Shown: in pieces, positions 1 to 64,000 of the stretch
How the letters are laid out: each line of letters opens with the position of its first letter
How positions within the stretch are numbered: the first letter of the stretch is position 1
NCBI GenBank assembly: GCA_046756925.1
Contig: JBHHXH010000001.1
Coordinates: 20,337-84,336, forward strand
Length of the DNA: 64,000 bases
Direction of reading: 5' to 3'
From: Nitrospiria bacterium
GTDB lineage: Bacteria; Nitrospirota; Nitrospiria; SBBL01; JAADHI01
Notes under the pieces: model-generated
Databases searched by the model: none
Told to the model about the DNA's origin: nothing
What the model saw: the letters and a program-made list of their open reading frames with translations, nothing else
Made by a program: the position numbers and the translations under genes

Positions 1-2
1 GC

Positions 3-1199
3 ATGGATTTCGAATCCGCGGCGCGCCTGCGCGACCAAATCGTCCGAGTGGAGCGAGCCTTGGAGAGGCAGCGCATTACCTCGGCCACGGCATTGAATCA
101 AGATGTGATCGGTCTGGCACAAGAAGACAACATGGCCGAGATCCACATTCTCTTTATTCGAGGTGGAAAAATGATCGGGAAGAAGGACTTTTTCTTCGAA
201 CGGCTGAGTGATATCTCGGATGAAGCCTTATGCACCGGTTTTATTCAGCAGTTTTATCACAAGGACGGACTCGTCCCACGCGAACTTCTGGTCCCCCGTC
301 CACTTCAAGACCATGCGATCTTGGAAACCTGGCTATCCGACCGGCGGGCAGGGACCGTTCGCCTTATCGTCCCACAGCGCGGAAAGAAGAAAGACCTCGT
401 GCGCTTGGCAAACGAAAATGCCGAAAACGGCTTGGCCGCTCGATTAAAGGTCCGCGCGGGCGGCGAAGCGGCATTGTTTTTGCTGAAGGAAATGTTGCAC
501 CTTCAGCACCTTCCGCGACGCATCGAAGGCTACGATATTTCGAATATCATGGGCGCCAGCGCGGTCGGTTCGATGGTCGTCTTTGAGGGAGGGCGGGAGA
601 AAAAATCGGATTATCGGCATTTTAAAATCAAAACGATCAAAGGGGCCAACGATTTCGGCATGATGGCGGAGGTCTTAAGCCGACGGTTTCAACATGCGCA
701 CACTTCTTCGGGCAAGGACGAAAAAACCGGGACGCGGCCCGATCTGATTTTAATCGACGGGGGAAAAGGACAACTTTCGGCGGTACAAGGCGTCCTCAAG
801 CAACTGGGAATCGACGGTGTCGATTTGATCGGACTGGCCAAGGAACGGGGTGAGCGTTACGAACGCGTTTACCTGCCGAACGCGGCCGAACCCTTTGAAC
901 TTCCGGTCGGCGATCCCGCAACCCACTTGCTGGTGCGGGTGCGGAACGAGGCGCACCGCTTCGCCGTCACCTATCATCGAAAGGTGCGCAACAAGGCCAT
1001 GCTGGCGACACCGCTTGAGCGTATTGAAGGACTGGGTCCGGTCCGAAGACGGGCGCTTTTGAAGCAATTCGGGAGCCTCAAAAACATTCGAGAGGCCGGG
1101 TTGGACGCCCTGGAAACCACTCCGAAGATGAACAAGAAAATCGCTAGATCGGTCTTCGATGCTTTACGGGACAATTCACTCATCAAAAAAAATTCGTAA
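3..1199 (+). CDS. uvrC: Excinuclease ABC subunit C (UvrC), C-terminal ~400 aa; the 5' end lies outside the window
   Basis: ORF is open at the window edge. UVR-domain motif FESAARLRDQI, endonuclease core (IEGYDISNIMG) and C-terminal helix-hairpin-helix (IEGLGPVRRRALLKQFGSL). Confidence 0.9.
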   Translation: MDFESAARLRDQIVRVERALERQRITSATALNQDVIGLAQEDNMAEIHILFIRGGKMIGKKDFFFERLSDISDEALCTGFIQQFYHKDGLVPRELLVPRPLQDHAILETWLSDRRAGTVRLIVPQRGKKKDLVRLANENAENGLAARLKVRAGGEAALFLLKEMLHLQHLPRRIEGYDISNIMGASAVGSMVVFEGGREKKSDYRHFKIKTIKGANDFGMMAEVLSRRFQHAHTSSGKDEKTGTRPDLILIDGGKGQLSAVQGVLKQLGIDGVDLIGLAKERGERYERVYLPNAAEPFELPVGDPATHLLVRVRNEAHRFAVTYHRKVRNKAMLATPLERIEGLGPVRRRALLKQFGSLKNIREAGLDALETTPKMNKKIARSVFDALRDNSLIKKNS

Positions 1200-1357
1200 G
1201 ATTTTAGAGAATGGTTTTATAACCGTGTAGAAGGCATGACCACGATCCGACCACCGATTTCCGTTTTGAAAGCCGCTCCCCAATCATCGATCCCGACTTG
1301 ACACCTTCTCCCCTCTGACGCCATAATGAAACATTGGAATCTAGGATCTAGTACCGG

Positions 1358-1870
1358 ATGCGCCACATTATTTCCGTTTCAATCCTTGCCATTCTCCTTG
1401 TACTGCCCTTTCATTACGAAGCGGCACTGGGGGATGAATTCGGGCGCAATGGCAACCTCATCATCCTCATTCAATCGAACAAGCCCCAGTACGAAATCGG
1501 CGAGCCGATTCTCATCACCGCTTCCCTAAGAAACCACACCGATCAACCGCTCTTCGTCAATCAACTGTCGCACCCCTCAACCGGTCTCGAATGGGAATTG
1601 ATTTACGATGGCTTCGGTCCCGTACCCGTCAAGATCTTTCCCCCCGTCGTCCTCAAGAAGGAGGATTTCATCCGACTGGATGTCAGCGAAGAACTGGTCC
1701 GCGTCCTTCCGGAACTGAACGAGATCGTCTCGACGCCCCTGAAGGCCGGCCGCTATGCCTTAAGACTGACCTACCAGAACAAGGAAAAAATCCAAGGAGA
1801 TGAAACCTGGACCGGCGTGATTATCACCAACCTGCTCTGGTTCGAGGTGAAAACGCCCGAAAAAATCTGA
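1358..1870 (+). CDS. Hypothetical secreted protein
   Basis: 170-aa ORF with an N-terminal hydrophobic signal-like segment (ISVSILAILLVLPF). No family recognised. Confidence 0.5.
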   Translation: MRHIISVSILAILLVLPFHYEAALGDEFGRNGNLIILIQSNKPQYEIGEPILITASLRNHTDQPLFVNQLSHPSTGLEWELIYDGFGPVPVKIFPPVVLKKEDFIRLDVSEELVRVLPELNEIVSTPLKAGRYALRLTYQNKEKIQGDETWTGVIITNLLWFEVKTPEKI

Positions 1871-1885
1871 GCCCTCTTAAAGTTT

Positions 1886-2806
1886 TTATCCGATGATCCG
1901 AAGCGGATTCGAGATTGCGGTCTGCAGTTCGCCGAGCTGTTGTTCGGCGTGGTAGGAACTTCTCACCAAAGGGCCGGATTCCACATGGCCCAGGCCCATG
2001 GCCTCTCCCCGTTTTTTGAGATCTAAAAATTCATCCGGTGGAATAAAGCGGGCAATCGGAAGATGTTTGGCCGTTGGTTGAAGATATTGTCCCAGGGTCA
2101 ATATGTCGCAGCCGATGGCCACCAAGTCGGCCATGACGCCTTCGACTTCCGCAATCATTTCGCCAATCCCCAACATCAAACCGGTTTTCGTCCGCAGGCC
2201 CGTTTGTTTGGCGCGTTCCAACACATCCAGTGAACGTCGGTACTGCGCCTGGGGCCGGACAAGACGATACAACGAAGGCACTGTTTCGATGTTGTGCGCG
2301 AGGATGTCAGGCCGTGCATCGAAGACCTTGTCGAGTGCGGCCCGCTTCCCCTGAAAATCCGGAATGAGAACCTCAATCCCGCAATGGGACGCGTGCGCTC
2401 GAATCTTGGTGATCGTCTCGGCAAAGATCTCAGCCCCGCCGTTTTCTAATTCGTCCCGGTTGACCGAAGTAATGACGGTATGGCCCAATCCGAGCTTGCT
2501 GACTGCTTCGGCGACATGGGACGGTTCCTCTAAATCCAAAGGTCCGGGCTGGCCGAGTTTTACCGCACAAAAGCCGCAACTGCGCGTACAGATCTCTCCA
2601 AGGATCATAAAGGTTGCCGTCCCTGCGTTCCAGCATTCCCAGATGTTCGGGCACTGGGCCTCCTCGCAAACCGTGTGTAGCTGCAATGCATTCGTGAGGC
2701 GTCGAATCTTTAAGAAGCGTTCGCCGGTCTGCGGCTTCACCTTGAACCAGACGGGCAGGCGTTCTGTGCGTTTTTTTGGCGGAGTTTTAAAATGTTGTTC
2801 AGGCAT
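1886..2806 (-). CDS. lipA: Lipoyl synthase
   Basis: Radical-SAM motif CTRSCGFCAV plus the auxiliary-cluster motif CEEAQCPNIWEC. Length is typical at 306 aa. Confidence 0.92.
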   Translation of the reverse strand: MPEQHFKTPPKKRTERLPVWFKVKPQTGERFLKIRRLTNALQLHTVCEEAQCPNIWECWNAGTATFMILGEICTRSCGFCAVKLGQPGPLDLEEPSHVAEAVSKLGLGHTVITSVNRDELENGGAEIFAETITKIRAHASHCGIEVLIPDFQGKRAALDKVFDARPDILAHNIETVPSLYRLVRPQAQYRRSLDVLERAKQTGLRTKTGLMLGIGEMIAEVEGVMADLVAIGCDILTLGQYLQPTAKHLPIARFIPPDEFLDLKKRGEAMGLGHVESGPLVRSSYHAEQQLGELQTAISNPLRIIG

Positions 2807-3262
2807 GGTTATGGTTTAAGTTGTTTTATTTTGTTAAGAATCCGGAGATTGCAATCAAGCCGCGGTATCGGCGTTATGATGCATATCATCATCAATAGCC
2901 TATCAACTGCATCCTTGTTCGTAAAGTCCTCTATGACTTTATATTTATCTTGCCATATCTGTTAACGAAGATGAGGCCTATATTCTGGTCTTCTCCGTCA
3001 TACTTATTAAGCCCATTACTCAAGCCTGAACCTTTCTAATACAAAAATCTTGACTTCCAGAGGGTTGTCATGTAGCTTTCGGATCGGGAAATCCCTCCTG
3101 TATAAAGCGCTTCCTTCGTCTATGTGAGGCTGCTTTTGGCGCTACGGGAGGGACACGGAGATGGAAGCAAAAAATCCTACGGCATGAAATACCGCTTGTT
3201 CATCAAGAAAACTGTATTCTGTCAATATTGAAAACCCTGCAAGTGACGAGAACGCCCTGCCG

Positions 3263-3982
3263 ATGCATCAAATAAGCCCAAAAGACAGAATTATTTTGCC
3301 GCTCGATTTTAATTCTGCGGAACGCGCGCTCGAAGTTGTAGACGAATTAAAGGACGACATTGGCATGTTCAAAATTGGACTCACGCTATTTATGTCCGCT
3401 GGCATGGAAATCGTCGAAAAAATACAAGAGAAGGTGGGGGGAGACAAGGTGTTCCTGGATATCAAATTTGGCGATATCCCTCATACCGTGGGCGGTGTTT
3501 CATCCGTCGTCGTCGATAAGACGCATGTAAAATTTTTTACCGTTGATTCTCAATATGGCGAGAGAGTCCTAAAATCCGCCGTCGACGCGATGCAAAACGG
3601 GACCAAGGTGCTTGCCGTGACCATTCTGACCAGTCTGTCTCAAGAAGAATCGGAAGGTTTGGGGTATTCCATGTCCGTTAAGGAACGTGTGCTCAGCCGC
3701 GCAGACCTGGCTCATAAGGCGGGTTGTGCCGGCGTCGTTTGCTCGGGTCATGAGGCCCGCGCAGTTAAGAAAAAATACGGCAAAGATTTCATCGTTGTCA
3801 CGCCCGGCATAAGGCCTGTTTTTATCCCGATTCCAAACGATGATCAACGGCGCATCATGACACCCGGCGAAGCCATAAAAAATGGATCCGACTATCTCGT
3901 GATTGGCCGGCCCATTATTTATAGTCCCAATATGCGCGAAACAGTAAAAAGGATCGTTGAAGAAATAGAAACAGCGCTTTAA
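3263..3982 (+). CDS. pyrF: Orotidine 5'-phosphate decarboxylase
   Basis: Motifs ILPLDF, DIKFGDIPHTV and VIGRPI. 239 aa. Confidence 0.85.
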   Translation: MHQISPKDRIILPLDFNSAERALEVVDELKDDIGMFKIGLTLFMSAGMEIVEKIQEKVGGDKVFLDIKFGDIPHTVGGVSSVVVDKTHVKFFTVDSQYGERVLKSAVDAMQNGTKVLAVTILTSLSQEESEGLGYSMSVKERVLSRADLAHKAGCAGVVCSGHEARAVKKKYGKDFIVVTPGIRPVFIPIPNDDQRRIMTPGEAIKNGSDYLVIGRPIIYSPNMRETVKRIVEEIETAL

Positions 3983-4196
3983 CGCGATGGCTACTTTTTA
4001 CCCCCGCCCAAAACTACAAATTCTCTCAGGCGATTATGGCGTTGATTCCACTTCTACTTTTATAAAGAGGTTGTGATCTTCTCTATGTCAGGATCTATTG
4101 CCGTTACCAGCCCTTCTGATTATTCCGAACATTGATCCCACGCAAAGTTACACCAGAAGGGAGGCTAAGGCGAACCGCCACTTCCGCACTTGGAAC

Positions 4197-5597
4197 TCAA
4201 GAATGAATCGCCTCGCCGAAGAGGGCGCCGCCGGCTTCCATGACGGCTTCGCTGAGGGTGGGGTGGGGGTGGATGCTTAGCTTGAGTTCGGCGCCGGTCG
4301 ATTCGAGGGTCTGGGCGAGGACGAATTCGCCGATGAGCTCCGTCGCCTCCGCCCCGATGATGTGTGCGCCTAAAATCTCGCCGTATTTTTCATCGGTAAC
4401 GATCTTCACGAAGCCTTCGGGTTCGCCGAGGGCGAGGGCCTTGCCGTTGGCGCTCAAGGGGAACTTTGCGACTTTTACTGCATAGCCCGCCTCCTTTGCC
4501 TTTGCTTCGGTCAAACCGATGGAGGCCACTTGCGGATGGCAGTAGACGGCGCTGGGGACGCTCTGTAGTTCGATAGGTGTCCGCTCAATACCGGCCAAGG
4601 TTTCGACGACAAAGACCCCCTGTGCCATCGCGCCGTGCGCCAAGGCTGGACGGCTGCAGACATCGCCGATGGCAAAAATGTTGGATTTGTTCGTCCGCAT
4701 CCCTTCGTCGACTTGAATCAACTTCGTCTTTTCGTCCACGGCCACACCGACGGTTTCCAAACCGATCCCGTCGACATTTGGCGCGCGCCCGACAGCGACG
4801 AGGATCACTTCGGCCTCGCGTGTTTCCGTTTCTCCCTTTGAAGGCTTCACTTCGATTTCGAAAACACCGTCTTGATCTTTCGCGGATGCCACCGCCGTGT
4901 TCGTTAAGATATCGATCTTCCGTTTTTTAAAGGAGCGTTCGAGGAGTTTCGAAACCTCCACATCTTCGAGCGGCAGCAGGTTGGGGAGTATTTCCACAAT
5001 CGTGACTGGCACGCCGTAGGCCGAGTAGATATAGGCGAACTCGCAGCCGATGGCGCCGCCGCCAACGATGAGGACGGATTTCGGGAGCTCCCTTCGCAGG
5101 AGGGCCTCGTCGCTGGTAATGATGCGCTTGCCGTCGATTTGAAGATGGGGCAGGCCGCGCACCCGGCTGCCGGTTGAGATGACAATCGACTTTCCACGGA
5201 GGGTCCAGGTTCCGCCTTCTCCTTTGACTTCGATGGTGTTTGGTGCAGTGAGTTTTCCGAAGCCGGCGTGGATCTCGACGCCCTGCTTTTTCACTAAGTG
5301 CGTGACGCCTTTGTGGAGTTTGTTGAGGACTTCTTGACTGCGGTCAATGGCCGCGCCGAAATCGGCCCGGACGTTTTCGACCTGGATGCCGAACTTTTCG
5401 GACTCCCGGATCAAGGACAGGACTTCGGCGTTGCGGATGATGGCCTTCGAGGGGATGCAGCCGTGGTGCAGGCAGGTGCCGCCGACGGCCTCTTTTTCGA
5501 TGACGGCGACCTTCATCCCAAGCTGTCCCGCTCGGATGGCCGCGACATAACCGCCCGGCCCGCCACCGAGGATTAAGAGGTCGTATTCTTTTTCCAT
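4197..5597 (-). CDS. lpd: Dihydrolipoyl dehydrogenase (E3)
   Basis: FAD-binding GGGPGG, redox-active disulfide GGTCLHHGCIPSK and C-terminal HPHPTLSE. It is the last gene of the dehydrogenase operon. Confidence 0.92.
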   Translation of the reverse strand: MEKEYDLLILGGGPGGYVAAIRAGQLGMKVAVIEKEAVGGTCLHHGCIPSKAIIRNAEVLSLIRESEKFGIQVENVRADFGAAIDRSQEVLNKLHKGVTHLVKKQGVEIHAGFGKLTAPNTIEVKGEGGTWTLRGKSIVISTGSRVRGLPHLQIDGKRIITSDEALLRRELPKSVLIVGGGAIGCEFAYIYSAYGVPVTIVEILPNLLPLEDVEVSKLLERSFKKRKIDILTNTAVASAKDQDGVFEIEVKPSKGETETREAEVILVAVGRAPNVDGIGLETVGVAVDEKTKLIQVDEGMRTNKSNIFAIGDVCSRPALAHGAMAQGVFVVETLAGIERTPIELQSVPSAVYCHPQVASIGLTEAKAKEAGYAVKVAKFPLSANGKALALGEPEGFVKIVTDEKYGEILGAHIIGAEATELIGEFVLAQTLESTGAELKLSIHPHPTLSEAVMEAGGALFGEAIHS

Positions 5598-5618
5598 TTC
5601 ACTTTTCTCTTTTTTGTT

Positions 5619-5707
5619 ATTCCGGCCTTGAGCCGGAATCCAGAAAAATCAAAAACGAATTCAAGACCTGTGCGTCATGCCGGACGCGATCCGGCATGAC
5701 GCACAGG
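5619..5707 (-). other. Two intercistronic inverted repeats between the E2 stop and the lpd start: an 8-bp stem at 5619-5639 and a perfect 18-bp stem at 5667-5707
   Basis: ATTCCGGC-cttga-GCCGGAAT and CCTGTGCGTCATGCCGGA-cgcga-TCCGGCATGACGCACAGG, read directly from the sequence. Function is unknown. Confidence 0.6.
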
Positions 5708-5711
5708 TGCA

Positions 5712-7001
5712 TTACATCGCCAGGCTCAATGGATTTTCCATCGTCCGTTTCAAGACCTTTAAAAACTCGGCGGCCTGAAGGCCGTCGGCGATCCGGTGAT
5801 CGGTCGAGAGCGTCACTTTCATGATATGGCCGATGGCAATTTCTCCATTTGAAACGACCGGTTTTTCGATGATGGACCCGATGGCCAAGACCGCCGCCTC
5901 CGGCGGGGTGATGATGGCGCTGAAGGACTCCACGTCGTACATGCCGAGATTCGAGATGCTGAAGACCGCGCCGGTGTATTCCTCCGGTTTGAGTTTTTTA
6001 ACCCGCGCCCGCGCGACTTTGTCTTTCACTTCCGCTGAAATTTGACTCAGGGTAAGTTGATCGCAGTTCCGGATCACCGCCGTAATCACGCCTTCGGGCA
6101 GGCCGATGGCCAGGCCGATGTCAACGGTCTGGGAAACCTTGAGATGGTCGCCCCCATAGCTCGAACGAAAGGCGGGGAACTTCCGCAGTGTCAGTGCAGT
6201 TCCTTTGATAAAAAGATCGCTCAAAGAGGGCTTTGGCTCTTCACCGTCTTTTCCAAGGGCGTCGCGGAGGGGAAGGACCTTGCCCATGTCGATTTCGGAG
6301 GTCACATAAAAATGCGGTACGGGGGCCTTGCTCTGGCTCATCCGCTTGGCAATGGCCTTGCGCAGCTGGGTTAATTCGACCCGTTCCGCTTCGCTCAGAG
6401 GGGCAGCAGCCTGAGGCCTCAGAGGAAGAGTGTCGAAGCCTTCCAAGTCGCGTTGAATGATTCTGCCGCCGGGACCGCTGCCTTTGATCCGACTTAGATC
6501 GATGTGCCGTTCCGCTGCGATCTTTTTGGCCAGGGGCGAGGCCTTGATCTCGCTGTCCATTTGTCCCATGGATACGGACGGGTCTGGTGTCCCTTCGGTT
6601 TGCATCTTCGCTTCTTCCGCGCCATTTCTTGGGACGGGCGCAGACGTTTCGGCGGCCTTGTCTTCCGTTTTTTCTTGCACCGGGGTGGCAGGGGCTCCAC
6701 TTTCGCCGGCTTTACGGGTCCGTGGCATGGTCTCCTTTTTGAGCAGGGCCGTGATGTCTTCGTCGTCCCGCGCGATCAAAGCGATAAGGTCGCCGGAGGG
6801 CACGATGTGGCCGGGCGGGACGAGGATTTTTTTGAGGGTGCCGGAGGCAAAGGCCTCGAGGTCCATCACGGCCTTGTCGGTTTCGACCTCGGCGATGGGG
6901 TCGCCGCTTTCGACGGCATCGCCCTCTTTTTTATACCATTGGAGAAGGACCCCCTCTTCCATGGTATCGGTCAACTTTGGCATCACCACGCGGTTGGCCA
7001 T
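5712..7001 (-). CDS. pdhC: Dihydrolipoamide acyltransferase (E2) of a pyruvate-type 2-oxoacid dehydrogenase complex
   Basis: Lipoyl domain (EVETDKAV), E3-binding domain (ASPLAKKIAAERHIDL) and catalytic motif DHRIADG. Confidence 0.9.
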   Translation of the reverse strand: MANRVVMPKLTDTMEEGVLLQWYKKEGDAVESGDPIAEVETDKAVMDLEAFASGTLKKILVPPGHIVPSGDLIALIARDDEDITALLKKETMPRTRKAGESGAPATPVQEKTEDKAAETSAPVPRNGAEEAKMQTEGTPDPSVSMGQMDSEIKASPLAKKIAAERHIDLSRIKGSGPGGRIIQRDLEGFDTLPLRPQAAAPLSEAERVELTQLRKAIAKRMSQSKAPVPHFYVTSEIDMGKVLPLRDALGKDGEEPKPSLSDLFIKGTALTLRKFPAFRSSYGGDHLKVSQTVDIGLAIGLPEGVITAVIRNCDQLTLSQISAEVKDKVARARVKKLKPEEYTGAVFSISNLGMYDVESFSAIITPPEAAVLAIGSIIEKPVVSNGEIAIGHIMKVTLSTDHRIADGLQAAEFLKVLKRTMENPLSLAM

Positions 7002-7013
7002 GGCATCATCCTC

Positions 7014-7994
7014 TTATTCGAGATACAGGACTTTCTTGACGGCGGCGATAATTTTTTCGGGCGAAAGCAAGGCCGCTTCTTCGATGTTCTTCGCATAGGG
7101 AATGGGGCAGTCCTCGCCGCAGACCCGCTCGATGGGCGCGTCGAGATCGTCCAAGGCCCCGTGATAAATCCGATCCGAGATCTGGGCGCTGACGCCGCCG
7201 TAGGGCCAGGCCTCTTCGACGATTACCACGCGATGGGTTTTTCGAACGGACGATAAAATCGTTTCGATGTCGAGCGGCCGCAGGGTGCGAGGATCGACCA
7301 CCTCCGCATCGATGCCTTCCTTGGTCAAGATCTCCGCGGTTTGCAGACACAAAAGCAACATCTTCGACCAGGCAATCAAGGTCACGTCTTTGCCTTCCCG
7401 TTTGATGTCGGCCTGGCCGATGGGGATCGTGTAGTCGCCTTCGGGGACGTTCCCTTTCGTCCCGTAAAGCGCTTGAGCCTCGAAACAAATCACCGGGTTG
7501 TCGTCGCGGATGGCCGATTTTAAAAGTCCCTTGGCGTCCTTGGGCGTCGAAGGGGCGATGGCCTTGAGGCCGGGGATGTGGCAGTAGAGCGATTCGAGGC
7601 TTTGGCTGTGCTGTGCCGCGAGGCGTTTGGCCGAGCCGTTCGGGCCGCGAAACACCATCGGCACCTTCAACTGCCCGCCCGACATCGAACGCAGCTTGGT
7701 GGCATTGTTGATGATTTGATCCAAGGCGAGGATGGCGAAGTTGAAGGTCATCATTTCGATGATGGGCCTTAAGCCCACCATGGCCGCACCCACGCCGACG
7801 CCGGTGAAGCCCGCCTCCGTAATCGGGGTATCGACCACGCGCATCGGACCGAATTCCTTCAGCATCCCTTTGCTGACCTTGAAAGCGCCGTCGTAAAAAC
7901 CGACCTCTTCTCCCATCAAAAAGATCGAGGGGTCACGGCGCATCTCTTCCGTCATGGCTTGATTCAAAGCTTCGCGGTAGGCAAGGGTTGGCAT
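7014..7994 (-). CDS. pdhB: 2-oxoacid dehydrogenase E1 beta subunit
   Basis: Typical E1-beta N-terminus (REALNQAMTEEM...FLMGEEVG) with transketolase-like domains. 326 aa. Confidence 0.9.
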   Translation of the reverse strand: MPTLAYREALNQAMTEEMRRDPSIFLMGEEVGFYDGAFKVSKGMLKEFGPMRVVDTPITEAGFTGVGVGAAMVGLRPIIEMMTFNFAILALDQIINNATKLRSMSGGQLKVPMVFRGPNGSAKRLAAQHSQSLESLYCHIPGLKAIAPSTPKDAKGLLKSAIRDDNPVICFEAQALYGTKGNVPEGDYTIPIGQADIKREGKDVTLIAWSKMLLLCLQTAEILTKEGIDAEVVDPRTLRPLDIETILSSVRKTHRVVIVEEAWPYGGVSAQISDRIYHGALDDLDAPIERVCGEDCPIPYAKNIEEAALLSPEKIIAAVKKVLYLE

Positions 7995-8003
7995 TCGTTT
8001 TTC

Positions 8004-8999
8004 CTAGTCTACGTAGACGTCTTCGGTCAATGACGAGAGAGGCGGATCGGGGCTTTCGTCCGCGAATTTTACCGCGTCTTGGATGATGCCGTCGATCTCG
8101 TCTTCCATCTTGCGAAGGGCCTTTTCATCGATTTGTTTTTCTTCAAGCAGCCGGTTCTTCAGCCTTTGAATCGGGTCCTTGCATTTCTGCGCGTCAATCT
8201 CTTCCTTGGTGCGATAATGGCCGTGGGCCGGATCGGACATGGAGTGCCCCATGTAACGATAGGTTTGGGCCTCGATGAAGATGGGCCGTTTCGAGGCCCG
8301 GACCCCTTTGATAATCCGTTCCATGTGTTTGTAGGTTTCGAGGATGTTCATGCCGTCGAGATGATGAAAGGGCATGTTGTAGGCCCGTGCAGCATGGGCG
8401 ATGTCGTAAAGGGCCGAGGCGCGTTCAACCGGCGTGCCCATGCCGAAGCGGTTGTTCTCGCAGATGAAGATCACCGGCAGCCGCCAGAGGGCCGCGAGGT
8501 TGAGCGATTCGTGGAAGGCCCCGGTCGGCACCGCCCCTTCACCGAAAAAACACAGTACCACCTGATCGCGCCTTTCGTACTTGATCGCAAAGCCCATGCC
8601 CGTGGCCAAGGCGATGTGACCGCCGACGATCCCGTGCCCGCCCATGAAATGGCGGGAGACATCGAAAAGGTGCATCGACCCGCCCTTGCCCTTGGATACC
8701 CCCGTGGCCTTGCCAAAGAGCTCGGCCATGATGCGCTTGGGTTCCACGCCGCGCGCCAGTGCATGTCCATGATCGCGATAGGTCGAAATGACGTAGTCGT
8801 CTTCCCGCGCGGCCCCGATAGCCCCCACGGCGACCGCCTCTTCGCCGATGTAGAGATGACAGAAACCCGCGATCTTGGCCAAGGCATACATCTCGGCGGT
8901 CTTCTCTTCGAAGCGGCGGATCAATATCGCCGTTCGTAGGAGGCTGCGGAAATCGATGTGATCGCTCTGGCTTTTTGGGTCTGCTTTTGTTTTGGGCAT
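8004..8999 (-). CDS. pdhA: 2-oxoacid dehydrogenase E1 alpha subunit (TPP-dependent)
   Basis: TPP-binding region FFGEGAVPTGAFHESLNLAALWRLPVIFICENNRFGMGT. I trimmed the track start at 9071 to the ATG at 8999 (MPKTKAD...). Confidence 0.88.
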   Translation of the reverse strand: MPKTKADPKSQSDHIDFRSLLRTAILIRRFEEKTAEMYALAKIAGFCHLYIGEEAVAVGAIGAAREDDYVISTYRDHGHALARGVEPKRIMAELFGKATGVSKGKGGSMHLFDVSRHFMGGHGIVGGHIALATGMGFAIKYERRDQVVLCFFGEGAVPTGAFHESLNLAALWRLPVIFICENNRFGMGTPVERASALYDIAHAARAYNMPFHHLDGMNILETYKHMERIIKGVRASKRPIFIEAQTYRYMGHSMSDPAHGHYRTKEEIDAQKCKDPIQRLKNRLLEEKQIDEKALRKMEDEIDGIIQDAVKFADESPDPPLSSLTEDVYVD

Positions 9000-9206
9000 T
9001 AGATAGTGAAATGTACAGATATTGGATATCAATCTTAACATCGGATTTCCGAAAAAGCAAAGCAGGATCACCCTGAGAAGACCGCATTCATTGACCGGTG
9101 TTGGGACAGGAGGGTATACTCGCGGCGATTCGTTTTTTAGGGGAAAATCGTTAGATCAAAGGGTGAATTTAAAGATTTTATTTTTCGATTTGAAAGCTAA
9201 AACAAT

Positions 9207-10388
9207 ATGAAGAGATCGAAAAAGGAAGCAGTCAAAACCGTCGAATCGAAGTTGCGCGCGGCGGGTTGGTTGATTCAAGACGCGGACGATCTGAAGATTC
9301 CTTCGTTCGGAGGGCTGTCGGTTTGTGATGTGCGCTTGTCACGCAATTACGGTATGGCCGACATGCTCCTCTACGTTGATGGCAAAGTCGCGGGATTGAT
9401 CGAGATCGATACCCAAAGCAATGTCTTATTTGGCGTCGATCCCCAAATAGAAAAATACCGACTTGGACTCCCGATCATCTTGCCCGTCTATACCCGGCCC
9501 CTGCCTTTTTTGTATCAGAGCAATGGCGAAGAAATCCGATTCACCAACGCCTTCGATGCCGAGCCGCGAGCGCGAGCGCTCTTTGCCTTTCACAAACCGG
9601 AAACTTTGAAAGCATGGCTGGAAGACGGGATGATCGGCAGCATGCCGCGGGATATGGCGGCCGCGGAATCCATAGAGCATGGCCGACGCGGCGCGACCCT
9701 ACAGGAGCGTTTGTGGATCAATATGCCGCCGCTCATTGAGGATGGGCTTTCGCTGATCCAATGCGACGCCATCAATGCCTTGGAGCAGTCGCTCAAAAAA
9801 AATAATCCGCGCGTGCTCATTCAAATGAAAGATGCAACCGAGAGAAAGGCAACCGCTCTTCATTTGATCAATCGACTGATTCGTTTCGCCGACGCGCGCC
9901 GCGTGCTTTATCTCGTGAATTCGGAAAATATTGGCCGCGAGATCCACAAACGATTTCAAGATTGCGTTTCGCCTTACGACAAAAAGGCCTTGACACAAAC
10001 CTTGCCTGTTCAGCATGTAACAGACAACCAACTGGATTTGAACGCACGGATATGCATCGCAACACTACCGCGCATGTATGACCTATTGACCAATGAAACC
10101 ATGAATGAAAAAGGAAGTGAAAAATCGCCGGAAGAAATTCTCGAAACGGTCGCCCCCCTTCAATACAATCCCGACATCCCCATCGGAACCTTCGATATCG
10201 TCGTCATCGACACCTGCAGTGCTCCCCTTACACGGCACTTTAGGCGAGTACTGGGGTATTTCGATGCCTATGTAATTGGCATGAGCGGAAAAGCGGATGA
10301 GAAGACGGTTGAGTTGTTTGACGGGAATTTGTTACTGGGCGATGAAAAGGATGAAAACGGTGGGCTAGTTGTGATTTCTGAGGTGTAG
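9207..10388 (+). CDS. HsdR-N / SF2-helicase-like protein with degenerate catalytic motifs (probable pseudoenzyme or eroded restriction subunit)
   Basis: The N-terminus resembles the type I restriction R-subunit nuclease domain (ADMLLYVDGKVAGLIEID). It is followed by one RecA-like lobe in which the Walker A position reads LIQMKDATERKATAL and the DEAH position reads FDIVVIDTCS. The protein ends after lobe 1 at 393 aa. Confidence 0.55.
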   Translation: MKRSKKEAVKTVESKLRAAGWLIQDADDLKIPSFGGLSVCDVRLSRNYGMADMLLYVDGKVAGLIEIDTQSNVLFGVDPQIEKYRLGLPIILPVYTRPLPFLYQSNGEEIRFTNAFDAEPRARALFAFHKPETLKAWLEDGMIGSMPRDMAAAESIEHGRRGATLQERLWINMPPLIEDGLSLIQCDAINALEQSLKKNNPRVLIQMKDATERKATALHLINRLIRFADARRVLYLVNSENIGREIHKRFQDCVSPYDKKALTQTLPVQHVTDNQLDLNARICIATLPRMYDLLTNETMNEKGSEKSPEEILETVAPLQYNPDIPIGTFDIVVIDTCSAPLTRHFRRVLGYFDAYVIGMSGKADEKTVELFDGNLLLGDEKDENGGLVVISEV

Positions 10389-10519
10389 TATAAGGAACAC
10401 TTCACAGCATCATAAACTGTACTTCTGATTTCAACACAAACTTCAATAATGTAGCTCCAATGCCTAAAAGATGATTATTACAAGATATGTGCTCTTAGAT
10501 AATCTGAAGCGAGATAACA

Positions 10520-11515
10520 TTGTCTTTCTATGATCAAAACGGGTTCACTCCCGCCTGGTGGTGCAGAAACCCTCATCTCCAAACGGTATGGCGCAAGTTT
10601 TTCGGCGAGATCCCAGCTCTTCCCCTCCGTCGCGAGCGCTGGGAGACGCCCGACGACGATTTTCTCGATCTCGATTTTCTCGATCCTACGACTCAAAGCA
10701 ATGAAGTTCCGACGGTTTTGCTGCTTCACGGCTTCGAGGGCTCTTCACAAGCGAAATATATACTGGGCATGCTGCGTTGGATCGGAAAAATGGGATGGCG
10801 CGGGGTCGCCTTGAACTTCCGGTCGTGCAGCGGAGAGATCAATTGGCAGCCGCGCTTCTATCACTCCGGCGAAACGTGCGATCTCGATTGGGTGATCCAA
10901 AAATTAGCGTCGCGTTTTCCGAGCCGATCTCTTCTCATTGTCGGATTTTCCCTAGGTGGCAACGTTCTTTTAAAATGGCTGGGTGAAAAGGGCGAGCGGG
11001 TGTCCGATTCTGTTCGTGCCGCCGTGGCAATCTCCGTGCCCTTCGATTTGGGTGTCGCCGCCCACAATATCGATTCGGGGTTCGGCAAGCTCTACGGGAT
11101 GAACTTCCTGCAAAGCCTGAAGCAAAAGGTCTTAAAAAAAGAGGAGACCCTTCCCGGACTGATCGATCGAAAGAGGGTCCAGCGGATTCGATCCTATATT
11201 GATTTTGAAGACCGGATTTTCGCACCCATCCATCGATTTAAAGACGCAAGGGATTATTGGACGCGCTGTAGCGCCAAACGTTTTTTGGAAGGCGTGCGCC
11301 GGCCCACGCTCATCCTCCACGCCATGGATGACCCCTTTTTACCGGGCACCACGCTTCCGATAGAGCGCATCCGCCAATCCAAATGGCTTGTGGAAAGGAT
11401 GACCGATTTCGGCGGACATGTCGGCTTTGTGGAAGGGGCTTGGCCCTGGCAGCCGCGATATTGGGCAGAAGCGCAGACGATGGGGTTTTTGACGTCCTTC
11501 ATGAGGGGGGATTAA
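10520..11515 (+). CDS. Alpha/beta-fold hydrolase, YheT-like
   Basis: N-terminal PAWWCRNPHLQTVW motif and nucleophile elbow GFSLGGN. TTG start as given in the track. Confidence 0.75.
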   Translation: MSFYDQNGFTPAWWCRNPHLQTVWRKFFGEIPALPLRRERWETPDDDFLDLDFLDPTTQSNEVPTVLLLHGFEGSSQAKYILGMLRWIGKMGWRGVALNFRSCSGEINWQPRFYHSGETCDLDWVIQKLASRFPSRSLLIVGFSLGGNVLLKWLGEKGERVSDSVRAAVAISVPFDLGVAAHNIDSGFGKLYGMNFLQSLKQKVLKKEETLPGLIDRKRVQRIRSYIDFEDRIFAPIHRFKDARDYWTRCSAKRFLEGVRRPTLILHAMDDPFLPGTTLPIERIRQSKWLVERMTDFGGHVGFVEGAWPWQPRYWAEAQTMGFLTSFMRGD

Positions 11516-11521
11516 AGGATA

Positions 11522-11548
11522 TAAAAAAACCGGCCCCGAAGGGCCGGT
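11522..11548 (-). terminator. Intrinsic terminator for the SmbP-like gene
   Basis: Hairpin ACCGGCCC-cgaa-GGGCCGGT, followed on the minus strand by a T7 run (the A-run at 11523-11529 on plus). Confidence 0.55.
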
Positions 11549-11584
11549 GGAATCTCAGACCTGTTTCGTGTTGCCTGCCTCAAT

Positions 11585-12022
11585 TCAGTTCATTTCTTGG
11601 GCGTGTTTTTGGCCCTCCATGGCGTGCAACATGGCGTCTTTCCCATGATCCATCATGATATCGGCATGGCCTTTTTCGCCGTGCTTGATCGCGGTTTTTC
11701 CATGAGAGATGGCTTCCTTCACATGATCCATCGCCTCCGGGCCGTGCATCTTGGTCGCCTTGCTGGCATCCGAGGCGCGGATCCCTTCCACCCCATGGGT
11801 GAGACACTCCTGTGCGTGGTTGACCATGGCTTTAAAATGTTTCAAAGCCACCTTGGGATGGCCTTGGCCGCCATGATCGAGGGCCTTTTCTCCCGAAGCG
11901 ATCATGCCGTTGCAATGATTTTTTGCTTCATCGACGTGCATTTTAGATCCCGCAAAGGCGATCCCGGATAATGTGAAAACAGAAATGACCGCGACAACGG
12001 CCGCAATGAACTGATGACGCAT
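11585..12022 (-). CDS. Small histidine-rich periplasmic metal-binding protein (SmbP-like)
   Basis: Signal peptide followed by repeated His-rich helical motifs (HVDEAKNH, HAQECLTHG, DHVKEAISHGKTAIKHGEKGH). These resemble my recollection of Nitrosomonas SmbP. Confidence 0.65.
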   Translation of the reverse strand: MRHQFIAAVVAVISVFTLSGIAFAGSKMHVDEAKNHCNGMIASGEKALDHGGQGHPKVALKHFKAMVNHAQECLTHGVEGIRASDASKATKMHGPEAMDHVKEAISHGKTAIKHGEKGHADIMMDHGKDAMLHAMEGQKHAQEMN

Positions 12023-12290
12023 CGTTCCTCCTATTGTTTAAACGTCCTGCACCCCTGTCTTCCATTTGAACGGATCGAGGCTATCCTAAATAGTGCAGGT
12101 TTTCGGTGAGAAAAGCTTCGCTGGGAAAGGTCTTCCATATGAGAAGCACCCATGTTATTGGAAATGAACCTCTTTCGAATCTAGCATTTTGGCATTGCGG
12201 AGTCAAGCGAGTGTCCTTTATGATGAGATACGAATCGATGGAGAAATCAGGAGAACACGACAATGAAAACGCTTGGAAAAAGGAGAGAGC

Positions 12291-12620
12291 ATGCCCCAGG
12301 AATCATCCGTTCCTGTCGAGATTGAAAAGATCGGACAAGAGGAAATTCGAATCCGCTGGCAAGACGGGCATGTCTCGAATTACCGAAACACCACTCTGCG
12401 CGAGCAATGTCAATGCGCCTCCTGTGTCGATGAGTGGAGCGGTCAAAAACGGATCGCTCCTGGGCAAATTTCCAAAGATATCGTCTCGACGGAGATCAAG
12501 GCGGTGGGGCATTATGCCGTATCGATCCATTGGAGCGACGGACACGATACGGGGATTTATCCTTTCGACCAACTCAGACGGATCTGCCCCTGTCAGGAAT
12601 GTCGGGCAAGCATGGCCTAA
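12291..12620 (+). CDS. DUF971 (gamma-butyrobetaine hydroxylase N-terminal-like) domain protein
   Basis: IRWQDGH...LREQCQCASC...HWSDGHDTGIYPF...CPCQEC pattern. Start moved to ATG 12291, which follows the RBS AAGGAGAG. Confidence 0.7.
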   Translation: MPQESSVPVEIEKIGQEEIRIRWQDGHVSNYRNTTLREQCQCASCVDEWSGQKRIAPGQISKDIVSTEIKAVGHYAVSIHWSDGHDTGIYPFDQLRRICPCQECRASMA

Positions 12621-12665
12621 GCCGCCCAAGCTCCTATTGGATGCCCTTATTGTATTGGATCGGGG

Positions 12666-13433
12666 CTATTTTCGTTTTTCGCCCTCGAGCGATTTGGCGC
12701 AGCGAAAGCCGTTGTCCGGCCCGGAGATGTGGGGACGGTTGTAGTTTCGAAAGGTCGTCTGAGCGAACATTTCGTCGGCAAAGTGCCGGTTGACGTTGAA
12801 GGACCCTCCTCTCACCACCTTCTGAAAGATGCCGTAGTCCGCAGACTTGTAGGTATTGCCGGGATAGGCGCGATACCAACTGTCGGTCCATTCCGAAACG
12901 TTTCCCGCCATGTCGAACACCCCATAGGGACTTCGATCTCCCGGCATGGAACCCACCGCCTTGGGTGCGGCGCCCGTATTGGCACGTTTCGAATCGAAGT
13001 GATTTCCCCAAGGATAGCTTCGTCCGTCTTCGCCCCGGGCGGCTTTTTCCCACTCCGCCTCTGTCGGCAAGCGCTTGCCGAGGGCACGGCAGTAATTATC
13101 CGCGTCGGTCCAGGTCACGTTCGTAACCGGCATTTCCGAAGTCCGATCCGGAAGCCGGTGCGTCTCATCGAATTTTAAATAGGCGCCATAGGTGACTTCA
13201 TACCGGTCGATGAAGTAGGAAGGCAGTATGATCCGATGTTTCGGAGCGGCATCTTCTTGGCCCCAAGGGGTGTCCGCCGGCAGTTCGTCCAGCCCCATCC
13301 AGAAGGGGCCGACGGGGATCAGGACCATATCGTCCGGTGGCTGCACCTCTTCCTTTGCGGACCATGACACGTCGGCAAGCAAGGGGAGGATGGAAAAACA
13401 GAGTCCCAATATGAGGCGGCGGATCAACATCAT
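12666..13433 (-). CDS. Formylglycine-generating enzyme family (FGE-sulfatase domain) protein, secreted
   Basis: Signal peptide. Motifs RYEVTYGAYLKF, PVTNVTWTDADNYC, LPTEAEWEKAARG, GNVSEWT and RGGSF. Confidence 0.8.
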   Translation of the reverse strand: MMLIRRLILGLCFSILPLLADVSWSAKEEVQPPDDMVLIPVGPFWMGLDELPADTPWGQEDAAPKHRIILPSYFIDRYEVTYGAYLKFDETHRLPDRTSEMPVTNVTWTDADNYCRALGKRLPTEAEWEKAARGEDGRSYPWGNHFDSKRANTGAAPKAVGSMPGDRSPYGVFDMAGNVSEWTDSWYRAYPGNTYKSADYGIFQKVVRGGSFNVNRHFADEMFAQTTFRNYNRPHISGPDNGFRCAKSLEGEKRK

Positions 13434-13546
13434 CGGCCGATTTTAAAATCGGATACGTCGAATGTCAACCGACCCATCTTCCGGATTGCTTTGCATCTAA
13501 AGGTCTGCAGCGATATAATTTTAAGAACAGAATACAGGCACAAACC

Positions 13547-14164
13547 ATGACGATGACAACCGGCTATTCTTTTGGAGATCCGGTCATCGATCCTCTCATT
13601 GCCGTCTACTTTCAAAAAAATGAAGCGGCGCAAACCTTTGCGAGGATCGCCGGTCGAGAGGGCTGGCCCTTTAAAATCGACCATATCGCCCTCCGTTGTT
13701 TGAATATCGATCGCCGTGCGGCGCCCTTTTTGGCGGGAGGCTATGTTTTCGAGGGCGAAACGGTGGAATACCCCGCTCAAGGCTGGTGGGCGAAAATTTA
13801 CCGAAAGCCGGGCCTCCCTGCCCTCTTTGTCGATCAGGCTTATGAAGACGTCCGCGGACAACGGAGCATCATCCCCCATTGGGTCGGAATATTCGGCGAT
13901 ACACCCCTGCACCATGCGGCGGTTCTTGTTGAAGAGATCGATCGGGCGATTACGATATTGCAACAGGCCGGCGTGGCGTTTTCCGGGCCGGTGATCGGCA
14001 GCCCTGGCTCTCGGCTTCGGCAAATCTTCAGTGCGGCGGAAGTTCGGGCCGGCGCGGCCTACACTGTACTCGAGTTGACGGAACGAAATGGCTATGACGG
14101 TTTTTACGCCGATCAGGCCAATCGGCTGATGCAGTCTTCCGGTAAGTTAAAATCCAAGAAATAA
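13547..14164 (+). CDS. Hypothetical protein (possible VOC/DUF1338-like metalloenzyme fold)
   Basis: 205-aa ORF with IDHIALRC and HHAAVLVEEID segments. Family assignment is uncertain. Confidence 0.4.
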   Translation: MTMTTGYSFGDPVIDPLIAVYFQKNEAAQTFARIAGREGWPFKIDHIALRCLNIDRRAAPFLAGGYVFEGETVEYPAQGWWAKIYRKPGLPALFVDQAYEDVRGQRSIIPHWVGIFGDTPLHHAAVLVEEIDRAITILQQAGVAFSGPVIGSPGSRLRQIFSAAEVRAGAAYTVLELTERNGYDGFYADQANRLMQSSGKLKSKK

Positions 14165-14253
14165 AGGATGCGCTCACCCGATGACATTGCTCGCGTCCCT
14201 TTGGGGAACCGTGCACAAAGGTCTTTTCAGGGCGGGGTCGAGCCCATCGCGGA

Positions 14254-15009
14254 TCAATCGAGGACCGGATCTTCTTCAATCTTTACGATCACGTCTTTCG
14301 GCAGCATCGCGATCAAGCACGCTTTTGCCCTGTCCATGTAATCCTTGTCCTTCGATTCCAGGGTCAGAACAATGCGATGGTCGGGTTGCCGCCATTTTGG
14401 ATAAGAGCCAAGGAGAAGGTCCGGGTACTGCCTTAAGACCTCCCTTAATCGGTCCGCGATGGCATATTCTCTTTCGGAGAGAAAAATTTTCGTGAGATGA
14501 AACGGTCTTCCTCTAAAGCGTTCCTTGACGGCGGAAAACTTTTTGACCAGGAGGTCCGGGATGCCGGGAAAAATAAAAATGTTTTCATAATGGAGGACTG
14601 GAAACCGCAGCCCCTCGGCAAAGATCAATTCCGTTCCATCCGGGACCTCGGCCAAACGCGCTTGGGCCACGCGATACCCTGGTTGATTGGCTTGGGCGAT
14701 CAACTCGATCAACACGGGATGTTGTATCAAGGGTTTGCCCACCCCCAGCGCGACCCCGGCCATCGTCACATCGTCGGGGGTCGGGCCGATACCACCGGAA
14801 GTAAAGATCAGGTCCACCCGTTTCCGGCCGTTGCGGATTTCCTCGGCGATCCGCTCGACATCGTCGGGAATGATCACCACCCCTTCGACAGCCACCCCCA
14901 GGGCCCGGAGTTCCCGCGTTAAAAAAACGGCGTTTTTGTCCGCCGTTTTTCCCGAAAGGACTTCGTTCCCGATGATGACGATCATCGCGTTGTTGTCCTT
15001 CTGTGTCAT
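14254..15009 (-). CDS. CinA-like molybdopterin-binding (MoCF_biosynth) domain protein
   Basis: MIVIIGNEVLSGKTADKN...LIFTSGGIGPTPDDVT. I trimmed the track ORF (to 15225) to ATG 15009, because the upstream 72 codons overlap another gene and look non-coding. Confidence 0.7.
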   Translation of the reverse strand: MTQKDNNAMIVIIGNEVLSGKTADKNAVFLTRELRALGVAVEGVVIIPDDVERIAEEIRNGRKRVDLIFTSGGIGPTPDDVTMAGVALGVGKPLIQHPVLIELIAQANQPGYRVAQARLAEVPDGTELIFAEGLRFPVLHYENIFIFPGIPDLLVKKFSAVKERFRGRPFHLTKIFLSEREYAIADRLREVLRQYPDLLLGSYPKWRQPDHRIVLTLESKDKDYMDRAKACLIAMLPKDVIVKIEEDPVLD

Positions 15010-15025
15010 GATGGGATGGGATCGG

Positions 15026-15229
15026 TCATTCGTTTTCCTCCCAACGGTCCTCCAAGGCTTCTCCGCATTGCTCGCATGTGGTTTTCTCGTAGTGATTCGA
15101 ATGCTTGCAGGCAGGACAAATCTTGTCCTCGAAACCGGGCGGCGCGCCGCGAAGCGTCTTGAGGCCCAGTAAAATGCCGCAAATCGCAAGGAAGGAAAAT
15201 AAAACGGCTTGAAAAAGCGGATCACCCAT
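15026..15229 (-). CDS. Small membrane-anchored zinc-ribbon protein
   Basis: 67 aa with one hydrophobic helix and CPAC...CEQC. It is packed 6 nt after the mogA-like stop and 16 nt before the cinA-like start. Confidence 0.45.
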   Translation of the reverse strand: MGDPLFQAVLFSFLAICGILLGLKTLRGAPPGFEDKICPACKHSNHYEKTTCEQCGEALEDRWEENE

Positions 15230-15235
15230 TTTGGC

Positions 15236-15715
15236 TCATGCGTCTCTGGGACGAATCATGTGAATCAGATGAGGAATCTCGTTGAGGATCACTTCGAGGT
15301 TTTCACATGCCGGGCCGGGACTGCCGGGCAGGTTGATGATGAGGGTGTCGTTTCGGATGCCGGAAACAGCGCGGGAGATAATGGCTTTCTTTGTTTTTTT
15401 CCGAAAGACTTCGTGACGCATCATGTCGCACAAGGCAGGCACCTCCCGATCGATCACATCCAAGGTTGCATCCGGCGTGCAGTCCTGCCTGCCCAGTCCG
15501 GATCCGCCGGCCGTCAATATGAGGTCGAGTTTTGCCTGATGAACCCAGGCGATCAGTTTGTCACGAATCCGTCCCCCGTCGGCATCGATGACTTCGGTCA
15601 CATAAACCTTTCCTCCTGTGTCCGTAATCATTTTCGATAATTGCATGGTGACACGGTCCTCACCGTGAAGAATGCCCTTTTCTTTAATCGATAAGATACC
15701 GGCTGTCCATTCCAA
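15236..15715 (-). CDS. Molybdenum cofactor biosynthesis protein MogA/MoaB family
   Basis: LILTAGGSGLGRQDCTPDAT and SRAVSGIRNDTLIINLPGSP. Probable TTG start at 15715, 5 nt after the RBS GGAAGGAGGGG (the track start is 15796). Confidence 0.72.
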   Translation of the reverse strand: MEWTAGILSIKEKGILHGEDRVTMQLSKMITDTGGKVYVTEVIDADGGRIRDKLIAWVHQAKLDLILTAGGSGLGRQDCTPDATLDVIDREVPALCDMMRHEVFRKKTKKAIISRAVSGIRNDTLIINLPGSPGPACENLEVILNEIPHLIHMIRPRDA

Positions 15716-15948
15716 TGGTACCCCTCCTTCCGAATTCAAATAACTATAAACCAGAATCTCTGAAAATCCAACTGTTTTATGGCCTAAGAACCTCAAACGC
15801 CGAATTTGAACACCGCTTCAATCCGACTTCCGGCTTGACTCGGCTTGAATAGAAGCGGTGTTCATGATATTAATTCGTCTCGATTTCGTTCCGAATGGTT
15901 CGAAACAGTGCGGCCGAAGACAAGACGGCCTCAATAGGAGGATGCATC

Positions 15949-16932
15949 GTGCCCGAGGATGACCCCATACAATCCGCACGAAAATGTTTTTTTTCGGCTT
16001 TTTCAAAAGATTCCACGGCGTCTGAAACGCTTCCCCTCGGACGCGCGAAGGACCGGGTCCTGGCCTCCGATCTGGAAGCGGCCATAGACGATCCGCCCTA
16101 TGGCCGCTCGATCATGGAAGGCTATGTCGCCTATGTTTCGGATTTAGAAGCCGCTTCCGAGTCGGCGCCCGTAACGCTTGAGGTCGCCGGAGCCATCCCG
16201 GTCGGGCAAGGACATGCCGAGGGCTTGGCCGAAGGAAAGGTGCTGCAAGTCAACACCGGGAGCTTTATTCCACAGGGCGGATTCGGTGTGCTGCGCGCCT
16301 GGGATGTCGAGCAACAAGGAAAGCGGATCATCGTTTCTAAGCCCTTGAAAAAAAAAGAAAACATCGAGGTCCAAGGGGAAATACGGGCGAAAGGAACCCC
16401 GCTGTTGGGCAAAGGACACCGGGTGAATTCGGACGATATTTTTTTATTGGCCAGCCAGGGGATGACCGAGGTTTCGGTCGCCTGCCGTCCTAAGGTGGCC
16501 CTTTTCTCCTCGGGTAACGAAGTCATTCCGCCGGATGCCCCCTTTCAGGTCGGCGGCATTTGGGATTGCAACCAATACGGGCTTGCAAGCCTGATCGAAG
16601 AAGCCGGCGGCATTCCGGAGTTTAAGGGAATCATGAAGGATGATTTTTCCGGCTTCGTCAAGGCCTTAAAAGCAGCCCTCGAAACCGCGGACATGATTGT
16701 GATTTCCGGCGGCACCGTGGCGGAAAATCGGGCCTTCTCCGCCGATCTTCTCGATGCGGTCGGCCCGCCAGGCACAGTGGTCCAAGGAATCCCCATGCGA
16801 TCCGGAAAACCGATCGTGCTCGGCGTCTCGGGAGGCAAACCCATTGTCTGCGTGGCCGGACATCCGCCGGAAGCCGCCCGAGGGTTTCGGCTCTTTGGTC
16901 TCCCGGCCATCGAATATTTAATGGGCAAATAA
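15949..16932 (+). CDS. MoeA-like molybdopterin molybdenumtransferase lacking the C-terminal domain IV
   Basis: MoeA N-terminal region (DDPPYGRSIMEGYV) and MoCF domain (MIVISGGT...GKPIVLG...VAGHP). Probable GTG start at 15949 after the RBS TAGGAGGA. The protein ends right after domain III. Confidence 0.72.
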   Translation: MPEDDPIQSARKCFFSAFSKDSTASETLPLGRAKDRVLASDLEAAIDDPPYGRSIMEGYVAYVSDLEAASESAPVTLEVAGAIPVGQGHAEGLAEGKVLQVNTGSFIPQGGFGVLRAWDVEQQGKRIIVSKPLKKKENIEVQGEIRAKGTPLLGKGHRVNSDDIFLLASQGMTEVSVACRPKVALFSSGNEVIPPDAPFQVGGIWDCNQYGLASLIEEAGGIPEFKGIMKDDFSGFVKALKAALETADMIVISGGTVAENRAFSADLLDAVGPPGTVVQGIPMRSGKPIVLGVSGGKPIVCVAGHPPEAARGFRLFGLPAIEYLMGK

Positions 16933-16942
16933 ATATAAGGGG

Positions 16943-17311
16943 TTGATTGATATGGAAACCTGGAAATCAATGATCGAAGCCGCCAAGCGGGAAATCGCCT
17001 TGCTCGGCATTACGGATGTACAAGAGAAGCGCGACAATCATGAAGACTTTATACTGGTCGATTGCCGTGAAAAAGACGAATACCAACTCGGTCACATCCC
17101 CAACGCCCTTTTTATTCCCCGGGGCGTGCTCGAAATGACGATCGAACGACAGGCCCCGGATCGCGACAAACCCATTGTGGTCTATTGCGCCGGCGGCGGC
17201 AGGAGCGCGATGGCGGCCTTCGCCTTAAAGAAAATGGGCTACAAAGATGTGGCCTCGATGGAAGGGGGATTTGAAGCCTGGAAGCGGTCCAGCCTCCCCG
17301 TCGAAAAATAA
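16943..17311 (+). CDS. Rhodanese-domain sulfurtransferase
   Basis: 122 aa. GHIPNALFIPRG and the active-site loop VVYCAGGGRS. Confidence 0.8.
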   Translation: MIDMETWKSMIEAAKREIALLGITDVQEKRDNHEDFILVDCREKDEYQLGHIPNALFIPRGVLEMTIERQAPDRDKPIVVYCAGGGRSAMAAFALKKMGYKDVASMEGGFEAWKRSSLPVEK

Positions 17312-17313
17312 GC

Positions 17314-17643
17314 ATGGGAAAATATCGGCACCACGTCTTTGTCTGCATCAACGAAAGGGACGCAAACGACCCCAGGGGCTGCTGTGCGGCCAAGGGCTCC
17401 TTCGAGATACGGGATGCTTTTAAAGAGGAAATTTTTAAGCGGGGCCTGAAGGGGATTGTCCGGGCGAATCAAGCGGGCTGTCTCGATGCCTGCGTGTTCG
17501 GCCCCTCGGTGGTTGTCTATCCCGGAGGCACATGGTACCGCGTCAAAAACCGGGAGGATGTGCTCGAAGTGGTGGAGAAGCATCTCGAAGGTGGGAAAAT
17601 CGTTGAAAGTCTTTTGATTCCTCGATCATGGGCAAAAGGATGA
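17314..17643 (+). CDS. Thioredoxin-like [2Fe-2S] ferredoxin
   Basis: HHVFVCINERD...GCCAAKGS...AGCLDACVFGPSVVVYP pattern. Confidence 0.75.
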   Translation: MGKYRHHVFVCINERDANDPRGCCAAKGSFEIRDAFKEEIFKRGLKGIVRANQAGCLDACVFGPSVVVYPGGTWYRVKNREDVLEVVEKHLEGGKIVESLLIPRSWAKG

Positions 17644-19073
17644 GGCAAGCAAGCAGTGCGACCGGATTGATCGGCATCGATACCGTCACCGATTCCGGGG
17701 TCGATCCGATCGACAGCGAATTTTTAAAATGCGATCGACCGGTCTTTCGGGTTTCTTTTCACACCCTCGGTTGCCGACTGAATCAAAGCGAGAGCGCGGC
17801 CTTGGAAGGCGGCTTTGCGGCCGAAGGATTTGAAATCGTCGAAGAGATTGCGCCCTCGGATCTGTGCATCATCAACACCTGTTTTGTCACCGGCCAGGCC
17901 GAGGCCAAGTGCCGTCATCTCATCCGGAAACTGCTGAGGCAAAACCCCCGTGTCTTTGTTGCGGTGACCGGTTGCTATGCCCAGGCGGGCATGGAGGCCC
18001 TCCGTCAAATCGCGGGTATCGATCTCATTGCCGGGACGGATCAAAAGATGGCCCTGCCTGGCCTCGTCCGGACCGTCCTCGAGGACAAGGGTGCTTTCGA
18101 AGAAGGCGCCATCCAAAAATCCGAAACTCCCGTCGTTTATCATTCGCCCCGCATCGGCCACGCGGATTTTGAGATCCCCAATTTGTCCGTGTTGGAAGAA
18201 GCGACCCGGTCCAATGTGAAGATTCAAGACGGTTGCGATTTTTTTTGCAGCTTCTGCATTATTCCGACGACGCGGGGCCGCTCGCGCAGCCGCCGCTTCG
18301 ACGACGTGATCCGCGAGGCCCTGAACTGGGCGACGCGGGGCCATCTTGAAATCGTACTCACCGGTGTCAACCTGGGCGAATACCAACACGAAGGCCGCGA
18401 CTTGGCCGATTTGATCGAGGCCCTGGACGAGATCGACGGGCTAGAACGTATCCGGATTTCTTCCATCGAACCGACGACAGTTTCGGAGCGGATGATTCAC
18501 CTCATGGCTGATTCGAACAAGCTTTGCCCCTATCTCCATCTTCCCTTGCAAAGCGGGAGCGACCGCGTTCTGGATGCGATGGGGAGGCGCTATACGCGGG
18601 AAGATTACCGATCATTCGTTATGGATGTCATGGAGAACATCCCAAACTTGGGCTTGGGTACGGATGTCATGGTCGGCTTTCCGGGCGAGACCGAGGCCGA
18701 TTTTGAGGAGACCGTGTCTCTTATTGAAACCCTGCCTTTTACTTATCTCCATGTCTTCCCCTATTCGCGCCGGGAGGGAACCCGCGTCACGCGGAGCAAT
18801 CTTTCGTCCGTGGATCCGACGGTGATCAAGGCGCGCGCGGCAGCGCTCTGTGCTTTGTCGGATCAAAAGCGGAAAACCTTTTACCGCAAGGCCATCGGCG
18901 CAACGGCGTCGGTGCTCTTCGAGACCCGACTGGCGGACGGCCGTTTCAGCGGTTTAACGGAGAACTACATCCGCGTGGCCGCCGTTTCGGATCGCGATTT
19001 GAGAGGGCGTATCGCGCCGGTTCGCATCGCATCCCTTGCGGATAAGTTCGCCGCGGGGAAATTGGCCGGATGA
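17628..19073 (+). CDS. mtaB: tRNA t6A37 methylthiotransferase MtaB-type radical-SAM enzyme
   Basis: UPF0004 N-domain (FHTLGCRLNQSES...INTCFVT), radical-SAM motif CDFFCSFCIIP and a TRAM-like C-terminus. The exact start (17628 or 17640) is uncertain. Confidence 0.8.
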   Translation: MGKRMRQASSATGLIGIDTVTDSGVDPIDSEFLKCDRPVFRVSFHTLGCRLNQSESAALEGGFAAEGFEIVEEIAPSDLCIINTCFVTGQAEAKCRHLIRKLLRQNPRVFVAVTGCYAQAGMEALRQIAGIDLIAGTDQKMALPGLVRTVLEDKGAFEEGAIQKSETPVVYHSPRIGHADFEIPNLSVLEEATRSNVKIQDGCDFFCSFCIIPTTRGRSRSRRFDDVIREALNWATRGHLEIVLTGVNLGEYQHEGRDLADLIEALDEIDGLERIRISSIEPTTVSERMIHLMADSNKLCPYLHLPLQSGSDRVLDAMGRRYTREDYRSFVMDVMENIPNLGLGTDVMVGFPGETEADFEETVSLIETLPFTYLHVFPYSRREGTRVTRSNLSSVDPTVIKARAAALCALSDQKRKTFYRKAIGATASVLFETRLADGRFSGLTENYIRVAAVSDRDLRGRIAPVRIASLADKFAAGKLAG

Positions 19074-20434
19074 AGGTCTATCTCGAAACCTATGGCTGCC
19101 AAATGAACGTGGCCGACTCGGAACTGATCCGTTCCATCCTCAGCGCGGCGGGACATGACTTGTCGCCCCAATTGGAAGGCGCGGATGTCGTCCTCGTCAA
19201 CGCCTGCGCCATTCGCGAAAACGCCTACCGGAAGATCTATGGCCGACTCGACTTGCTCCGCCCGCTTCGCCGACAATTCAAGCACGAAGGGCGGCCCTTT
19301 GTCGTCGGCGTGCTCGGCTGCATGGCGCAAAATATGAAAGAGGCCCTCTTTCGGCATCCCGTCGTCAACCTCGTGGCCGGGCCGGATAGCTATCGCGCCC
19401 TGCCCGATTTAATTGCCAAGGCGGGCACTTCGAAGGAGGATACCATTCGCTCGGGACGAAGGCCGAAGATCCGAAAAGAAATCGACGCCGATCTGTCCAT
19501 CGTTGAGACCTACAGCGGGATCAATCCCCTGCGTTTCGACGGCGTGAATGCCTGGGTCGTGGTCATGCGGGGCTGCGACAATTTCTGCACCTTTTGCGTC
19601 GTGCCCTATACGCGAGGTCGGGAGCGCAGCCGCCCGATGGGCGAGATTATGGAAGAGGTCCGCCGCCTCGCCGAGCAAGGATTCAAGCAGGTCACCTTTC
19701 TGGGGCAAAACGTCAATTCCTACCGCGCCGACAGGGCGTCCTTTGCCGATCTACTCCTGGGCGCGGCGGAGGTACCCGGCATCGAACGTGTGCGTTTTAC
19801 CTCTCCGCATCCCAAAGATTTTCCGGAACCCTTGTTGGAAGCCATCGCATCCCATCCGAAGATTTGCAAACACATCCACCTGCCCTTGCAGGCGGGCAGC
19901 GACCGCATTCTCGACTTGATGAATCGAACCTACACCCGCGTGGAATTTTTATCGCTGGTCGAGAAAATCAGAACGATTATACCGAATGTGGCCTTGACCA
20001 CTGACTTGATCGCCGGCTTTCCCACGGAAACGGAGGTCGATTTTCAAGACACCGCCGATGTGGGTGCGCGCGCGTACTTCGACAGCGCCTATATTTTTAA
20101 ATACTCCGAACGGATTGGGACGATTGCGGCCCGGCAATATCCCGACGACGTGCCGCCCGAGGTGAAAACCGATCGCATCGTCCGACTCTTCGATCTGCAG
20201 CATGGGATTGCCCTAAAAAAAAATCGGGAAAAAATCGGCCGAGCCTTCGATGTTTTGATTGAGGGTGAGGACACAAAGCGGGCGGGCTGCCAAATCGGAA
20301 AAACCGACGGGCATATGACCGTGGTTTTTCCTGGCACGGGCTTGCCCCCCGGCACCATGGTGCCGGTGGAGATCAGAGAGGCGACGAAGGCCGCCCTTTT
20401 CGGCGCGCCCCTGGCCCTTTCGTGCATTTCTTGA
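19070..20434 (+). CDS. miaB: tRNA-2-methylthio-N6-dimethylallyladenosine synthase
   Basis: YLETYGCQMNVADSE, radical-SAM motif CDNFCTFCVVPYTRGRE and a TRAM domain. There is a 4-nt ATGA overlap with mtaB. Confidence 0.88.
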   Translation: MKVYLETYGCQMNVADSELIRSILSAAGHDLSPQLEGADVVLVNACAIRENAYRKIYGRLDLLRPLRRQFKHEGRPFVVGVLGCMAQNMKEALFRHPVVNLVAGPDSYRALPDLIAKAGTSKEDTIRSGRRPKIRKEIDADLSIVETYSGINPLRFDGVNAWVVVMRGCDNFCTFCVVPYTRGRERSRPMGEIMEEVRRLAEQGFKQVTFLGQNVNSYRADRASFADLLLGAAEVPGIERVRFTSPHPKDFPEPLLEAIASHPKICKHIHLPLQAGSDRILDLMNRTYTRVEFLSLVEKIRTIIPNVALTTDLIAGFPTETEVDFQDTADVGARAYFDSAYIFKYSERIGTIAARQYPDDVPPEVKTDRIVRLFDLQHGIALKKNREKIGRAFDVLIEGEDTKRAGCQIGKTDGHMTVVFPGTGLPPGTMVPVEIREATKAALFGAPLALSCIS

Positions 20435-20435
20435 A

Positions 20436-21284
20436 ATGGGAGGTCTTAAACATGCGCCCGACCTCAAAAACGCCACGATCCAAAGAGGAAAGGTCGCACT
20501 TGCCTATACCTTGATCCATCCGGTTCCCTCCAAGGCGGCAGCGATCATCCTCCACGGTCTGAACGATCACAAGGGGCGGTACAGACATCTTCAGGAAGGC
20601 TTGGCAAGGGCGGGTTATTCCAGTCTCGCCTATGACCAACGCGGATTCGGGCTTTCCGATGGAAAACGGGCGGATGTTGCCGACTACCGCGAATTTTTTG
20701 AGGACCTGTCTGCGATCGTTAAGCTGCTGCGAAAGGAACACCCCCATATTCAAGTGGTTCTCATCGGCCACAGCTTGGGCGGGGCCATTGCGGCGGCCTA
20801 CTGTATCGATCATCCAAACGAGACGGATGGATTGGTCTTGTCCTCGCCCGCTTATGACGTTCCCATGCTTCCGTTTCCTTTGGAACCCCTGGCCCATCTC
20901 CTCTATAAATGCATGCCGGGCGCTGCGTTCCCCTATCCAAACCCCGATGGAAAACGGAGCCGGGATCCGGCGATCGATATAGCTGTGGCCAAGGATCCGC
21001 TCATTGCGGTCAAAGGGACCCCACGGTTTTATGTCGAATTTCGAAAAATGAACCGTTATCTTCAGGAACATGCGCAAGCAATCACACTCCCCACCCTCAT
21101 TCTTCAAGGTGGCGCGGATAGTATCGTTCGGGCCGAGGGAGCCCGGGCTTTATTCCGACGCCTGGGGCATCCAAAAAACCACCTTCATTGGTATGAGGGT
21201 TTTTATCACGAGGTTTTTCATGAGATCGGACACGAGGGGGTGATTGCGGACCTGGTCGGGTGGCTGGAAACCGCCCTCGCATGA
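20436..21284 (+). CDS. Alpha/beta hydrolase (lysophospholipase / monoacylglycerol-lipase-like)
   Basis: LHGLNDHKGRY and the nucleophile elbow IGHSLGG. 282 aa. Confidence 0.75.
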   Translation: MGGLKHAPDLKNATIQRGKVALAYTLIHPVPSKAAAIILHGLNDHKGRYRHLQEGLARAGYSSLAYDQRGFGLSDGKRADVADYREFFEDLSAIVKLLRKEHPHIQVVLIGHSLGGAIAAAYCIDHPNETDGLVLSSPAYDVPMLPFPLEPLAHLLYKCMPGAAFPYPNPDGKRSRDPAIDIAVAKDPLIAVKGTPRFYVEFRKMNRYLQEHAQAITLPTLILQGGADSIVRAEGARALFRRLGHPKNHLHWYEGFYHEVFHEIGHEGVIADLVGWLETALA

Positions 21285-21348
21285 TACACTGTCCCCATGG
21301 GATTGCACGTTTGTTTTGCAGTCACCGTATTTTAAAGGGAGGCACCCC

Positions 21349-21960
21349 TTGCGCTTAAGACAAGCGATTTTAATTTCGACCCTCTTTTTCCTGATACTTG
21401 CCCGGGCCGCGGCGGCGGATCGAGAAACACTGGCGGAAGGTTTTGGGAAGTCCAAATGGGGAATGACGCTCGACGAAATCGTATCGGTTTATCAAATAGA
21501 GTTGAACCAACCCAAGAGTGCCGATGCCGAAGGAACGTGGGCCGTGCTTGGTCCGGCGCCCGGAGAATTGACCGTTTCGGGAGAGGCGCTCGGTGAAGCC
21601 GAGGTCCGCTCGGTCAGTTTCGGGATCCACTCAAAATTCGGGCTGGCCATCATTCACGTCCGCTTTAAAGATACCAACGATCCAAAATATGTTGAAAAGC
21701 AGCTTCCGCTTTGGGAAGCCCGTTTTGGAACACCCAAGGAACGTCGTCCCGGCCCAAAAATCGTTTGGGAGGATGCGGAAAGCCATGTGGAATTGACCTA
21801 CCATACCGTTTCGCCCCGTCACCCCACACCTTCCGACCACCTGGCCATCGTACTTTGGAGCCTTCCCCTCATGGAGAAGATCGAAGCGGAAGGGATCGAG
21901 GAAAGGCTGCCGGATGTGGAAACGCTCGCCCCATTGCAGGCGCCGCATAAAAGCAAATAG
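21349..21960 (+). CDS. Hypothetical secreted protein
   Basis: Probable TTG start at 21349, 6 nt after AAAGGGAGG. Signal peptide LRLRQAILISTLFFLILARAAAA. No family recognised. Confidence 0.45.
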   Translation: MRLRQAILISTLFFLILARAAAADRETLAEGFGKSKWGMTLDEIVSVYQIELNQPKSADAEGTWAVLGPAPGELTVSGEALGEAEVRSVSFGIHSKFGLAIIHVRFKDTNDPKYVEKQLPLWEARFGTPKERRPGPKIVWEDAESHVELTYHTVSPRHPTPSDHLAIVLWSLPLMEKIEAEGIEERLPDVETLAPLQAPHKSK

Positions 21961-22039
21961 CGCCGCAAGCGACCAAACCATCACGGCATGTGTATATCCT
22001 CTTTATTTTCGGAAAACCATTAGGAGCCAACCGATAGAC

Positions 22040-23719
22040 ATGAACAGTATCGATCAAAAAAAGGATCCTTCCGTCTTTCATTTCATCATGATCAAGCCTT
22101 CGCACTACGACGACGAGGGCTATGTGATTCAATGGCTGCGTTCGTCTATTCCTTCCAACACCTTGGCCGTCATCAACGGCCTCGCCTTGGATTGCATTGA
22201 AAGAAGGGTTTTGGGCGACACAGTAACCATTGTCTTGCAGACTTTTGACGAAACCAACACGCGAATCGATATCAAAGGCTTAAGCCGCCAAATTCTTGCC
22301 TCCGGCAACCATGCCCTCATCGGCCTGGTCGGCGTGCAAACCAATCAATTTCCCCGTGCGATGGATATCGCCCGTCAATTTCGTCAGCAGGGCATCCAGG
22401 TTGGTATCGGCGGCTTTCACGTCAGCGGATGCCTGGCGATGCTCCCCAAACTCCCGGGCGATTGCCAGGCGGCGATGGACATGGGAATCTCTCTCTTTGC
22501 CGGTGAGGTGGAAGGGCGGCTGGACACGCTTCTTCGGGATGCCTATGCCAAAGAGATGAAGCCCCTCTACAACTTTATGGACGATCTCCCAAATATGACG
22601 GGCGTGGCCGTCCCTTACCTCCCTTTCGACATGGTCAAGAAGACCTCCGGTCTCCGGACCAGTTTCGACGCCGGGCGGGGCTGTCCTTTTTTGTGTAGCT
22701 TCTGCACCATTATCAATGTTCAAGGACACAAGTCCCGCTACCGGAGTGCGGATGATGTCGAAACCATTGTGCGAAAGGGCTTCGCAGAAGGCATCACAAA
22801 TTTTTTTATCAGCGACGACGACTTCGCACGCAACCGCTGCTGGGAGGCGATCTTCGACCGTCTCATCGAATTAAGGGAAAAGGACGGCATCAAAATCCGG
22901 ATGGTGATCCAGGTCGATACCATGTGTCACAAGCTCCCGCGCTTTATCGAAAAAGCGGGGCGGGCGGGAGTGTCGCGGGTGTTTATCGGACTGGAGAGCA
23001 TCAATCCCGAGGCCCTGAAAGGCGCCAAGAAAAAGCAGAATAAGATCTCCGAGTATCAAACGATGCTCCATGCCTGGCATCGCGTCGGCGCGCTGACCTA
23101 TGCGGGCTACATCTTGGGTTTTCCCACCGACACTCCGGAGAGTATCCTTAACGACATCAAGACGATTCAAAAAGAAATCCCCATCGATCTGCTGGAATTT
23201 TTCATCCTCACGCCCCTGCCCGGTTCCGAGGACCACAAAGTCCTTTTTGAAAATGGGGTTGAGATGGCTTCAGACATGAACACCTACGATGTGGTTCATG
23301 TCACCACGGCACACCCGGTCATGTCGAAGGCCGAATGGCTGGGGATTTACCAGCAGGCCTGGGACGCCTACTACACGCCGGAACACGTCGAAACCGTGAT
23401 CCAACGGGCCAAAACATGGGGCTATAACCTGGACGACATGATGCAAAAACTCCTGCATTTTTATGCCTGTCCCAAAATTGAAAAGGTCCATCCCCTCGAA
23501 GGCGGACTGATCCGAATCAAATCAAGAACGGATCGACGCCATGGCCTGCCCATCGAAAACCCGCTTGTTTTTTATCCGCGTTATGTGGCCGAGACCTTCG
23601 GCAAGGTTGTGCACTTCTTCGTCTTGTGGCGGCGTTTTAAACGGATCCTCAAGCGGGTCAAGAATCGGCCGATTGAACAGCCCTTGGATGAGGCCTTGAA
23701 GGTGGCGGCGGAATCTTGA
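22040..23719 (+). CDS. B12-binding-domain radical-SAM protein
   Basis: N-terminal cobalamin-binding-like domain followed by GRGCPFLCSFCTI. Start trimmed to ATG 22040 (MNSIDQKK). Confidence 0.8.
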   Translation: MNSIDQKKDPSVFHFIMIKPSHYDDEGYVIQWLRSSIPSNTLAVINGLALDCIERRVLGDTVTIVLQTFDETNTRIDIKGLSRQILASGNHALIGLVGVQTNQFPRAMDIARQFRQQGIQVGIGGFHVSGCLAMLPKLPGDCQAAMDMGISLFAGEVEGRLDTLLRDAYAKEMKPLYNFMDDLPNMTGVAVPYLPFDMVKKTSGLRTSFDAGRGCPFLCSFCTIINVQGHKSRYRSADDVETIVRKGFAEGITNFFISDDDFARNRCWEAIFDRLIELREKDGIKIRMVIQVDTMCHKLPRFIEKAGRAGVSRVFIGLESINPEALKGAKKKQNKISEYQTMLHAWHRVGALTYAGYILGFPTDTPESILNDIKTIQKEIPIDLLEFFILTPLPGSEDHKVLFENGVEMASDMNTYDVVHVTTAHPVMSKAEWLGIYQQAWDAYYTPEHVETVIQRAKTWGYNLDDMMQKLLHFYACPKIEKVHPLEGGLIRIKSRTDRRHGLPIENPLVFYPRYVAETFGKVVHFFVLWRRFKRILKRVKNRPIEQPLDEALKVAAES

Positions 23720-23793
23720 TGCGAGACGGTGGGTCCTTTGGCGGTTTCGCGGGCAAGCCCGTTTTCTCTCGGACAGGGGAAATGCTCACCGGA

Positions 23794-24741
23794 TTAGACG
23801 CGAAACTTGCTGCAAACGAGGTCCGAAAGGGCCTTGATGAAGGAGGGGTGGATGTTGAGGGATTCGGTGCGCTGCAGCCGGATGCCCTTGGATGCGGCCA
23901 TGTCCTTGTAGAGAATGTCGATGTCGTAGAGAATTTCGACATGGTCCGAGACGAATCCGATGGGAACAATGAGGAGATTTTTTTCGCCCCGGTTTCCAAG
24001 GTCTTCGATAATATCGTCCACTTCGGGACCGAGCCATTCGCCGGGCCGAAAGCCCCGGCTTTGATATCCGAACCGCCATCGTGTTCCTTGCGGTCCGAGA
24101 TCGCATTTTTTGACGATTTCGGTCATTGTTCCCATCACCTCATTGGGGTAAGGATCGCCATCCGCCAGTACCTCGGCGGGGAGCGAATGCGCCGTGAAGA
24201 CGATCTGAACGGACGCCCGTTCATCCTCCGCATAGCCTTCCAATGCGGCTTTTAATCGATCCGAAAAGGCATCGATTAAATGGGGCTGGTTGTGCCAGCT
24301 TTTGACCCAGTGCACCGGCAGGGTGCTTCCCGACTCCGTCAAGGCCTTCTTCAGCGTCTCGTTGTATGCCCCCACGCTCAGCTTCGAATATTGCGGCGCG
24401 AGACTGAGGGCAATGAGCGCCTCGGGCGGGTCGTCGACGATGGCTTTGACGGTATCGGCAATAAACGGATGCCAATGGCGCATGCCGACATACACTTGGA
24501 AACGTACATTTCTTTCGAAGTGATCGTCGTTGAGCCGGACTTCCAAGGCGTCGGCTTGTTGTTGCGTGATGGACAACAAAGGGGATTTTCCCCCGACGAG
24601 GGCATAGCGTTCTTTCACTTGATCGACGATGGCTTGAGCGGGCGGGCGGCCCTTCATAATGTGTTGCAAATAGGCCCCAATGTCGTTGAGCGATTCCGGA
24701 GCGCCGTGGGCCATCAACAAGACCGCGATTTTTTTTTGCAT
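23794..24741 (-). CDS. hemH: Ferrochelatase
   Basis: LLMAHGAPES, FTAHSLP and SDHVEILYDID motifs. 315 aa. Confidence 0.88.
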   Translation of the reverse strand: MQKKIAVLLMAHGAPESLNDIGAYLQHIMKGRPPAQAIVDQVKERYALVGGKSPLLSITQQQADALEVRLNDDHFERNVRFQVYVGMRHWHPFIADTVKAIVDDPPEALIALSLAPQYSKLSVGAYNETLKKALTESGSTLPVHWVKSWHNQPHLIDAFSDRLKAALEGYAEDERASVQIVFTAHSLPAEVLADGDPYPNEVMGTMTEIVKKCDLGPQGTRWRFGYQSRGFRPGEWLGPEVDDIIEDLGNRGEKNLLIVPIGFVSDHVEILYDIDILYKDMAASKGIRLQRTESLNIHPSFIKALSDLVCSKFRV

Positions 24742-25035
24742 TTGGATGCATTGCCTCCTATGCGAGGAGAGAACGGCGGAAGTATATCTTCAAGCTCCGG
24801 CCGAATCAAGGACAGCGCTCGAAAAAGGGCTTGAGTCCCAGGAAACGAAGGGGTTATACTTTCTTATTACTACTCGATCTACGGCAAAGGCCGATGCATT
24901 CACGAAGCGATATTCTCAATGGGTGTGAGCTTTGACGGCCGAAACCATTCCGCATCGATATGACTTTACAAAACCTTTCAATTAAAACCCAAGCGGTCAT
25001 GTAAAGACCGTGAACTTGTAAAAAAGGAGCGCGTC

Positions 25036-25671
25036 ATGGCACTGCGATTAGGAGATGAAGCGCCGGATTTTTCGGCGGAAACGACCGAAGGCAAGATCCA
25101 TTTTCACGAATGGCTGGGTGACGGGTGGGGGATCCTTTTTTCGCATCCAAAGGATTTCACTCCCGTCTGCACCACGGAGTTGGGCACCGTGTCCAAGATC
25201 ATGCCCGAGTTTCAAAAACGCAATGTGAAGGTCTTGGCCGTCAGTGTCGATCCCTTGGACGACCACATCGGATGGATCAAGGACATCAATGAAACCCAGA
25301 ACACCAGGGTGAACTATCCGATCATCGCCGACCCTGAAAAAAAGATCGCGACCTTATATGACATGATCCACCCCAATGCCCTGGACAATATGACGGTCCG
25401 CTCGGTCTTTATCATCGGTCCCGATAAAAAGATCAAGCTGACCTTGACCTATCCGGCTTCCACGGGGCGGAACTTCGACGAGATCTTACGGGTGGTCGAT
25501 TCCTTGCAATTGACGGCCAATTATTCGGTAGCGACCCCGGCAAACTGGAAGGACGGCGAGGACGTCATCATCGTCCCCGCCGTCACGGATGACCAAATTC
25601 CGTCGAAATTTCCCAAAGGACACACGGTAGTCAAACCCTATTTGAGATACACTCCCCAACCAAATAAATAG
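25036..25671 (+). CDS. 1-Cys peroxiredoxin (Prx6-type)
   Basis: Peroxidatic-Cys motif HPKDFTPVCTTE. 211 aa, with no resolving-Cys region recognised. Confidence 0.88.
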   Translation: MALRLGDEAPDFSAETTEGKIHFHEWLGDGWGILFSHPKDFTPVCTTELGTVSKIMPEFQKRNVKVLAVSVDPLDDHIGWIKDINETQNTRVNYPIIADPEKKIATLYDMIHPNALDNMTVRSVFIIGPDKKIKLTLTYPASTGRNFDEILRVVDSLQLTANYSVATPANWKDGEDVIIVPAVTDDQIPSKFPKGHTVVKPYLRYTPQPNK

Positions 25672-25691
25672 CAGCCTTAAGACCGATCTTT

Positions 25692-25722
25692 AATCGGGAG
25701 CCGCGCGAAGCGGCTCCCGATT
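25692..25722 (+). terminator. 13-bp-stem hairpin downstream of the peroxiredoxin gene (no U-tract)
   Basis: AATCGGGAGCCGC-gcgaa-GCGGCTCCCGATT, read directly from the sequence. Confidence 0.45.
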
Positions 25723-25789
25723 AGAATGAAGCGATATATTCTAAACCCTTATCGAGTGAAAAACGCCATCCGCTCGATCCGGATATAAG

Positions 25790-26164
25790 GTGATGAAAAA
25801 GATGATGATGAATTTCATTCAGGACGGGATGACGATCGGGCTTAAATGGTTTTGGCTTGCGGGCGCGGTGGTTTTTTCATTTGGATGTTCCGGACTCAAC
25901 GACGCGGAGCTGGCCAAGCTGTCTCCAGAGGATGCCGGCAGAAAAGTCTTTGAAGCAAAATGTATCCGATGTCATACCATCGATGGCAACGGCGGGACCC
26001 GGGGGCCAAACCTTTCAAACGTTGGGGGACGGATCGATCTCGAAACGTTAAGAAACTTTATCGCCGATCCTCAATCGGTCAAACCGGGTGCTTCGATGCG
26101 AAAAATCAGTTTAAGCGGTCAACAGATCGATTGGGTGGCGGGCTACCTCTTCAAATTAAAGTAG
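25790..26164 (+). CDS. Monohaem class I cytochrome c, probable lipoprotein
   Basis: Haem motif CIRCH, a lipobox-like FSFGC, and a distal Met candidate (PGASMRK). Confidence 0.75.
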   Translation: MMKKMMMNFIQDGMTIGLKWFWLAGAVVFSFGCSGLNDAELAKLSPEDAGRKVFEAKCIRCHTIDGNGGTRGPNLSNVGGRIDLETLRNFIADPQSVKPGASMRKISLSGQQIDWVAGYLFKLK

Positions 26165-26170
26165 ATCGAT

Positions 26171-26329
26171 TCAACGCCTCTTTCCGTATACCGCGTCTTC
26201 AGGATCGTTTAAGCCCTTGGGCTTCAGGAAACGCCCGTCTCCGGGTTCAGCGGACAAAACGATCCATCCTTTGAAATCACAACTGCACAAAATCCGGGCC
26301 GGGCACGCCTCGAAACCGTTCTTCTTCAT
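26171..26329 (-). CDS. Candidate 52-aa small protein (not in the ORF track)
   Basis: ATG at 26329, 36 nt after the HD-GYP stop on the same strand. Translates to MKKNGFEACPARILCSCDFKGWIVLSAEPGDGRFLKPKGLNDPEDAVYGKRR. No clear SD sequence and no family recognised. Confidence 0.3.
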   Translation of the reverse strand: MKKNGFEACPARILCSCDFKGWIVLSAEPGDGRFLKPKGLNDPEDAVYGKRR

Positions 26330-26365
26330 CTGATCGAAACCATCGGTCTGGGGATCAACGGCCGC

Positions 26366-27493
26366 TTAGGTATAGAGGTCGTCTTTAAACCGTTTCTGGA
26401 TGGCCTCCACTTCCCTCGGATGACCAATCAGCGCCTCAACACAGGCTTCGTCGAGTTGTGTTCCGGAGATCCGTCTGAGTTCGGTAAAGGCTTCTTCATT
26501 GGTCCAGGCGGTTTTATAAGGCCGTGCGCTGGTGAGTGCGTCGAAGATATCGGCCACGGAGATGATTCTGGCTTCGATGGGAATGGCCTCCCCTTGTTTT
26601 CCATGCGGGTAGCCTCTTCCATCGACGTGTTCATGATGAGATTCTACAATATTCCGCATTATTGCAATTTGTTGCAAGGATTCGGGGCCGAAATCTTCGA
26701 GAATGGCGTCGATGATCTCCCGGCCCTTTTCCGCATGCGATTTCATGACTGCGTATTCCGATTCGCTGAGCCGCCCCGCTTTTTGAAGAATCGCATCGGG
26801 TACGCCGATTTTGCCGATGTCGTGGAGCGGCGCAAACAAAAAGACATGCTCGATGAATTCGTCGCTAAAATGGTAGACACCCGCCAAATCCCTCGCAATG
26901 AGTCTTGCATAGTGAGACATTCTGTCTAGGTGAGTGCCGGTTTCCATATCCCGAAAGCGTGTGATGCTGCGTGCGGCTTTCACGGTGGCGAGCATGGTTT
27001 GAATCGTCATCAGGTGATTGATCACCGTCAACGATATCAGATGTCCGAAGAGATTCAAGTCATGGACCACATCGGATCCCAGGCTATGCGCTCTATTCGA
27101 ATCGAAAAAGACAAAACCAAAAAAGATGCCGTTCATGACCATGGGCATCGTATAGCTGGCGCGATAGCCCTGCTTAAGGATCCGGAGGATGTGTTCTTTT
27201 CGATACGAACGCAGGCAATCAAGATTGTTGATCACCCGCGGACTTCCCGTCTTGAAAATGTCATTCAGCGATTGGGAGTCGCTTAATTTCGCTTGATAAT
27301 GCGAAAGTGGGTCTTTTCCTCCACTGCTGTGACTGTAGCTTTTGAGGATATCGGTCTTCGCATCGTACACAGCCACGGAGATTCGATCGATAAAGTTGAA
27401 TTTCTTTTTCAAAACCCCATGGATGGCCGTCAGTTTTTCCGTTGACGTGATGTCTTTGTCGAGTTCACACAATAGGTCCTGGTCGATCACCAT
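26366..27493 (-). CDS. GAF-domain HD-GYP phosphodiesterase
   Basis: HDIGKIGVPD...HHEHVDGRGYPHG...ADIFDALTSARPYK, with an N-terminal GAF-like ~170 aa. Confidence 0.85.
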   Translation of the reverse strand: MVIDQDLLCELDKDITSTEKLTAIHGVLKKKFNFIDRISVAVYDAKTDILKSYSHSSGGKDPLSHYQAKLSDSQSLNDIFKTGSPRVINNLDCLRSYRKEHILRILKQGYRASYTMPMVMNGIFFGFVFFDSNRAHSLGSDVVHDLNLFGHLISLTVINHLMTIQTMLATVKAARSITRFRDMETGTHLDRMSHYARLIARDLAGVYHFSDEFIEHVFLFAPLHDIGKIGVPDAILQKAGRLSESEYAVMKSHAEKGREIIDAILEDFGPESLQQIAIMRNIVESHHEHVDGRGYPHGKQGEAIPIEARIISVADIFDALTSARPYKTAWTNEEAFTELRRISGTQLDEACVEALIGHPREVEAIQKRFKDDLYT

Positions 27494-27694
27494 GGTGTCA
27501 TCCTATTCATTACAAAAGTATTTTCAGGGACATTCGCAAGTATGTTTTTAAGTTAGCTGGGTGAGGTCATTCTGTCAATACGATGAAAAGGGATCCTATC
27601 TCTATATGGAACCGAAAAGGACACACCTTTTTTATCTTCTGCTATAATTTATTCGAATTTCTTCGCCTTTTTGATTCGATAAAACGGGAGAAAA

Positions 27695-29587
27695 ATGGTT
27701 ATTTTTGCAATCGATCTTTTCGGGATTCGCCCCTTTGACCAACCAAAGCGGATCCTCCTAAAACCGGGGATGAATGCCGTCATCGGGCCAAACGGCTCGG
27801 GGAAAACAATGACCTTCCGGACCCTGTCTTCTCTATTCGTCAACACGCCATTCTCAAACATCGTCACCTCCCAAAACCGTCCGGCACAGGCCGCGGTCAC
27901 CTTCCGATCTCAGAATGGGGGTTTTTTCCGCATCGCCCGCGACTACCAAAAAGGCGCCTGGAACCTCTCAAAAATGGACTCCGGCACAAGAACGTTTTCC
28001 ACTGTCGAAACCGATCGGGATAAAATCGGCCGCTGGCTCCGCCAAGAGTCCGGCGGGTTGGATGATCAGAAACGGGGGCTGCTCTTTTTTATCGATCGCT
28101 TCCGTTATCCTTCACACCTATCATCGTCGAAAAAAGACGGCTTGCTCCCTCTGCCCGAATGCTTATCCGATATAACCAACTCGGGGCGTGAAGCGGAAGC
28201 GGAAGCGCAAACACAGCACTCAGCATTAAAACAGTCGAAAAACATCCAATCCTTGAAAACCTTGGAGAAAAAACAGTCGGCCATGGAGGCCGAGTACGAG
28301 GACATGCTCCGCTTACAGGACGAGGCCGCCTCTATACAAAAACGCATCAACCAATGCCATGCCTTGGATGCAAAGATTGCACAAATCGAAGCGGAGGAAG
28401 AGAAGAAATTCCCTCTATTTGCCTCGGAGGGCACCCTGCTGCCGGATCTTCTGAGTGATTATGAGACCGACCAGGTAGAGAAAAAAACGGCACTGGGAGA
28501 AATTGCGGAGGAACGGAAAATCCTGGAGGACGCGTTTTCGGCATTGAAAAATCAAGAATCCGGGTTTTTGAAGGACCGTTTTTGCCAGGCCGGCACGGTC
28601 CTTGTGGCCGCTGCATTTTTACTCCCTTTTTTGATCACCCTATCGGGGTTTCTACGGTATCTTTTTTTGGCGGGCATTTTTGGGGGAAGCGGCCTGTGCA
28701 TATTTGCCTACCTTCGGATTTTACGCCGCGTGGCGGTCCGGAGGAAGATAAAAACGGAACAACGCCATCTTACGGAAGCGGCACAGCGGCTCGAAGACGG
28801 ATTTAGAGAAACGCATCGAGAAGTGGTCGCCTTCATGCAGAAGACCGGCAGTCAAGATATCGCCTCTCTCAAGACGGCTCAGTCGACCTTCACGAACTTG
28901 GTCAAGCAAAAGCAAAATGCATCCGAGGAGAAGGCTCACATCCTCCAAGGAGAGCGCATCGAGGCCTTGGAGGATACAGTGAAAAGCTTGGCGGATGAGG
29001 CCGAGAAATTGAAAGAGAAACTTCAGGGATTCGAAGAGATCACCAGCGAAATTTATCGCCTCCAAGAGGAGACGCGGGGTGAGCACTCCCGCCTATTGTT
29101 GCCTTCATCTCCAATGAAGTCCTCCGTCTTTTCCTTTCCAGAACTTGAGGCGGGCCCCGCCGATACGGCGGAAGATTGCTTTATGTCTTCCATTCTTGCC
29201 GTTGCAAAAGGCGGAAGTTCCGATTCCAAACGCAGGCAGTTACAGGAAGATGTCGGACGCTTATACGATTTGTTTCGACCGGGAAAGTCCGGGACCATCC
29301 GTGTCAATGAAGACGGGCGTGTTTTCGAGGGGAGCACCCCCTTAAACCGCCTGAGTTCGGGCATGGCCGATCAGGTCTTTCTCTCGATTACCCTCTCCGT
29401 CGTCGAGCAATTTGAGGATGTGGCCTTTCCCATCCTACTGGATGACCCTTTTTTCAGCTTCGATAAGCCGTCGAAGGAAATCGCGGGCAAGATCATCCGG
29501 GACATTTCCAAGCATCGCCAGGTGATTTTTTTCTCCAACGAGACCTTGCCCTCCACCGAAGACGGACACCAGATTCAGCTGGCTTAA
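27695..29587 (+). CDS. SMC/YhaN-like AAA ATPase with a central transmembrane hairpin
   Basis: Walker A GPNGSGKT, long coiled-coil segments and two hydrophobic helices (VLVAAAFLLPFLITLSGFLRYLFLAGIFGGSGLCIFAYL). The C-terminus carries the signature LSSGMADQ and Walker B FPILLDDPF. Confidence 0.7.
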   Translation: MVIFAIDLFGIRPFDQPKRILLKPGMNAVIGPNGSGKTMTFRTLSSLFVNTPFSNIVTSQNRPAQAAVTFRSQNGGFFRIARDYQKGAWNLSKMDSGTRTFSTVETDRDKIGRWLRQESGGLDDQKRGLLFFIDRFRYPSHLSSSKKDGLLPLPECLSDITNSGREAEAEAQTQHSALKQSKNIQSLKTLEKKQSAMEAEYEDMLRLQDEAASIQKRINQCHALDAKIAQIEAEEEKKFPLFASEGTLLPDLLSDYETDQVEKKTALGEIAEERKILEDAFSALKNQESGFLKDRFCQAGTVLVAAAFLLPFLITLSGFLRYLFLAGIFGGSGLCIFAYLRILRRVAVRRKIKTEQRHLTEAAQRLEDGFRETHREVVAFMQKTGSQDIASLKTAQSTFTNLVKQKQNASEEKAHILQGERIEALEDTVKSLADEAEKLKEKLQGFEEITSEIYRLQEETRGEHSRLLLPSSPMKSSVFSFPELEAGPADTAEDCFMSSILAVAKGGSSDSKRRQLQEDVGRLYDLFRPGKSGTIRVNEDGRVFEGSTPLNRLSSGMADQVFLSITLSVVEQFEDVAFPILLDDPFFSFDKPSKEIAGKIIRDISKHRQVIFFSNETLPSTEDGHQIQLA

Positions 29588-29650
29588 CCCGGCGGCGCGG
29601 TTGGTGCAATCGTTCTCCTTGGGGAAAACCGTGCTTATTTCATCATCCCC

Positions 29651-31588
29651 TCATCTCCGAAAACGAACGAAAATTCGCCCCCGGATGCCGGGTGCCGGGA
29701 CACCGACGGCCTCTTCATAATCGGCGTCAAATAGATTATCGAGAACCACGCTCCATTTCCATTGCGCCGTCGGTGTCCAATGCGCCGCGAGATCGACCCG
29801 GAGATGCGCGTCCAAGTCTCGGTCTCCGGTCGCGATGGAAGAATCCACAGACTCTCCCACATACAAAATCGAGAGATTCGTGCTGAGGCTTGCTTTGGGC
29901 CGCCAATACGTATTCAGGCCACCACGCCATTCGGGCCGGTTGCGCAGTTCCTCCCGGCTTCCCTCGATATCCATGTGGGTATAGGTGAGGTGGGTGTTCA
30001 ACCAAAGATCGGGTGTCGATTTAAAAGACAGTTCGACTTCAAGGCCTTGGCCGGTCACCTCCGAACGGTTGACCAATGAAGGAGGGGGTCCTTCCGCCAA
30101 GTCGATTAAATTTTCATAGCGATTGTGAAAATAGACCGCGCTCACCTGGATACCCTCCAACGAAAGCATTTGTTCGATGCCGATTTCAAGGCTTTTGGCG
30201 GTTTCCGGCAGCAGCGAAGGGTTTCCGACAATGGCGTTGCCCAAGGCAAAAAAACTCGGTAGCTTGAAACCCTCTCCCCAGTCGGCTTTGAAGGTCGTTC
30301 CGCTCGAAACGACGGCATACATAAAACCGAGGCGCGGTGTGATTTCAGGATCGAAGCGCTCGGGATCGTCGACGCGAACGCTGCCTTGGAGACGGGCGCC
30401 CATTACCGGAATCATCTCGGTTTCGAGATAAGCGCTGTAGACCGCTCTGTCTTGTTCGAAACGATTGGGCAAGGGACCATCCAAAAACAAAAAACCCTCG
30501 CTCTCCCCCTTCTCGAGTTGGGCTTCCACCCCCAAACCGAAGTGCAGCGATGCAGAGGGAGAGAAGAGGGTATCGACACTCAAGTGTGAGCGATCGAAGT
30601 GATTGTCGCTCCGATTGGGCGGAATTCCAAAAGGGTCTCTGAGGCCCGGCGCCACCCCGGGTGAGTCGATCTCCTCTTGCCGATGATAATGGGCGGCATT
30701 GAGGGTGTATTCCCAAGAAGCGTTCAGGTCTTGACCGAAAGAAAATCCGGCCGTGAACATTTCTGCCTTGCGTTCGTCAAGTTCGGACAAGACGGCAAAT
30801 ACAGGACCGCCGCTGTCGTCCGGGAAGGATTCGCTTCGACTGCCGGACCAATGCAACGACAACTCCAGCCAGCTCGTATGGGAGGGCGCCAGTGACAGCT
30901 TGCCACCGATCTGCTTGCCGACAAAGCGGTTCCCCTCAACCACGCCGCCGTCATCGACATAAGAGAGGTTCAGTGCGTAGTCCGCGGAACCCAAGGGGCC
31001 GCGCGTTTCGACTCCGGCGCGGTAAAAGTCCCCCGCGCCGCCTCCCAAGTCGATGACCGTTTGGGGACGGGCCGTCCCGGAACGGGTCGTGATGTGGATG
31101 ACGCCCCCCATCGCATCCGATCCGTAGACCGAAGAAAGCGGTCCTCGGACGATTTCGATCCGTTCGATGCCAGCCGGACTCAGTGTCGACATATCGAAGG
31201 ATCCACCTCGGCTGTTGGTCGGGTCGTTGACCTTGACCCCGTCGATTAAGATCACGGTGAAATTCGGGTCGGCTCCCCGGACATAGACGGAAGCGATCCC
31301 GCCGCGCCCGCCCGGCTGATCGATGTGGAGGCCGGGCACTTGCCGAAGCAGGTCCACCACGCTGACCGCCTGCCTTGCCTCGATCTCCTCACGTTCGATC
31401 ACGGTGATCCCGGCCGATGCCGTTTCTATTGTCGCGGGAAGGTGCGAGGCCGAAACCACGAGGGGATCGAGTACCTTTGGAGGCTCCTGCTCACCAAGGA
31501 CTTCCCTTCCCAAACTCAAAAAAACGAACAGGAGGCCTAAGATTAGACGCACGGATGGACCCTTCGCCCGGCAGGAATATTCATTCAA
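29651..31588 (-). CDS. TonB-dependent outer-membrane receptor
   Basis: TonB-box-like DPLVVSAS, plug motifs (VYVRGADPNFTVILIDGVKVNDP, IEIVRGPLSSVYGSDAMGGVIHI) and a long beta-barrel region. The start is ambiguous: TTG 31588, or the in-frame GTG 36 nt downstream. Confidence 0.85.
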   Translation of the reverse strand: MNEYSCRAKGPSVRLILGLLFVFLSLGREVLGEQEPPKVLDPLVVSASHLPATIETASAGITVIEREEIEARQAVSVVDLLRQVPGLHIDQPGGRGGIASVYVRGADPNFTVILIDGVKVNDPTNSRGGSFDMSTLSPAGIERIEIVRGPLSSVYGSDAMGGVIHITTRSGTARPQTVIDLGGGAGDFYRAGVETRGPLGSADYALNLSYVDDGGVVEGNRFVGKQIGGKLSLAPSHTSWLELSLHWSGSRSESFPDDSGGPVFAVLSELDERKAEMFTAGFSFGQDLNASWEYTLNAAHYHRQEEIDSPGVAPGLRDPFGIPPNRSDNHFDRSHLSVDTLFSPSASLHFGLGVEAQLEKGESEGFLFLDGPLPNRFEQDRAVYSAYLETEMIPVMGARLQGSVRVDDPERFDPEITPRLGFMYAVVSSGTTFKADWGEGFKLPSFFALGNAIVGNPSLLPETAKSLEIGIEQMLSLEGIQVSAVYFHNRYENLIDLAEGPPPSLVNRSEVTGQGLEVELSFKSTPDLWLNTHLTYTHMDIEGSREELRNRPEWRGGLNTYWRPKASLSTNLSILYVGESVDSSIATGDRDLDAHLRVDLAAHWTPTAQWKWSVVLDNLFDADYEEAVGVPAPGIRGRIFVRFRR

Positions 31589-31825
31589 TCACCTCCGCCG
31601 CACATTCCTAAAGAAGGAGGACACCTTCGATTCAGGACAGAACAATCTCAAGTTTGCAGGCCGAAGCTTATCAAAAGGAAAACGCCTTTGCCAGCATGAA
31701 ATAAAGAAGGTTTCGATTCTCAAAGTGTCTTTACAAACGCCTTAAAAATTTTTTGGGTATGAAAAAATTTTTCATCGTTGTAAAATGCAGCCGAAATAAA
31801 ATTCCCATTATTGATCGTATCCATC

Positions 31826-31855
31826 CAAATAAGACCTTGGCAAATAAGACCTTGG
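31826..31855. repeat. Perfect tandem direct repeat, 2 x 15 bp (CAAATAAGACCTTGG)
   Basis: Read directly. It lies 10 nt upstream of the MoaD-like GTG, in the divergent intergenic region. Confidence 0.9.
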
Positions 31856-31865
31856 CTCGATCGTT

Positions 31866-32135
31866 GTGGCGTTCGTTTACCTGACTCCTCTTTTAAGCCG
31901 CCATGTAGACACGGCCGGTTTCGAAGTCACCGGTGAAACCCTTTGTGAGATCTTTGAGGCGGTCTTTTTAGAACGTCCGGCTCTGCGCCCATATCTACTG
32001 GACGACCAAGGCCGTTTGAGGCGGCATGTCACGGTGTTCATCGACGGGCAACGTCTTTCGGACCGAGAGACCCTCAACGATCCGGTCCGGCGTTCGAGCG
32101 AGGTTTATATCATGCAGGCCTTATCAGGGGGATAG
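31866..32135 (+). CDS. MoaD/ThiS-family ubiquitin-like sulfur-carrier protein
   Basis: 89 aa with a beta-grasp family pattern (FEVTGETL...HVTVFIDGQRL...EVYIMQALSGG) and a C-terminal Gly-Gly. Confidence 0.75.
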   Translation: MAFVYLTPLLSRHVDTAGFEVTGETLCEIFEAVFLERPALRPYLLDDQGRLRRHVTVFIDGQRLSDRETLNDPVRRSSEVYIMQALSGG

Positions 32136-32137
32136 TG

Positions 32138-32904
32138 ATGTCGGATCGACTTTGGGTGGCAACACGAAAGGGGCTTTTCCGCCTCGATCGGATTGCAGGA
32201 GGGTGGCGAATGTTCAAACCGTTTTTTTTTAGGCGATCCAGTCTCTTTTGTCCTTTCGGATTGGCGTGACGACGCCGTCTATGCTGCGCTTAACTTGGGG
32301 CACTTCGGTGTAAAGTTGCATCGTTTACCGGATGCCGGTGCACATTGGGAAGAAATCGCCGCACCGGCTTATCCCCCTGGAACACCGGAGACGGAAGACG
32401 ACGGCAGCGTAAAGCTGTTATGGTGTCTCGCAGCGGGGAGGTTCAACCAAGCGGGTTGGCTTTGGGCCGGCACCATCCCCGGCGGTTTGTTTTGCTCGAA
32501 TGATTTCGGGAATAGCTGGAACCTGGTCGATGCGCTTTGGTCCTTGACGGACCGTCGGGAATGGCAAGGCGGCGGTTATACGATCAGCCCGGTATCCATT
32601 CGATTTGTGTCGATCCCCGCGATGGCCGACATATCGTCTTGGTATCTCCGTCGGCGGGATCTGGCGAAGCACGGATGATGGAACATCCTGGGCTCCGTGG
32701 AGCCAGGGTCTCCGAGCCGCATACGTGCCAGCGGCGCTGTCGGGTGCGAATCATCACCAGGACCCGCATGCCGTACGACAATCGGCCGCCGGTCCATGCG
32801 GTTTCGTTCTCGTAAAATTAAAAACAGGACCCGGCCTTCGGATACCATCGCCGGACCAAGACCGTACCGGGCGGACCCGACCATTTAAACGTCCGCCGTT
32901 GTGA
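32138..32904 (+). pseudogene. Frameshifted, 3'-truncated BNR/sialidase-like beta-propeller gene
   Basis: The homologous reading continues across four frames: MSDRLWVATRKGLFRLD..KP | FFLGDPVSF...WLWAGTIPGGLFCSNDFGNSWN...WQGGG | YDQPGIHSICVDPRDGRHIVL | GISVGGIWRSTDDGTSWAP...HHQDPHAV. The first shift falls at a T9 run (32222-32230). Recognisable sequence is lost after ~32790. Confidence 0.7.
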
Positions 32905-32932
32905 CAAGACGATCCCTCGAGGAGGAAAGACG

Positions 32933-33535
32933 ATGCGCAACATACTCTGCTTTTTCTTACTTTTATTTCCATTGCATGCCGCTTTAGCACAAACAACGGA
33001 AGTCGACCTTCCCGGCAGCGTGACCGCACAAGCGACCAGAAAATACAAGAACCTCTCACCGGATGAAAAATGTACGAAAATAGATTTCCGTGTGCTCCAC
33101 GGCTGCCTCGAAGCGCGTTTTTTCGATCCGAGCGCAAGGGTCTACTTCGATACCGGCACGGACGGCGCCAACGAAATCGATATATTTAACAACGGGGGCT
33201 TAAACGCCACCATCGATTTCGTATCGATTTATATCCCTTGGAGACTGGGTCGGGGAAGGTATTATGACGTCTGGTCCTGGGGGCCCTTGTTCGGCGCCGG
33301 CATCAGCGCCGCGCCACAAGATTCAGAGGACGGCACCCAAAAGGCCTCGGATTCTCCCGTGGTGTTATTTTCGACAGGCCTGATGTTGGAATATAAATTT
33401 GAGGACGGACCTTCCTTTGGGTTCGAAGTGGGATACGCCCTCGGTTTTTCCTCGGACGAATCCCTCAGCAATAACAATGACAATGCGGCCTATGTCGGTT
33501 TAAAAATCAACATCCCCACCAGCCAGCGGGAATAA
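32933..33535 (+). CDS. Hypothetical secreted protein (possible small outer-membrane beta-barrel)
   Basis: Signal peptide MRNILCFFLLLFPLHAALA and alternating-hydrophobicity segments. No family recognised. Confidence 0.45.
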   Translation: MRNILCFFLLLFPLHAALAQTTEVDLPGSVTAQATRKYKNLSPDEKCTKIDFRVLHGCLEARFFDPSARVYFDTGTDGANEIDIFNNGGLNATIDFVSIYIPWRLGRGRYYDVWSWGPLFGAGISAAPQDSEDGTQKASDSPVVLFSTGLMLEYKFEDGPSFGFEVGYALGFSSDESLSNNNDNAAYVGLKINIPTSQRE

Positions 33536-33583
33536 CGCTCTCCGATCCGCTTAACTGTACCCTTCTTCAGTGAAGGAGATCGA

Positions 33584-34171
33584 ATGGACACACAACCCTG
33601 TCTGTTTTGTCATAAAACGATCAACGTCAAGAGCCGCCTCTGTCCTTTCTGCGGTGGAGAAAACACGGCGGAAGCCATACACGAAACACCTGTGTGCCCG
33701 CGTTGCAAAACGGATCTGCGCCGTCATGACTACCGGGAGACGGTCCTGGACGCCTGCGCGTCTTGTGGAGGCCTTTGGCTCGACACCCGCGAATTCAAGC
33801 AACTGACCTCAAAACGCGACGTTTTTGCAGACGAAACCATCCCCTACGCGTTTCAAAAAAAACCGCTGCCTCAAGAGGCGGGCTACTTTTCCTGCCCGCT
33901 CTGTGACGATCTGATGCTGAGACAGAACTTCAGGAAGATTTCAGGGGTCCTGATCGATCAATGCCGCGATCATGGGGTGTGGCTCGATGGAGGAGAACTG
34001 GACCAATTACGGTGTTTTATCGCAAACGGGGGTTTGGATCAAAGCCAAGACAGGGATATCATGATGCATCGTGAAGAGATTTCGGCCATCGCCGCAAAGG
34101 TCAAAAATGTGGAATTCATGCAGCGGATCTTGAACCGATGGAAACTAAAATATTGGCTTTTTAAGGGTTAA
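33584..34171 (+). CDS. Protein with an N-terminal zinc ribbon and two TFIIB-type zinc-ribbon (zf-TFIIB-like) domains
   Basis: CLFC...CPFC, CPRC...CASCGGLWLDTREFKQL and CPLC...CRDHGVWLDGGELDQL. Confidence 0.65.
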   Translation: MDTQPCLFCHKTINVKSRLCPFCGGENTAEAIHETPVCPRCKTDLRRHDYRETVLDACASCGGLWLDTREFKQLTSKRDVFADETIPYAFQKKPLPQEAGYFSCPLCDDLMLRQNFRKISGVLIDQCRDHGVWLDGGELDQLRCFIANGGLDQSQDRDIMMHREEISAIAAKVKNVEFMQRILNRWKLKYWLFKG

Positions 34172-34245
34172 ACCAAATAAGCCAAAAAAAACCGGGCGAG
34201 GCCGCCGCCCCGTCCGGTCAATATTGCACTCAGAAGGCCTTTGTT

Positions 34246-34578
34246 TTAGGATACTTCGTCTCCAAAGGCCTTCTGGAGGAGGGGTTTGACTTCTCCCTTC
34301 CGTTCCATTTCATCCAAGATGTCGGTGTCTCCGTAGAACTGGCCGTCGATGAACACCTTCGGCAGGGTCGGCCAATTGGTCATCTTAGACAGGGTTTCTC
34401 TTTTTTCCATGTTTCTCAATACATCGATGACCTCAAAGTCGTAGCCGTATTTGTTGAAAAACACGATCGTTTCTTGTGTAAAACCGCACATCGGCATGAG
34501 TTTGGTTCCCTTGCCGTAGATTAAGATCTTATTCTCGGCGATTTCTTTTTTGATTTCTTCTTCGGTGCTATTTGCCAT
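34246..34578 (-). CDS. grxD: Grx4-family monothiol glutaredoxin (CGFT variant)
   Basis: KGTKLMPMCGFT active site (canonical is CGFS), WPTLPKVFIDGQFYGDTD, and adjacency to bolA. Confidence 0.82.
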   Translation of the reverse strand: MANSTEEEIKKEIAENKILIYGKGTKLMPMCGFTQETIVFFNKYGYDFEVIDVLRNMEKRETLSKMTNWPTLPKVFIDGQFYGDTDILDEMERKGEVKPLLQKAFGDEVS

Positions 34579-34633
34579 CGCTTCTCCTTGCTTTTTCTAA
34601 AATTTTTCCATTAACGACTTCACTGCCATGTCA

Positions 34634-34882
34634 TTATGGGGCGGCCGCTTCTTTCGGCGTTTGCGATTTGATCTCCAGGGCGTGGATGCGGCCGTCTTTC
34701 ATCGGTTCATCCAAGGCTTGGTAAACAAAGCGCTGACGATCGAGCAGGTTTTTCCCCTCGAATGCCTCGGACACAATTTGAATCTGAAAATGGTCCATCG
34801 TGCCCGTCCGATCCGTTACGGCCACCTCGGCATCGGGCATCGCCTTTTGAATATAAGACACCAGTACATCCTTGCTGATCAT
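34634..34882 (-). CDS. bolA: BolA-family protein
   Basis: DHFQIQIVSEAFEGKNLLDRQRFVYQAL...IHALEIK. 82 aa. Confidence 0.8.
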   Translation of the reverse strand: MISKDVLVSYIQKAMPDAEVAVTDRTGTMDHFQIQIVSEAFEGKNLLDRQRFVYQALDEPMKDGRIHALEIKSQTPKEAAAP

Positions 34883-35004
34883 CCTTGGTCCTTTATATTA
34901 ATCGACTTCGTTTAAAAAATTATAACCCAGCCACTTTCCGATCGTAAAGGAAAAATGTCGGAGCGGTTCTGACAAGGCAAAGTGGTCTTTGATATGATTT
35001 CGAT

Positions 35005-36240
35005 ATGGTTCGAAGCGCCGATCAACACATCATGATGCCGCCGGAAGATCGTCCCAAGTTACTGACCGGACGCTTTTTCCTTCTTTTTATGGGACATCTC
35101 TTCTTCGGATTCTCCTTTTGGCCTTATGTCCTGTTGCCGGTTTACCTGCAAGACCTGGGTTCCGGCCTCGCGGACATCGGCATTATTATGGGAACCGCCT
35201 CTGTTTCCGGTATTCTCCTCCGTCCTTGGATCGGCGTCGCCCTCGAACGGATTGGACGGCGAAGATGTCTTTTGATCGGGGGCTTGGTCTTTCTCATCGC
35301 ACACCTGCTCTACCTGACGATTGACCGCATCGCTTGGGAAATCTACATGATTCGCCTCATACACGGTTTTGGCATCGGGATTCTCTTTTCTACTTTTTTC
35401 ACCCTTGCAGCGGATATTTCTCCATTATCCCGCCGAACGGAGGGGATCGCCCTTTTTGGGATCGCGGGGCATTTATCGGGCGCTTTGGGCATTCCGCTGG
35501 GAGAACAGATTGTCCGTCTAAGCGGATATCGGGGGCTTTTTCTGGCCTGCGCCTCATTTACCCTCCTGTTTATCCTAATCGGTTTCTTTCTCGCAGATCC
35601 GCCCGTCGAAAAAAAAAGGGGTGATCTATTTGACGTCTATCGATTTGTAAAAACCACCTTCTACCCGTCAAACCGCGTTCCGGTGCTCGCAACGGGTTTT
35701 TTTGCCATCGGACTCACATCATACATGGTTTTTTTAAAACCCTATGCGCATGATATCGGGCTTGGTGTGTCCACTTTTTTCCTGGCCTACAGCCTCACGG
35801 CCGTCTCCATCCGTCTGATTGGAGGGACCTGGCCGGATCGTTTCGGCTTGAAGCGGGTACTCTATCCGTCTTTTGTTTTCCTGGCCGTCGGTATTGCATG
35901 GCTTGGCCTTTGGCCCTCATCTACCGGATTGCTTTTCAGCGGCATGCTTTGCGGCATCGGTCATGGTTTTATTTTTCCAATCCTGTCGGTCTTGTTCATC
36001 AACCGGGCGCCGGATTCGGAACGTGGCGCACGCATGGCCCTCTTTACGCTTTTTTTCGATATCGGTATCTTTATCGGCTCCCCCTTGTGGGGTTTTGTGG
36101 CACATGCCCATGGGTATATATCGATGTTCTTCCTATCGGCCGGCATCGTATTCGTCAGCATTCTTGCCTTTGTGTTCCTCGATCATTCAGACCATTTTGA
36201 TGTGGCTATTGAAAGCAAGCATCTTTCCGATTCAAAATGA
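35005..36240 (+). CDS. MFS transporter
   Basis: 411 aa with about 12 hydrophobic segments and an MFS loop motif-like LERIGRRR. Confidence 0.8.
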   Translation: MVRSADQHIMMPPEDRPKLLTGRFFLLFMGHLFFGFSFWPYVLLPVYLQDLGSGLADIGIIMGTASVSGILLRPWIGVALERIGRRRCLLIGGLVFLIAHLLYLTIDRIAWEIYMIRLIHGFGIGILFSTFFTLAADISPLSRRTEGIALFGIAGHLSGALGIPLGEQIVRLSGYRGLFLACASFTLLFILIGFFLADPPVEKKRGDLFDVYRFVKTTFYPSNRVPVLATGFFAIGLTSYMVFLKPYAHDIGLGVSTFFLAYSLTAVSIRLIGGTWPDRFGLKRVLYPSFVFLAVGIAWLGLWPSSTGLLFSGMLCGIGHGFIFPILSVLFINRAPDSERGARMALFTLFFDIGIFIGSPLWGFVAHAHGYISMFFLSAGIVFVSILAFVFLDHSDHFDVAIESKHLSDSK

Positions 36241-36311
36241 AGGGCATAAAAAAACCAAAGATTGATTTTATCCAATGACCCTGTTATAAAACCTGCATAA
36301 GAATATAAGAA

Positions 36312-36495
36312 CCTTCTCAGGTCAGCCCGCTTGATTGCCGGGCTTGAAAAGGGAATCCCGTGACAATCGGGAGCGGTCCCGCCGCTGTGTTGGGGGACGA
36401 AACCCACAAAAGAGCCACTGTCCAATCGATTCGGATGGGAAGGCGTGGGGAGTAGGGCGAACCCAGAGCCAGAAGACCTGCCTGGATGAAGGAAC
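36312..36495 (+). promoter_or_regulatory. Cobalamin riboswitch, copy 1 (aptamer)
   Basis: AAAAGGGAATCCCGTGACAATCGGGAGC...CCGCCGCTGT, GCCACTGTCC...GGATGGGAAGG and the B12 box AGCCAGAAGACCTGCC. Boundaries are approximate. Confidence 0.85.
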
Positions 36496-36540
36496 TCGCA
36501 AACGGTCTTCGATGGTCAGGACAGCGGGATGGAAAGAGAT

Positions 36541-36579
36541 TCCCCAGCTTTCATCATGAGAAGCTGGGGATTTTTTTTG
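36541..36579 (+). terminator. Intrinsic terminator (expression platform of riboswitch copy 1)
   Basis: Perfect 10-bp stem TCCCCAGCTT / AAGCTGGGGA, a 10-nt loop, then T8. Confidence 0.85.
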
Positions 36580-36606
36580 CTTGAAGAAGGAAACACAACT
36601 CAAACA

Positions 36607-36757
36607 ATCTGAACGGCTGCTCGGGAAGGCGGTGTAAAACCGCAGCTGCCCCGCAACTGTGATGGGAACGAAACCACCAACGCCACTGTCTTGCAAAACC
36701 GGGATGGGAAGGGGTGGGAGTAGGTCGCCCAGAGCCAGGAGACCGGGCCTTTCAGAA
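36607..36757 (+). promoter_or_regulatory. Cobalamin riboswitch, copy 2 (aptamer)
   Basis: P1 TCTGAA/TTCAGA, GGGAAGGCGGTGTAAAACCGCAGCTGCCCCGCAACTGT, GCCACTGTC...GGGATGGGAAGG and the B12 box AGCCAGGAGACCGGGCC. It ends ~35 nt before the receptor ATG. Confidence 0.85.
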
Positions 36758-36790
36758 TCAAAATGACTTTCGAGGGAAAGGAAAATAACA

Positions 36791-38674
36791 ATGAAGAATC
36801 GAATGTGTGAAGTATGTGGTGCAACTGGTTTGTTTTTTGCCTTGTTGATGGGTTTCTCGGGTAACATATTTGCGGAAGAAATAACTGAAGAAGAGCCGAT
36901 GTTGCTGGACCCGATCGTCGTGACGGCGACACGACTTCCATCGCCTGTTCCAGAGGTCGGAAGCAGCATCACCATCATAAAAGGAAGAGATCTTGAGAAA
37001 AAACATATTAAAAGTGTCCCGGAAGCGCTTCGGGAAGTCGCCGGTGTGGATGTTGCGCAGTCGGGCGGACTCGGACAACAGACCTCGGTTTTTCTTCGGG
37101 GGGGGGAATCCAATCACACCCTGGTTCTGATCGATGGGGTCAAGGTCAATAGCCCCACGACAGGCGCTTTTGACTTTGGGGATCTGCTCGTTGAAAATAT
37201 CGCGCGGATTGAGGTGCTAAGAGGCCCCCAGAGTTCCCTTTACGGATCGGAGGCCATCGGTGGCGTCATCAACATCATCACGAAGCAAGGCAAGGGGAAG
37301 GCGTCGATCTCCTTGCTCACCGAGTTTGGATCCTTTGAAACCTTTCGGCAACGCCTTGGTGTTTCGGGTTCTGAAAACGACTTCGATTACACTTTTTCCA
37401 TTTCACGTCTGGAAAGCGAAGGGATTTCCGCGGCCAGTGAACAGCAGGGAAATAGCGAGGAAGACGGTTACAAAAACCTAACGGTGTCTCATCGGGTCGG
37501 CCTCAACTTCCTCAAAGACGGGCGGGCTGATTTCACCGTTCGATACATGACCGGAGAAGACGAGATCGATGCATCTGGCGGGAGTGGCGGAGACGACCTT
37601 AACCAAACCATCGAGCGGGATGCAATCTACACCTCACTGGTCCTCAAAAAACCAGTCACCGACTGGTGGACGCCCTCCCTTCTATTTTCCATCGCGGATG
37701 AAAATATTGAAACGAACGAGCCCGACGATCCGGCGGATACCTTCAATAACAGCCTCACAGAGATCAACGTCCAAGACCTTCTGTTTCTGAATGCATTTTC
37801 TCTTTTGAAAGAAAATACCCTTGTATTGGGGCTGGAGTACGATCAGAAGCAAGGGGCGAGCAGCAGCGGCGATTTCGACAAAGAAGTCGATATCAAATCG
37901 GTCTTTATAGAAGATCAAGCCGCTCTGCGGGATGCCTTATTCCTAACGGTAGGCGTTCGGTACGATGACCACAGTACATTCGGCGACAAGACAACGTTTC
38001 GTGTCACATCAGCCTATTTGATTGACGGATATGGGATGACCTTGCACGCCTCCTACGGCACCGGTTTCACGGCACCCTCATTTAATGACCTCTTCTTCGC
38101 GGGATTTTCTAATAAAGATCTACAAGCGGAGGAAAGCGAGGGGTTTGACATCGGCGTCAGAAAAGAATACCCCAGCAGCGGGGAACGCCCCACATCCTGG
38201 TTCGACGTGACTTATTTCAAAAATGATTTCGACGAGCTCATCGGTTTCTCTGGCTTTCAACCGTTTAACATTAACAAGGCCGAAGCAAGTGGTGTTGAAT
38301 TCACCAGCGGCATCGGTATTGTGAAAGGCTTGGTGATCAACCTTAGTTATACCTACATGGACAGCGAAGACAAAAGCACAGGGGACCCGCTCTTAAGAAG
38401 GGCCAAACACAAAGGCGCTTTTGGGATGGCTTATGATGCCACAAGCCGCCTCAATCTGAACCTGCTCGCAACCGTTGTGGAAGACCGGATTGACATTGGC
38501 GATGTGAAAATGGACGATTATGTCAAGGTCGATTTCGCATCCAGCTATCGCGCCACGGACCAGCTCGAAGGCTTCGCCCGCATCGAGAACCTCTTCGACC
38601 AGACATACGAAGAAATAGTTGGGTTTGGCACCGCTGGTTTCTCGGCTTATGGGGGGGTGACGCTGACCTTTTAA
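36791..38674 (+). CDS. btuB: TonB-dependent receptor, BtuB-like (riboswitch-controlled)
   Basis: TonB box DPIVVTATR, plug motifs (VFLRGGESNHTLVLIDGVKVNSP, IEVLRGPQSSLYGSEAIGGVINI) and a terminal ...GGVTLTF. Cobalamin riboswitches lie upstream. Confidence 0.85.
   Translation: MKNRMCEVCGATGLFFALLMGFSGNIFAEEITEEEPMLLDPIVVTATRLPSPVPEVGSSITIIKGRDLEKKHIKSVPEALREVAGVDVAQSGGLGQQTSVFLRGGESNHTLVLIDGVKVNSPTTGAFDFGDLLVENIARIEVLRGPQSSLYGSEAIGGVINIITKQGKGKASISLLTEFGSFETFRQRLGVSGSENDFDYTFSISRLESEGISAASEQQGNSEEDGYKNLTVSHRVGLNFLKDGRADFTVRYMTGEDEIDASGGSGGDDLNQTIERDAIYTSLVLKKPVTDWWTPSLLFSIADENIETNEPDDPADTFNNSLTEINVQDLLFLNAFSLLKENTLVLGLEYDQKQGASSSGDFDKEVDIKSVFIEDQAALRDALFLTVGVRYDDHSTFGDKTTFRVTSAYLIDGYGMTLHASYGTGFTAPSFNDLFFAGFSNKDLQAEESEGFDIGVRKEYPSSGERPTSWFDVTYFKNDFDELIGFSGFQPFNINKAEASGVEFTSGIGIVKGLVINLSYTYMDSEDKSTGDPLLRRAKHKGAFGMAYDATSRLNLNLLATVVEDRIDIGDVKMDDYVKVDFASSYRATDQLEGFARIENLFDQTYEEIVGFGTAGFSAYGGVTLTF
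37098..37106 (+). repeat. G9 homopolymer inside the btuB-like plug-coding region (codons R-G-G-E)
   Basis: Read directly: CTT CGG GGG GGG GAA. It is in frame as assembled. Confidence 0.95.
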
Positions 38675-38864
38675 ACACCTATATTTTATTAAAACTTGAG
38701 ATCGCCAGCCTTTTTTCACAACGCAATTGAAGGTTGTCTCGAAGGTAATCCAACGTGATGCCATCATCTTGAACGAACCGTTTTAGGAAGCAATGGCAAT
38801 TTAAAAATTGTCTCGTGTAACAAAGGGAAAGCAGGCGTATTGTGTCTCTACCCAACGTAAAATT

Positions 38865-38888
38865 TTTCCATTTCCATTTCCATTTCCA
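38865..38888. repeat. Hexanucleotide tandem repeat (TTTCCA) x 4
   Basis: Read directly. It lies in the 790-bp non-coding gap. Confidence 0.9.
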
Positions 38889-39464
38889 ATGGTTATGATG
38901 CGGAAATACGATCACGAAAGCCTCTCCGGACCGGGCCGCGCAACCGCTTCGTGAACTGGAGGAAAGCGGGTGGACACGACATCACCTTCAAACCGCTTGA
39001 CCTCATCCCCTTTCAGGATTCAGTTGAGATTGAGTGAAGGAACGGCCACCGTGCTTGTGAATACTTTCTTCAATCGATAAACTTATGAGAAGCAATCAAA
39101 GCGATTTTTATCGTGAAGAAGACTGTACGCTCTAAACGGGTATGTATTTTCGGACCAAGGAGAAATAAAGAAGGAATTAACAGCGATAACATTAAAATTG
39201 ACTCCTTTCTCTACTTAACGTGATCAGGCTGAGCCCCCTACGGGACCAAAGGGCTTTCTTCCAAGTTCTACCGGGTCGGCTTTTAAACGGGGCATGCTGC
39301 TGGCAATTTAATAATTGTGTATGTTAATTTCTGGCCAATGCCCACTAAAGTGCCTGTTTTGGCATATATTGCCTGGATAAGCGGCTGTTCACAGCCGAGC
39401 GGCTTGGCCGACCTTTATGCTGGTCTGGTTCTGGGCACCTCGCCGAAACAGCAAGGAAAATCCG

Positions 39465-40412
39465 ATGCGAATCGTCTCCTTTCTTCCCAGCGCCACCGAA
39501 ATCGTCTATGCCTTAGGGCTTGAAGATCAACTCGTCGGCGTGACGCACGAATGCGACTATCCACCCGGCGCGAAGAAAAAACCGGTGGCCGTCCGTAATG
39601 CCCTGGAGATGGCCGGCTTCAACCAAAGCGAGATCGATCAATGCGTCCGCGAAGCCGTACACACCGGAAAGAGCCTTTATGCCGTCGACGAAGCCCTGCT
39701 AAAAACAGCGGAACCGGACCTCATCCTTACGCAAGATCTTTGTCAGGTCTGTGCACCCTCCGGCAACGAAATGGCAAGGCTTTTAAAGCACCTGCCCAAG
39801 CCGCCGGAAATCCTGTGGTTGACACCCGCTTGCCTCGACGACATCTTCGAGAACATCAATGCAGTCGGTACCGCAACGGGCAAGGCCTCCGAGGCGAACG
39901 CGCTGGTGGATGAACTCCGGCTTCGGGTGAGAACGACTCAAGATCGTGTACAAAAACTTCATTCCCGTCCACGCGTCTTTTTCATGGAATGGCTCTCTCC
40001 GCCCTATTGCGGCGGCCACTGGGTCGGGGAAATGATCGCCCTCGCCGGGGGATCGGATCCATTTGCAAAACACGGCGCCGATTCTGTCCGCATCGCTTGG
40101 GACGAAATCGCTGCCTATGCACCGGAGATGCTCATCCTATCACCCTGCGGTTTCAATCTCTCTCAAGTCGTCGATCAAGCCGAACTGTTGACCCACTATT
40201 CCGGCTGGGCCTTGCTCCCCGCCGTGAAAAACGGCCGGGTCTTTGCCGTCGACGCCAACAGCTACTTCGCCCGGCCGGGACCACGGGTGGTGGACGGCAT
40301 CGAATTGCTGGCGCACCTTTTTCATCCGGGGCATTTCAAATGGAGGGGGCCGCCTACGGCTTTTCGTGTTTTGGATCGTGAGATGTTAGAATCCTTGACA
40401 TCATTACACTGA
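39465..40412 (+). CDS. BtuF-like cobalamin-binding protein without a signal peptide
   Basis: MRIVSFLPSATEIVYALGLEDQLVGVTHECDYPP, typical of the periplasmic-binding-protein cluster A fold, with no N-terminal hydrophobic segment. Start trimmed to ATG 39465. Confidence 0.75.
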   Translation: MRIVSFLPSATEIVYALGLEDQLVGVTHECDYPPGAKKKPVAVRNALEMAGFNQSEIDQCVREAVHTGKSLYAVDEALLKTAEPDLILTQDLCQVCAPSGNEMARLLKHLPKPPEILWLTPACLDDIFENINAVGTATGKASEANALVDELRLRVRTTQDRVQKLHSRPRVFFMEWLSPPYCGGHWVGEMIALAGGSDPFAKHGADSVRIAWDEIAAYAPEMLILSPCGFNLSQVVDQAELLTHYSGWALLPAVKNGRVFAVDANSYFARPGPRVVDGIELLAHLFHPGHFKWRGPPTAFRVLDREMLESLTSLH

Positions 40413-40418
40413 ATTGGG

Positions 40419-40691
40419 GTGAACCAGATCCCCCCTTTTATTGTTTCTCAGGCTCACCTAAACAAGACTAAAAGCTTTCTCAAACATTGGACCGAAATGA
40501 AAGATAAAGAGTATGCTGTTCTAGAATTACAAGAGGAAGCCATGAAGTATATAATTCGAGCCATCGCTAATTTGGCTGCTTATGAAAATACACGTACACA
40601 TGATTCACAGAGGTTTTTAGAATGGATAAAAAATAACCGAACTGATCTTTTTGATCCTAATGATCCTAAAACACAAGATGATCAGGAATGA
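40419..40691 (+). CDS. Hypothetical 90-aa protein, markedly AT-rich compared with its neighbours
   Basis: The ORF has a GTG start. Its composition is visibly lower in GC than the flanking genes. No family recognised. Confidence 0.4.
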   Translation: MNQIPPFIVSQAHLNKTKSFLKHWTEMKDKEYAVLELQEEAMKYIIRAIANLAAYENTRTHDSQRFLEWIKNNRTDLFDPNDPKTQDDQE

Positions 40692-40725
40692 AAATCCAAA
40701 GCAAAGAATGGAGCACTAACAAACC

Positions 40726-41325
40726 ATGCGCATCACAAAAGTCTACACCCGCACCGGGGACAAAGGCACGACCCGCCTGGCCAGGGGGCAGGAAATCCCA
40801 AAAGACCATCTTCGCATCGAAACCTACGGCACGGTCGATGAGCTGAACGCCATTGTCGGCCTGGCGCGGGCCTTCGCCCAAGAACTCCCGAAAACGATGC
40901 CGGAGCGAGATCGGCTCGACGAATGCCTGCACGGGATGCAGGACCGGCTCTTCGACATCGGCGGCATTCTGGCCTCGCCGCCTGGACAAGAATCGAAAGA
41001 GATGAAAGCGATCCTAAGCCAAGAAATCGACGCCCTGGAATCCTTGATGGACGACTGTCAAAAAGACCTTGAACCCTTGAAGGAATTCATCTTGCCGGGC
41101 GGCGGCAAGGTTGCGGCCTTTCTCCATCAGGCGCGGACGGTCTGCCGACGGGCGGAACGGCTTTGCGTGAGGCTCAACCGGGAGGAGGGTGTGCCGGAAG
41201 AAGTCCTCCGCTATTTGAACCGCTTGAGCGATGCCTTCTTTGTGCTTTCTCGCTGGATTGCGCAGGCCCAAAACGAACCTGAAACCCTGTGGCGGCGGCA
41301 TCAAAAGGATGAGCAGAAAATCTAA
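40726..41325 (+). CDS. PduO-type ATP:cob(I)alamin adenosyltransferase
   Basis: [18 protein letters not shown]...[15 protein letters not shown]...LPGG. 199 aa. Confidence 0.88.
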
Positions 41326-41997
41326 AACCCAATACCTCATGATTCAAGGCACCGGCTCGCACGTGGGCAAAAGCGTCATCGTCGCGGCGCTCTGCCGGAT
41401 CTTCGCCAACCAGGGTCTGCGCGGCGCTCCCTTTAAAGCGCAAAACATGGCGCTCAATTGATGGGAATCTGCGGCGGTTATCAGATAATGGGAAAGGTCC
41501 TGATCGATCCGGAAAAAATCGAGTCGGACCTGGGCGAGATGGAAGACCTCGGCCTCTTGGATATCGCCACCGAGTTCCGGCCAGGAAAGATCACGGCACG
41601 GGTTTCGTTGCCCCTTAGGGCATGTCCTCCTCTTTTTTCCGAAGCGGGGGAAATCCTATCTGGCTACGAAATTCATGCGGGCATCAGCCGCCCCATTGGA
41701 TCTCAGAATACACCCTTATTTACCTCTCCGTCTTCCGATGCCGGGCACGTCGCAGGCCTCATCGACTCCCCCGGCCTTCTCTTCGGCACGAGACTGTACG
41801 GCCTTTTCGAAAACGATGGGTTTCGGCGACGCTTCGTCAATGTCCTGCGAATCCGGAAAGGACTCACGCCGATCTCCACGGCGCTCATCCTATATCGTAA
41901 TATTGAAGACCGACAGATCGAAGACTGGGCGGGCTTCGTTTCGAAAGCCCTCAACCTCGATTGGATCGAAGCCATGATTGCGGAACACCATCGATGA
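41309..41997 (+). pseudogene. cobQ: Cobyric acid synthase (cobQ/cbiP) relic with a large internal deletion and a frame change
   Basis: The N-terminal 50 aa ([22 protein letters not shown]...FKAQNMALN) ends at TGA 41459-41461. It is followed immediately in another frame by the C-terminal GATase part (GICGGYQIMG...GYEIHAG...GTRLYGLFEN). The middle of the protein is absent. Confidence 0.8.
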
Positions 41998-42929
41998 AGC
42001 GCCTCGGATCTTTTTTCGTTTTCTTCGCTTGGTTTTTTCTGCAGTTTTCATCGGCCGCGGAATCGCGCGCTCCAAAACCGCAACGCATTGTTTCCCTGAC
42101 CCTCGGGTCGGACGAAATCCTGCTATCGCTTGTCGATCCCGGCCGCATCCTCGTCATTACCCGCTATGCCACCGACCCGGTGATCTCTCACGTGTCTCAC
42201 TTGGCGGGTGCGGTCCCCAACAAGATCTCACAAATCGGCACGGAATCGATCGTGGCCCTTCGGCCCGATATCGTCTTCGCCTCCAGTTATTCGGCGACGG
42301 AGACCATTGGCCAGCTAAAGGCCTTGGGGCTCCCCGTCGTGACCTTGGAAGCATTCTCAACCATTGAGGGCATTCAAGAAAATATCCGGCGCGTCGGCGA
42401 AGCGGTGGGAGAAACGGAGAAGGCCGAAGCCCTCATTGCCGAAATGAACAAAGATTTGGCGTCCATCGCCGACCGCCTTTCGGGAATCACCCGCCGGCCC
42501 GGCGTCCTTTCCTTTGGCTTGGAAGGTTGGACTTCCGGTCAGGAGACCTACTTTGACGAAATCGTCCGGCTGGCGGGCGGGAGAAACCTGGCGGCGGAGG
42601 CGGGCGTTGTCGGGCATCCGAAGCTTTCGATTGAAACGGTGGTGGACCTCGATCCAGAAATTCTCATCCTCAATGCCTGGCAACCGGACGCGGATGAGGC
42701 CGAGCGTTTATTGCGCCATCATCCGGTCCTGCAATCGGTCGCGGCCGCCAAACACGATCGTGTCTATTCCATTCCAGGGAAATACCTGACATCGGTCTCT
42801 CACTTTGTGGTTCGCGGCATCGAGGTCTTGGCCCGGTACCTTCATCCGTCTCTTTTCAATCACAGCCCTTCGCACAGCCCCTCGCACAGCCCCTCGCACG
42901 GCAGATCGAAGAGCCTCTCGAAGCAATGA
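41994..42929 (+). CDS. ABC-importer periplasmic substrate-binding protein (BtuF / iron-siderophore family)
   Basis: Signal peptide MKRLGSFFVFFAWFFLQFSSA, RIVSLTLGSDEILLSL and a cluster A binding-protein pattern. Start trimmed to ATG 41994. Confidence 0.8.
   Translation: MKRLGSFFVFFAWFFLQFSSAAESRAPKPQRIVSLTLGSDEILLSLVDPGRILVITRYATDPVISHVSHLAGAVPNKISQIGTESIVALRPDIVFASSYSATETIGQLKALGLPVVTLEAFSTIEGIQENIRRVGEAVGETEKAEALIAEMNKDLASIADRLSGITRRPGVLSFGLEGWTSGQETYFDEIVRLAGGRNLAAEAGVVGHPKLSIETVVDLDPEILILNAWQPDADEAERLLRHHPVLQSVAAAKHDRVYSIPGKYLTSVSHFVVRGIEVLARYLHPSLFNHSPSHSPSHSPSHGRSKSLSKQ
42861..42899 (+). repeat. 12-bp tandem repeat x 3 (CACAGCCC[C/T]TCG) encoding (HSPS)3 in the C-terminal tail of the binding protein
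   Basis: Read directly from the sequence. Confidence 0.9.
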
Positions 42930-43993
42930 GCCCAGCAGCACAAGAACTCTCGCGAAAAATATCCTCCCGGCCGAAGGGGGGCGGTGCCTTGCTGCCCCTC
43001 ACGATTCTGTTGATCGGGACGGTCTTCTTCGCCACGGCCACCGGGGCCGTCGATCTGTCCCTTGCGGTCGTGGCCCGTATCGTTTTAAACGCCTTCCCCT
43101 TTTTGGAATGGGGGGGGTGGGAAGCAGCCCAAGAAACGATCATCCTGTCGATCCGCCTGCCACGGGTGCTGCTCGCCGTCCTCATCGGCGGCGGGCTGGC
43201 CGTGGCCGGGGCGGCGTTGCAGGCCCTTTTCCGAAATCCCATGGCCGACCCGGGCATCATCGGGATTTCCAGCGGCGGGGCCTTGGCGTCGGTGGTCGCG
43301 ATCGCCTCCGGACTCTCCAGCCACCACCCCCTCGCGCTGCCGTCGGCCGCCTTTGCGGGCGCTTTGCTCTCACTGTTCTTGGTCTATAGCATCGGAGTCC
43401 GGCAGAAAACGCCCTCCTCCGAAACCCTGCTGCTCTCGGGCATCGCCGTCGGAATATTCATGGGCGCGATCCTTTCTCTCATTTTGACACGGCTGGATTC
43501 AAACGACGCCCTCCGCGAAACCTTCTTTTGGCTGATGGGGGGTCTCGATGGACGGGGCTGGCCCCACCTACAGGCCGCTTTGTGGCCGATCGGCATCGGC
43601 AGCTTGGGACTCCTTTTCTTTTCGAGAGATCTTAATATTCTTTTATTAGAAGGAGAGGGCGGTGCACAGACCCTCGGGATCGAACTCCGCTATACTCGAA
43701 AGATGCTCCTGGGTCTGTGCGCCCTTATTATCGGCGCGGCGGTCGCCTTCTCCGGCACGATCGCCTTCGTGGGCCTGATCGTGCCGCACATGATTCGGCG
43801 CTGGATCGGTCCCAACCATCGGACCCTGCTGCCCGCAACTTTTTTATCCGGCGGCATCCTGCTGGTTGGGGCCGACCTCCTCGCCCGCACCTTGATCGCA
43901 CCCGAAGAACTCCGTTTGGGAACAATTACCTCCCTCATCGGCGTACCGTTTTTTCTCCATCTGCTTATGCAAAACAGGAACAAAAGAACTTAG
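42926..43993 (+). CDS. FecCD/BtuC-family ABC-importer permease
   Basis: 355 aa with about 9-10 hydrophobic segments. Motifs RLPRVLLAVLIGGGLAVAGAALQ and GTIAFVGLIVPHMIR. Confidence 0.88.
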   Translation: MSPAAQELSRKISSRPKGGGALLPLTILLIGTVFFATATGAVDLSLAVVARIVLNAFPFLEWGGWEAAQETIILSIRLPRVLLAVLIGGGLAVAGAALQALFRNPMADPGIIGISSGGALASVVAIASGLSSHHPLALPSAAFAGALLSLFLVYSIGVRQKTPSSETLLLSGIAVGIFMGAILSLILTRLDSNDALRETFFWLMGGLDGRGWPHLQAALWPIGIGSLGLLFFSRDLNILLLEGEGGAQTLGIELRYTRKMLLGLCALIIGAAVAFSGTIAFVGLIVPHMIRRWIGPNHRTLLPATFLSGGILLVGADLLARTLIAPEELRLGTITSLIGVPFFLHLLMQNRNKRT

Positions 43994-44208
43994 GCTAAAT
44001 GGATCAGAGATACCGAAGCGGTCCGCCCGGGCCACCAAAGCAATGCACGATGGAAGCACTGATAGTTCATTGTTGATAAGTTTTCAATTTTTCTTGTCTA
44101 ATCCGGCAACGGCAAAAACGGGGCTAAAGTTTTATTCCCCCTCACCGATGAGGAGGTTGTAACCCGGAATATCAGTAATATCTGCGCTGCAGCCTAGGAG
44201 GGAACATC

Positions 44209-45285
44209 ATGAAACTGATACCGCACGATTTGCCAGGTGCCCTGTCTTCAATGTCTTCGTTAACCCGGCACGATAAGGACCTGAAAACGCTTGAAGACAT
44301 GGAAGCATCTCGGCTTCAAATCAATATTGAAAAAAGGTCCGATTTTACGCTTTTTACCAAGGATGGGGACAAGGTAACCCTCTCTTCTCTTGCAAGCCTA
44401 GAGGCCGGCACGACAACTTACACCTCTGAAGGCACCCTGACGGGAGAAGCGGCCCAAACGGAGGTCGATGCATTTCAGGTAAACAAGGCCTTCGAGCTTG
44501 AACTGTCCGTCGAAGGCGACCTGAATAAACAGGAGATCAAGGACATCCGGCGCGCCTTTACGCAAATGCGGAAAATGGTTAAGAATTATATTACCGGCAG
44601 AGAAGATAAGGCCATGCATCGGGCATCGAAGATCATGAACTTTAAGTCGATTTCGGGTTTTGAAGCCGTTTATCAATATGTGCGAACGGCTTCGGCTTAC
44701 GAGGGATCGCTGGAGGACGGCATGCCACTCCCTCTCGGCCCGGGAAACCCGGCCCCAGCCCCCGCCGTTATGGAACCGGTTAAAGAAGAACCCGCGCCAC
44801 CCCAAGAAACGCTTGCTTCCCAGCCCCTTCCTGTTTCCGATCCGAGCAGCGCGGGCCCCGCCGCCGTCCAAACGGTCGCACCGTCCGTGGATGACCCTGC
44901 CCCTGTCTCCCCGCTTCCCACCAACGAGAGTACGGGTGAGGACATCCCTTCTGCACCGGGTTTAACCAATGTGTCACCCGCCAAACCCTTTATACAGGTT
45001 GAGATTCATCAGCTTGTTGAAAAGATGACGCAAGTGGTTGTTGAATCGAATGCAGATACTGGAAAACTCGCGAAATATACAAGCCAATACCTCAATTCTT
45101 TATCAGCAAGTTATTCTCGGACGGAGGATGGATACGCTTTCGAGCTCAAGCTCGTCAAACAAATCCAAGCTGAATTTAAATTGAGCATCCAAGAAGCCAT
45201 CGGAGCCGGAAAAGCCGAGGAAAATGAAGACGCATCCGTCGCCGCGCATCCCGCTGCCCAAGATGAAGAGACGGTCATGGCCTAG
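44209..45285 (+). CDS. Hypothetical protein with a central proline-rich linker
   Basis: 358 aa with the RBS TAGGAGGG. Two structured-looking ends are separated by a Pro/Ala/Ser-rich stretch of ~90 aa. No family recognised. Confidence 0.5.
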   Translation: MKLIPHDLPGALSSMSSLTRHDKDLKTLEDMEASRLQINIEKRSDFTLFTKDGDKVTLSSLASLEAGTTTYTSEGTLTGEAAQTEVDAFQVNKAFELELSVEGDLNKQEIKDIRRAFTQMRKMVKNYITGREDKAMHRASKIMNFKSISGFEAVYQYVRTASAYEGSLEDGMPLPLGPGNPAPAPAVMEPVKEEPAPPQETLASQPLPVSDPSSAGPAAVQTVAPSVDDPAPVSPLPTNESTGEDIPSAPGLTNVSPAKPFIQVEIHQLVEKMTQVVVESNADTGKLAKYTSQYLNSLSASYSRTEDGYAFELKLVKQIQAEFKLSIQEAIGAGKAEENEDASVAAHPAAQDEETVMA

Positions 45286-45317
45286 TCGCGGTTTTGCACA
45301 CAAGGAACATCTCCCCG

Positions 45318-45348
45318 CGCCTCATCCGATCGGATGAGGCGTTTTTTT
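45318..45348 (+). terminator. Intrinsic terminator
   Basis: CGCCTCATCCG-at-CGGATGAGGCG followed by T7. Confidence 0.85.
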
Positions 45349-45494
45349 CCGAAAATCCATCGAATTTCATCATATAACCTGTTTAAAAACAACCACTTTT
45401 TATTTATACCCAAGCGCCTTCCCCGTCGCCTGGCTGGTTGCCTCGGCAATGGGCTCTATGATATATAAGGTCCTTTTATTCAGGCCGTTTTCAA

Positions 45495-46709
45495 GTGAAA
45501 AAAACAACCAAAGATTGGATCGTGCAAGGCGAGTCTGTCCTCATGCCCAACTATTCCCGCTTCCCTCTGCTTCTGAAAAGCAGCCAGGGGGCGACGATCA
45601 TCGACCACGAGGGACATCCTTACCTCGATTTTGTCAGCGGCATCGCGGTCAACAGTCTCGGGCATGGCGACTCCCAACTGATCGGTGCGCTTCAAAAGCA
45701 GGCCGAAACCCTGCTGCATGTGTCCAACCTGTATTATACGATCCCGCAGATCGAATTGGCGGCGCGGCTGGTAAACCATTCGTTTGCAGACAAGGTCTTT
45801 TTCTGCAACAGCGGGGCGGAGGCGGTTGAAGCCGCCATCAAACTGGCGCGCAAGCATGCCAAGGATGCCATGCCTGGCGGGCGCTTTGAAATCATCGCGG
45901 CGGAGAACGCGTTTCACGGCAGGACCCTGGCCGCCCTCTCCGCAACCGGACAATCGAAATATCATCATGGTTTCGAGCCGCTCCTTCCAGGATTTAAGCA
46001 CGTTCCCTTTGACGATGCCGGTGCGATCGAAGCGGCCATTACGCCCCATACCGCCGCAGTACTTCTGGAGCCTATTCAGGGGGAGGGCGGTGTCCGCATT
46101 CCGAAACCCGGCTACCTGTCTTCGGTCCGAAGACTCTGCGACCGGCATGGGATCCTTCTCATCTTCGACGAAGTACAGACCGGGATGGGCCGGACGGGAA
46201 ATCTTTTCGCCTATGAGGCCGCCGGCATCGAACCGGATATCATGACCCTCGCGAAGGGCTTGGGCGGCGGCATCCCCATCGGTGCCCTGCTGGCCAAAGA
46301 CACGGTGGCGCAATCGTTTCAGCCGGGAAGCCATGCATCGACCTTTGGGGGCAATCCCCTCGCCTGCACCGCGGGCATCGTCGTGATCGACCGGCTAACA
46401 AGGGATGACGCCTTCTTGGCGTCGGTCCGCCAAAAAGGCGACTCTCTCCTGAAAGGCCTGGAGGCCCTAGGGGGGAAAACACCGCTAATTAAAGCGTTAC
46501 GAGGTCGGGGATTGATGGCGGCCGTCGACCTGGGTGTTCCGGCACTCGATGTGATTGAAGCAGGGCAGGGGCGCGGACTTCTGCTGAACAGGACCTCCGA
46601 ATACACCCTTCGGTTGATTCCGCCCTTGACGATCCAACGTGCGGAGATCGACCGGATGCTGGAGACCTTAAGCGATATATTGATGGAGCGAACGGATGCC
46701 GAAGCTTGA
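45495..46709 (+). CDS. argD: Acetylornithine aminotransferase
   Basis: Class III aminotransferase: YLDFVSGIAVNSLGH, DEVQTGMGRTG and PLP-Lys context TLAKGLGGG. Lies in an arg operon. Confidence 0.9.
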   Translation: MKKTTKDWIVQGESVLMPNYSRFPLLLKSSQGATIIDHEGHPYLDFVSGIAVNSLGHGDSQLIGALQKQAETLLHVSNLYYTIPQIELAARLVNHSFADKVFFCNSGAEAVEAAIKLARKHAKDAMPGGRFEIIAAENAFHGRTLAALSATGQSKYHHGFEPLLPGFKHVPFDDAGAIEAAITPHTAAVLLEPIQGEGGVRIPKPGYLSSVRRLCDRHGILLIFDEVQTGMGRTGNLFAYEAAGIEPDIMTLAKGLGGGIPIGALLAKDTVAQSFQPGSHASTFGGNPLACTAGIVVIDRLTRDDAFLASVRQKGDSLLKGLEALGGKTPLIKALRGRGLMAAVDLGVPALDVIEAGQGRGLLLNRTSEYTLRLIPPLTIQRAEIDRMLETLSDILMERTDAEA

Positions 46710-47589
46710 TCTGCTCGACCTCGGCGCGTTGTCCTTCGCGGAAATCACCTGGCTGATGGACCGTGCGGCGATGTACAAAAAAGGGGGCGATCTTCGCCCG
46801 CTCTCGGGCAAGTCGGTCGGGCTTTTATTCGAGAAGTCTTCGACGCGGACACGGGTTTCCTTCGAGGTCGCGGTGTGGCGGCTCGGCGGGCTGCCAATCT
46901 TTCTTTCTTTTGAAGATATTCAGATCAAACGGGGTGAGACCATCGCCGATACCGCCCGCGTCCTGTCGGGCTATCTCGATGCCCTGATCGTCCGTACCTA
47001 CGCGCAGGAAAAAGTGGAAAGATGGGCGGCCTATGCAACGATTCCGATTATCAACGGCCTCACCGATTTGCATCACCCCTGTCAAATCCTTTCCGACCTT
47101 TTCACGATCCGTCAAATAAAGGGCCGGCTTCAGGGCTTGAAGCTTGCGTATTTCGGAGACGGCAACAATATTGCCAACTCCTTACTGGAAGGCGGAGCGA
47201 TGGCGGGGATGGATGTCGTCATCGCTTCACCGGCATCCCGTCGGCCCAACGAAGGGGTGTTTCGGCGCGCGCTGGAACTCGCCGAAGACGGGGGCGGAAG
47301 CGTTTCGATCGAAAACGATCCCGATAAGGCGTCGATGGGAGCCGATATCCTGTACACCGATGTATGGGTTTCGATGGGAGATGAAGCCCAAAAAGAAACC
47401 TTGATCAACACATTGAGTCCTTATCAAATCAATGACGCGCTCTTGGCGAAAGCCAAGGCGGATTGCCTGGTCATGCATTGTCTCCCGGCCCACCGGGAAG
47501 AGGAAATCACGGATGCGGTGATGGAAGGACCCCATTCGATCGTTTTCGAACAGGCGGCGAACCGGCTGCCGATGCAGCAGGCGATCTAG
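46696..47589 (+). CDS. argF: Ornithine carbamoyltransferase
   Basis: Motifs STRTR, HPCQ and HCLPA. Confidence 0.9.
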   Translation: MPKLDLLDLGALSFAEITWLMDRAAMYKKGGDLRPLSGKSVGLLFEKSSTRTRVSFEVAVWRLGGLPIFLSFEDIQIKRGETIADTARVLSGYLDALIVRTYAQEKVERWAAYATIPIINGLTDLHHPCQILSDLFTIRQIKGRLQGLKLAYFGDGNNIANSLLEGGAMAGMDVVIASPASRRPNEGVFRRALELAEDGGGSVSIENDPDKASMGADILYTDVWVSMGDEAQKETLINTLSPYQINDALLAKAKADCLVMHCLPAHREEEITDAVMEGPHSIVFEQAANRLPMQQAI

Positions 47590-47607
47590 GAAAAATGGGT
47601 TTAATAC

Positions 47608-48798
47608 ATGGATAAGCAAATTAAAAAAGCGGTTCTTGCCTATTCGGGGGGTCTGGACACCTCGGTCATCATCCGATGGATGAAAGAACGTTATCATTGC
47701 GAGGTCATCGCCTATTGCGCCGACCTCGGCCAGGGAGAAGACCTCGCGCCCCTCCCGGAAAAAGCCAAGAAAACCGGCGCATCCAAGGTGTTTATATCCG
47801 ACCTTCGGGAAGCCTTCGCCAAGGATTACATCTTTCCGATGCTTCGGGCCAACGCCGTGTACGAGGGGAGCTATCTCTTGGGCACGGCCATCGCCCGTCC
47901 GCTGATCGCCAAGCGGCAAATGGAGATTGCAAAGGAAGAAGGGGCCGACGCCGTCGCCCACGGGGCCACGGGCAAAGGGAACGACCAGGTGCGTTTTGAA
48001 CTCGCCTATCTGTCCATCGATCCGGCGATTCAAATCATCGCCCCCTGGCGCGATTGGCGCTTCGATTCGCGAAGCGACTTGATTGCCTATGCAAAGGAAC
48101 ACGCCATTCCGGTGGAGGCGACGGCGGAAAAACCCTACAGCATCGACCGCAATCTCCTGCATGTCAGTTACGAAGGCGGGGTGCTGGAAGACCCCTGGGC
48201 CGCGCCGCCCGAGGCGATGTTCTCCACCACCGCCGCACCCGAAGCCGCGCCCGACGCGGCCCAAACCATCGAGATCGACTACGAAACGGGAGACCCCGTG
48301 GCCATTAACGGCCAAGCCTTCTCGCCCGCGGATTTCGTCGCCGAATTAAACCGCATGGGGGGAACACACGGCATCGGCCGGGTGGATCTGGTGGAAAACC
48401 GCTACGTCGGGATGAAGTCCCGCGGCGTGTACGAAACGCCGGGCGGCACCATTTTGCACGCCGCCCACCGCGCCGTCGAATCGCTCACGCTCGACCGGGA
48501 GGTCCTCCATCTGCGCGACAGCCTGATCGCGCAATATGCGTCGATGGTTTACTACGGTTATTGGTTCGCCCCCGAACGTGAATTGATGCAAAAGTTATTC
48601 GATGAAGCCCAGCGCGGGGTCACCGGCACGGCGCGGCTGAAATTGTACAAAGGCAATGTTGTCGTCACCGGCCGCCGCGCGCCGCGCTCGCTGTACCGCC
48701 CGGAGGTCGCCACCTTTGAAAAAGACACGGAATACGTTCAAAAGGAGGCAGAAGGATTTATTCGTTTGAATGCGCTCCGCTTGAAACTGCGCAACTGA
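47608..48798 (+). CDS. argG: Argininosuccinate synthase
   Basis: AYSGGLDTS and [13 protein letters not shown]. Confidence 0.93.
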
Positions 48799-48823
48799 AA
48801 CCGGCGCCGTCGCTGGAAAAAAC

Positions 48824-50239
48824 ATGACAAAAAAACTGAAGCCACAAAATAAAAGCCAGTGGAAAAACGCGGCATGGGAAGGCCGGTTTACGGAGGCCGC
48901 TGATACGGAGGCCACGACGTTTTCAAGCTCCTTTACCTTTGACCGCGCCCTCTTTCCCTATGATATTCAAGGCAGTCTCGCCCATATCGAGGGTCTTGAA
49001 AAAGCCGGGCTGCTCACGGCGGGGGAAAAGAAGAAGCTCGCCGCCGGCTTGGCCGTCATTCAAAAAGAGATGGAAAAAGAAACCGTACCGGCCGGGACGC
49101 CTTCCGACGAAGACATCCACATGCATATCGAGCGGCGATTGGTGGAAAAAGTCGGCGAGGTCGGCGGAAAGCTGCACACGGGGCGAAGCCGGAACGACCA
49201 GATCGCGCTCGATTTGCGTCTCTACCTGCGCGCCGAAACCGGCAGGACGCTCGAGCTCATCGACGCCCTGCAAAAAAGCGTGGTCCAACGCGCGGAAGCG
49301 GAAATCGAAACCTATGTGCCGGGCTACACACACCTTCAGCGGGCCCAGCCGGTCAGCCTGGCCCACCACCTGCTGGCCTATTATGAAATGCTGGCGCGGG
49401 ACCGCGGCCGATTCGAAGACAGCTTGAAACGACTGGATGAGATGCCCCTGGGCGCGGGGGCGCTGGCGGGGAACGGTTTCGGCATCGACCGTAAAACCGT
49501 CGCACGGAGGCTGGGGTTTAGCAAAGCGACGGCCAACAGCTTGGATACTGTGTGTGACCGCGATTTTGTCACGGAATACCTCGCTGCGGCTTCTATTTTG
49601 ATGATGCACCTCTCCCGCTGGGCGGAGGATTGGATTTTGTGGGCATCCGCTGAGTTTGGTTTTTTGGAATTGCCGGACCGCTTGGCCACGGGGAGCAGCA
49701 TGATGCCGCAGAAAAAAAACCCGGATCTCTTGGAGCTGGTCCGTGGCAAAACCGGCCGGGTGTATGGCAGCTTGATGACGCTGTTGACTGTTCTGAAGGG
49801 GCTCCCGCTGTCGTATAATCGGGACCTGCAAGAAGACAAGGAACCGCTTTTCGACACGGTGCATACCGTACAAGGCGCACTTCGTATCATGACCCGCCTG
49901 GCGGAATCGGTCACCTTCAATCAAGCAAAAATGGCGGCGGCGGCGAAGGAAGACCTGCTGTTGGCAACCGACCTCGCCGATTATCTGGTTAAAAAGGGGC
50001 TTCCTTTTCGTCAGGCCCACAAGGTCGTCGGACGGATTGTCCACCGGTCGATTGAAGAGAACAAGCCCTTCGATCAATGGCCCTTGGAGACCCTTCGGGT
50101 TTATTCTCCGCTTTTTGGAGCGGACCTCTTTGATGGGCTGAGCCTCAAGGGGGCCATTCAAAAGAAGCGCGGTGTCGGGGGCACCGCGCTTGGGTCCATC
50201 CGGTCGGAGATTCGAAAAATTAAAAAACGATGGAAGTAA
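48824..50239 (+). CDS. argH: Argininosuccinate lyase
   Basis: Fumarate-lyase signature GSSMMPQKKNP and TGRSRNDQ. Confidence 0.93.
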   Translation: MTKKLKPQNKSQWKNAAWEGRFTEAADTEATTFSSSFTFDRALFPYDIQGSLAHIEGLEKAGLLTAGEKKKLAAGLAVIQKEMEKETVPAGTPSDEDIHMHIERRLVEKVGEVGGKLHTGRSRNDQIALDLRLYLRAETGRTLELIDALQKSVVQRAEAEIETYVPGYTHLQRAQPVSLAHHLLAYYEMLARDRGRFEDSLKRLDEMPLGAGALAGNGFGIDRKTVARRLGFSKATANSLDTVCDRDFVTEYLAAASILMMHLSRWAEDWILWASAEFGFLELPDRLATGSSMMPQKKNPDLLELVRGKTGRVYGSLMTLLTVLKGLPLSYNRDLQEDKEPLFDTVHTVQGALRIMTRLAESVTFNQAKMAAAAKEDLLLATDLADYLVKKGLPFRQAHKVVGRIVHRSIEENKPFDQWPLETLRVYSPLFGADLFDGLSLKGAIQKKRGVGGTALGSIRSEIRKIKKRWK

Positions 50240-50241
50240 AT

Positions 50242-50394
50242 ATGAAGAGAGCTCTGTGCTCGGTTATCCTTTTTTTCTTCCTATTTTTAGTGGCTTGTGG
50301 TAGAAAGGGACATCCCGTCCCACCGGATGAATCCTTATCACCGCGGGTTGGACCATCCAGCAGGATCTCCATTGGGGAGATCATGAAACAATAG
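50242..50394 (+). CDS. Small lipoprotein, LptM/YifL-like (not in the ORF track)
   Basis: 50 aa: MKRALCSVILFFFLFLVACGRKGHPVPPDE... It has a lipobox LVAC followed by G-x-KG-x-P. Its position immediately upstream of lysA/dapF matches that of yifL next to dapF in enterobacteria. Confidence 0.55.
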   Translation: MKRALCSVILFFFLFLVACGRKGHPVPPDESLSPRVGPSSRISIGEIMKQ

Positions 50395-50406
50395 AATTGA
50401 TGCGCG

Positions 50407-51678
50407 ATGCACGATTTCCATTATAAAGACGGGGCACTCTACTGTGAAGGCGTGTCCCTCGAGGCGCTTGCGGAGCAGGTTGGGACCCCTTATTACGTCT
50501 ATAGCCATGCGACACTCCTGAAACATATTCAAGCCTACCAAGACGCCTTCGCCTCCGTTCCGCATCTGATCGCCTTCGCCGTCAAGGCCAATTCAAATAT
50601 CGCGGTGCTTCGGCTCTTCGGAAAGGCGGGGGGCGGGGCGGATATCGTCTCCGGAGGGGAACTCATCCGCGCCCGTGCGGCCGGGATCGATCCGAAGCGG
50701 ATCGTCTTTGCCGGGGTGGGAAAAACGAAGGAAGAGATGCGCGAGGCGCTTCGCGCGGGGATTTTGATGTTTAACATCGAATCTTCCCAAGAACTGAGGG
50801 CATTGGACGAATGCGCCAAGACCTTGCAGACCGTCGCGCCGGTGGCCCTCCGGGTCAACCCCGATGTCGATCCGGAAACCCATCCTTATATCTCGACCGG
50901 TCTGAAGAAGAGCAAATTCGGCATCGAAATCGGCGCTGCCGTGTCACAATATCAACTCGCACGCGGGCTTTCAAATATTGAAGTGGTCGGCATCCATTCC
51001 CATATCGGCTCCCAGCTCACACAGGTAAAGCCCTTCGTGGATACCTTGACCCGGGTGTATCAGCTCATCGAGGCGTTGCGGGAGGACAAGGTCTTGATCA
51101 AGTACTGGGACATCGGCGGGGGGCTCGGCATCACCTACAATGCCGAAGCCCCGCCCCTTCCCAGGGAAATCGCGGAGGCCCTGCTCCCGCTCCTGAAAAA
51201 GAGCGGATGCCACGTTATCCTAGAACCCGGCCGCTCCTTGGCGGGCAATGCGGGTGCGATGGTGACACGCGTGATCTATAATAAACAGGGTGCCGCCAAG
51301 CATTTTGTCGTTGTCGATGCGGGGATGAATGACCTGATTCGCCCAAGCCTCTACGATGCCTATCATGAAATACAACCGGTCAGACGCAGCGATCGTCCGG
51401 CCGAAGTGGTCGATGTCGTTGGGCCGATCTGCGAGTCCGGAGATTTCCTGGCCCAGGAGCGAAAGATGCCCCAAGTGTTGCCCGACGAGCTGCTTGCCGT
51501 AATGAGTGCAGGCGCTTATGCCTTTACGATGTCTTCGAATTACAACAGTCGGCCGCGTCCACCGGAGATCCTGGTGCGCGGAGACACGTATGAAATCGTC
51601 CGCGAACGTGAAACCATGCGTGACTTGCTGAGCAAGGAGGCGATTCCCCACTATTTATCGGAGCCAAATGCAGAATAG
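50407..51678 (+). CDS. lysA: Diaminopimelate decarboxylase
   Basis: PLP-Lys motif FAVKANSN, GGGLGI and EPGRSL. Confidence 0.92.
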   Translation: MHDFHYKDGALYCEGVSLEALAEQVGTPYYVYSHATLLKHIQAYQDAFASVPHLIAFAVKANSNIAVLRLFGKAGGGADIVSGGELIRARAAGIDPKRIVFAGVGKTKEEMREALRAGILMFNIESSQELRALDECAKTLQTVAPVALRVNPDVDPETHPYISTGLKKSKFGIEIGAAVSQYQLARGLSNIEVVGIHSHIGSQLTQVKPFVDTLTRVYQLIEALREDKVLIKYWDIGGGLGITYNAEAPPLPREIAEALLPLLKKSGCHVILEPGRSLAGNAGAMVTRVIYNKQGAAKHFVVVDAGMNDLIRPSLYDAYHEIQPVRRSDRPAEVVDVVGPICESGDFLAQERKMPQVLPDELLAVMSAGAYAFTMSSNYNSRPRPPEILVRGDTYEIVRERETMRDLLSKEAIPHYLSEPNAE

Positions 51679-52099
51679 AAACATCCTCCAAGCAACGGCG
51701 GCAACCCCGGTTTCGGAGAAGCGCAAGACGCCCGGAAGAAGAACAAAAAAAGAAGGTCGCGGCTTTTTTATCGGCCTGTTGACCCTTAGCGGCATCATTA
51801 TCGTTTGTCTTGGGCTTATTTACTTTCAGGGGAAGGAGATCATGATCTTTACCTTTGAAAAGTTCGTTGTCAACAAGGCCTTGGTTTCACTTCTTCCCCC
51901 GGAATATACCCTTGAACAGGCCGAGGCGATTCGAACAGAAGTGTATGCATTTTTCGAAGCAGCATCCTCGGGGGAGGTCGACGATGCCGCCTTGATTGAA
52001 GTCAGCAGCGAAATCCAAATCATGATCGAAGACAGCCGGATTCTCGAAGAAGAAGTGGCTTCGCTGCTGATCCTCATCCGAAAAAAGATGGAGCACTGA
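51668..52099 (+). CDS. Hypothetical single-pass membrane protein
   Basis: 143 aa with a basic N-terminus and one hydrophobic helix (FFIGLLTLSGIIIVCLGLIYF). No family recognised. Confidence 0.45.
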   Translation: MQNRNILQATAATPVSEKRKTPGRRTKKEGRGFFIGLLTLSGIIIVCLGLIYFQGKEIMIFTFEKFVVNKALVSLLPPEYTLEQAEAIRTEVYAFFEAASSGEVDDAALIEVSSEIQIMIEDSRILEEEVASLLILIRKKMEH

Positions 52100-52941
52100 T
52101 GCGGCAGATCGGTCCCATTCCCTTTTGGAAGATGAGCGGCAGCGGTAACGATTTTATCGTCATCGACTACCGGAAACCGATTCCTTCTCAAGACGAGATG
52201 CGGGTTTTTGTTTCAAAGGTCTGCCGACGCGGCCTATCCGTCGGCGCGGACGGGGTCATCCTGATCCGATCCTCCACCAAGGCGGATTACGGATGGCACT
52301 ATTACAACGCAGATGGCGGAGAAGTCGAGATGTGCGCCAACGGCAGCCGCTGCGCCGCCAGATTTGCAGTCGAAAACGGTATCGCCCCGGCCAAACATCG
52401 TTTTGAAACCTTGTCCGGCTTTGTCGATGCCGAAGTGATCTCCGGAACCGGCGGGCGCGTCCGTGTCCGGCTGCCCGATCCCTCCGGCTTAGACTTAAAT
52501 GTGTCGATCGACATCTCCGGAAAGGCGGGAATCGGCCATACGGTGAATACCGGCGTGCCCCACGTCGTCTATTTCGTTGAAGATTTAGAAAGGGTAGACG
52601 TCATCGGCCTGGGCAGAAAAACGCGCTACCACCCCCTTTTCGCCCCCGAAGGAACCAATGCCAACTTTGTGACCGTGATCAATCCGCACCAAATGAAGAT
52701 TCGAACCTACGAACGGGGTGTGGAAAACGAAACACTCGCCTGCGGCACGGGCGCCATTGGCGCCGCCTTGGTGGCGACCGCACTCGAGAAAACCATGCCG
52801 CCCGTTTCCTTGAGAACGCGAAGCGGTGTCATGCTCGTGGTCGATTTTAGACAGGAAAGATTGGATTTTAAGGACATTTCATTGGAAGGGGATGCCAGAA
52901 TTATCTATAAAGGAGAAATCGAAAAAGAAGCGCTTTTGTGA
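52099..52941 (+). CDS. dapF: Diaminopimelate epimerase
   Basis: GSGNDFIVID, with catalytic Cys contexts EMCANGSRC and LACGTGA. Confidence 0.9.
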   Translation: MRQIGPIPFWKMSGSGNDFIVIDYRKPIPSQDEMRVFVSKVCRRGLSVGADGVILIRSSTKADYGWHYYNADGGEVEMCANGSRCAARFAVENGIAPAKHRFETLSGFVDAEVISGTGGRVRVRLPDPSGLDLNVSIDISGKAGIGHTVNTGVPHVVYFVEDLERVDVIGLGRKTRYHPLFAPEGTNANFVTVINPHQMKIRTYERGVENETLACGTGAIGAALVATALEKTMPPVSLRTRSGVMLVVDFRQERLDFKDISLEGDARIIYKGEIEKEALL

Positions 52942-53013
52942 TGAAAGGGGGCATGAAAACCCCTTTTCCAGTTTCTCTTTCATCCTTATAAACAAGAGGA
53001 GAGGGCAAGCATC

Positions 53014-53886
53014 ATGTTTCATGGTTCCATCGTCGCCATCGTCACCCCCTTTAAGGATGGCGCGGTCGATGAAAAGGCTTTGGGTGAACTGATCGATCTC
53101 CATCTCTCTTCGGGTACATCCGGGATCGTTCCCTGCGGGACCACCGGAGAGTCGGCCACCTTGTCTCATGAAGAACATAAACGGGTGATCGAGATGACGG
53201 TGAAAATCGTCGGCGGTCGCATTCCCGTTATCGCCGGCACCGGTTCGAACAGCACCGAAGAAGCCGTCGCACTGACGATGCATGCCCAATCCGCCGGCGC
53301 GGACGGCGCCTTGTTGATCACCCCTTATTACAACAAACCGACCCAAGAGGGGCTTTATCTTCATTATAAACGGATCGCAGAGGCGGTCGACCTGCCCTTG
53401 GTCCTTTACAACATTCCCGGTCGGACCGGCGTGAACATGCTTCCATCCACGGTATCGCGCTTGACAGCCTACGAAAACATCGTCGGCATGAAAGAGGGCA
53501 GTGGCTCGATCCAACAGGTAGCGGAGCTCATTCACTTGTGTGGAGAGCGGCTGACGGTACTATCCGGTGACGACGCCATCACCCTTCCCATGATGGCGCT
53601 CGGGGCAAAAGGAGCCATATCGGTGACCGCGAACATTGTCCCAGGGGATATGACAAAGATGATTGCGGCCGGCGCCCGTGGAGACATGAGCGGCGCGAAA
53701 ATCTGGCACGATCGACTCTATCCGCTTCACCAGGCCCTTTTCTTGGAGACCAACCCCGTTCCGGTAAAGACCGCCCTTTCGATGTTGGGACGATGTAGCG
53801 ACGAAATACGGCTGCCGCTCTCGTCGCTCTCCGAAGCCAACCGAAAGCGTTTAAAGGCGGCCATCGTCAACCATGGCTTGCTCTAG
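53014..53886 (+). CDS. dapA: 4-hydroxy-tetrahydrodipicolinate synthase
   Basis: VPCGTTGESATLS and YNIPGRTG. 290 aa. Confidence 0.92.
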   Translation: MFHGSIVAIVTPFKDGAVDEKALGELIDLHLSSGTSGIVPCGTTGESATLSHEEHKRVIEMTVKIVGGRIPVIAGTGSNSTEEAVALTMHAQSAGADGALLITPYYNKPTQEGLYLHYKRIAEAVDLPLVLYNIPGRTGVNMLPSTVSRLTAYENIVGMKEGSGSIQQVAELIHLCGERLTVLSGDDAITLPMMALGAKGAISVTANIVPGDMTKMIAAGARGDMSGAKIWHDRLYPLHQALFLETNPVPVKTALSMLGRCSDEIRLPLSSLSEANRKRLKAAIVNHGLL

Positions 53887-53949
53887 TAAAGAAGGAATGA
53901 CACCATCGCAAGAGGGGCTAGATCGGCAAATATAAGGAGCAAACTTATC

Positions 53950-54453
53950 ATGGATCAAGAAGCCAAAAAAACCGTCCTTCGGATGATTCCCTACGGTCTC
54001 TATGTTCTCACCGGCGCACAGGGCGAAGACCGCGTTGCAGCGGCGACCATTAATTGGGTGACCCAAAGCGCCTTCGAACCGCCGCTGATCGTCGCAGGCG
54101 TCAAAGCGGATTCGGGTGCACACGGCGTCATCAAGGAAGCGGGTGTTTTCGCACTCAACATCTTAGGCAAAGGGCAAGCCTCGACGGCTTATGCTTTTTT
54201 TAAACCCAGCGTGAAGAAAGACGGCAAGATCAATGGAGAGGCGGTCCGTTTCGGCACGACCGGCGCCCCTATCTTGGAAAACGCGCCGGCGTATCTGGAG
54301 TGCAAGCTGGTCGAGCGGATCGAAAAAGGCGACCATTCCATCTTCATCGGAGAAGTGGTCGATGCGGGTTTTAAAAATCCCATCTCGGGGCGGCCCGATG
54401 ATGCCACACTGACACTGAAAGATCTTGGAGAAAAAGTCTTCTACGGCGGGTAA
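53950..54453 (+). CDS. Flavin reductase-like (FMN-binding split-barrel) protein
   Basis: AATINWVTQSAFEPPLIVAGV...GDHSIFIGEVV pattern. 167 aa. Confidence 0.78.
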   Translation: MDQEAKKTVLRMIPYGLYVLTGAQGEDRVAAATINWVTQSAFEPPLIVAGVKADSGAHGVIKEAGVFALNILGKGQASTAYAFFKPSVKKDGKINGEAVRFGTTGAPILENAPAYLECKLVERIEKGDHSIFIGEVVDAGFKNPISGRPDDATLTLKDLGEKVFYGG

Positions 54454-54521
54454 ACGCCCGGCTTTTGATCTCTCCCCGTACCACCAACCAGACAACCACC
54501 ATGTAAAGGAATGGACGATCA

Positions 54522-55322
54522 ATGAAAATTATTGTTTCCGGATCCGCAGGCAGAATGGGACGCGCCATCTTAGAAAGCCTCTATCAAGAAGACGACCTTG
54601 AGCTTGGCGCAGCACTGGAAAAGAAGGGTCATCCGGCCATTAAAAAAGATGTCGGAACGTTCATCGGCATCGGCAACTGGGGGATTGCTTTTTCCTTATA
54701 TACCAAGAAAACGCTCTTGCGTGGAGATGTCGTCGTCGATTTCACCTATCCCCAAGGCACCATCAAAATGGTCCAAGAATCGAAGGCCAAACAGAAACCG
54801 ATGGTCATCGGGACCACGGGTTTTACAAGAGAAGACCACGGCAAGATCGAAGCGGCGGCGAAGAAAATCCCTATCGTTCTTTCCCCAAACATGAGCGTCG
54901 GCGTTAACGTCATGTTTAAGCTGATCTCGGATGCGACCCAGGCCCTGGGCGAGGCTTACGATGTCGAAATATTGGAGATTCATCATAGACAAAAAAAGGA
55001 CGCACCCAGCGGCACCGCGATTCGGCTCGGCGAGGTCGTCGCCGCTTCTAGAAAAACGAGTCTCCAGCAAGTGGGGCGTTTTGCACGTCAGGGAAATATC
55101 GGTGTCCGCAATGCGGGAGAGATCGGCCTCCAGAGCTTGCGTGCGGGGGATGTGGTGGGCGATCACACCGTGACCTTTGCGGGCCTCGGGGAGCGCATCG
55201 AGTTGACCCATCGCGCGCACCATCGGAATAATTTCGCCCGTGGCGCGCTCATGGCCGCAAGGTGGATCGTCAATCAAGCGCCCGGTCTGTACGACATGAT
55301 GGATGTATTGAACCTAAAATAA
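54522..55322 (+). CDS. dapB: 4-hydroxy-tetrahydrodipicolinate reductase
   Basis: GSAGRMGR and EIHHRQKKDAPSGTA. Confidence 0.9.
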   Translation: MKIIVSGSAGRMGRAILESLYQEDDLELGAALEKKGHPAIKKDVGTFIGIGNWGIAFSLYTKKTLLRGDVVVDFTYPQGTIKMVQESKAKQKPMVIGTTGFTREDHGKIEAAAKKIPIVLSPNMSVGVNVMFKLISDATQALGEAYDVEILEIHHRQKKDAPSGTAIRLGEVVAASRKTSLQQVGRFARQGNIGVRNAGEIGLQSLRAGDVVGDHTVTFAGLGERIELTHRAHHRNNFARGALMAARWIVNQAPGLYDMMDVLNLK

Positions 55323-55445
55323 GCCGCGATTTCATAGGATCTGGGGGCAGACGGGCAAATGGTATTTAGACAAAAGCTTTGACCGATGAGGCAAGACATC
55401 CCGACACAACAGGCCCCTTTTTTACAGTGAATAAGAGGAGAATGC

Positions 55446-56627
55446 GTGAAAAAATTAGATGTTCAGCTTGCAGACCGCATTAAGGGTCTTCCCCCCTACC
55501 TTTTCGCCGCGATCGATAAAATGAAACAGGCGGCGATCGATGCAGGGAAGGACATCATCGATCTCGGGGTCGGCGATCCCGATCTCCCGACGCCGGCACC
55601 GATTATCGAGGCCCTTCAAAAAGCGGCAACAAACCCCCAGCATCACCAATATCCAAGTTATGTCGGCATGCTTTCCTTCCGCGAAGCCGTCACCAAGTGG
55701 TACGACAAGCGCTTTCAGGCAACGCTGGACCCCCGAACCGAGGTGCTCTCTTTGATTGGGTCGAAGGAGGGCATTGCGCACCTTCCGATGGCCTTGATCA
55801 ACCCGGGCGATACGGCCTTGATGACCGACCCCGGATACCCCGTTTACGAGGCGGGAACCCTTTTTGCCGGGGGCAGACCGGTTTTTGTGCCCTTAAAAAA
55901 AGAAGGGGGCTTTTTGCCGGATCTCGATGCCATTCCTGCGGAGGTGGCGGACCATGCAAAACTGTTTTTCTTAAACTATCCCGGCAACCCGACCGCGGCT
56001 GTCGCCGATCGCCCTTTTTTCGAAAAACTGATCGCTTTCGCCGATCGCCACAACATTGTGATCGCCCACGATGCAGCCTATTCGGAGATTTACTATGACG
56101 GGGCACCGCCGGTCGGTTTTATGGAAGTCGACGGCGCCAAGGAGGTCGGCATCGAGTTTCACTCCCTTTCCAAAACCTACAATATGACCGGATGGCGTAT
56201 CGGGTTTGCGGTCGGAAACAGCAACGTGGTTGCCGCCTTAGGCAAGGTGAAGACAAATATCGACTCGGGTATTTTCCAGGCCATCCAAGCAGCGGGAATG
56301 ACCGCCCTGGAGATGGATGAAGCCCCCCTTGCCGTCATTCGAAAGGTTTATCAGGAGCGTCGCGATGTCCTGGTGGCTGGACTGAAAAAACTCGGGTTTC
56401 AGATCGATCCTCCAAAGGCCGCTTTCTATCTTTGGATTCCGACACCGGACGGCATCTCCTCAACGGACATGACGGCAAAGCTCCTTCAAGAAGCCGCGAT
56501 CGTGACGACGCCGGGAAATGGCTTCGGAAAGGGCGGAGAGGGCTATTTCCGCATGACGCTCTGTGTTTCAAAAGACCGCCTCGAAGAAGCGGTCGAACGC
56601 ATGAACAAAGCAGGAATCCGTGGATGA
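55446..56627 (+). CDS. dapL: Class I aminotransferase, probable LL-diaminopimelate aminotransferase
   Basis: LPPYLFAAID...DLGVGDPDLPTP and PLP-Lys context SLSKTYNMTGWRIG. The assignment rests on its position in the dapA-dapB-dapF-lysA cluster and the absence of dapD/dapE there. Confidence 0.65.
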   Translation: MKKLDVQLADRIKGLPPYLFAAIDKMKQAAIDAGKDIIDLGVGDPDLPTPAPIIEALQKAATNPQHHQYPSYVGMLSFREAVTKWYDKRFQATLDPRTEVLSLIGSKEGIAHLPMALINPGDTALMTDPGYPVYEAGTLFAGGRPVFVPLKKEGGFLPDLDAIPAEVADHAKLFFLNYPGNPTAAVADRPFFEKLIAFADRHNIVIAHDAAYSEIYYDGAPPVGFMEVDGAKEVGIEFHSLSKTYNMTGWRIGFAVGNSNVVAALGKVKTNIDSGIFQAIQAAGMTALEMDEAPLAVIRKVYQERRDVLVAGLKKLGFQIDPPKAAFYLWIPTPDGISSTDMTAKLLQEAAIVTTPGNGFGKGGEGYFRMTLCVSKDRLEEAVERMNKAGIRG

Positions 56628-57204
56628 AGAAGATCGAGGGGACTTGCTTCCCCTAGAAAAAAAGGGTGTCTTCGTCGGGATCGGCTCCAACATGGGAAAC
56701 CGACTCGACTACTGCCGGAAGGCCGTGCGCGCCCTTCAGTTGGCGGACGGCATCCGCATCGATCGGGTCTCTTCACTTTACGAAACATCGCCCATCGGCT
56801 TTTTAGAACAAAACTTGTTTTACAACGCCGTCGTCGCGATCGAAACCCTCCTTTCTCCGAAGGCCCTCCTACAGCGCTGTCAAGCCATAGAGCGGGCCTT
56901 CGGAAAACAAGTGTCCGTCCCAAAGGGACCCCGCACCATTGATCTTGATCTTCTTTTCTATCATCGCCGGATCTTCCACTCTCAAGCCTTGACCCTCCCG
57001 CACCCGGAGGCGGCCAAGCGGCGCTTTGTCCTGGTCCCCCTTGCCGAGATTGCACCGGACTTTGTTCATCCGACCGTCCACGACACCGTAAGAAACCTGC
57101 TCAAGCGGTTCCCTCCCGATCGATTGGAATGCGTGGAGAAGCGCTTGCCGTCTGGATGGCAAGCAGAAAGGACCGGGAAGGGGGCTCATGAAGGCGATCT
57201 CTAG
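56620..57204 (+). CDS. folK: 2-amino-4-hydroxy-6-hydroxymethyldihydropteridine diphosphokinase
   Basis: VGIGSNMGN, GPRTIDLDLL and HPRF-like LPHPE. The exact start is uncertain (GTG 56620 or downstream). Confidence 0.8.
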   Translation: MDEEDRGDLLPLEKKGVFVGIGSNMGNRLDYCRKAVRALQLADGIRIDRVSSLYETSPIGFLEQNLFYNAVVAIETLLSPKALLQRCQAIERAFGKQVSVPKGPRTIDLDLLFYHRRIFHSQALTLPHPEAAKRRFVLVPLAEIAPDFVHPTVHDTVRNLLKRFPPDRLECVEKRLPSGWQAERTGKGAHEGDL

Positions 57205-58075
57205 CTTGAAGGGGCTTCGTCAGGCCCTTCGGCCCATTCGAAACACCGGCAATATTGCGCTGGTTCCGACGATGGGCGCTTTTCATGAAGGACATCTGTC
57301 CTTGATGCGAAAGGCGAAACAGGAGTGTGTTTTTACGGTGGTTTCCCTCTTTGTGAACCCCTTGCAATTCGGTCCCAAGGAAGACTACGACGTCTACCCC
57401 AGGAACTTGGCATCGGATCGAAAAATGGCAAGGTCGGTCGGAATCGATCTCTTGTGGACGCCCTCGGAAAAAAACCTTTTCCCGCCTGCGTTTCAGACGC
57501 GCATCCAGGTCCCCCAGCTGAGCCACTGCTTAGAAGGTGCGGCCCGGCCCGATCACTTCACAGGCGTGGCGACCATCGTCGGCATCCTGCTGAATCTGGT
57601 GCGGCCGGACCGGCTCTATCTCGGAGAAAAAGACTTTCAGCAAACGCGTGTGATTGCACGCTTGGCGGCCGACCTTCATTTCGATACCCAAATCCGCATC
57701 TGTCCAACCGTGCGGGAAAAAGACGGCCTTGCCATGAGTTCAAGGAACGCCCGTCTGACGGCATCCGAACGAAAGGCCGCGCCGATTTTATACCGGGCGC
57801 TTCGCCAGGGACAAGCTCTCGTCCGCGGGGGCACGCTGGATGCACAAGCGGTTATTCAAGCGGTGCAATCGATTCTTGTATCGGAACCGGGGATTAAAAT
57901 CGAATACATCGCGCTCTGTGATCCTTTGCGCCTGGAGCCGATACGGCGCATAAAAACAAGCGCTGTCCTCCTGGCGGCGATCCGAGTCGGCTCCGTCCGT
58001 TTGATAGACAATGTGGCCCTCAAGGTGACTTCCATACGGACTTCCGGGAGGGCGGATTCATTGACAATGAAATGA
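57188..58075 (+). CDS. panC: Pantoate--beta-alanine ligase
   Basis: VPTMGAFHEGHLSL, FVNPLQFGP and GEKDFQQ. Confidence 0.9.
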   Translation: MKAISSLKGLRQALRPIRNTGNIALVPTMGAFHEGHLSLMRKAKQECVFTVVSLFVNPLQFGPKEDYDVYPRNLASDRKMARSVGIDLLWTPSEKNLFPPAFQTRIQVPQLSHCLEGAARPDHFTGVATIVGILLNLVRPDRLYLGEKDFQQTRVIARLAADLHFDTQIRICPTVREKDGLAMSSRNARLTASERKAAPILYRALRQGQALVRGGTLDAQAVIQAVQSILVSEPGIKIEYIALCDPLRLEPIRRIKTSAVLLAAIRVGSVRLIDNVALKVTSIRTSGRADSLTMK

Positions 58076-58127
58076 TTAAAATGATAGATTAATTTCACTG
58101 TCGATAAACCGCGTTCTGAGAAAAACC

Positions 58128-58583
58128 ATGCTCATCCAAATGAAAGTTCGGGGAATGATGTTTGATCCGATTAATAACGCTTACATCGTCATCCTCCGGG
58201 GAGAGGAAAACACGGAGGTCTTGCCGATCTGGATTGGACGGCCCGAAGCCAATGCCATCAGTTTGGCGTTGGAAGGCATATTTACGCCACGCCCGATGAC
58301 GCACGATCTTATTCACAATGTGATGGAAACGCTCGGCGCAAAAATTATCAGTGTCGTGGTGACCGACCTTCAAGACAGCACCTATTTCTCGAAAACCCAC
58401 CTGACCTATCAAGATTCGGAATTTACGGTCGATTCAAGGCCCAGCGATGCCATTGCCCTTGCCTTGAGGGCCGACGCCCCGATTTTTGTTTCGGAAGAAG
58501 TCATTAAGAAGCAGAGTTCCGAAGAACTCGATCGATGGCTCGAAAATTTAAAACCCGAGGACTTTGGCAAGTACGATACCTAA
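58128..58583 (+). CDS. Bifunctional-nuclease (BFN/DUF151) domain protein, copy 1
   Basis: LPIWIGRPEANAISLAL...RPMTHDL...DSRPSDAIALALR, with a C-terminal LDRWLENLKPEDFGKYD tail. Confidence 0.75.
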   Translation: MLIQMKVRGMMFDPINNAYIVILRGEENTEVLPIWIGRPEANAISLALEGIFTPRPMTHDLIHNVMETLGAKIISVVVTDLQDSTYFSKTHLTYQDSEFTVDSRPSDAIALALRADAPIFVSEEVIKKQSSEELDRWLENLKPEDFGKYDT

Positions 58584-58645
58584 ACGATATGGGTGATTCC
58601 AGTGCGTCCCCTATCATTTAAGCCTTGTCTCGAATCGAAGACACG

Positions 58646-59149
58646 ATGAATATCCCCTTAAAAGTTCATGCCGTCATATCGGATCCAAACACCGAGGCTC
58701 AGATTGTCATCTTAAAGGATGAGCAGGAATTAGAACTCTTGCCGATTTGGGTGGGGACGGCGGAGGGAAATGCCATTCGATTCGCCCTTGAAGGCGTTGG
58801 CGCGCCAAGACCCCTGACCCACGATCTTTTACGAAGCCTCCTTGAGCACCTCGATGTCCGCATGGAAAAAGTCGTTATACACGATATGAACGAGGGAACC
58901 TACTTTGCCTCCCTTCATCTTCTTCCGGGTCGATCGAAGCAACAAAAGGTCTCTTCCCAAGCGGATCAGGGTGATGAAATCGAGGAGCAGACGGTGGATG
59001 CCCGTCCAAGCGATGCGATTGCACTGGCGCTCCGCATGGGTGTTCCGATTTATGCAACCGAAGAAGTCCTGCAGAAAAAAGGATCTGAAAATCTGGATGC
59101 CTGGTTGGAAAAATTGAAACCGAAGGATTCCGGGCCTTACGATGCATAA
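58646..59149 (+). CDS. Bifunctional-nuclease (BFN/DUF151) domain protein, copy 2 (with an insertion)
   Basis: LPIWVGTAEGNAIRFAL...RPLTHDL...DARPSDAIALALR and the tail LDAWLEKLKPKDSGPYD. It carries an extra ~25-aa acidic/polar insert. Start set at ATG 58646. Confidence 0.75.
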   Translation: MNIPLKVHAVISDPNTEAQIVILKDEQELELLPIWVGTAEGNAIRFALEGVGAPRPLTHDLLRSLLEHLDVRMEKVVIHDMNEGTYFASLHLLPGRSKQQKVSSQADQGDEIEEQTVDARPSDAIALALRMGVPIYATEEVLQKKGSENLDAWLEKLKPKDSGPYDA

Positions 59150-59248
59150 TGCATCCAACGGTGATCGTGGGGATCAATTTTTTTATTGACAAATCGCTTG
59201 CGGATATATAAGAATTATGTCTTTTGCTTCTTGTAGGAAGTATTACTT

Positions 59249-59680
59249 TTGAAAACACATGCCTTTATAAGATCCGAGGTTCAGGAAAAATGGCATCTTG
59301 TTGATGCGGACGGTCTCATTTTGGGAAGAATGGCAGCGCAAATCGCTGCCGTTTTAAGAGGAAAGCATACACCCTGCTTTACCCCGAACCAAGACCTTGG
59401 AGACCACGTGGTCGTCGTCAACGCCGAAAAGGTCGTCCTGACGGGAAAGAAAGAAACCCAGAAGCAGTATTTTCGACATACCGGATACATTGGCGGCATT
59501 AAATCCACAAGCGTCAAACAACTGCGCGCGGAAAAACCGGAACACATTATAAAAAATGCGATCCTTGGGATGCTGCCCAAGACCAAGCTGGGAAATGCAA
59601 TGGGCCGTAAATTGCGGGTGTATGCGGGAGAAAATCACCCCCATCAAGCGCAAAAACCGGAACCCTTCACGATTCGATAG
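59249..59680 (+). CDS. rplM: 50S ribosomal protein L13
   Basis: KWHLVDADGLILGRMAAQIA..LRGKH. TTG start. Confidence 0.93.
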   Translation: MKTHAFIRSEVQEKWHLVDADGLILGRMAAQIAAVLRGKHTPCFTPNQDLGDHVVVVNAEKVVLTGKKETQKQYFRHTGYIGGIKSTSVKQLRAEKPEHIIKNAILGMLPKTKLGNAMGRKLRVYAGENHPHQAQKPEPFTIR

Positions 59681-59695
59681 AAAGGGATAAGAGCC

Positions 59696-60088
59696 GTGCC
59701 ATCATTACGCACTCATTCAATTGGCAAACGGAAAAGCGCTGTTGCCCGGGTTTGGCTGAAGGCCGGAGAGGGCAACATGGTTGTCAACGGTATGATTGCC
59801 GATCGCTACTTTCCGAGAGAGTCCTGGAAATATATTGTAAGACAGCCCTTTCAGGTCACCGAAACCCAGTCAAAATACAACGTGGTTGCAAATATCAAAG
59901 GTGGTGGTCTTAGCGGACAGGCCGGCGCCTTAAGACAAGCCATTGCCAAAGCCCTTTTGGAATTCAATCCTCAATATAGAGACCGTTTGAAAAAGGAGGG
60001 ATTTCTTACCCGAGACGCCAGGAAAAAAGAACGAAGAAAATATGGCCAAAAAGGGGCCCGGGCCAAGTTCCAATTTTCCAAACGCTAA
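59696..60088 (+). CDS. rpsI: 30S ribosomal protein S9
   Basis: GKRKSAVARVWL...GGGLSGQAGALRQAIAKAL...RKKERRKYGQKGARAKFQFSKR. GTG start. Confidence 0.93.
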   Translation: MPSLRTHSIGKRKSAVARVWLKAGEGNMVVNGMIADRYFPRESWKYIVRQPFQVTETQSKYNVVANIKGGGLSGQAGALRQAIAKALLEFNPQYRDRLKKEGFLTRDARKKERRKYGQKGARAKFQFSKR

Positions 60089-60114
60089 CGATCCTTATAT
60101 ATTGAATTATATTC

Positions 60115-60144
60115 AAGGAAGGTCGTTGGGCCTTCCTTTTTTTT
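60115..60144 (+). terminator. Intrinsic terminator after rpsI
   Basis: AAGGAAGG-tcgttggg-CCTTCCTT running into a T8 tract. Confidence 0.7.
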
Positions 60145-60218
60145 GGTGCGATTTCAGCAAATCCTTATCTCGTTTTTTTTATTTTCTTTAGGATTTTTTT
60201 TTCAAGGAACAGACGGCC

Positions 60219-61250
60219 ATGAAAGTCGGTATCATCGGCGCAACGGGATACACGGGAGGGGAACTGCTTCGTCTTTTGAGACACCACCCGAAGGCCGATG
60301 TCATATGCGTCACCTCCGAAAGATCCGCCGGCCAACCCTTGGTCGAGCGTCATCCCTTCTTAAATGGACATTACGACCTCCGTCTTGAAGCGCTTCATCC
60401 GGAAAAGATCGCTAAAAAAGCCGATTTTTTATTTATTGCGCTTTCTCACACGCAGGCAATGGCCCCTGTTTTTCAGTTCATTGCCTCTGGAAAAAAAGTC
60501 GTTGATCTGTCAGCGGATTTCCGTCTTCGGTCAGGAAAACTTTATGAAAAATGGTACGGCACGGCTCATGCTTGTCCATCTCTTCTCAAACGGAGCGTGT
60601 ACGGGCTTCCGGAAATTTATCGTAAAAAGATCGCCAGGGCAACATTGGTTGCAAACCCCGGCTGCTACCCGACGGGGGCGCTTCTCCCGATCATCCCTTT
60701 TTTAAAACAAGGATTAATCGATCCGAGTCGAGAGATCATTGTGGATGCGAAGTCCGGTGTATCGGGCGCCGGGAGAAGCCCGAAGGAGACGACTCATTTT
60801 CCCGAGGTCAACGAAGGCCATATGGCGTATGGGATTGGAATGCATCGTCATCTTCCTGAAATCATACAAGAGATCACACGAAACGGGGAGGTTCGTCCAA
60901 AGGTGCTCTTTACCCCGCACCTCCTACCGATCAACAGAGGCATACTAACGACGATTTACTTTCCTCTTCGCGCAAGACTATCTCAAAAACGGATTTCATC
61001 CGTTTTATCGTCTTACAAAAAAGAAGTCTTTATTCGCCTCATCAAGGGATCTCCCAATGTCGCTCACGTGAGGGGGAGCAACGATTGTCATATTACGGGT
61101 ATTCCGAGCCCATCGGGGCGCACGGCCATCCTTATTTCGGCGATCGATAACCTGGGAAAAGGGGCCGCGGGACAAGCGATCCAAAACATGAATATCATGA
61201 TGGGATGGGAAGAATGCCTGGGTCTTCACGGACCCGGCCTTTTTCCCTGA
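60219..61250 (+). CDS. argC: N-acetyl-gamma-glutamyl-phosphate reductase
   Basis: IIGATGYTGGEL and the active-site NPGCYPT. Confidence 0.92.
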   Translation: MKVGIIGATGYTGGELLRLLRHHPKADVICVTSERSAGQPLVERHPFLNGHYDLRLEALHPEKIAKKADFLFIALSHTQAMAPVFQFIASGKKVVDLSADFRLRSGKLYEKWYGTAHACPSLLKRSVYGLPEIYRKKIARATLVANPGCYPTGALLPIIPFLKQGLIDPSREIIVDAKSGVSGAGRSPKETTHFPEVNEGHMAYGIGMHRHLPEIIQEITRNGEVRPKVLFTPHLLPINRGILTTIYFPLRARLSQKRISSVLSSYKKEVFIRLIKGSPNVAHVRGSNDCHITGIPSPSGRTAILISAIDNLGKGAAGQAIQNMNIMMGWEECLGLHGPGLFP

Positions 61251-61258
61251 GGTGCACC

Positions 61259-62485
61259 ATGGAAAATAAAAAGACCTCTTCCTCTCGTCGGATCAGCGGC
61301 GGGATTACGGCAGTGAAAGGGTTTCGCGCATCCGGTATTTCAGCTGGTATCAAGAAAAACGGCTCTTTGGACATGGCCCTTGTCTTCAGCGATCTTCCTT
61401 GTACCGCAGCCGCACTTTTTACGAAAAACCGATTTTGCGCCGCCCCGCTTCTTCTTAACAAGAAACATCTTAAAGGACGGACTGGCCAGGCCATTCTTGT
61501 CAACAGCGGGAACGCCAACGCCGCAACCGGTGTTCAAGGAACACGGGATGCCACGACAATGGCCAAAGAGACAGCACGTTTACTCAACATCCATCTCCAT
61601 TCATCCTATGTGGGCTCCACGGGGGTGATTGGAGAAACACTTCCAATGCGAAAAATCATCCCGGCCATCCCAACTTTGGTCTCATCCTTATCCACCAATG
61701 GAAACCATGCGGCGGCGGAAGCCATCCTCACGACTGATACCTTTAGAAAAGAAACGGCCTGGGAGGGTTGGGTCGGGAACAACAAAATCCGTATTGGCGG
61801 GATGGCCAAGGGATCGGGTATGATCCATCCCAATATGGCGACGATGCTTGCTTTTTTGTCCACAGACGTCACCATGAACCCGATCCTGCTTCAAGAAGGT
61901 CTCCGTGAAGCGGTTGACCACAGCTTTCATCGCATCACAGTCGATGGAGACACAAGCACCAACGACATGGTCCTGCTCTTCGCCAATGGGAAAAAAGGAC
62001 GGGAGATTAAAACAAAGGGACGCCCCTATCGCGAATTTGTCTCCCTCTTAACAACCGCTTGCCTATCCCTTGCAAAGTTGCTGGTCAAGGATGCGGAAGG
62101 CGCGACCAAGCTCATCGAAATCCGTGTGACCGGCGCGAAGGATCCCCTCTCGGCGAAGAAAATGTGTTTTTCCGTTGCTCAATCGCTTTTGGTTAAAACC
62201 GCTTTCTTCGGTGAAGATCCCAATTGGGGGCGAATTATCGCCGCCATCGGAAACGCAGGGGCCAAGGTAAGCCTGGATCGGATCGATTTATATTTCGGCG
62301 GGTATCCATTGGTTAAAAAAGGGAATTATCTTGGTAAAGGCGCGGAAACCCTTATAAAAACATATCTAAAAAAGAAGGAACTTCAGTTACATGTGTCATT
62401 TCACACCGGGCAGGATTCGTTTACCGTTTGGACCAACGATTTAAGCTATGATTATATTAAAATAAATGCGTCTTATCGTACCTAG
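61259..62485 (+). CDS. argJ: Bifunctional glutamate N-acetyltransferase / amino-acid acetyltransferase
   Basis: GITAVKGF, NSGNANA and the autoprocessing site ATMLAFLSTD. Start trimmed to ATG 61259. Confidence 0.92.
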   Translation: MENKKTSSSRRISGGITAVKGFRASGISAGIKKNGSLDMALVFSDLPCTAAALFTKNRFCAAPLLLNKKHLKGRTGQAILVNSGNANAATGVQGTRDATTMAKETARLLNIHLHSSYVGSTGVIGETLPMRKIIPAIPTLVSSLSTNGNHAAAEAILTTDTFRKETAWEGWVGNNKIRIGGMAKGSGMIHPNMATMLAFLSTDVTMNPILLQEGLREAVDHSFHRITVDGDTSTNDMVLLFANGKKGREIKTKGRPYREFVSLLTTACLSLAKLLVKDAEGATKLIEIRVTGAKDPLSAKKMCFSVAQSLLVKTAFFGEDPNWGRIIAAIGNAGAKVSLDRIDLYFGGYPLVKKGNYLGKGAETLIKTYLKKKELQLHVSFHTGQDSFTVWTNDLSYDYIKINASYRT

Positions 62486-62679
62486 GTTTGTGCTTTGCTT
62501 AAATTCTCTTATGACCTATTTATATAGAGCGAATACGGTTTAAAAAATTTCAAAGGTCTTTGTCTTTAATTATTTTCTGTTTTAAAAAAAAGTTTTAATA
62601 ATAGTAATAGGATGGTCTTGAATCACAGGATAAATATCTAAAGCAGCCAATAATAAAGACATTTATGTGGTGATGACGA

Positions 62680-62688
62680 TGTGGATAA
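62680..62688. promoter_or_regulatory. Perfect DnaA box TGTGGATAA
   Basis: Exact 9-mer match to the reverse complement of TTATCCACA. Weaker boxes are TGTGTATAA (62849-62857, 1 mismatch) and CAATCCACA (62826-62834, 2 mismatches). Confidence 0.6.
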
Positions 62689-62710
62689 AGGCAGAGATGC
62701 CGTGGTTTTC

Positions 62711-62739
62711 TTGATTCGTTTCTCTTAATTTAGTATAAT
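62711..62739 (+). promoter_or_regulatory. Sigma70-type promoter candidate for dnaA (TTGATT - 17 nt - TATAAT)
   Basis: Hexamers and spacing read directly. It lies ~135 nt upstream of the dnaA ATG. Confidence 0.5.
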
Positions 62740-62872
62740 CTTCTCTATCTTAACACTGCCAACCGTTGAGGGTTGTTTCTAAACCCGCGTTTAGAATCTA
62801 ACATATTGAAAATCATGAAACAAAACAATCCACAGCTGTTTATAATCCTGTGTATAAGTGCCATGGTTTCAC

Positions 62873-64000
62873 ATGAGAACTGATTTGGTATGGGAAGAGC
62901 TGCTTCTCCGAATTAAACCAAGAATGAACGAACAAGTTTTTGATGCCTGGTTAAGGCCGACCTCTCTTCATTCCATTCAAGAAAAGGAAGTTCAAATTGC
63001 CGTTCCCAACCACTTTTTCAAAGAATGGATCCAGGATAACTATTTTGAATTGATCGAAGATGCCTTGAAGCAGGAATTGTCACAGGAATCGTTAAGCATT
63101 GAATTTATTATAAAGGAAAAGGAAATTGAGGGTGTCAGGAAGGAGCGGCGAAGAAAGAATAATCTGAATAATAATATCAATCGAAGATATCAATTCGATT
63201 CCTTTGTTGTGGGATCCAGCAATCAATTCGCCCATGCGGCGGCGTTGAAGGTGGCGGAGCGGCCGGGTGTGACCTATAATCCACTTTTTCTCTATGGAGG
63301 GGTGGGTTTGGGAAAAACGCATCTTTTAAGCGCCATCGGTAATTTTATTTGTGCGAGGGATCCTTATTGTAAAATCGCCTACCTTTCTTCGGAGCAGTTT
63401 ACGAACGACGTGATTAATTCTATTCGATATGACAGAATGGCCGAATTTAGAAACCGGTACCGGAATGTCGATGCCTTGTTGATTGACGATATCCAATTTA
63501 TTTCCGGAAAAGAACGCACCCAAGAAGAGTTTTTTCACACCTTTAACACCCTTTATGAAACCAGTAAACAGGTGGTTGTTTCGAGCGATCGGTCGGTGAA
63601 AGAGATGTCGGATATTGAGGAGCGGCTTCGCTCGCGGTTCGAGATGGGCCTGATCGCGGATATTCAACCTCCCGATCTTGAGACAAAGATTGTGATTTTG
63701 CGGAGAAAGGCCGAATCCGAGAAAATTTTTCTTCATAACGATGTTGCATTGCTGTTGGCGACTCATATAAAAACCAACATTCGAGAGCTTGAGGGGTCTC
63801 TCATTCGCTTGGGCGCATTCAGTTCCCTCACCGGTCAGGAAATCACGGTCGAAATGGCGAAACGGGTCTTACGGGACACGATTCAAGAGCGAAAAAAGGT
63901 CGTCACGGTGGATGAGGTAATGAAGACCGTTTCGGAACGGTTTCAAATCAAGGTGATGGAGTTGAAATCGAAAAAGCGGACCAAAAACCTTGTCACCCCA
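62873..64000 (+). CDS. dnaA: Chromosomal replication initiator DnaA, N-terminal 376 codons; runs off the 3' edge and is absent from the supplied ORF track
   Basis: My own translation from ATG 62873: MRTDLVWEELLLRIKPRMNEQVFDAWL..., Walker A GGVGLGKTHLL, Walker B ALLIDDIQF, then RSRFEMGLIADIQPPDLETK. It stays in frame to position 64000. Confidence 0.93.
   Translation, partial: MRTDLVWEELLLRIKPRMNEQVFDAWLRPTSLHSIQEKEVQIAVPNHFFKEWIQDNYFELIEDALKQELSQESLSIEFIIKEKEIEGVRKERRRKNNLNNNINRRYQFDSFVVGSSNQFAHAAALKVAERPGVTYNPLFLYGGVGLGKTHLLSAIGNFICARDPYCKIAYLSSEQFTNDVINSIRYDRMAEFRNRYRNVDALLIDDIQFISGKERTQEEFFHTFNTLYETSKQVVVSSDRSVKEMSDIEERLRSRFEMGLIADIQPPDLETKIVILRRKAESEKIFLHNDVALLLATHIKTNIRELEGSLIRLGAFSSLTGQEITVEMAKRVLRDTIQERKKVVTVDEVMKTVSERFQIKVMELKSKKRTKNLVTP

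Follow-up and report, generated by a model that had tools for sequence, protein, structure and literature searches.

How does a gene for the first half of a type I restriction subunit, its nuclease, Walker A and DEAH motifs all substituted, come to persist as an intact reading frame among housekeeping genes? This question is raised by a 393-amino-acid ORF in the 64-kb stretch of Nitrospiria DNA analysed here (the window). An initial interpretation made without database searches, hereafter the sequence-only reading, had offered two answers: a domesticated non-enzymatic protein, or a relic in which stop codons have yet to arise. The protein, which we call half-HsdR, is identical to GenBank entry MFQ5596435.1 (P0001) from a Nitrospiria MAG, where it is annotated as a 'DEAD/DEAH box helicase family protein'. 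Its ATG at 9207 is the earliest possible start, because an in-frame TAA lies three codons upstream. An assembly or frameshift artefact as the cause of the short ORF was ruled out separately, as the same ORF ends recur in independent assemblies from many samples.

Profile and structure searches agree with the layout first proposed for the protein, in which it corresponds to the N-terminal half of a type I R subunit. Pfam ResIII matched at E=8.7e-9 (35.9 bits; cut-off 22.5 bits), and NCBIfam NF008521, 'type I restriction-modification system endonuclease', matched at E=4.6e-18 over positions 279-602 of its 1123-position model. The cut-offs for whole proteins were not reached, either for NF008521 (64.7 versus 729 bits) or for NF046051 (34.5 versus 550). 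A structure prediction, which the sequence-only reading had recommended as a check on the fold, gave an AF2 model with a mean pLDDT of 84.6; its best PDB match in Foldseek was 3H1T, an HsdR fragment from V. vulnificus (E=3.6e-9), followed by EcoR124I HsdR. The same entry was the sole match when the PDB was searched by sequence with the family profile (E=2.8e-7), a search that returned no match with the 393-aa protein as single query. Against viral structures, Foldseek retrieved generic SF2 helicases only and no phage analogue of half-HsdR, and PADLOC gave the protein weak generic 'REase_I' matches with no defence-system assignment. Two parts of a type I HsdR make up half-HsdR, the PD-(D/E)xK nuclease fold and RecA lobe 1, and this homology is statistically solid. 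Its features are located in Table 1.

Table 1. Positions in the window of half-HsdR, its domains and motif remnants, and a candidate promoter.
Feature	Residues	Position	Strand	Basis
Half-HsdR CDS, 393 aa	1-393	9207..10388, stop codon included	+	ORF list and sequence
PD-(D/E)xK (HSDR_N-type) nuclease-like domain	1-135	9207..9611	+	HSDR_N match, alignment, AF2
Nuclease motif remnant ADMLLYVDGKVAGLIEID	51-68	9357..9410	+	Alignment columns
QxxxY motif QIEKY of RecB-family/HsdR nucleases, retained	80-84 (Q80-Y84)	9444..9458	+	Alignment
Inter-domain linker	136-180	9612..9746	+	dN/dS, alignment, AF2
Family-specific motif PRDMAAAESIEHGRRGATLQERLWINMP	147-174	9645..9728	+	Family conservation
RecA-like lobe 1 of SF2 motor (ResIII), catalytically degenerate	181-376	9747..10334	+	Pfam, Foldseek, alignment
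Q-motif-like LIQCDAINALEQSL	183-196	9753..9794	+	Aligns with 'LWPAQI.AI.NLE.SL' of full-length proteins
Walker A (motif I) remnant QMKDATERK, for QMATGSGKT	206-214	9822..9848	+	Alignment columns
Walker B/DEAH (motif II) remnant VVIDTCS, for I(I/V)(V/I)TDE(C/A)HRS	332-338	10200..10220	+	Alignment
Motif III remnant VIGMSGKA, for LIGLTATP		10272..10295	+	Alignment columns
C-terminal end GGLVVISEV (family consensus DGLNVIS)		10359..10385	+	Aligns with 'ADGVNVNYDV', lobe 2 start
Candidate sigma-70-like promoter TTGACC-18-TATACT, 10/12 matches		9091..9120	+	Consensus scan only

To locate the motifs, we compared alignment columns with those of 49 complete full-length relatives. In these proteins the columns read IEAK, QMATG[SA]GKT, DE[CA]HRS and GLT[AT]TP almost without exception (n=49), and the motor motifs are kept in all 49. 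The substitutions reported from sequence alone were confirmed at all three sites, with EID at the nuclease columns, KDATERK at Walker A and DTCS at DEAH. Motif II retains Asp335 and has lost both Glu and His (DTCS for DE[CA]H), and across motifs I, Ia, Ic, II and III residues with at least 90% conservation in the full-length proteins have been replaced. The Q-motif-like segment seen earlier, LIQCDAINALEQSL, is present, and its E193 is invariant in the alignment. The Pfam ResIII match covers residues 184-361, and Foldseek aligns the lobe with the RecA1 domains of SF2 helicases. As the sequence-only reading had noted, the protein ends after this lobe: its stop codon falls at the lobe 1/lobe 2 border, where full-length proteins run on through 'ADGVNVNYDV...' into RecA lobe 2, and a Pfam scan of the 393 residues found no Helicase_C or EcoEI_R_C match. 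With lobe 2 missing there is no motif VI arginine finger and no translocase.

Half-HsdR is one of about 26 distinct short proteins, 372-400 aa in length except for one of 528 aa, and every member with a named organism comes from Nitrospirota (MAGs). HMMER, run exhaustively against 1.84 billion representatives, recovered about 7 short-form clusters (50% identity), then only longer proteins or fragments. The short forms were monophyletic in 100 of 100 neighbour-joining bootstraps, in a simple distance tree where long-branch effects could have displaced P0015 as well as the family as a whole with respect to the full-length clades. Nearly all members end within a few residues of the 'DGLNVIS' point, and the shortened architecture is shared by sequences that have diverged down to about 40% identity.

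Catalytic motifs within this family range from intact to lost. Five members with the same shortened form (group A: P0006, P0008, P0009, P0053 and L011) keep the Walker A sequence G-S-G-K-T, with K changed to M in L011; they also keep DECH, except in P0006 (DDCR), and the nuclease E-x-K, except in P0053 (E-V-Q). Two further proteins, P0007 and P0015, are intermediates between the intact-motif and degenerate short forms. Since some short forms still carry GSGKT and DECH, truncation appears to have preceded motif decay. In the degenerate group, 86 positions with at least 90% conservation in full-length proteins have been lost, and the G and K of Walker A have become E (63% of members) and R (84%).

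The short family is under purifying selection, with dN/dS clearly below 1. The dN/dS check on orthologues that had been recommended gave 0.16-0.24 for six unsaturated pairs, with bootstrap confidence intervals of 0.11-0.28 for three pairs in the window's sub-clade, NG86 dS being about 1 for window pairs and so nearing saturation. The nuclease-like domain and the RecA1 lobe are equally constrained (dN/dS about 0.2 each), and the most constrained part of the protein is the linker that joins them, at 0.04-0.09 in five of the six pairs and 0.14 in the sixth, compared with 0.14-0.28 in the flanking domains. The linker carries a family-specific motif, PRDMAAAESIEHGRRGATLQERLWINMP in the window protein and PRDMAAE..E..RRG.TF.ER..INMP as the short-family consensus. 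Conservation of R148, D149, M150, E157, R161, G162, I171 and N172 is restricted to the short family, whereas the aligned stretch in full-length HsdRs varies in both length and sequence. AF2 confidence is low here (pLDDT 52-61). Half-HsdR as a whole has a net charge of -8 (pI 5.5), the linker too is acidic on balance, and only the nuclease-like domain is slightly more basic than its full-length counterpart (pI 8.0 versus 6.6); electrostatics, though not decisive, lend no support to strong DNA binding.

From these patterns of conservation, we consider half-HsdR to be probably a domesticated, catalytically inert descendant of an HsdR of EcoEI/EcoAI architecture, working by binding. Lobe 2 and the C-terminus would have disappeared a single time from a copy of a functional hsdR, while the ancestor's motifs were still intact; the catalytic motifs would next have decayed, and the formerly variable inter-domain linker would have become fixed and strongly constrained. 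The window protein is predicted to hydrolyse no ATP, translocate no DNA and dock no methyltransferase, and it very probably cannot cut DNA. As a binding module, or pseudoenzyme, it would use its two old folds as a scaffold. Its interaction surface, made up of the new linker motif and perhaps also of the nuclease pocket, which is still acidic (D52, E66, QxxxY), would bind a partner that could be an unlinked protein or nucleic acid.

The nuclease-like domain bears on the leading alternative, namely that half-HsdR remains enzymatic, acting alone as a metal-dependent nuclease through a variant D52/E66/D68/QxxxY site, to which the dead RecA1 lobe would be a regulatory or substrate-binding appendage. 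The Pfam HSDR_N match is weak (residues 47-119, E=0.052) in comparison with full-length HsdRs (E=1e-8), whose nuclease domain aligns with residues 1-135. AF2 predicts an alpha/beta fold with pLDDT 86-96. Within ADMLLYVDGKVAGLIEID, D52 and E66 are present and the catalytic lysine position, 68, is occupied by Asp (EID for EAK); the same columns read E-A-K in 48 of the 49 complete full-length relatives and EGK in the other. Throughout the short family D52 is invariant and E66 nearly so, and most group A members have a complete D...ExK. Some PD-(D/E)xK enzymes, such as BamHI, have an acidic residue (Glu) at the lysine position. The QxxxY motif (defined in PMC2475608) is likewise retained, its Y84 invariant in 27 of 27 aligned sequences and its K83 invariant among short forms. 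By analogy, half-HsdR may therefore keep residual metal binding or nuclease activity. Position 68, however, can be K, D, Q, N, V, I, R or M across the short family, with lysine in only 26% of degenerate members, a freedom unexpected for a catalytic residue. Constraint on the nuclease domain does not exceed that on the RecA1 lobe, and it is the linker that is the constrained part. We therefore regard a surviving enzyme as rather unlikely.

A second alternative, of which the sequence-only reading had already proposed the decoy form, is that the protein modulates in trans a type I restriction-modification (R-M) system located elsewhere in the genome, as a dominant-negative subunit or as a decoy for full-length HsdR or a phage anti-restriction factor. 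Descent from a bona fide hsdR lineage, full-length members of which adjoin hsdS in Nitrospirota too, is in its favour. In the EcoR124I and EcoKI structures, though, HsdR attaches to the M2S1 core via its C-terminal domain and lobe 2. Half-HsdR has neither lobe 2 nor EcoEI_R_C, and the absence of the latter, the MTase-docking C-terminal domain, weakens the decoy idea. To our knowledge, known anti-restriction proteins (Ocr, ArdA) also target the MTase core and not HsdR.

Genomic context argues in the same direction. Upstream of the half-HsdR gene lies a divergent pdhA-pdhB-E2-E3 operon and downstream an alpha/beta hydrolase gene, in keeping with the placement first described. The earlier claim that no HsdM or HsdS partner is adjacent extends to the whole window: Pfam scans of 40 further ORFs found neither hsdM nor hsdS, and tblastn with HsdR residues 400-933 and two HsdS proteins found nothing (E<=0.1). 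No R-M genes lie beside the short-form gene at the window locus or at 12 related loci, giving hsdM/hsdS linkage in 0 of 13. At those 12 loci, where the lobe-2 search reached 4-8 kb from the gene in most cases and less at contig ends, the same tblastn queries matched nothing but a stretch of the helical region, in frame, at L021. An unlinked hsdM, hsdS, full-length hsdR or lobe-2 gene may lie elsewhere in the genome. The flanking genes are housekeeping genes rather than defence islands, in a synteny that is stable within sub-clades and differs between them. On these grounds, we judge a modulator of restriction to be distinctly improbable.

An all-versus-all BLAST of flanking ORFs uncovered no partner gene common to all 13 loci. 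Conserved partners are confined to sub-clades, namely the pdh operon, a 327-aa secreted protein with a small membrane protein, and a 199-aa secreted protein; of these, the window contains the pdh operon alone. At L008 a dihydrolipoyl-dehydrogenase-like gene adjoins the short-form gene, as the pdh operon does in the window clade, an adjacency that is probably coincidental. The half-HsdR gene and pdhA share a 135-bp divergent intergenic region containing the candidate promoter, for which the evidence is weak given that the consensus scan returned 3 sites with 1.6 expected. A scan at the half-HsdR gene gave no convincing terminator.

The family-wide data also speak to a plain pseudogene, a recently truncated hsdR that drifts neutrally with internal stops yet to come. 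Such decay would fit the loss of three catalytic motifs, a GC3 of 0.59 where adjacent genes have 0.72-0.76, and a dN/dS above that of the adjacent pdh genes (0.04-0.16); at 2-4 times the value of these neighbours, constraint on half-HsdR is moderate. It is contradicted by an architecture and stop position kept in about 26 monophyletic sequences, by dN/dS confidence bounds of at most 0.28, by the strongly constrained new linker motif and by a missing half that has left no downstream remnant in the window or at 11 of the 12 related loci (L021 has the helical piece only). Genuine recent fragments of the full-length gene (L018, L039, L059 and L063) look different, with odd stop positions and intact motifs. 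The sequence-only reading had named intact-motif orthologues combined with neutral evolution as the mark of a pseudogene: group A supplies such orthologues (GSGKT/DECH), but evolution here is not neutral. Of its two answers, the domesticated protein is upheld by the family, dN/dS and linker motif, and the relic awaiting stops, which we consider very improbable, is not. Least credible of all is a split motor in which half-HsdR is the N-terminal half of a two-gene HsdR with lobe 2 and the C-terminal domain encoded separately: the intact Walker A and DECH of truncated group A proteins would make sense if a lobe-2 partner existed, but tblastn (E<=0.1) found no lobe-2 or C-terminal homologue in the window or near the gene at the related loci (4-8 kb covered at most of the 12, less where a contig ends), and without Walker A, DExH and motifs Ia, Ic and III the window protein leaves no ATPase that could be reconstituted.

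The preferred reading, a domesticated binding protein, can tentatively be taken further. It is possible, though doubtful as a whole, that a Nitrospirota lineage including relatives of Candidatus Manganitrophaceae remodelled half a type I restriction subunit as a non-enzymatic factor, carried on the chromosome and inherited vertically, whose linker motif binds a cellular partner unrelated to restriction, and that two independent events removed lobe 2 at one and the same border. In this exaptation, most members would have lost the lobe through a stop codon, and the 528-aa variant through an in-frame deletion. Two losses of lobe 2 at one domain border would suggest selection against the motor itself.

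R-M genes tend to be regarded as either functional defence modules or remnants in decay. The short family would be a third case, a fragment of a defence enzyme kept long after the loss of every catalytic function. Its series from intact-motif truncated forms through intermediates to degenerate ones offers a natural example of how a pseudoenzyme may originate, and because constraint has moved away from the catalytic motifs and onto what was once a linker, a search for the new function has a specific site to mutate. Database labels such as 'DEAD/DEAH box helicase family protein' and 'type I restriction enzyme R subunit' would miscount these short forms as helicase or defence genes. The impact is limited by the small size of the family and its occurrence in uncultured or hard-to-grow lineages.

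Among known systems, the closest are HsdRs of the EcoEI/EcoAI type (NF008521/NF046051), to which half-HsdR is 40-43% identical over residues 1-377 in comparisons with proteins of 905-1002 aa. Full-length relatives combine HSDR_N, ResIII, Helicase_C and EcoEI_R_C with an hsdS gene immediately downstream; in one of them (L031), EcoEI_R_C (PF08463) matches at E=5.9e-42. Half-HsdR has in common with them the nuclease fold, the RecA1 fold and the QxxxY motif. It differs in its length of only 393 aa, in lacking lobe 2, EcoEI_R_C and an hsdM/hsdS neighbourhood, in the replacement of the nuclease lysine, Walker A, DExH and motifs Ia, Ic and III, and in the gain of a conserved linker motif. Measured against a functional HsdR, it has the homology and lacks the nuclease triad, the two-lobe motor, EcoEI_R_C and, across the 64-kb window and 12 loci, linked hsdM/hsdS. 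Its closest structural match, 3H1T, is also the N-terminal part of an HsdR, but a fragment of a longer protein with intact motifs ('ATGTGKT', 'DECH'), neither naturally truncated nor degenerate.

Separation from hsdM and hsdS is found in active restriction subunits as well. The Sau1 hsdR of S. aureus is unlinked, full-length and catalytically active, and works with distant hsdMS loci. The half-HsdR gene likewise stands away from hsdM/hsdS, but its product is of half length and its catalytic motifs are gone; it differs in both respects from such unlinked subunits. The term 'orphan HsdR' is in use (PMC4447248, PMC4231737). In the searchable literature we found no description of the short family itself (as truncated, orphan or domesticated HsdR, or under Manganitrophus R-M), nor of any pseudoenzyme derived from HsdR or another type I restriction subunit. 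The closest conceptual parallel is with pseudoenzymes as reviewed (PMC10211241), homologues of enzymes without catalytic residues that are retained under purifying selection, degenerate nuclease or helicase domains serving as binding modules among them: half-HsdR, too, lacks the catalytic residues of its parent family, and it is both conserved across lineages and held under purifying selection.

The HsdR-like gene beside the pdh operon belongs to a conserved family of short proteins related to type I restriction R subunits (HsdR) and maintained by purifying selection. The sequence-only reading placed its ORF exactly, and the start is unambiguous because a TAA lies three codons 5' of the ATG. 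Every peptide string quoted in that reading was found in the protein, and the flanking genes it named were confirmed (Table). Pfam gave a ResIII match over the gathering score (E=8.7e-9) and a weak HSDR_N match; NCBIfam model NF008521 ('type I restriction-modification system endonuclease') matched at E=4.6e-18, across model positions 279-602 of 1123 only and with a score far under the equivalog cut-off. An AlphaFold2 model built from 27 homologues (mean pLDDT 84.6, pTM 0.86) best matched PDB 3H1T, a Vibrio vulnificus HsdR fragment (E=3.6e-9), then chains of EcoR124I HsdR and lone RecA1 domains from SF2 helicases; a sequence search of the PDB with the family profile returned 3H1T as sole match. 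Full-length relatives (905-1002 aa), found in Nitrospirota, Proteobacteria and other phyla, are 40-43% identical across residues 1-377. Since full-length L031 combines HSDR_N, ResIII, Helicase_C and EcoEI_R_C domains, and a Methylase_S (hsdS) gene lies directly downstream in both L031 and L058, the parent lineage is a genuine type I R subunit of EcoEI/EcoAI architecture.

Features of the window and of related loci.
Feature	Locus	Position	Strand or detail
Short HsdR-like gene	window	9207-10388	plus; 393 aa
Nuclease motif remnant ADMLLYVDGKVAGLIEID	window protein	residues 51-68	
Q-motif-like segment LIQCDAINALEQSL	window protein	residues 183-196	named by the sequence-only reading
Walker A position, QMKDATERK	window protein	residues 206-214	
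Motif II position, VVIDTCS	window protein	residues 332-338	
pdh operon (E1alpha, E1beta, E2, E3)	window	E1alpha 8004-9071	upstream, divergent
Alpha/beta-hydrolase gene	window	10520-11515	downstream
His-rich small metal-binding protein	window	11585-12022	minus
Radical-SAM region	window	17628-23719	
HD-domain (HD_5) protein	window	26366-27493	minus
AAA_23/SMC_N-type ATPase	window	27695-29587	plus; 630 aa
TonB receptor and transport region	window	29651-45285	
Truncated full-length-type HsdR ORF	L018	4001-5371	456 aa
Truncated full-length-type HsdR ORF	L039	4001-4516	171 aa
Truncated full-length-type HsdR ORF	L059	3971-5128	385 aa
Truncated full-length-type HsdR ORF	L063	3944-5266	440 aa
P0015	L021	3974-5560	528 aa; Nitrospiria MAG D_3_bin.29
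Secreted + membrane protein pair	L003	6594-7858	minus
Secreted + membrane protein pair	L009	6584-7854	minus
Secreted + membrane protein pair	L013	2571-3858	minus
Secreted + membrane protein pair	L014	2554-3827	minus
Secreted + membrane protein pair	L024	2522-3832	minus
199-aa secreted, Cys-containing protein	L005	7377-7976	no Pfam domains
199-aa secreted, Cys-containing protein	L012	3410-3952	no Pfam domains
199-aa secreted, Cys-containing protein	L011	717-1130	no Pfam domains
Dihydrolipoyl-dehydrogenase-like gene	L008	9164-10582	42 bp after short gene of distant family member

We aligned 26 short forms with 49 complete full-length proteins. The nuclease E-x-K, (I/V)EAK(K/R) in 48 of the 49, is E-I-D in the window protein; Walker A changes from QMATG(S/A)GKT to QMKDATERK, motif II (DExH) from TDE(C/A)HRS to IDTCSAP and motif III from GLTATP (one GLTTTP) to GMSGKA. 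Of the positions shared by 90% or more of full-length proteins, the degenerate short group fails to retain 86, among them D238 and R239 of motif Ia and I287 and Q288 of motif Ic; in this group the Walker A Gly-Lys pair recurrently becomes Glu (63%) and Arg (84%). The nuclease lysine position is unconstrained across the short family (K, D, Q, N, V, I, R, M). D52 is invariant, E66 nearly so, and the QxxxY motif of RecB type, defined in HsdR nucleases by Sisakova et al. (PMC2475608), is kept at Q80-Y84 with Y84 invariant. The window protein ends at the column where full-length proteins run on as 'ADGVNVNYDVYRI...' into RecA lobe 2.

A word-indexed search recovered ~18 proteins of 373-399 aa, which are not contig-end fragments, because their contigs are long (up to 610 kb); GenBank MFQ5596435.1, from a Nitrospiria MAG, is identical to the window protein. 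In an exhaustive HMMER search, a short-form profile run against 1.84 billion cluster representatives found ~7 clusters (50% identity) of short architecture, and every lower-ranking match was a full-length protein (about 930 aa) or a fragment. When one genome per GTDB species was scanned and ORFs were called, complete short forms appeared in Nitrospirota MAGs only: L010, L011, L012, L013, L014, L019 and L024 (Candidatus Manganitrophaceae), plus the 528-aa L021. Nearly all short forms stop a few residues at most from a shared 'DGLNVIS' motif, and tblastn with residues 400-933 of a full-length HsdR detected no lobe 2 or C-terminal-domain remnant in any frame, whether anywhere in the window or next to the gene at 11 other loci. 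Quite unlike this family, four truncated HsdR ORFs (L018, L039, L059 and L063) stop at arbitrary positions; GSGKT/DECH is intact in three, and L039 ends ahead of both motifs. These look like recent pseudogenes or frameshifts of full-length genes and provide a useful contrast to the conserved short family.

Distance-based neighbour-joining over the 393 shared columns placed the short forms in a monophyletic group (100/100 bootstraps). Group A (P0006, P0008, P0009, P0053 and L011), on short branches, keeps the Walker A G-S-G-K-T (K to M in L011), the motif II DECH except in P0006 (DDCR) and the nuclease E-x-K except in P0053 (E-V-Q). P0007 (SADSDKT/VDVCD) and P0015 (SSGSGKT/VDACS) are intermediate; all other short forms, the window protein included, are fully degenerate and on longer branches. 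The most economical order of events is that an ancestor whose motifs were still intact was truncated once and its descendants then lost the catalytic residues step by step. P0015 carries the short-form linker signature and differs in architecture from other family members: its residues 13-395 align with L031 residues 7-389, and residues 397-523 with L031 residues 620-726 (E=4e-12). An in-frame deletion has removed RecA lobe 2 here while sparing some of the helical region, and EcoEI_R_C is missing, which suggests that lobe 2 was lost a second time, independently, with the same domain border as breakpoint.

Purifying selection on the short gene is clear. Nei-Gojobori dN/dS (intervals, where given, from codon bootstrap) was 0.16 (CI 0.11-0.22) for L001 versus L007 at dS 0.51 and 0.21 for L003 versus L024 at dS 0.47; window pairs, at dS about 1, gave 0.21 (CI 0.15-0.28) with L001 (dS 1.05) and 0.21 with L007 (dS 1.10), and group A pairs 0.23-0.24 (dS 0.70-0.78). 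Values were 0.04-0.16 for neighbouring pdh and lipA genes in the same genome pairs (dS 0.29-1.01) and 0.04-0.24 for the N-terminal 400 codons of full-length HsdR (dS 0.19-1.47). The core-metabolism genes next to the short gene are ~2-4 times more tightly constrained than it is. Within the gene, dN/dS is 0.04-0.09 in five of six pairs (0.14 in the sixth) for the inter-domain linker (residues 136-180), 0.14-0.28 for the nuclease-like and RecA1-like domains and 0.2-0.8 for the final 17 residues. The linker, predicted with low confidence (pLDDT 52-61), bears the family-specific motif W.E.GM.G..PRDMAAE..E..RRG.TF.ER..INMP, in which R148, D149, M150, E157, R161, G162, I171 and N172 are conserved in short forms only; the stretch aligned to it is the most variable in length and sequence among full-length HsdRs. 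Constraint has shifted away from the catalytic motifs and onto the former linker.

Forty further ORFs, spread over the 64-kb window and scanned with Pfam, yielded housekeeping genes only (among them uvrC, lipA, pyrF, panC, the pdh operon, arginine and lysine biosynthesis genes, molybdenum-cofactor genes, radical-SAM enzymes, ferrochelatase, peroxiredoxin, TonB receptors, cobalamin/iron transport) and no N6-methylase, Methylase_S or Helicase_C. None of the related loci compared carried R-M genes or a neighbour common to the whole short family; synteny is confined to sub-clades. The short gene is divergent from pdhA in the window, L001 and L007, and in L003, L009, L013, L014 and L024 from a secreted protein (327-330 aa, no Pfam domains, 47-80% identical between loci) and a membrane protein (65-67 aa), a pair absent from the window. 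Directly upstream of group A short genes, on the same strand, lies a 199-aa secreted protein (25 bp gap in L005) that may form an operon with them. In L008, trpF and a dihydrolipoyl-dehydrogenase-like gene flank the short gene; members of the window clade have it next to the pdh operon, whose last gene encodes E3, possibly a coincidence. The overall pattern is that of an old, vertically inherited chromosomal gene without a linked partner, not of a mobile defence island.

Other features of the window were also recorded. GC3 is 0.59 in the short gene, versus 0.72-0.76 in neighbouring pdh and arg genes, which fits low expression or an older foreign origin; the downstream hydrolase is similar (0.62). 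Two genes downstream of the short gene, the metal-binding protein matches Pfam SMBP (E=1.1e-10), and L001 keeps this neighbourhood (alpha/beta hydrolase, a 145-aa ORF at the equivalent position, GBBH-like_N, FGE-sulfatase). The ATPase beside the HD-domain protein could be of DNA-repair or defence type. The radical-SAM region holds two adjacent MiaB/RimO-like methylthiotransferase paralogues (UPF0004 + Radical_SAM; the second also TRAM), then an alpha/beta hydrolase, a domain-less ORF and a third radical-SAM protein (601 aa). Two TonB-dependent receptors, two Peripla_BP_2 binding proteins, a FecCD permease and a cobalamin adenosyltransferase probably mark a cobalamin or iron-siderophore uptake region.

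Lobe 2, the catalytic residues and the C-terminal domain are all missing from the window protein. By what is established for SF2 and type I enzymes, such a sequence would be unable to hydrolyse ATP, because it has no P-loop Lys/Thr, DExH Glu/His or motif VI arginine finger; nor should it translocate DNA or join the HsdM2S1 core. DNA cleavage appears very unlikely because the lysine position is unconstrained across the family; the persistence of D52, E66 and QxxxY leaves it a remote possibility. We infer a pseudoenzyme that works by binding, in which the two ancestral folds would serve as scaffold and the new linker motif as the key surface. We do not claim DNA binding, as the protein is acidic (pI 5.5), the linker too carries net negative charge, and a somewhat more basic character than in full-length proteins is confined to the nuclease-like domain; the motif could equally well serve a protein partner or an intramolecular latch.

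Database names for short forms ('DEAD/DEAH box helicase family protein' or 'type I restriction enzyme R subunit') are misleading. Searches of the literature turned up neither a conserved HsdR family that is truncated or degenerate nor anything on R-M in Manganitrophus. The family is of moderate interest as a natural series that cleanly traces a defence gene turning into a pseudoenzyme; its importance is limited by small distribution and by a role that is still putative. The window protein is homologous to HsdR yet falls short of a functional one on every criterion applied: its catalytic triad is not intact, motor and docking domain are incomplete or absent, no hsdMS genes accompany it in the loci compared, and its score lies under the equivalog cut-off. 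Functional hsdR genes that are likewise unlinked, such as S. aureus Sau1, differ from the short form in being full-length and active. The short form differs too from 3H1T, a piece of a longer HsdR whose motifs are intact.

Follow-up and report, generated by a model that had tools for sequence, protein, structure and literature searches.

The glycine-type cooperative riboswitch consists of two aptamers that dock on each other and serve one expression platform. Tandem AdoCbl riboswitches were first reported in 2006 by Sudarsan et al. (via PMC9481103), and 26 AdoCbl doublets, placed in a class termed 'pseudo-cooperative', were counted by Sherlock et al. in 2022 (PMC9481103). The same survey describes tandems that mix transcriptional and translational control for SAM, i.e., SAM-II/SAM-V and some SAM-II doublets, as well as the tandem TPP riboswitches of Bacillus anthracis tenA, in which both units use terminators; within it, this bi-mechanism property is not evaluated for AdoCbl doublets (PMC9481103). 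In cobalamin riboswitches, L5-L13 kissing loops stabilise P13, hiding the ribosome-binding site (RBS) or allowing a terminator to form (PMC10327014; PMC7367189); in transcriptional riboswitches P13 and an antiterminator exclude each other, and in translational ones P13 hides the RBS (PMC10327014).

We found that the leader before a B12 outer-membrane receptor gene of a Nitrospiria bacterium in the window, i.e., the whole 64,000-nucleotide stretch of DNA analysed here, carries two complete B12 riboswitches in series, which confirms the central claim of an earlier note on this DNA. When the whole window was searched against Rfam with cmscan, RF00174 was the only family matched, and it was matched twice without overlap, as the earlier note had expected: copy 1 at 36304-36499 with 118.6 bits (E 4e-29) and copy 2 at 36598-36765 with 87.9 bits (E 2.5e-20), each covering model positions 1-189 of 189 and each far above the curated gathering score of 31.5 bits. 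Both copies are intact in four further loci, and every sequence feature previously listed for this leader was found in its place. The features of the leader and the gene behind it are as follows.

36262-36290, + strand: putative sigma-70 promoter, predicted from a −35 element TTGATT (36262-36267), a 17-nt spacer and a −10 element TATAAA (36285-36290)
36304-36499, + strand: aptamer of riboswitch copy 1, canonical Cbl-I with P1, P2 arm, P3-P6 junction and long P6 extension
36324-36344, + strand: P2 arm of copy 1, a hairpin conserved with compensatory change
36377-36381, + strand: L5 of copy 1, UCCCG, identical to the published consensus UCCCG (PMC10327014)
36467-36482, + strand: B12 box of copy 1, AGCCAGAAGACCTGCC, read from the sequence
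36504-36522, + strand: candidate P13/L13 of copy 1, stem GUCUU (36505-36509) with AGGAC (36518-36522), loop CGAUGGUC (36510-36517)
36520-36552, + strand: predicted antiterminator, in which the 3' part of P13 and AGCGGGAUGGAA would pair with the 5' arm of the terminator
36541-36578, + strand: intrinsic terminator of copy 1 from the terminator scan, stem 36541-36570 followed by T8 (36571-36578)
36579-36607, + strand: spacer of 29 nt between the terminator and P1 of copy 2
36598-36765, + strand: aptamer of riboswitch copy 2, with no P2 arm, with P3-P6 junction and long P6 extension
36608-36618 with 36746-36756, + strand: P1 of copy 2, UCUGAA/UUCAGA continuing into GGCU/GGCC
36619-36621, + strand: J1/3 of copy 2, 3 nt in place of 23 P2 model positions
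36649-36653, + strand: L5 of copy 2, CCCCG
36733-36749, + strand: B12 box of copy 2, AGCCAGGAGACCGGGCC, read from the sequence
36767-36783, + strand: expression platform of copy 2, P13 CUUU (36767-36770) with AAAG (36777-36780), L13 CGAGGG (36771-36776)
36791-38674, + strand: BtuB-like TonB-dependent receptor of 627 aa, with Pfam Plug and TonB_dep_Rec_b-barrel

The two RF00174 matches are separated by 98 nt that hold only non-conserved mechanical ORFs of 27-32 aa, and each aptamer is followed by its own expression platform, the second of which is predicted to switch. The locus resembles the AdoCbl/AdoCbl tandems, in which two same-class riboswitches with their own platforms lie less than 300 nt apart with one ORF downstream and none between, and for which a steeper dose response and tighter shut-off are expected; it differs from them in that the second platform has no terminator and the aptamers differ in architecture, one with and one without P2. 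Like the SAM tandems of mixed control, it would read one ligand twice, first to control transcription and later translation, but ligand and fold differ (cobalamin, RF00174). The tenA TPP tandem likewise has independent same-ligand units in series, with a more digital response expected and no true cooperativity, but it belongs to another ligand class and terminates transcription at both units. The glycine arrangement was not found here: a strong, conserved terminator stands between the aptamers, and the minimum free energy fold of the whole leader has two separately closed domains with that terminator between them. The riboswitches of P. megaterium metE and E. coli btuB, together with env8HyCbl, have an L5 of UCCCG or a close variant that kisses L13, as is proposed for this locus; env8HyCbl has a bulge in the kissing loop, which would have its like here, and E. 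coli shares btuB as the regulated gene. These three are single riboswitches, whereas here one of each type would be joined in one leader, and copy 1 adds a predicted, invariant pairing of the aptamer with an anti-B12-box segment. Altogether, the double control is real and conserved, and it is of a kind already described: the earlier note was right that same-class tandems are uncommon, but the 2006 report and the 26 doublets of the 2022 count precede this one (PMC9481103).

Copy 1 has the P2 arm that characterises Cbl-I, and its pairing is well preserved, with 93.7% of pair cells standard among 5 orthologues and three pairs changed on both sides; when the partners were slid as a control, only 34-57% of cells were standard for either copy. 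Downstream of the aptamer, the block GGUCUUCGAUGG (36504-36515), which contributes to the candidate P13/L13, is also complementary to CCAGAAGACC of the copy 1 B12 box. The anti-B12-box segment GTCTTCGATGG is invariant across the copy-1-type loci (the doublet clade and L010), the exception being GCCTTCGATGG in L015, and when the 6 loci are folded without constraints it pairs with the B12 box in 5 of them. The candidate kissing interaction between L5 and L13 of copy 1 is paired in 34 of 35 cells, with a U-A to G-C change in L011 and L013, and the shuffle controls were not significant; the fifth pair of this interaction is a U-U mismatch in the window. One covariation event of the kissing loop was seen for each copy. 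A different L13 for copy 1, GGGA/CGGGA at 36525-36529, is perfect in the window and in L015, but the U to G change of L5 in L011 and L013 is uncompensated there; the CGAUGGN loop of the upstream hairpin appears to fit better as L13, and both are kept as candidates.

The terminator of copy 1 has 11 pairs (6 of them G-C), an 8-nt loop and a stability of −19.2 kcal/mol. An own terminator for copy 1, as had been proposed, is present in all 6 loci in which the region can be read; hairpins with a U-tract occur in L005, L007, L011, L010 and L013 at −15.8 to −18.7 kcal/mol, and one occurs in L015. The antiterminator was predicted by folding nascent RNA that lacked the 3' terminator arm. Within this element, CGGGA (36525-36529) offers the copy 1 L5 another perfect complement, a rival partner to L13. 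In folding of the orthologues, equivalent hairpins sequestering AUCCCC form in L005, L007, L011 and L013; in L005 and L007, the antiterminator persisted when the copy 1 aptamer alone was enforced.

Copy 2 is conserved at a mean column identity of 88% among orthologues, with 96.3% of pair cells standard (6 orthologues) and three P1 pairs changed on both sides. The closure of copy 2 by TCTGAA/TTCAGA described earlier was recovered at 36608-36613 with 36751-36756, and it undergoes compensatory changes in the orthologues. P2 is replaced by 3 nt at all six loci, and this copy therefore lacks the Cbl-I P2 arm; it also has a few non-canonical pairs. Both copies retain the B12 box and the P3-P6 junction helices in relatives, and in both the long P6 extension aligns over the whole of the corresponding model part (GCCACUG...GGGAAGG...GAGUAGG...CCCAGAGCCAG). 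In the RNAalifold structure of the copy 2 alignment, L5 was mis-paired with the GGG of J3/4, and the Rfam structure was used instead.

Consistent with the earlier suggestion that copy 2 lacks a terminator and ends about 35 nt before the gene, the distance from the end of its P1 to the ATG at 36791 is 34 nt, with no T-run or terminator between. What follows the aptamer is a conserved P13/L13-like hairpin that includes the Shine-Dalgarno sequence, in agreement with the proposal that copy 2 acts near the start codon: P13/L13 and the nucleotides directly 3' of it hold the Shine-Dalgarno purines GAGGGAAAGGA, and the 14-nt block CTTTCGAGGGA[G/A]AG is kept in 6 of 6 loci between variable flanks. P13 covaries among copy 2 and three single riboswitches (CUUU/AGAG, CUUU/AAAG, CCCU/AGGG, AAUCU/AGAUU and CCUU/AAGG), and the copy-2-type P13 is marginally stable, at +1.3 to −2.9 kcal/mol. 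All 9 sequences compared can form 5 pairs in the proposed L5-L13 interaction of copy 2, and in one case both partners have changed, from C-G to U-A. No ligand-dependent switch of secondary structure was seen in folds of copy 2, the mean unpaired probability of the Shine-Dalgarno being about 0.45 with or without the aptamer enforced; since the fold shows no change in Shine-Dalgarno accessibility, switching by copy 2 would depend entirely on the proposed tertiary kissing loop.

The putative promoter upstream of copy 1 carries TG at 36282-36283 and predicts a transcription start at about 36296-36298. The arrangement TTGATT-17-TAtAAn aligns in L005, L011 and L010 and is visible in L013; it was absent from the list of the consensus scanner because position 6 of its −10 element is A. 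A promoter scan returned no promoter-like site in the 29-nt spacer, and the spacers of the doublet loci differ in sequence and length and do not align between orthologues. Neither of the small ORFs at 36486-36584 and 36529-36612 is conserved in orthologues, and the minus-strand ORF that crosses the leader (36322-37113) has no Pfam match and was treated as mechanical. Both aptamers are thus predicted to lie on a single transcript with no internal promoter.

The same doublet was found in four other loci, L005/L006, L007, L011 and L013, most doublet loci being Nitrospiria-like, and its layout is the same in each: copy 1 with P2 and a terminator, copy 2 with neither. In L004, copy 2 stands at a contig end and the locus is cut off upstream of it. 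A single switch is present in one locus within the clade, L010, and in four outgroups. L010 has copy 1 alone, copy 2 having been lost, and L015 has a copy-1-type unit alone, both directly before btuB and with the same terminator; a copy-2-type riboswitch stands alone before btuB homologues in L014, L016 and L012. L010 manages with copy 1 only, so at least one lineage can dispense with copy 2. The receptors of the doublet loci are 66-71% identical to that of the window, except in L013 with only 37%, and the aptamers are 80-96% (copy 2) and 73-87% (copy 1) identical among loci, with variable loops and spacers.

Taken together, these data make it likely that the leader of about 495 nt before the btuB-like gene contains two cobalamin OFF riboswitches that work independently, one after the other on a single transcript, the first on transcription and the second on translation; copy 1 probably stops transcription and copy 2 probably blocks translation. 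We infer that both copies bind a corrinoid. With corrinoid bound to copy 1, the B12 box would be held in the aptamer and L5 UCCCG would kiss the loop of the P13/L13 hairpin (36505-36522); with P13 formed, the antiterminator (36520-36552) would not form, and the terminator at 36541-36578 would stop RNA polymerase. Without ligand, the invariant GUCUUCGAUGG would pair with the B12 box and the antiterminator would sequester the 5' arm of the terminator, allowing read-through. Transcripts that escape would carry copy 2, the P2-less aptamer with the long P6 extension, whose L5 CCCCG may kiss the CGAGGG of L13 in the weak 4-bp hairpin (36767-36780) around the Shine-Dalgarno sequence; with ligand bound, this hairpin would be stabilised and ribosomes kept from initiating at 36791. 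As the two checks would multiply, shut-off should be tighter and the dose response steeper than with one switch, and finished mRNAs could still be silenced later. In favour of this reading, the genes downstream form a set for B12 salvage and uptake, with a PduO-type adenosyltransferase, a FecCD permease and two periplasmic binding proteins.

A reading with two transcripts would make copy 1 and its terminator a relic or a riboswitch-terminated small RNA and leave copy 2, served by a promoter in the spacer, in sole control of the receptor. The terminator after copy 1 is indeed strong, and the copy-2-type singles of L014, L016 and L012 point to a unit sufficient by itself, but the spacer is short, free of promoter-like hexamers and unconserved in both sequence and length, it is upstream of copy 1 that a conserved promoter-like element is found, and purifying selection on the copy 1 aptamer is clear. 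Moreover, a copy-1-type unit with its terminator stands directly before btuB in L010 and L015, which identifies this unit as a cis regulator of the gene, and we regard separate transcripts as very unlikely. That one copy is a decaying, non-functional duplicate and the other alone regulates is, in our view, extremely improbable. The loss of copy 2 from L010, which keeps copy 1, would suit such decay, as would the lower score of copy 2 (87.9 bits) and the presence in it of a few non-canonical pairs; against it, four to five further loci retain both copies at 73-96% identity with proteins at 66-71% or 37%, base pairs have been maintained through compensatory changes, a conserved expression platform of its own follows each copy, and the score deficit of copy 2 comes mainly from the missing P2, which is also missing in the functional-looking singles L012 and L014.

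It is also conceivable, but unlikely, that the aptamers have diverged in corrinoid selectivity and that the leader is a two-input device, a NOR gate over two corrinoid pools, in which copy 1 would read, for example, AdoCbl and copy 2 a form with a different upper ligand, a different cobamide or an incomplete corrinoid. Here the P2 arm of copy 1 and the 3-nt J1/3 of copy 2 differ consistently over six loci in an element tied to selectivity; the combination of P2/J1/3 and P6 extension has been linked to selectivity, and a hybrid architecture was promiscuous (PMC7367189). The copies are old, separately conserved lineages that are 63-72% identical, depending on the alignment, and the downstream genes suggest a corrinoid salvager, in that an adenosyltransferase is there and a CbiA-like gene is decayed. 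Weighing against divergent selectivity, both copies match the same RF00174 core and both have the long P6 extension, the main determinant of adenosyl recognition (PMC7367189), and cobalamin riboswitches are reported to be broadly sensitive to many corrinoids (PMC9600662). Two OFF switches in series for cobalamin remain the reading we prefer.

The near-identity of the 3' halves of the two aptamers had been taken as a sign of local duplication. The similarity is real, but it reflects conservation at the level of the family and no special relationship between the copies: over the core, identity is 72% between the two copies and 74% between copy 1 and an outgroup riboswitch, and in a second alignment the values are 63-68% for copy 1 against copy 2 and 78-81% for copy 1 against the single riboswitch of L015, although the receptor of that organism has only about 42% identity. 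A recent local duplication was thus rejected, as copy 1 is no closer to copy 2 than to the single riboswitches of other organisms. In both aptamers, the leader of L013 matches that of L011 at about 86% identity, but its receptor is only 37% identical. A rather improbable history would be that the doublet arose by fusing two old and distinct riboswitch lineages, each reading a different corrinoid, and that the leader of roughly 500 nt with the signal-peptide region is a cassette moving between different receptor genes. If this were true, a P2-containing transcriptional type and a P2-less translational type would gate an importer on two corrinoid pools at two levels; the host would be a B12-salvaging Nitrospiria bacterium, the gated gene its outer-membrane importer, and the doublet would not be redundant.

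Microbial communities depend in a key way on the uptake of B12, and in the Nitrospirota, which are important in the environment, little experimental genetics has been done. The locus leaves the current understanding of riboswitches unchanged; it offers a clean, conserved natural cobalamin doublet with mixed control, transcription first, and natural controls in the first unit alone (L010, L015) and the second-type unit alone (L014, L016). This set of loci is suited to testing whether stacked B12 switches sharpen or deepen repression and to testing the corrinoid preference of a P2-less aptamer with a long P6 extension.

The assignment of the receptor as BtuB-like agrees with the JGI name 'vitamin B12 transporter' carried by many of its homologues. 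A scan of genome contigs with the receptor protein returned distant Bacteroidota matches only, and a decayed aminotransferase gene looked for in the 740-nt gap after the receptor was not found. The ATG at 36791 is conserved in orthologues; the deposited receptor protein begins at Met5 of the 627-aa ORF.

An Rfam scan of the whole window returned exactly two matches at the gathering score (31.5 for RF00174), both to RF00174, the cobalamin riboswitch aptamer, and both in the leader of the btuB-like TonB-dependent receptor gene. The features of this leader are as follows:

Leader: region between the stop of the MFS transporter gene (35005-36240) and the receptor ATG at 36791
36304-36499, plus strand: copy 1, RF00174 match, 118.6 bits, E 4e-29, model positions 1-189 of 189
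36541-36570: stem of the copy 1 terminator, 11 pairs, then T8 to 36578; folds at -19.2 kcal/mol
36598-36765, plus strand: copy 2, RF00174 match, 87.9 bits, E 2.5e-20, model positions 1-189 of 189
36608-36613 with 36751-36756: P1 helix of copy 2, UCUGAA with UUCAGA, extended by GGCU/GGCC

The earlier note had read two complete cobalamin riboswitches in this leader and expected two non-overlapping RF00174 matches; both were found, each at full model length and far over the gathering score. By direct reading and a terminator scan, the B12 boxes, the copy 2 P1, and the terminator after copy 1 lie where they had been placed, and a minimum free energy fold of the whole leader closed each aptamer as a domain of its own, one on either side of the terminator. 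The tandem riboswitch observation is confirmed in full, and the earlier reading is correct except for its inference of a duplication.

For comparison, contigs encoding the closest receptor homologues and one metagenome contig, retrieved via a 33-nt copy 2 string, were scanned with Rfam. Two RF00174 matches in the order and spacing of the window were found at L005, L007, L011, and L013 (L006 is identical in sequence to L005, and copy 1 of L007 is truncated at the contig end); at L004, copy 2 lies at the contig end. The distant receptor loci L012, L014, L015, and L016, used as outgroups, have one riboswitch apiece. L010 has the MFS-riboswitch-receptor synteny of the window, with a single copy-1-type riboswitch and the same terminator. 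Because a neighbor-joining receptor tree places L010 within the doublet-bearing group, beside the window, and a short stretch after its terminator is like a part of the L005 leader next to copy 2, loss of copy 2 in L010 is tentatively the more economical reading. This stretch, AATCACATTAAATCAAATGAGG within L010 1740-2063, resembles the sequence 3' of the copy 2 P1 in L005, which fits a clean deletion of the second aptamer.

By its sequence elements, a P2 arm and a long P6 extension, copy 1 is of the Cbl-I architecture as defined in PMC7367189, and its L5 loop, UCCCG, is identical to the published consensus (PMC10327014). Copy 2, with L5 CCCCG, has a 3-nt junction instead of the P2 module in six of six loci and keeps the long P6 extension. 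Because this extension, regarded as the element making room for the adenosyl group (PMC7367189), is present in both copies, both are predicted to be AdoCbl sensors; the consistent difference between them in P2 and J1/3 leaves room for differing ligand selectivity.

Three elements follow the aptamer in every copy-1-type locus: a conserved block, a hairpin, and an antiterminator-like pairing with the terminator. The block, GUCUUCGAUGG (GCCUUCGAUGG in L015), is complementary to the B12 box (CCA/GAAGAC), with which it pairs in five of six loci in unconstrained folds. It also forms the hairpin with GAGAC/AGGAC (36505-36522 in the window, loop CGAUGGUC), and the purines after the hairpin pair with the terminator 5' arm (36520-36552 in the window), the terminator coming next. 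L5 can pair with the loop of this hairpin, as CG..GGN (paired in 34 of 35 cells); at the variable pair, four sequences have U-A, L011 and L013, whose copy 1 L5 is GCCCG, have G-C, and the window, which also holds a second perfect L5 complement, CGGGA, at 36525-36529, has U-U. Because this amounts to a single compensatory event, it argues for the loop-loop contact only weakly. The platform is like that of the Priestia megaterium metE riboswitch and fits its mutationally tested model, in which a kissing loop stabilizes P13, the antiterminator is prevented, and the terminator acts (PMC10327014). On this model we infer the exact switch of copy 1, in which a kissing loop would stabilize P13 and prevent the antiterminator, so that the terminator would stop transcription. 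In folds of L005 and L007 with the aptamer blocked, blocking alone did not remove the antiterminator.

The earlier note had read no terminator for copy 2; no terminator, nor any T-run, was found from copy 2 to the start codon in any locus. A 14-nt block after copy 2, CUUUCGAGGGA(G/A)AG, is kept in six of six loci between variable nucleotides; it contains the Shine-Dalgarno purines and can form a 4-bp hairpin, P13, with loop CGAGGG (L13). The P13 stem covaries, since three single riboswitches near start codons share this design but differ in the stem (CCCU/AGGG in L014, AAUCU/AGAUU in L012, and CCUU/AAGG in L016). Alone, with the loop open, the hairpin is marginally stable (+1.3 to -2.9 kcal/mol). 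In all nine sequences of the copy 2 type, five pairs are possible between L5 and L13, with one base bulged, and there is one double change, C-G to U-A in L012. This is the design described for Escherichia coli btuB and env8HyCbl, including the bulge as in env8, where the kissing loop stabilizes P13 and the RBS is hidden (PMC10327014); in copy 2, an L5-L13 kissing loop would stabilize P13, hiding the RBS. From this likeness we infer translational control by copy 2. The previous suggestion that it acts at translation initiation agrees with the missing terminator and the conserved Shine-Dalgarno hairpin. In secondary-structure folds with versus without the aptamer enforced, Shine-Dalgarno accessibility was unchanged, as expected if the copy 2 switch is tertiary.

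Upstream of copy 1 lies a promoter-like element (36262-36290; TTGATT and TATAAA separated by a 17-nt spacer, with an extended -10 TG); counterparts in L005, L010, and L011 align with it, and one can be seen in L013. An internal transcription start between the copies is conceivable in the terminator-to-copy-2 spacer, which is 29 nt in the window, is not conserved in sequence among orthologues, and has no promoter-like site by promoter scan. The spacer is longer in L005 (2768-2802) and L007 (263-300), with an extra hairpin (stems AUCAGGG/CCCUGAU versus GAUUAG/CUAAUC in the two loci) that the window, L011, and L013 lack. Small leader ORFs show no conservation. A mechanical minus-strand ORF (36322-37113, 263 aa), antisense to both riboswitches and the receptor gene start, matched no Pfam family; the purine-rich sense strand probably accounts for it. 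The deposited receptor protein (623 aa) begins at the second Met, 36803. Translation more likely begins at 36791, since every orthologue keeps that ATG and L013 has Ile in place of the second Met; with this start, the spacing to the conserved Shine-Dalgarno block is normal.

Relative to the window receptor, those encoded at the doublet loci share 66-71% identity, with L013 at only 37%. Conservation is much higher in the aptamers: copy 2 aptamers are mutually 80-96% and copy 1 aptamers 73-87% identical, and loops, spacers, and linkers of these leaders are variable or unalignable. On the Rfam-derived structure, standard pairs filled 96.3% of pair cells for copy 2 (n=6 sequences) and 93.7% for copy 1 plus terminator (n=5), compared to 34-57% in a control with partners slid; three pairs in each set changed on both sides, in sequences too alike for strong covariation statistics. 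From these comparisons, both copies look to be under selection, and neither appears decayed.

The nearly identical 3' halves of the aptamers had been taken to suggest a local duplication. The motifs GGGAAGG..GUGGG.AGUAGG..CCCAGAGCCAG are common to both copies, but the outgroups carry them too, and they thus reflect family conservation. Copy 1s cluster with copy 1s and copy 2s with copy 2s. Mean aptamer-core identity is 72% between copy 1 and copy 2, below the 74% that copy 1 shares with the L012 riboswitch (copy 2 to L012, 68%); in a second alignment the copies share 63-68%, against 78-81% for copy 1 compared with the lone riboswitch of L015, whose receptor is only ~42% identical to that of the window. 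A recent local duplication is rejected on these values; two old riboswitch lineages put in series describe the doublet better. At L013 (8193-10590, minus strand), both aptamers and platforms lie in a leader that shares ~86% identity with the L011 leader, and the signal peptides of the two are alike. Yet the receptor encoded there shares only 37% with those of L011 and the window, less than the outgroup receptors do; this leader may have recombined onto a different receptor gene.

Same-class tandem riboswitches are already well described. Sherlock et al. 2022 (PMC9481103) place AdoCbl among the 'pseudo-cooperative' classes, count 26 AdoCbl doublets, and cite a 2006 report for the AdoCbl tandem; they define 'bi-mechanism' tandems as terminator first and RBS second, with SAM-II/SAM-V and SAM-II doublets as examples, the remaining doublets being without systematic examination for this property. 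With the platform roles proposed here, the window doublet fits both definitions and is no surprise for specialists. Specific to it are units unlike in architecture and platform type, and a pair conserved in a Nitrospiria-like group for which natural single-unit relatives exist. It offers a well-controlled natural system for the effect of stacking two B12 switches, and for any difference in ligand preference of the P2-less variant.

The receptor (36791-38674) matches Pfam Plug and TonB_dep_Rec_b-barrel, has an NCBI counterpart of 100% identity in a Nitrospiria MAG, and has thousands of homologues, many named 'vitamin B12 transporter'. The downstream genes listed encode a periplasmic binding protein, a PduO-type cobalamin adenosyltransferase, a CobB/CobQ-type amidotransferase-domain fragment, a second binding protein, and a FecCD permease. 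The locus is one of B12 uptake and salvage, and it is loci of this kind that the riboswitch class most typically controls. The 740-nt gap from the receptor gene to the next binding-protein gene (38675-39416) holds a short repeat, (CCATTT)3, at 38868-38885. Apart from one mechanical minus-strand ORF that ends in it, the gap has no ORF of at least 80 aa; it gave no Rfam match, and the aminotransferase gene carried there by the relatives L004 and L008 has left no remnant. After the FecCD permease, where an ABC ATPase (BtuD) is expected by analogy with L005, L012, and L014, lies a 358-aa ORF (44209-45285) with no Pfam match. A cobyrinic acid a,c-diamide synthase (CbiA/CobB-like) gene at 41324-41997 is apparently decayed: only ~38 N-terminal residues match at 41324-41437, and the GATase_3 C-terminal domain ORF (41458-41997) is in another frame, the L004 relative being a 458-aa protein. 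This decay suggests lost steps of de novo corrinoid synthesis in a salvager.

Follow-up and report, generated by a model that had tools for sequence, protein, structure and literature searches.

A probable cobQ/cbiP pseudogene left by internal deletion in the B12 operon of a Nitrospiria bacterium

The cobQ locus and its operon

The window analysed here is a stretch of 64,000 nucleotides from a Nitrospiria metagenome-assembled genome (MAG). It contains an operon for B12 uptake and adenosylation in which two short open reading frames (ORFs), at 41309-41997, occupy the position of cobQ/cbiP, the gene for adenosylcobyric acid synthase. The features of the operon, all on the plus strand, are as follows.

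36304-36765, plus: two tandem, complete cobalamin riboswitch aptamers (36304-36499 and 36598-36765; Rfam RF00174, 118.6 and 87.9 bits, where the gathering score is 31.5)
36791-38674, plus: TonB-dependent receptor gene, the first in the operon, directly after the riboswitch pair
39465-40412, plus: the operon's first binding-protein gene (Pfam Peripla_BP_2), with an N-terminus that is not signal-like
40726-41325, plus: PduO-type cob(I)yrinic acid a,c-diamide adenosyltransferase, intact (Cob_adeno_trans positions 1-171 of 171; TIGR00636, 181 bits)
41309-41461, plus: probable cobQ 5' remnant ('head'), 50 codons and TGA, encoding the P-loop start of the synthetase domain
41456-41466, plus: probable deletion junction, AAT-TGATG-GGA, in which TGA (41459-41461) overlaps ATG (41461-41463)
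41461-41997, plus: probable cobQ 3' remnant ('tail'), 178 codons and TGA, in the native cobQ frame
41994-42929, plus: BtuF-like periplasmic binding protein, intact (Pfam Peripla_BP_2 positions 1-234 of 235)
42926-43993, plus: BtuC-like permease, intact (Pfam FecCD positions 1-310 of 311)

The head begins at an ATG (41309) that lies within the adenosyltransferase gene, the two overlapping by the final 17 nt of the latter. A sequence-only reading of this DNA had described a CobQ N-terminus of 50 codons closed by the TGA at 41459-41461, and both the reading of the frame and the matches to CbiA and TIGR00313 given below agree with it. This TGA shares its A with the ATG of the tail, which is read in a different frame from the head. 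As that reading also held, the frame opened at 41461 encodes a CobQ C-terminus: its 178 codons correspond to the final ~177 residues of that protein. They start at the nucleophile motif GICGG, three residues before the nucleophile Cys, and the frame takes in the latter half of the glutamine amidotransferase domain as well as the C-terminal tail. It closes with a TGA (41995-41997) that overlaps the btuF start in the sequence ATGA. In the NCBI annotation the tail appears, with identical sequence, as a 169-aa hypothetical protein (MFQ5596469.1) from a Nitrospiria MAG, on a contig of 94 kb.

Relatives for comparison were found by searching with the downstream BtuF-like protein (57–66% identity), and gene order on the contigs of these relatives matches that of the window. 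The window and four of these genomes (L004, L006, L008 and L170) have in common the order binding protein, variable insert, adenosyltransferase, cobQ, btuF, btuC, continuing 3' with a conserved gene of unknown function, argD, argF and argG; in the window, L004, L006 and L008, argH comes next. In every relative btuF lies directly 3' of cobQ, and L004 has a riboswitch at the matching place. The genes flanking the remnants had been described as intact, and this holds: Pfam coverage of their products is end to end and they display no acceleration in rate. The adenosyltransferase shows 88% identity to its counterparts in L004 and L006 and no excess in rate, and the first binding protein is 75–76% identical to those of the same two genomes. 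The best NCBIfam matches of the permease are BtuC models, although at scores below their cut-offs. Judged from these comparisons, the flanking genes for B12 uptake and adenosylation appear to remain under purifying selection.

Full-length orthologues and the missing interval

Flanked by the adenosyltransferase gene and btuF, a full-length cobQ is present in each of L004 (517 aa), L006 (513 aa), L008 (502 aa) and L170 (508 aa). The central proposal of the sequence-only reading, that a single ancestral cobQ was cut to two pieces by an internal deletion, is thereby borne out by all four of the syntenic relatives, and both pieces find their best match in the orthologues of these genomes. A search with the L004 protein brought up 29 CobQ clusters of one clade, at 53–100% identity, of which 26 are 500–563 aa long; the others are of 399 aa (one, labelled partial) and 488 aa (two).

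The family to which both remnants match best is CobQ/CbiP (TIGR00313 and NF001989), and by position they are orthologous to cobQ in four genomes. The head matches Pfam CbiA at positions 2-41 of 125 (E 8e-10), TIGR00313 at positions 1-41 of 477 (E 5e-16, 58.7 bits) and NF001989 at positions 2-43 of 480 (72.2 bits), while the tail matches Pfam GATase_3 at positions 79-195 of 196 (E 2e-21), TIGR00313 at positions 323-476 (E 1e-32, 113.6 bits) and NF001989 at positions 325-478 (98.4 bits). Neither piece, as a single polypeptide, reaches the equivalog cut-offs of the two CobQ models (309.9 bits for TIGR00313 and 273 bits for NF001989), and the two lie in different frames; the intact CobQ of L004 scores 504–575 bits on the NCBIfam cobQ models, where the pieces from the window score 59–114. 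A complete synthetase domain of the dethiobiotin-synthetase-like type (Pfam CbiA/AAA_26) is absent, CbiA being covered at positions 2-41 of 125 only, as is a complete GATase_3 domain, of which positions 79-195 of 196 are present. What is retained is the P-loop start, the GICGG nucleophile motif, the GYEIH motif and the C-terminal tail; relative to a functional CobQ/CbiP, some 285 residues are gone, the frame is broken and a conserved His is replaced by Tyr.

We also built a CobQ profile HMM from five proteins of the same clade (those of L004, L006, L008, L170 and L003). Applied to the window in six frames, it recovered two segments only, HMM positions 2-48 (E 1e-26) and 327-505 (E 2e-64), the latter without any further frameshift. 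An alignment to 32 full-length CobQ proteins places the head at residues 1-48 and the tail at residues 334-510 of a 510-aa member (P0003). Hence, 285 residues are absent on the scale of this protein (TIGR00313 positions 42-322 of 477), within the 250–300 central residues that had been estimated to be missing.

At the nucleotide level, the interval from the AAT codon that ends the head motif QNMALN to the GGx codon that opens GICGG measures 858 nt in L004, L008 and L003, and 870 nt in L006. The window has five nucleotides (TGATG) in its place. The net loss is therefore 853 or 865 nt, both of which equal 1 modulo 3, and so the reading frame is broken at the junction. The end points of the deletion are ambiguous by a few nucleotides, within approximately 41456-41463. 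There is no repeat at the corresponding boundaries in the relatives, where the left and right sides share at most 2–3 nt; hence, neither recombination nor a collapse during assembly can be explained by one. The locus has suffered elsewhere also. Between the adenosyltransferase gene and cobQ, L004, L006 and L008 have a spacer of ~140–170 bp containing a conserved, hairpin-rich element, which is missing in the window; the ancestral stop codon of the adenosyltransferase gene has been lost here, and the gene ends five codons later, inside the cobQ head. Since the spacer has been lost as well, at least two deletions are required at this locus. The BtuF search returned no genome closer than ~64–66% identity, for which reason the deletion cannot be dated against sister taxa.

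These observations make it very probable that 41309-41997 is a cobQ/cbiP pseudogene left by an internal deletion. An ancestral cobQ of ~505 codons would have lain between the adenosyltransferase gene and btuF, and ~853 nt (~285 codons) would have been lost in the lineage of this Nitrospiria MAG, removing nearly all of the ATP-dependent synthetase domain together with the first ~78 profile positions of the amidotransferase domain. Translation of the head would end at the TGA made by the junction, and the overlapping ATG would give the tail a start in the frame that it had originally. The presence of the full-length gene among the relatives suggests that the direction of the event was deletion in this lineage. 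Neither product is likely to be an enzyme, because the substrate- and ATP-binding domain is lost, as is half of the amidotransferase fold, and Tyr has taken the place of the catalytic His. The locus has what is expected of a pseudogene, namely a syntenic full-length orthologue, a disrupting lesion and constraint that is relaxed in comparison with its neighbours.

Sequence drift in the 3' remnant and alternative readings

Three codons of the tail bear on its condition.

41470-41472, plus: TGC, the nucleophile Cys of GICGGYQ (Cys in 139 of 139 aligned relatives)
41545-41547, plus: GAC (Asp) in place of the Gly of the GLGLL motif (Gly in 147 of 148 relatives and invariant in a 34-member clade)
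41797-41799, plus: TAC (Tyr) in place of the His of HG(L/I)F (His in 148 of 149 relatives, Tyr in none)

The conserved His is catalytic in class I amidotransferases. Its replacement by Tyr had been remarked upon from the sequence, and His is present in all 34 CobQ proteins of the clade; of the active-site pair of the CobQ amidotransferase, the Cys is present and the His is absent. The tail deviates at four of the 32 columns that are near-invariant among 149 relatives (His113Tyr, Gly29Asp, Tyr111 to Arg and Leu10 to Met), and the column at position 9, Met in the relatives and Ile in the window, is likewise invariant among the 34 clade proteins. The head is 86–90% identical to the CobQ N-termini of the syntenic relatives, much as these are to each other, and up to 95% identical to other clade members. 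The tail is 52–53% identical to relatives, against 60–61% for the same segment when L004 and L006 are compared with the outgroup L008, which lies at a similar or greater distance in the neighbouring genes.

To quantify this we counted the amino-acid sites at which a single genome differs from the other three among the window, L004, L006 and L008. Amino-acid relative-rate counts were used in place of dN/dS since synonymous sites are saturated at 65–75% protein identity. In the cobQ tail, 23 of 173 sites (13.3%) are specific to the window and 10 to L008; across eight neighbouring genes, 134 of 2536 sites (5.3%) are window-specific and 270 are L008-specific (Fisher odds ratio 4.6, p 5e-5). The tail has therefore changed at ~2.5 times the rate of the neighbouring genes. 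The excess is moderate, and with L004 as the sole reference a classical relative-rate test counts 26 against 13 changes (p 0.053). No acceleration is apparent in the head, with one specific change in 40 sites, which are too few to be informative. With 13.3% against 5.3% lineage-specific changes, the catalytic His among them, the tail is best regarded as drifting under relaxed constraint and not as a conserved short protein.

Although the gene is a pseudogene on either account, both ORFs might have been kept open by selection as a relay for translational coupling to btuF and btuC; we think this unlikely. The chain would run from the adenosyltransferase through the 50-codon ORF, TGATG, the 178-codon ORF and ATGA to btuF and btuC, and would spare the downstream genes the polar effect of the lesion, a scheme to which we give an outside chance. 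Stop and start codons do overlap at every junction (41309-41325; 41459-41463, TGATG; 41994-41997, ATGA; and 42926-42929), the overlap of cobQ with btuF is ancestral, being seen in L004, L006 and L008, and the tail, being in its native frame, ends at its native stop; nor is there a clear Shine-Dalgarno motif ahead of btuF when the sequence is read by eye. Were it true, a dead gene would, through translational coupling, be bridging the way to the B12 uptake genes and so maintaining their expression. Yet selection is unnecessary to account for the open frame. The excess of ~18 amino-acid changes in the tail would correspond to roughly 26 neutral nucleotide substitutions, and in a simulation with ~26 such substitutions the 178-codon ORF stayed free of stop codons with a probability of about 0.4–0.5. 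A frame that is expected to stay open about half the time is no evidence of function, and we rejected its openness as a sign of selection. The arrangement may simply reflect where the deletion chanced to fall. The remnant might still pass ribosomes to btuF, but this is superfluous for explaining the data.

It is very improbable that the genome holds a full-length cobQ from which the assembler, by collapsing or mis-joining reads, produced a false deletion of 853 nt. In favour of an artefact, the window derives from a MAG. A contig from Logan, a separate assembly pipeline (SRR29324606_151845, L172; 2562 bp, run SRR29324606), is 100% identical to window positions 40801-43362, the junction included, although its read set is possibly shared with the MAG; it provides the second member of the tail-protein cluster. 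With at most the 2–3 nt in common already described, the boundaries in the relatives offer no repeat able to collapse, and an error of assembly cannot yield an excess of lineage-specific substitutions or the change of His to Tyr. The second, small deletion in the upstream spacer also fits a locus that is genuinely eroding. No full-length cobQ has thus come to light behind the junction, while a full-length variant may co-exist in the population.

Less probable still is that the 178-aa ORF encodes a short protein with a function of its own, be it a GatD-like amidotransferase or one of a family of conserved short proteins. In favour of this, the frame is uninterrupted and begins with an ATG of its own, the nucleophile Cys and GYEIH persist in it, and NCBI lists its product as a protein; moreover, databases contain many CobQ-like proteins of 160–260 aa, several of which start near GICGG. 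Against this, the lengths of these database proteins form a continuum, and the one example that we followed to its contig (P0009, on 1.1 kb) begins 18 nt from the contig end, by which it is cut. Among the matches listed, none from outside this genome exceeds 55% identity to the ORF. The second active-site residue of the ORF is Tyr, and its substitution rate is that of a drifting sequence. We therefore rejected the short CobQ-like proteins as a family. Looking for the same relic elsewhere, protein searches with the tail gave matches above 43% identity in the same genome only, and in scans of genome and metagenome contigs none of the matches listed, its own genome included, exceeded 43%.

Among solved structures the nearest in sequence is GatD (PDB 5n9m and 6gs2), which forms part of lipid II isoglutaminyl synthase as a subunit and is an instance of a stand-alone CobQ-type domain. 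It too is a short protein with the same amidotransferase domain and the ICGGYQ nucleophile motif of the tail. Unlike the ORF in the window, GatD is a complete domain of 243–251 aa with its Cys near residue 94, so that ~90 residues precede the Cys where three do here, and the ORF lacks ~78 profile positions of the fold. The ORF aligns to GatD residues 92-134 only (E 0.002), whereas an intact relative aligns to residues 80-191 (E 2e-8). A GatD would be recognized by a complete domain of ~240 aa and an adjacent MurT-like partner; no MurT-like gene was found nearby, and the neighbours are transport and adenosyltransferase genes.

Probable loss of cobQ in a cobalamin uptake operon

If the locus is a cobQ pseudogene, as we conclude, the cell presumably relies on imported corrinoids. 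A shift of the lineage from synthesis to salvage is plausible, the view here being of one locus in one MAG. The case itself is an ordinary gene loss, and reveals no new mechanism.

The rest of the window was searched for further genes of the pathway. In L006, L008, L170 and Candidatus Manganitrophus, cobU-cobT-cobS lie just 5' of the first binding-protein gene or of the adenosyltransferase gene. In the 64 kb of the window, tblastn and HMM searches in six frames, with filters off, gave no significant match to cobU, cobT, cobS, btuD or the middle of cobQ, and there are no other cob genes within it. Three weak matches were judged to be chance: one to CobS at 39302-39451 (tblastn E 0.26, with an overlapping HMM match of about E 2), one to CobQ on the minus strand at 39516-39698, within the intact binding-protein gene (E 0.01), and one to CobQ at 44773-44871 (E 0.13–0.17). 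At a permissive threshold, Rfam identified no RNA family in 38600-45500. MFQ5588893.1, the only named Nitrospiria match at NCBI, was considered as a second, intact cobQ of the same MAG and rejected, its accession lying ~7,600 away from those of proteins of the window (MFQ5596468/9); it probably belongs to another MAG of the same submission.

Within the same class, Candidatus Manganitrophus (CP114555, L171), which is more distant than the four relatives, has an operon which, like that of the window, includes a TonB-dependent receptor, an adenosyltransferase, btuF and btuC, and which also holds cobU-cobT-cobS, btuD and tonB. Its cobQ slot is filled by a gene for a Dph6-like ATP pyrophosphatase (227 aa), with neither cobQ nor a relic of it there.

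Erosion of cob genes has been described in mycobacteria, where Mycobacterium leprae has cob pseudogenes and M. tuberculosis a cobF deletion (PMC8192938). The present case resembles these in that one biosynthetic gene is apparently dead, and here uptake, adenosylation and riboswitch control are kept; it differs in concerning one locus of one MAG. Cobamides are used by 86% of bacteria and made by 37%, and partial pathways, possibly on the way to loss, occur in 17% (bioRxiv 10.1101/342006). The pattern observed here fits this common dependence on corrinoids made by others, and the four intact relatives make the locus a clean example of the loss of a B12 pathway gene with riboswitch-controlled uptake kept.

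The result also has a bearing on annotation. The public record carries the tail as a 'hypothetical protein', without a flag for a cobQ pseudogene, and a pathway caller that relies on domains could score GATase_3 or CbiA as cobQ, and so infer, wrongly, that this organism makes cobyric acid.

The adenosyltransferase-cobQ spacer

The spacer between the adenosyltransferase gene and cobQ contains a conserved, hairpin-rich element in three relatives with a full-length cobQ at the syntenic locus (L004, L006 and L008), its conserved blocks occurring in the order CCCCCTTTGACAAAGGGGG ... GGGGGATTTATC ... AAATCCCCCC ... CCCCCCTTTGCTAAAGGGGGG.

L004 6333-6474, spacer with hairpin-rich element
L006 6316-6459, spacer with hairpin-rich element
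L008 6294-6495, spacer with hairpin-rich element

No Rfam family matched the element in these loci at gathering thresholds. At window 41297-41325 the entire spacer is absent, as is the ancestral stop codon of the adenosyltransferase gene, and a search of the rest of the window found no copy of the element. Candidatus Manganitrophus (CP114555; locus L171) has an ATP pyrophosphatase gene between its adenosyltransferase gene and btuF, a position that cobQ fills in the closer relatives.

L171 7321-8004, Dph6-like/PAB0415-like ATP pyrophosphatase gene, 227 aa

A variable slot within the B12 operon

What separates the adenosyltransferase gene from the first binding-protein gene differs from locus to locus, and this slot has the look of a hot spot at which defence or toxin-antitoxin genes insert into the B12 operon.

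Window 40419-40691 (+), variable slot
L004 3228-5718, variable slot
L006 3055-5716, variable slot
L008 3863-5683, variable slot
L170 (a fourth relative) 3382-5208 and 5883-6478, variable slot and VapB-PIN site

Both L004 and L006 have DUF559 and NACHT genes in the slot; L008 has an OLD-like TOPRIM gene there, and L170 a 608-aa gene of unknown function. In L170, VapB-PIN also lies 3' of the adenosyltransferase gene. The window slot holds only a 90-codon ORF of low G+C (0.36; GC3 0.30), for which no family match was found.

Binding proteins and the region 3' of btuC

Two binding proteins are encoded. The first (window 39465-40412) begins MRIVSFLPSATEIV and has no hydrophobic leader; the second, BtuF-like (window 41994-42929), begins MKRLGSFFVFFAWFFLQFSSAAES, which, judged by sequence, resembles a signal peptide. 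The operon may supply a corrinoid-binding protein to the cytoplasm and another to the periplasm. In Candidatus Manganitrophus btuC is followed by btuD and tonB, whereas in the window (43994-45285, +) no ABC ATPase gene (btuD) follows btuC and its place is taken by a 358-aa Pro/Ala-rich protein. This protein, which had no match in Pfam or NCBIfam, is kept at the same position in L004, L006, L008 and L170, with 33-53% identity to its counterparts in the first three.

Riboswitches, receptors and the upstream interval

Two complete cobalamin riboswitch aptamers stand in tandem 5' of the TonB-dependent receptor gene at window 36791-38674, and a cobalamin riboswitch likewise precedes the receptor gene at the start of the L004 locus.

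Window 36304-36499 (+), aptamer 1, 118.6 bits
Window 36598-36765 (+), aptamer 2, 87.9 bits

Upstream, at a distance of 5 kb, the opposite strand carries another TonB-dependent receptor gene (window 29651-31588, -); its product shares 28% identity with the L004 receptor, and no riboswitch was found for it at Rfam gathering thresholds. The operon's receptor gene is separated from the first binding-protein gene by 742 bp (window 38675-39416) with a G+C of 0.44, against 0.53 window-wide. This interval has no convincing gene: it contains no ORF of at least 90 aa, gave no Rfam hit and holds no detectable gene relic. The same interval measures 27 bp in L004, and cobU-cobT-cobS lies upstream of the first binding-protein gene in L006, L008 and L170.
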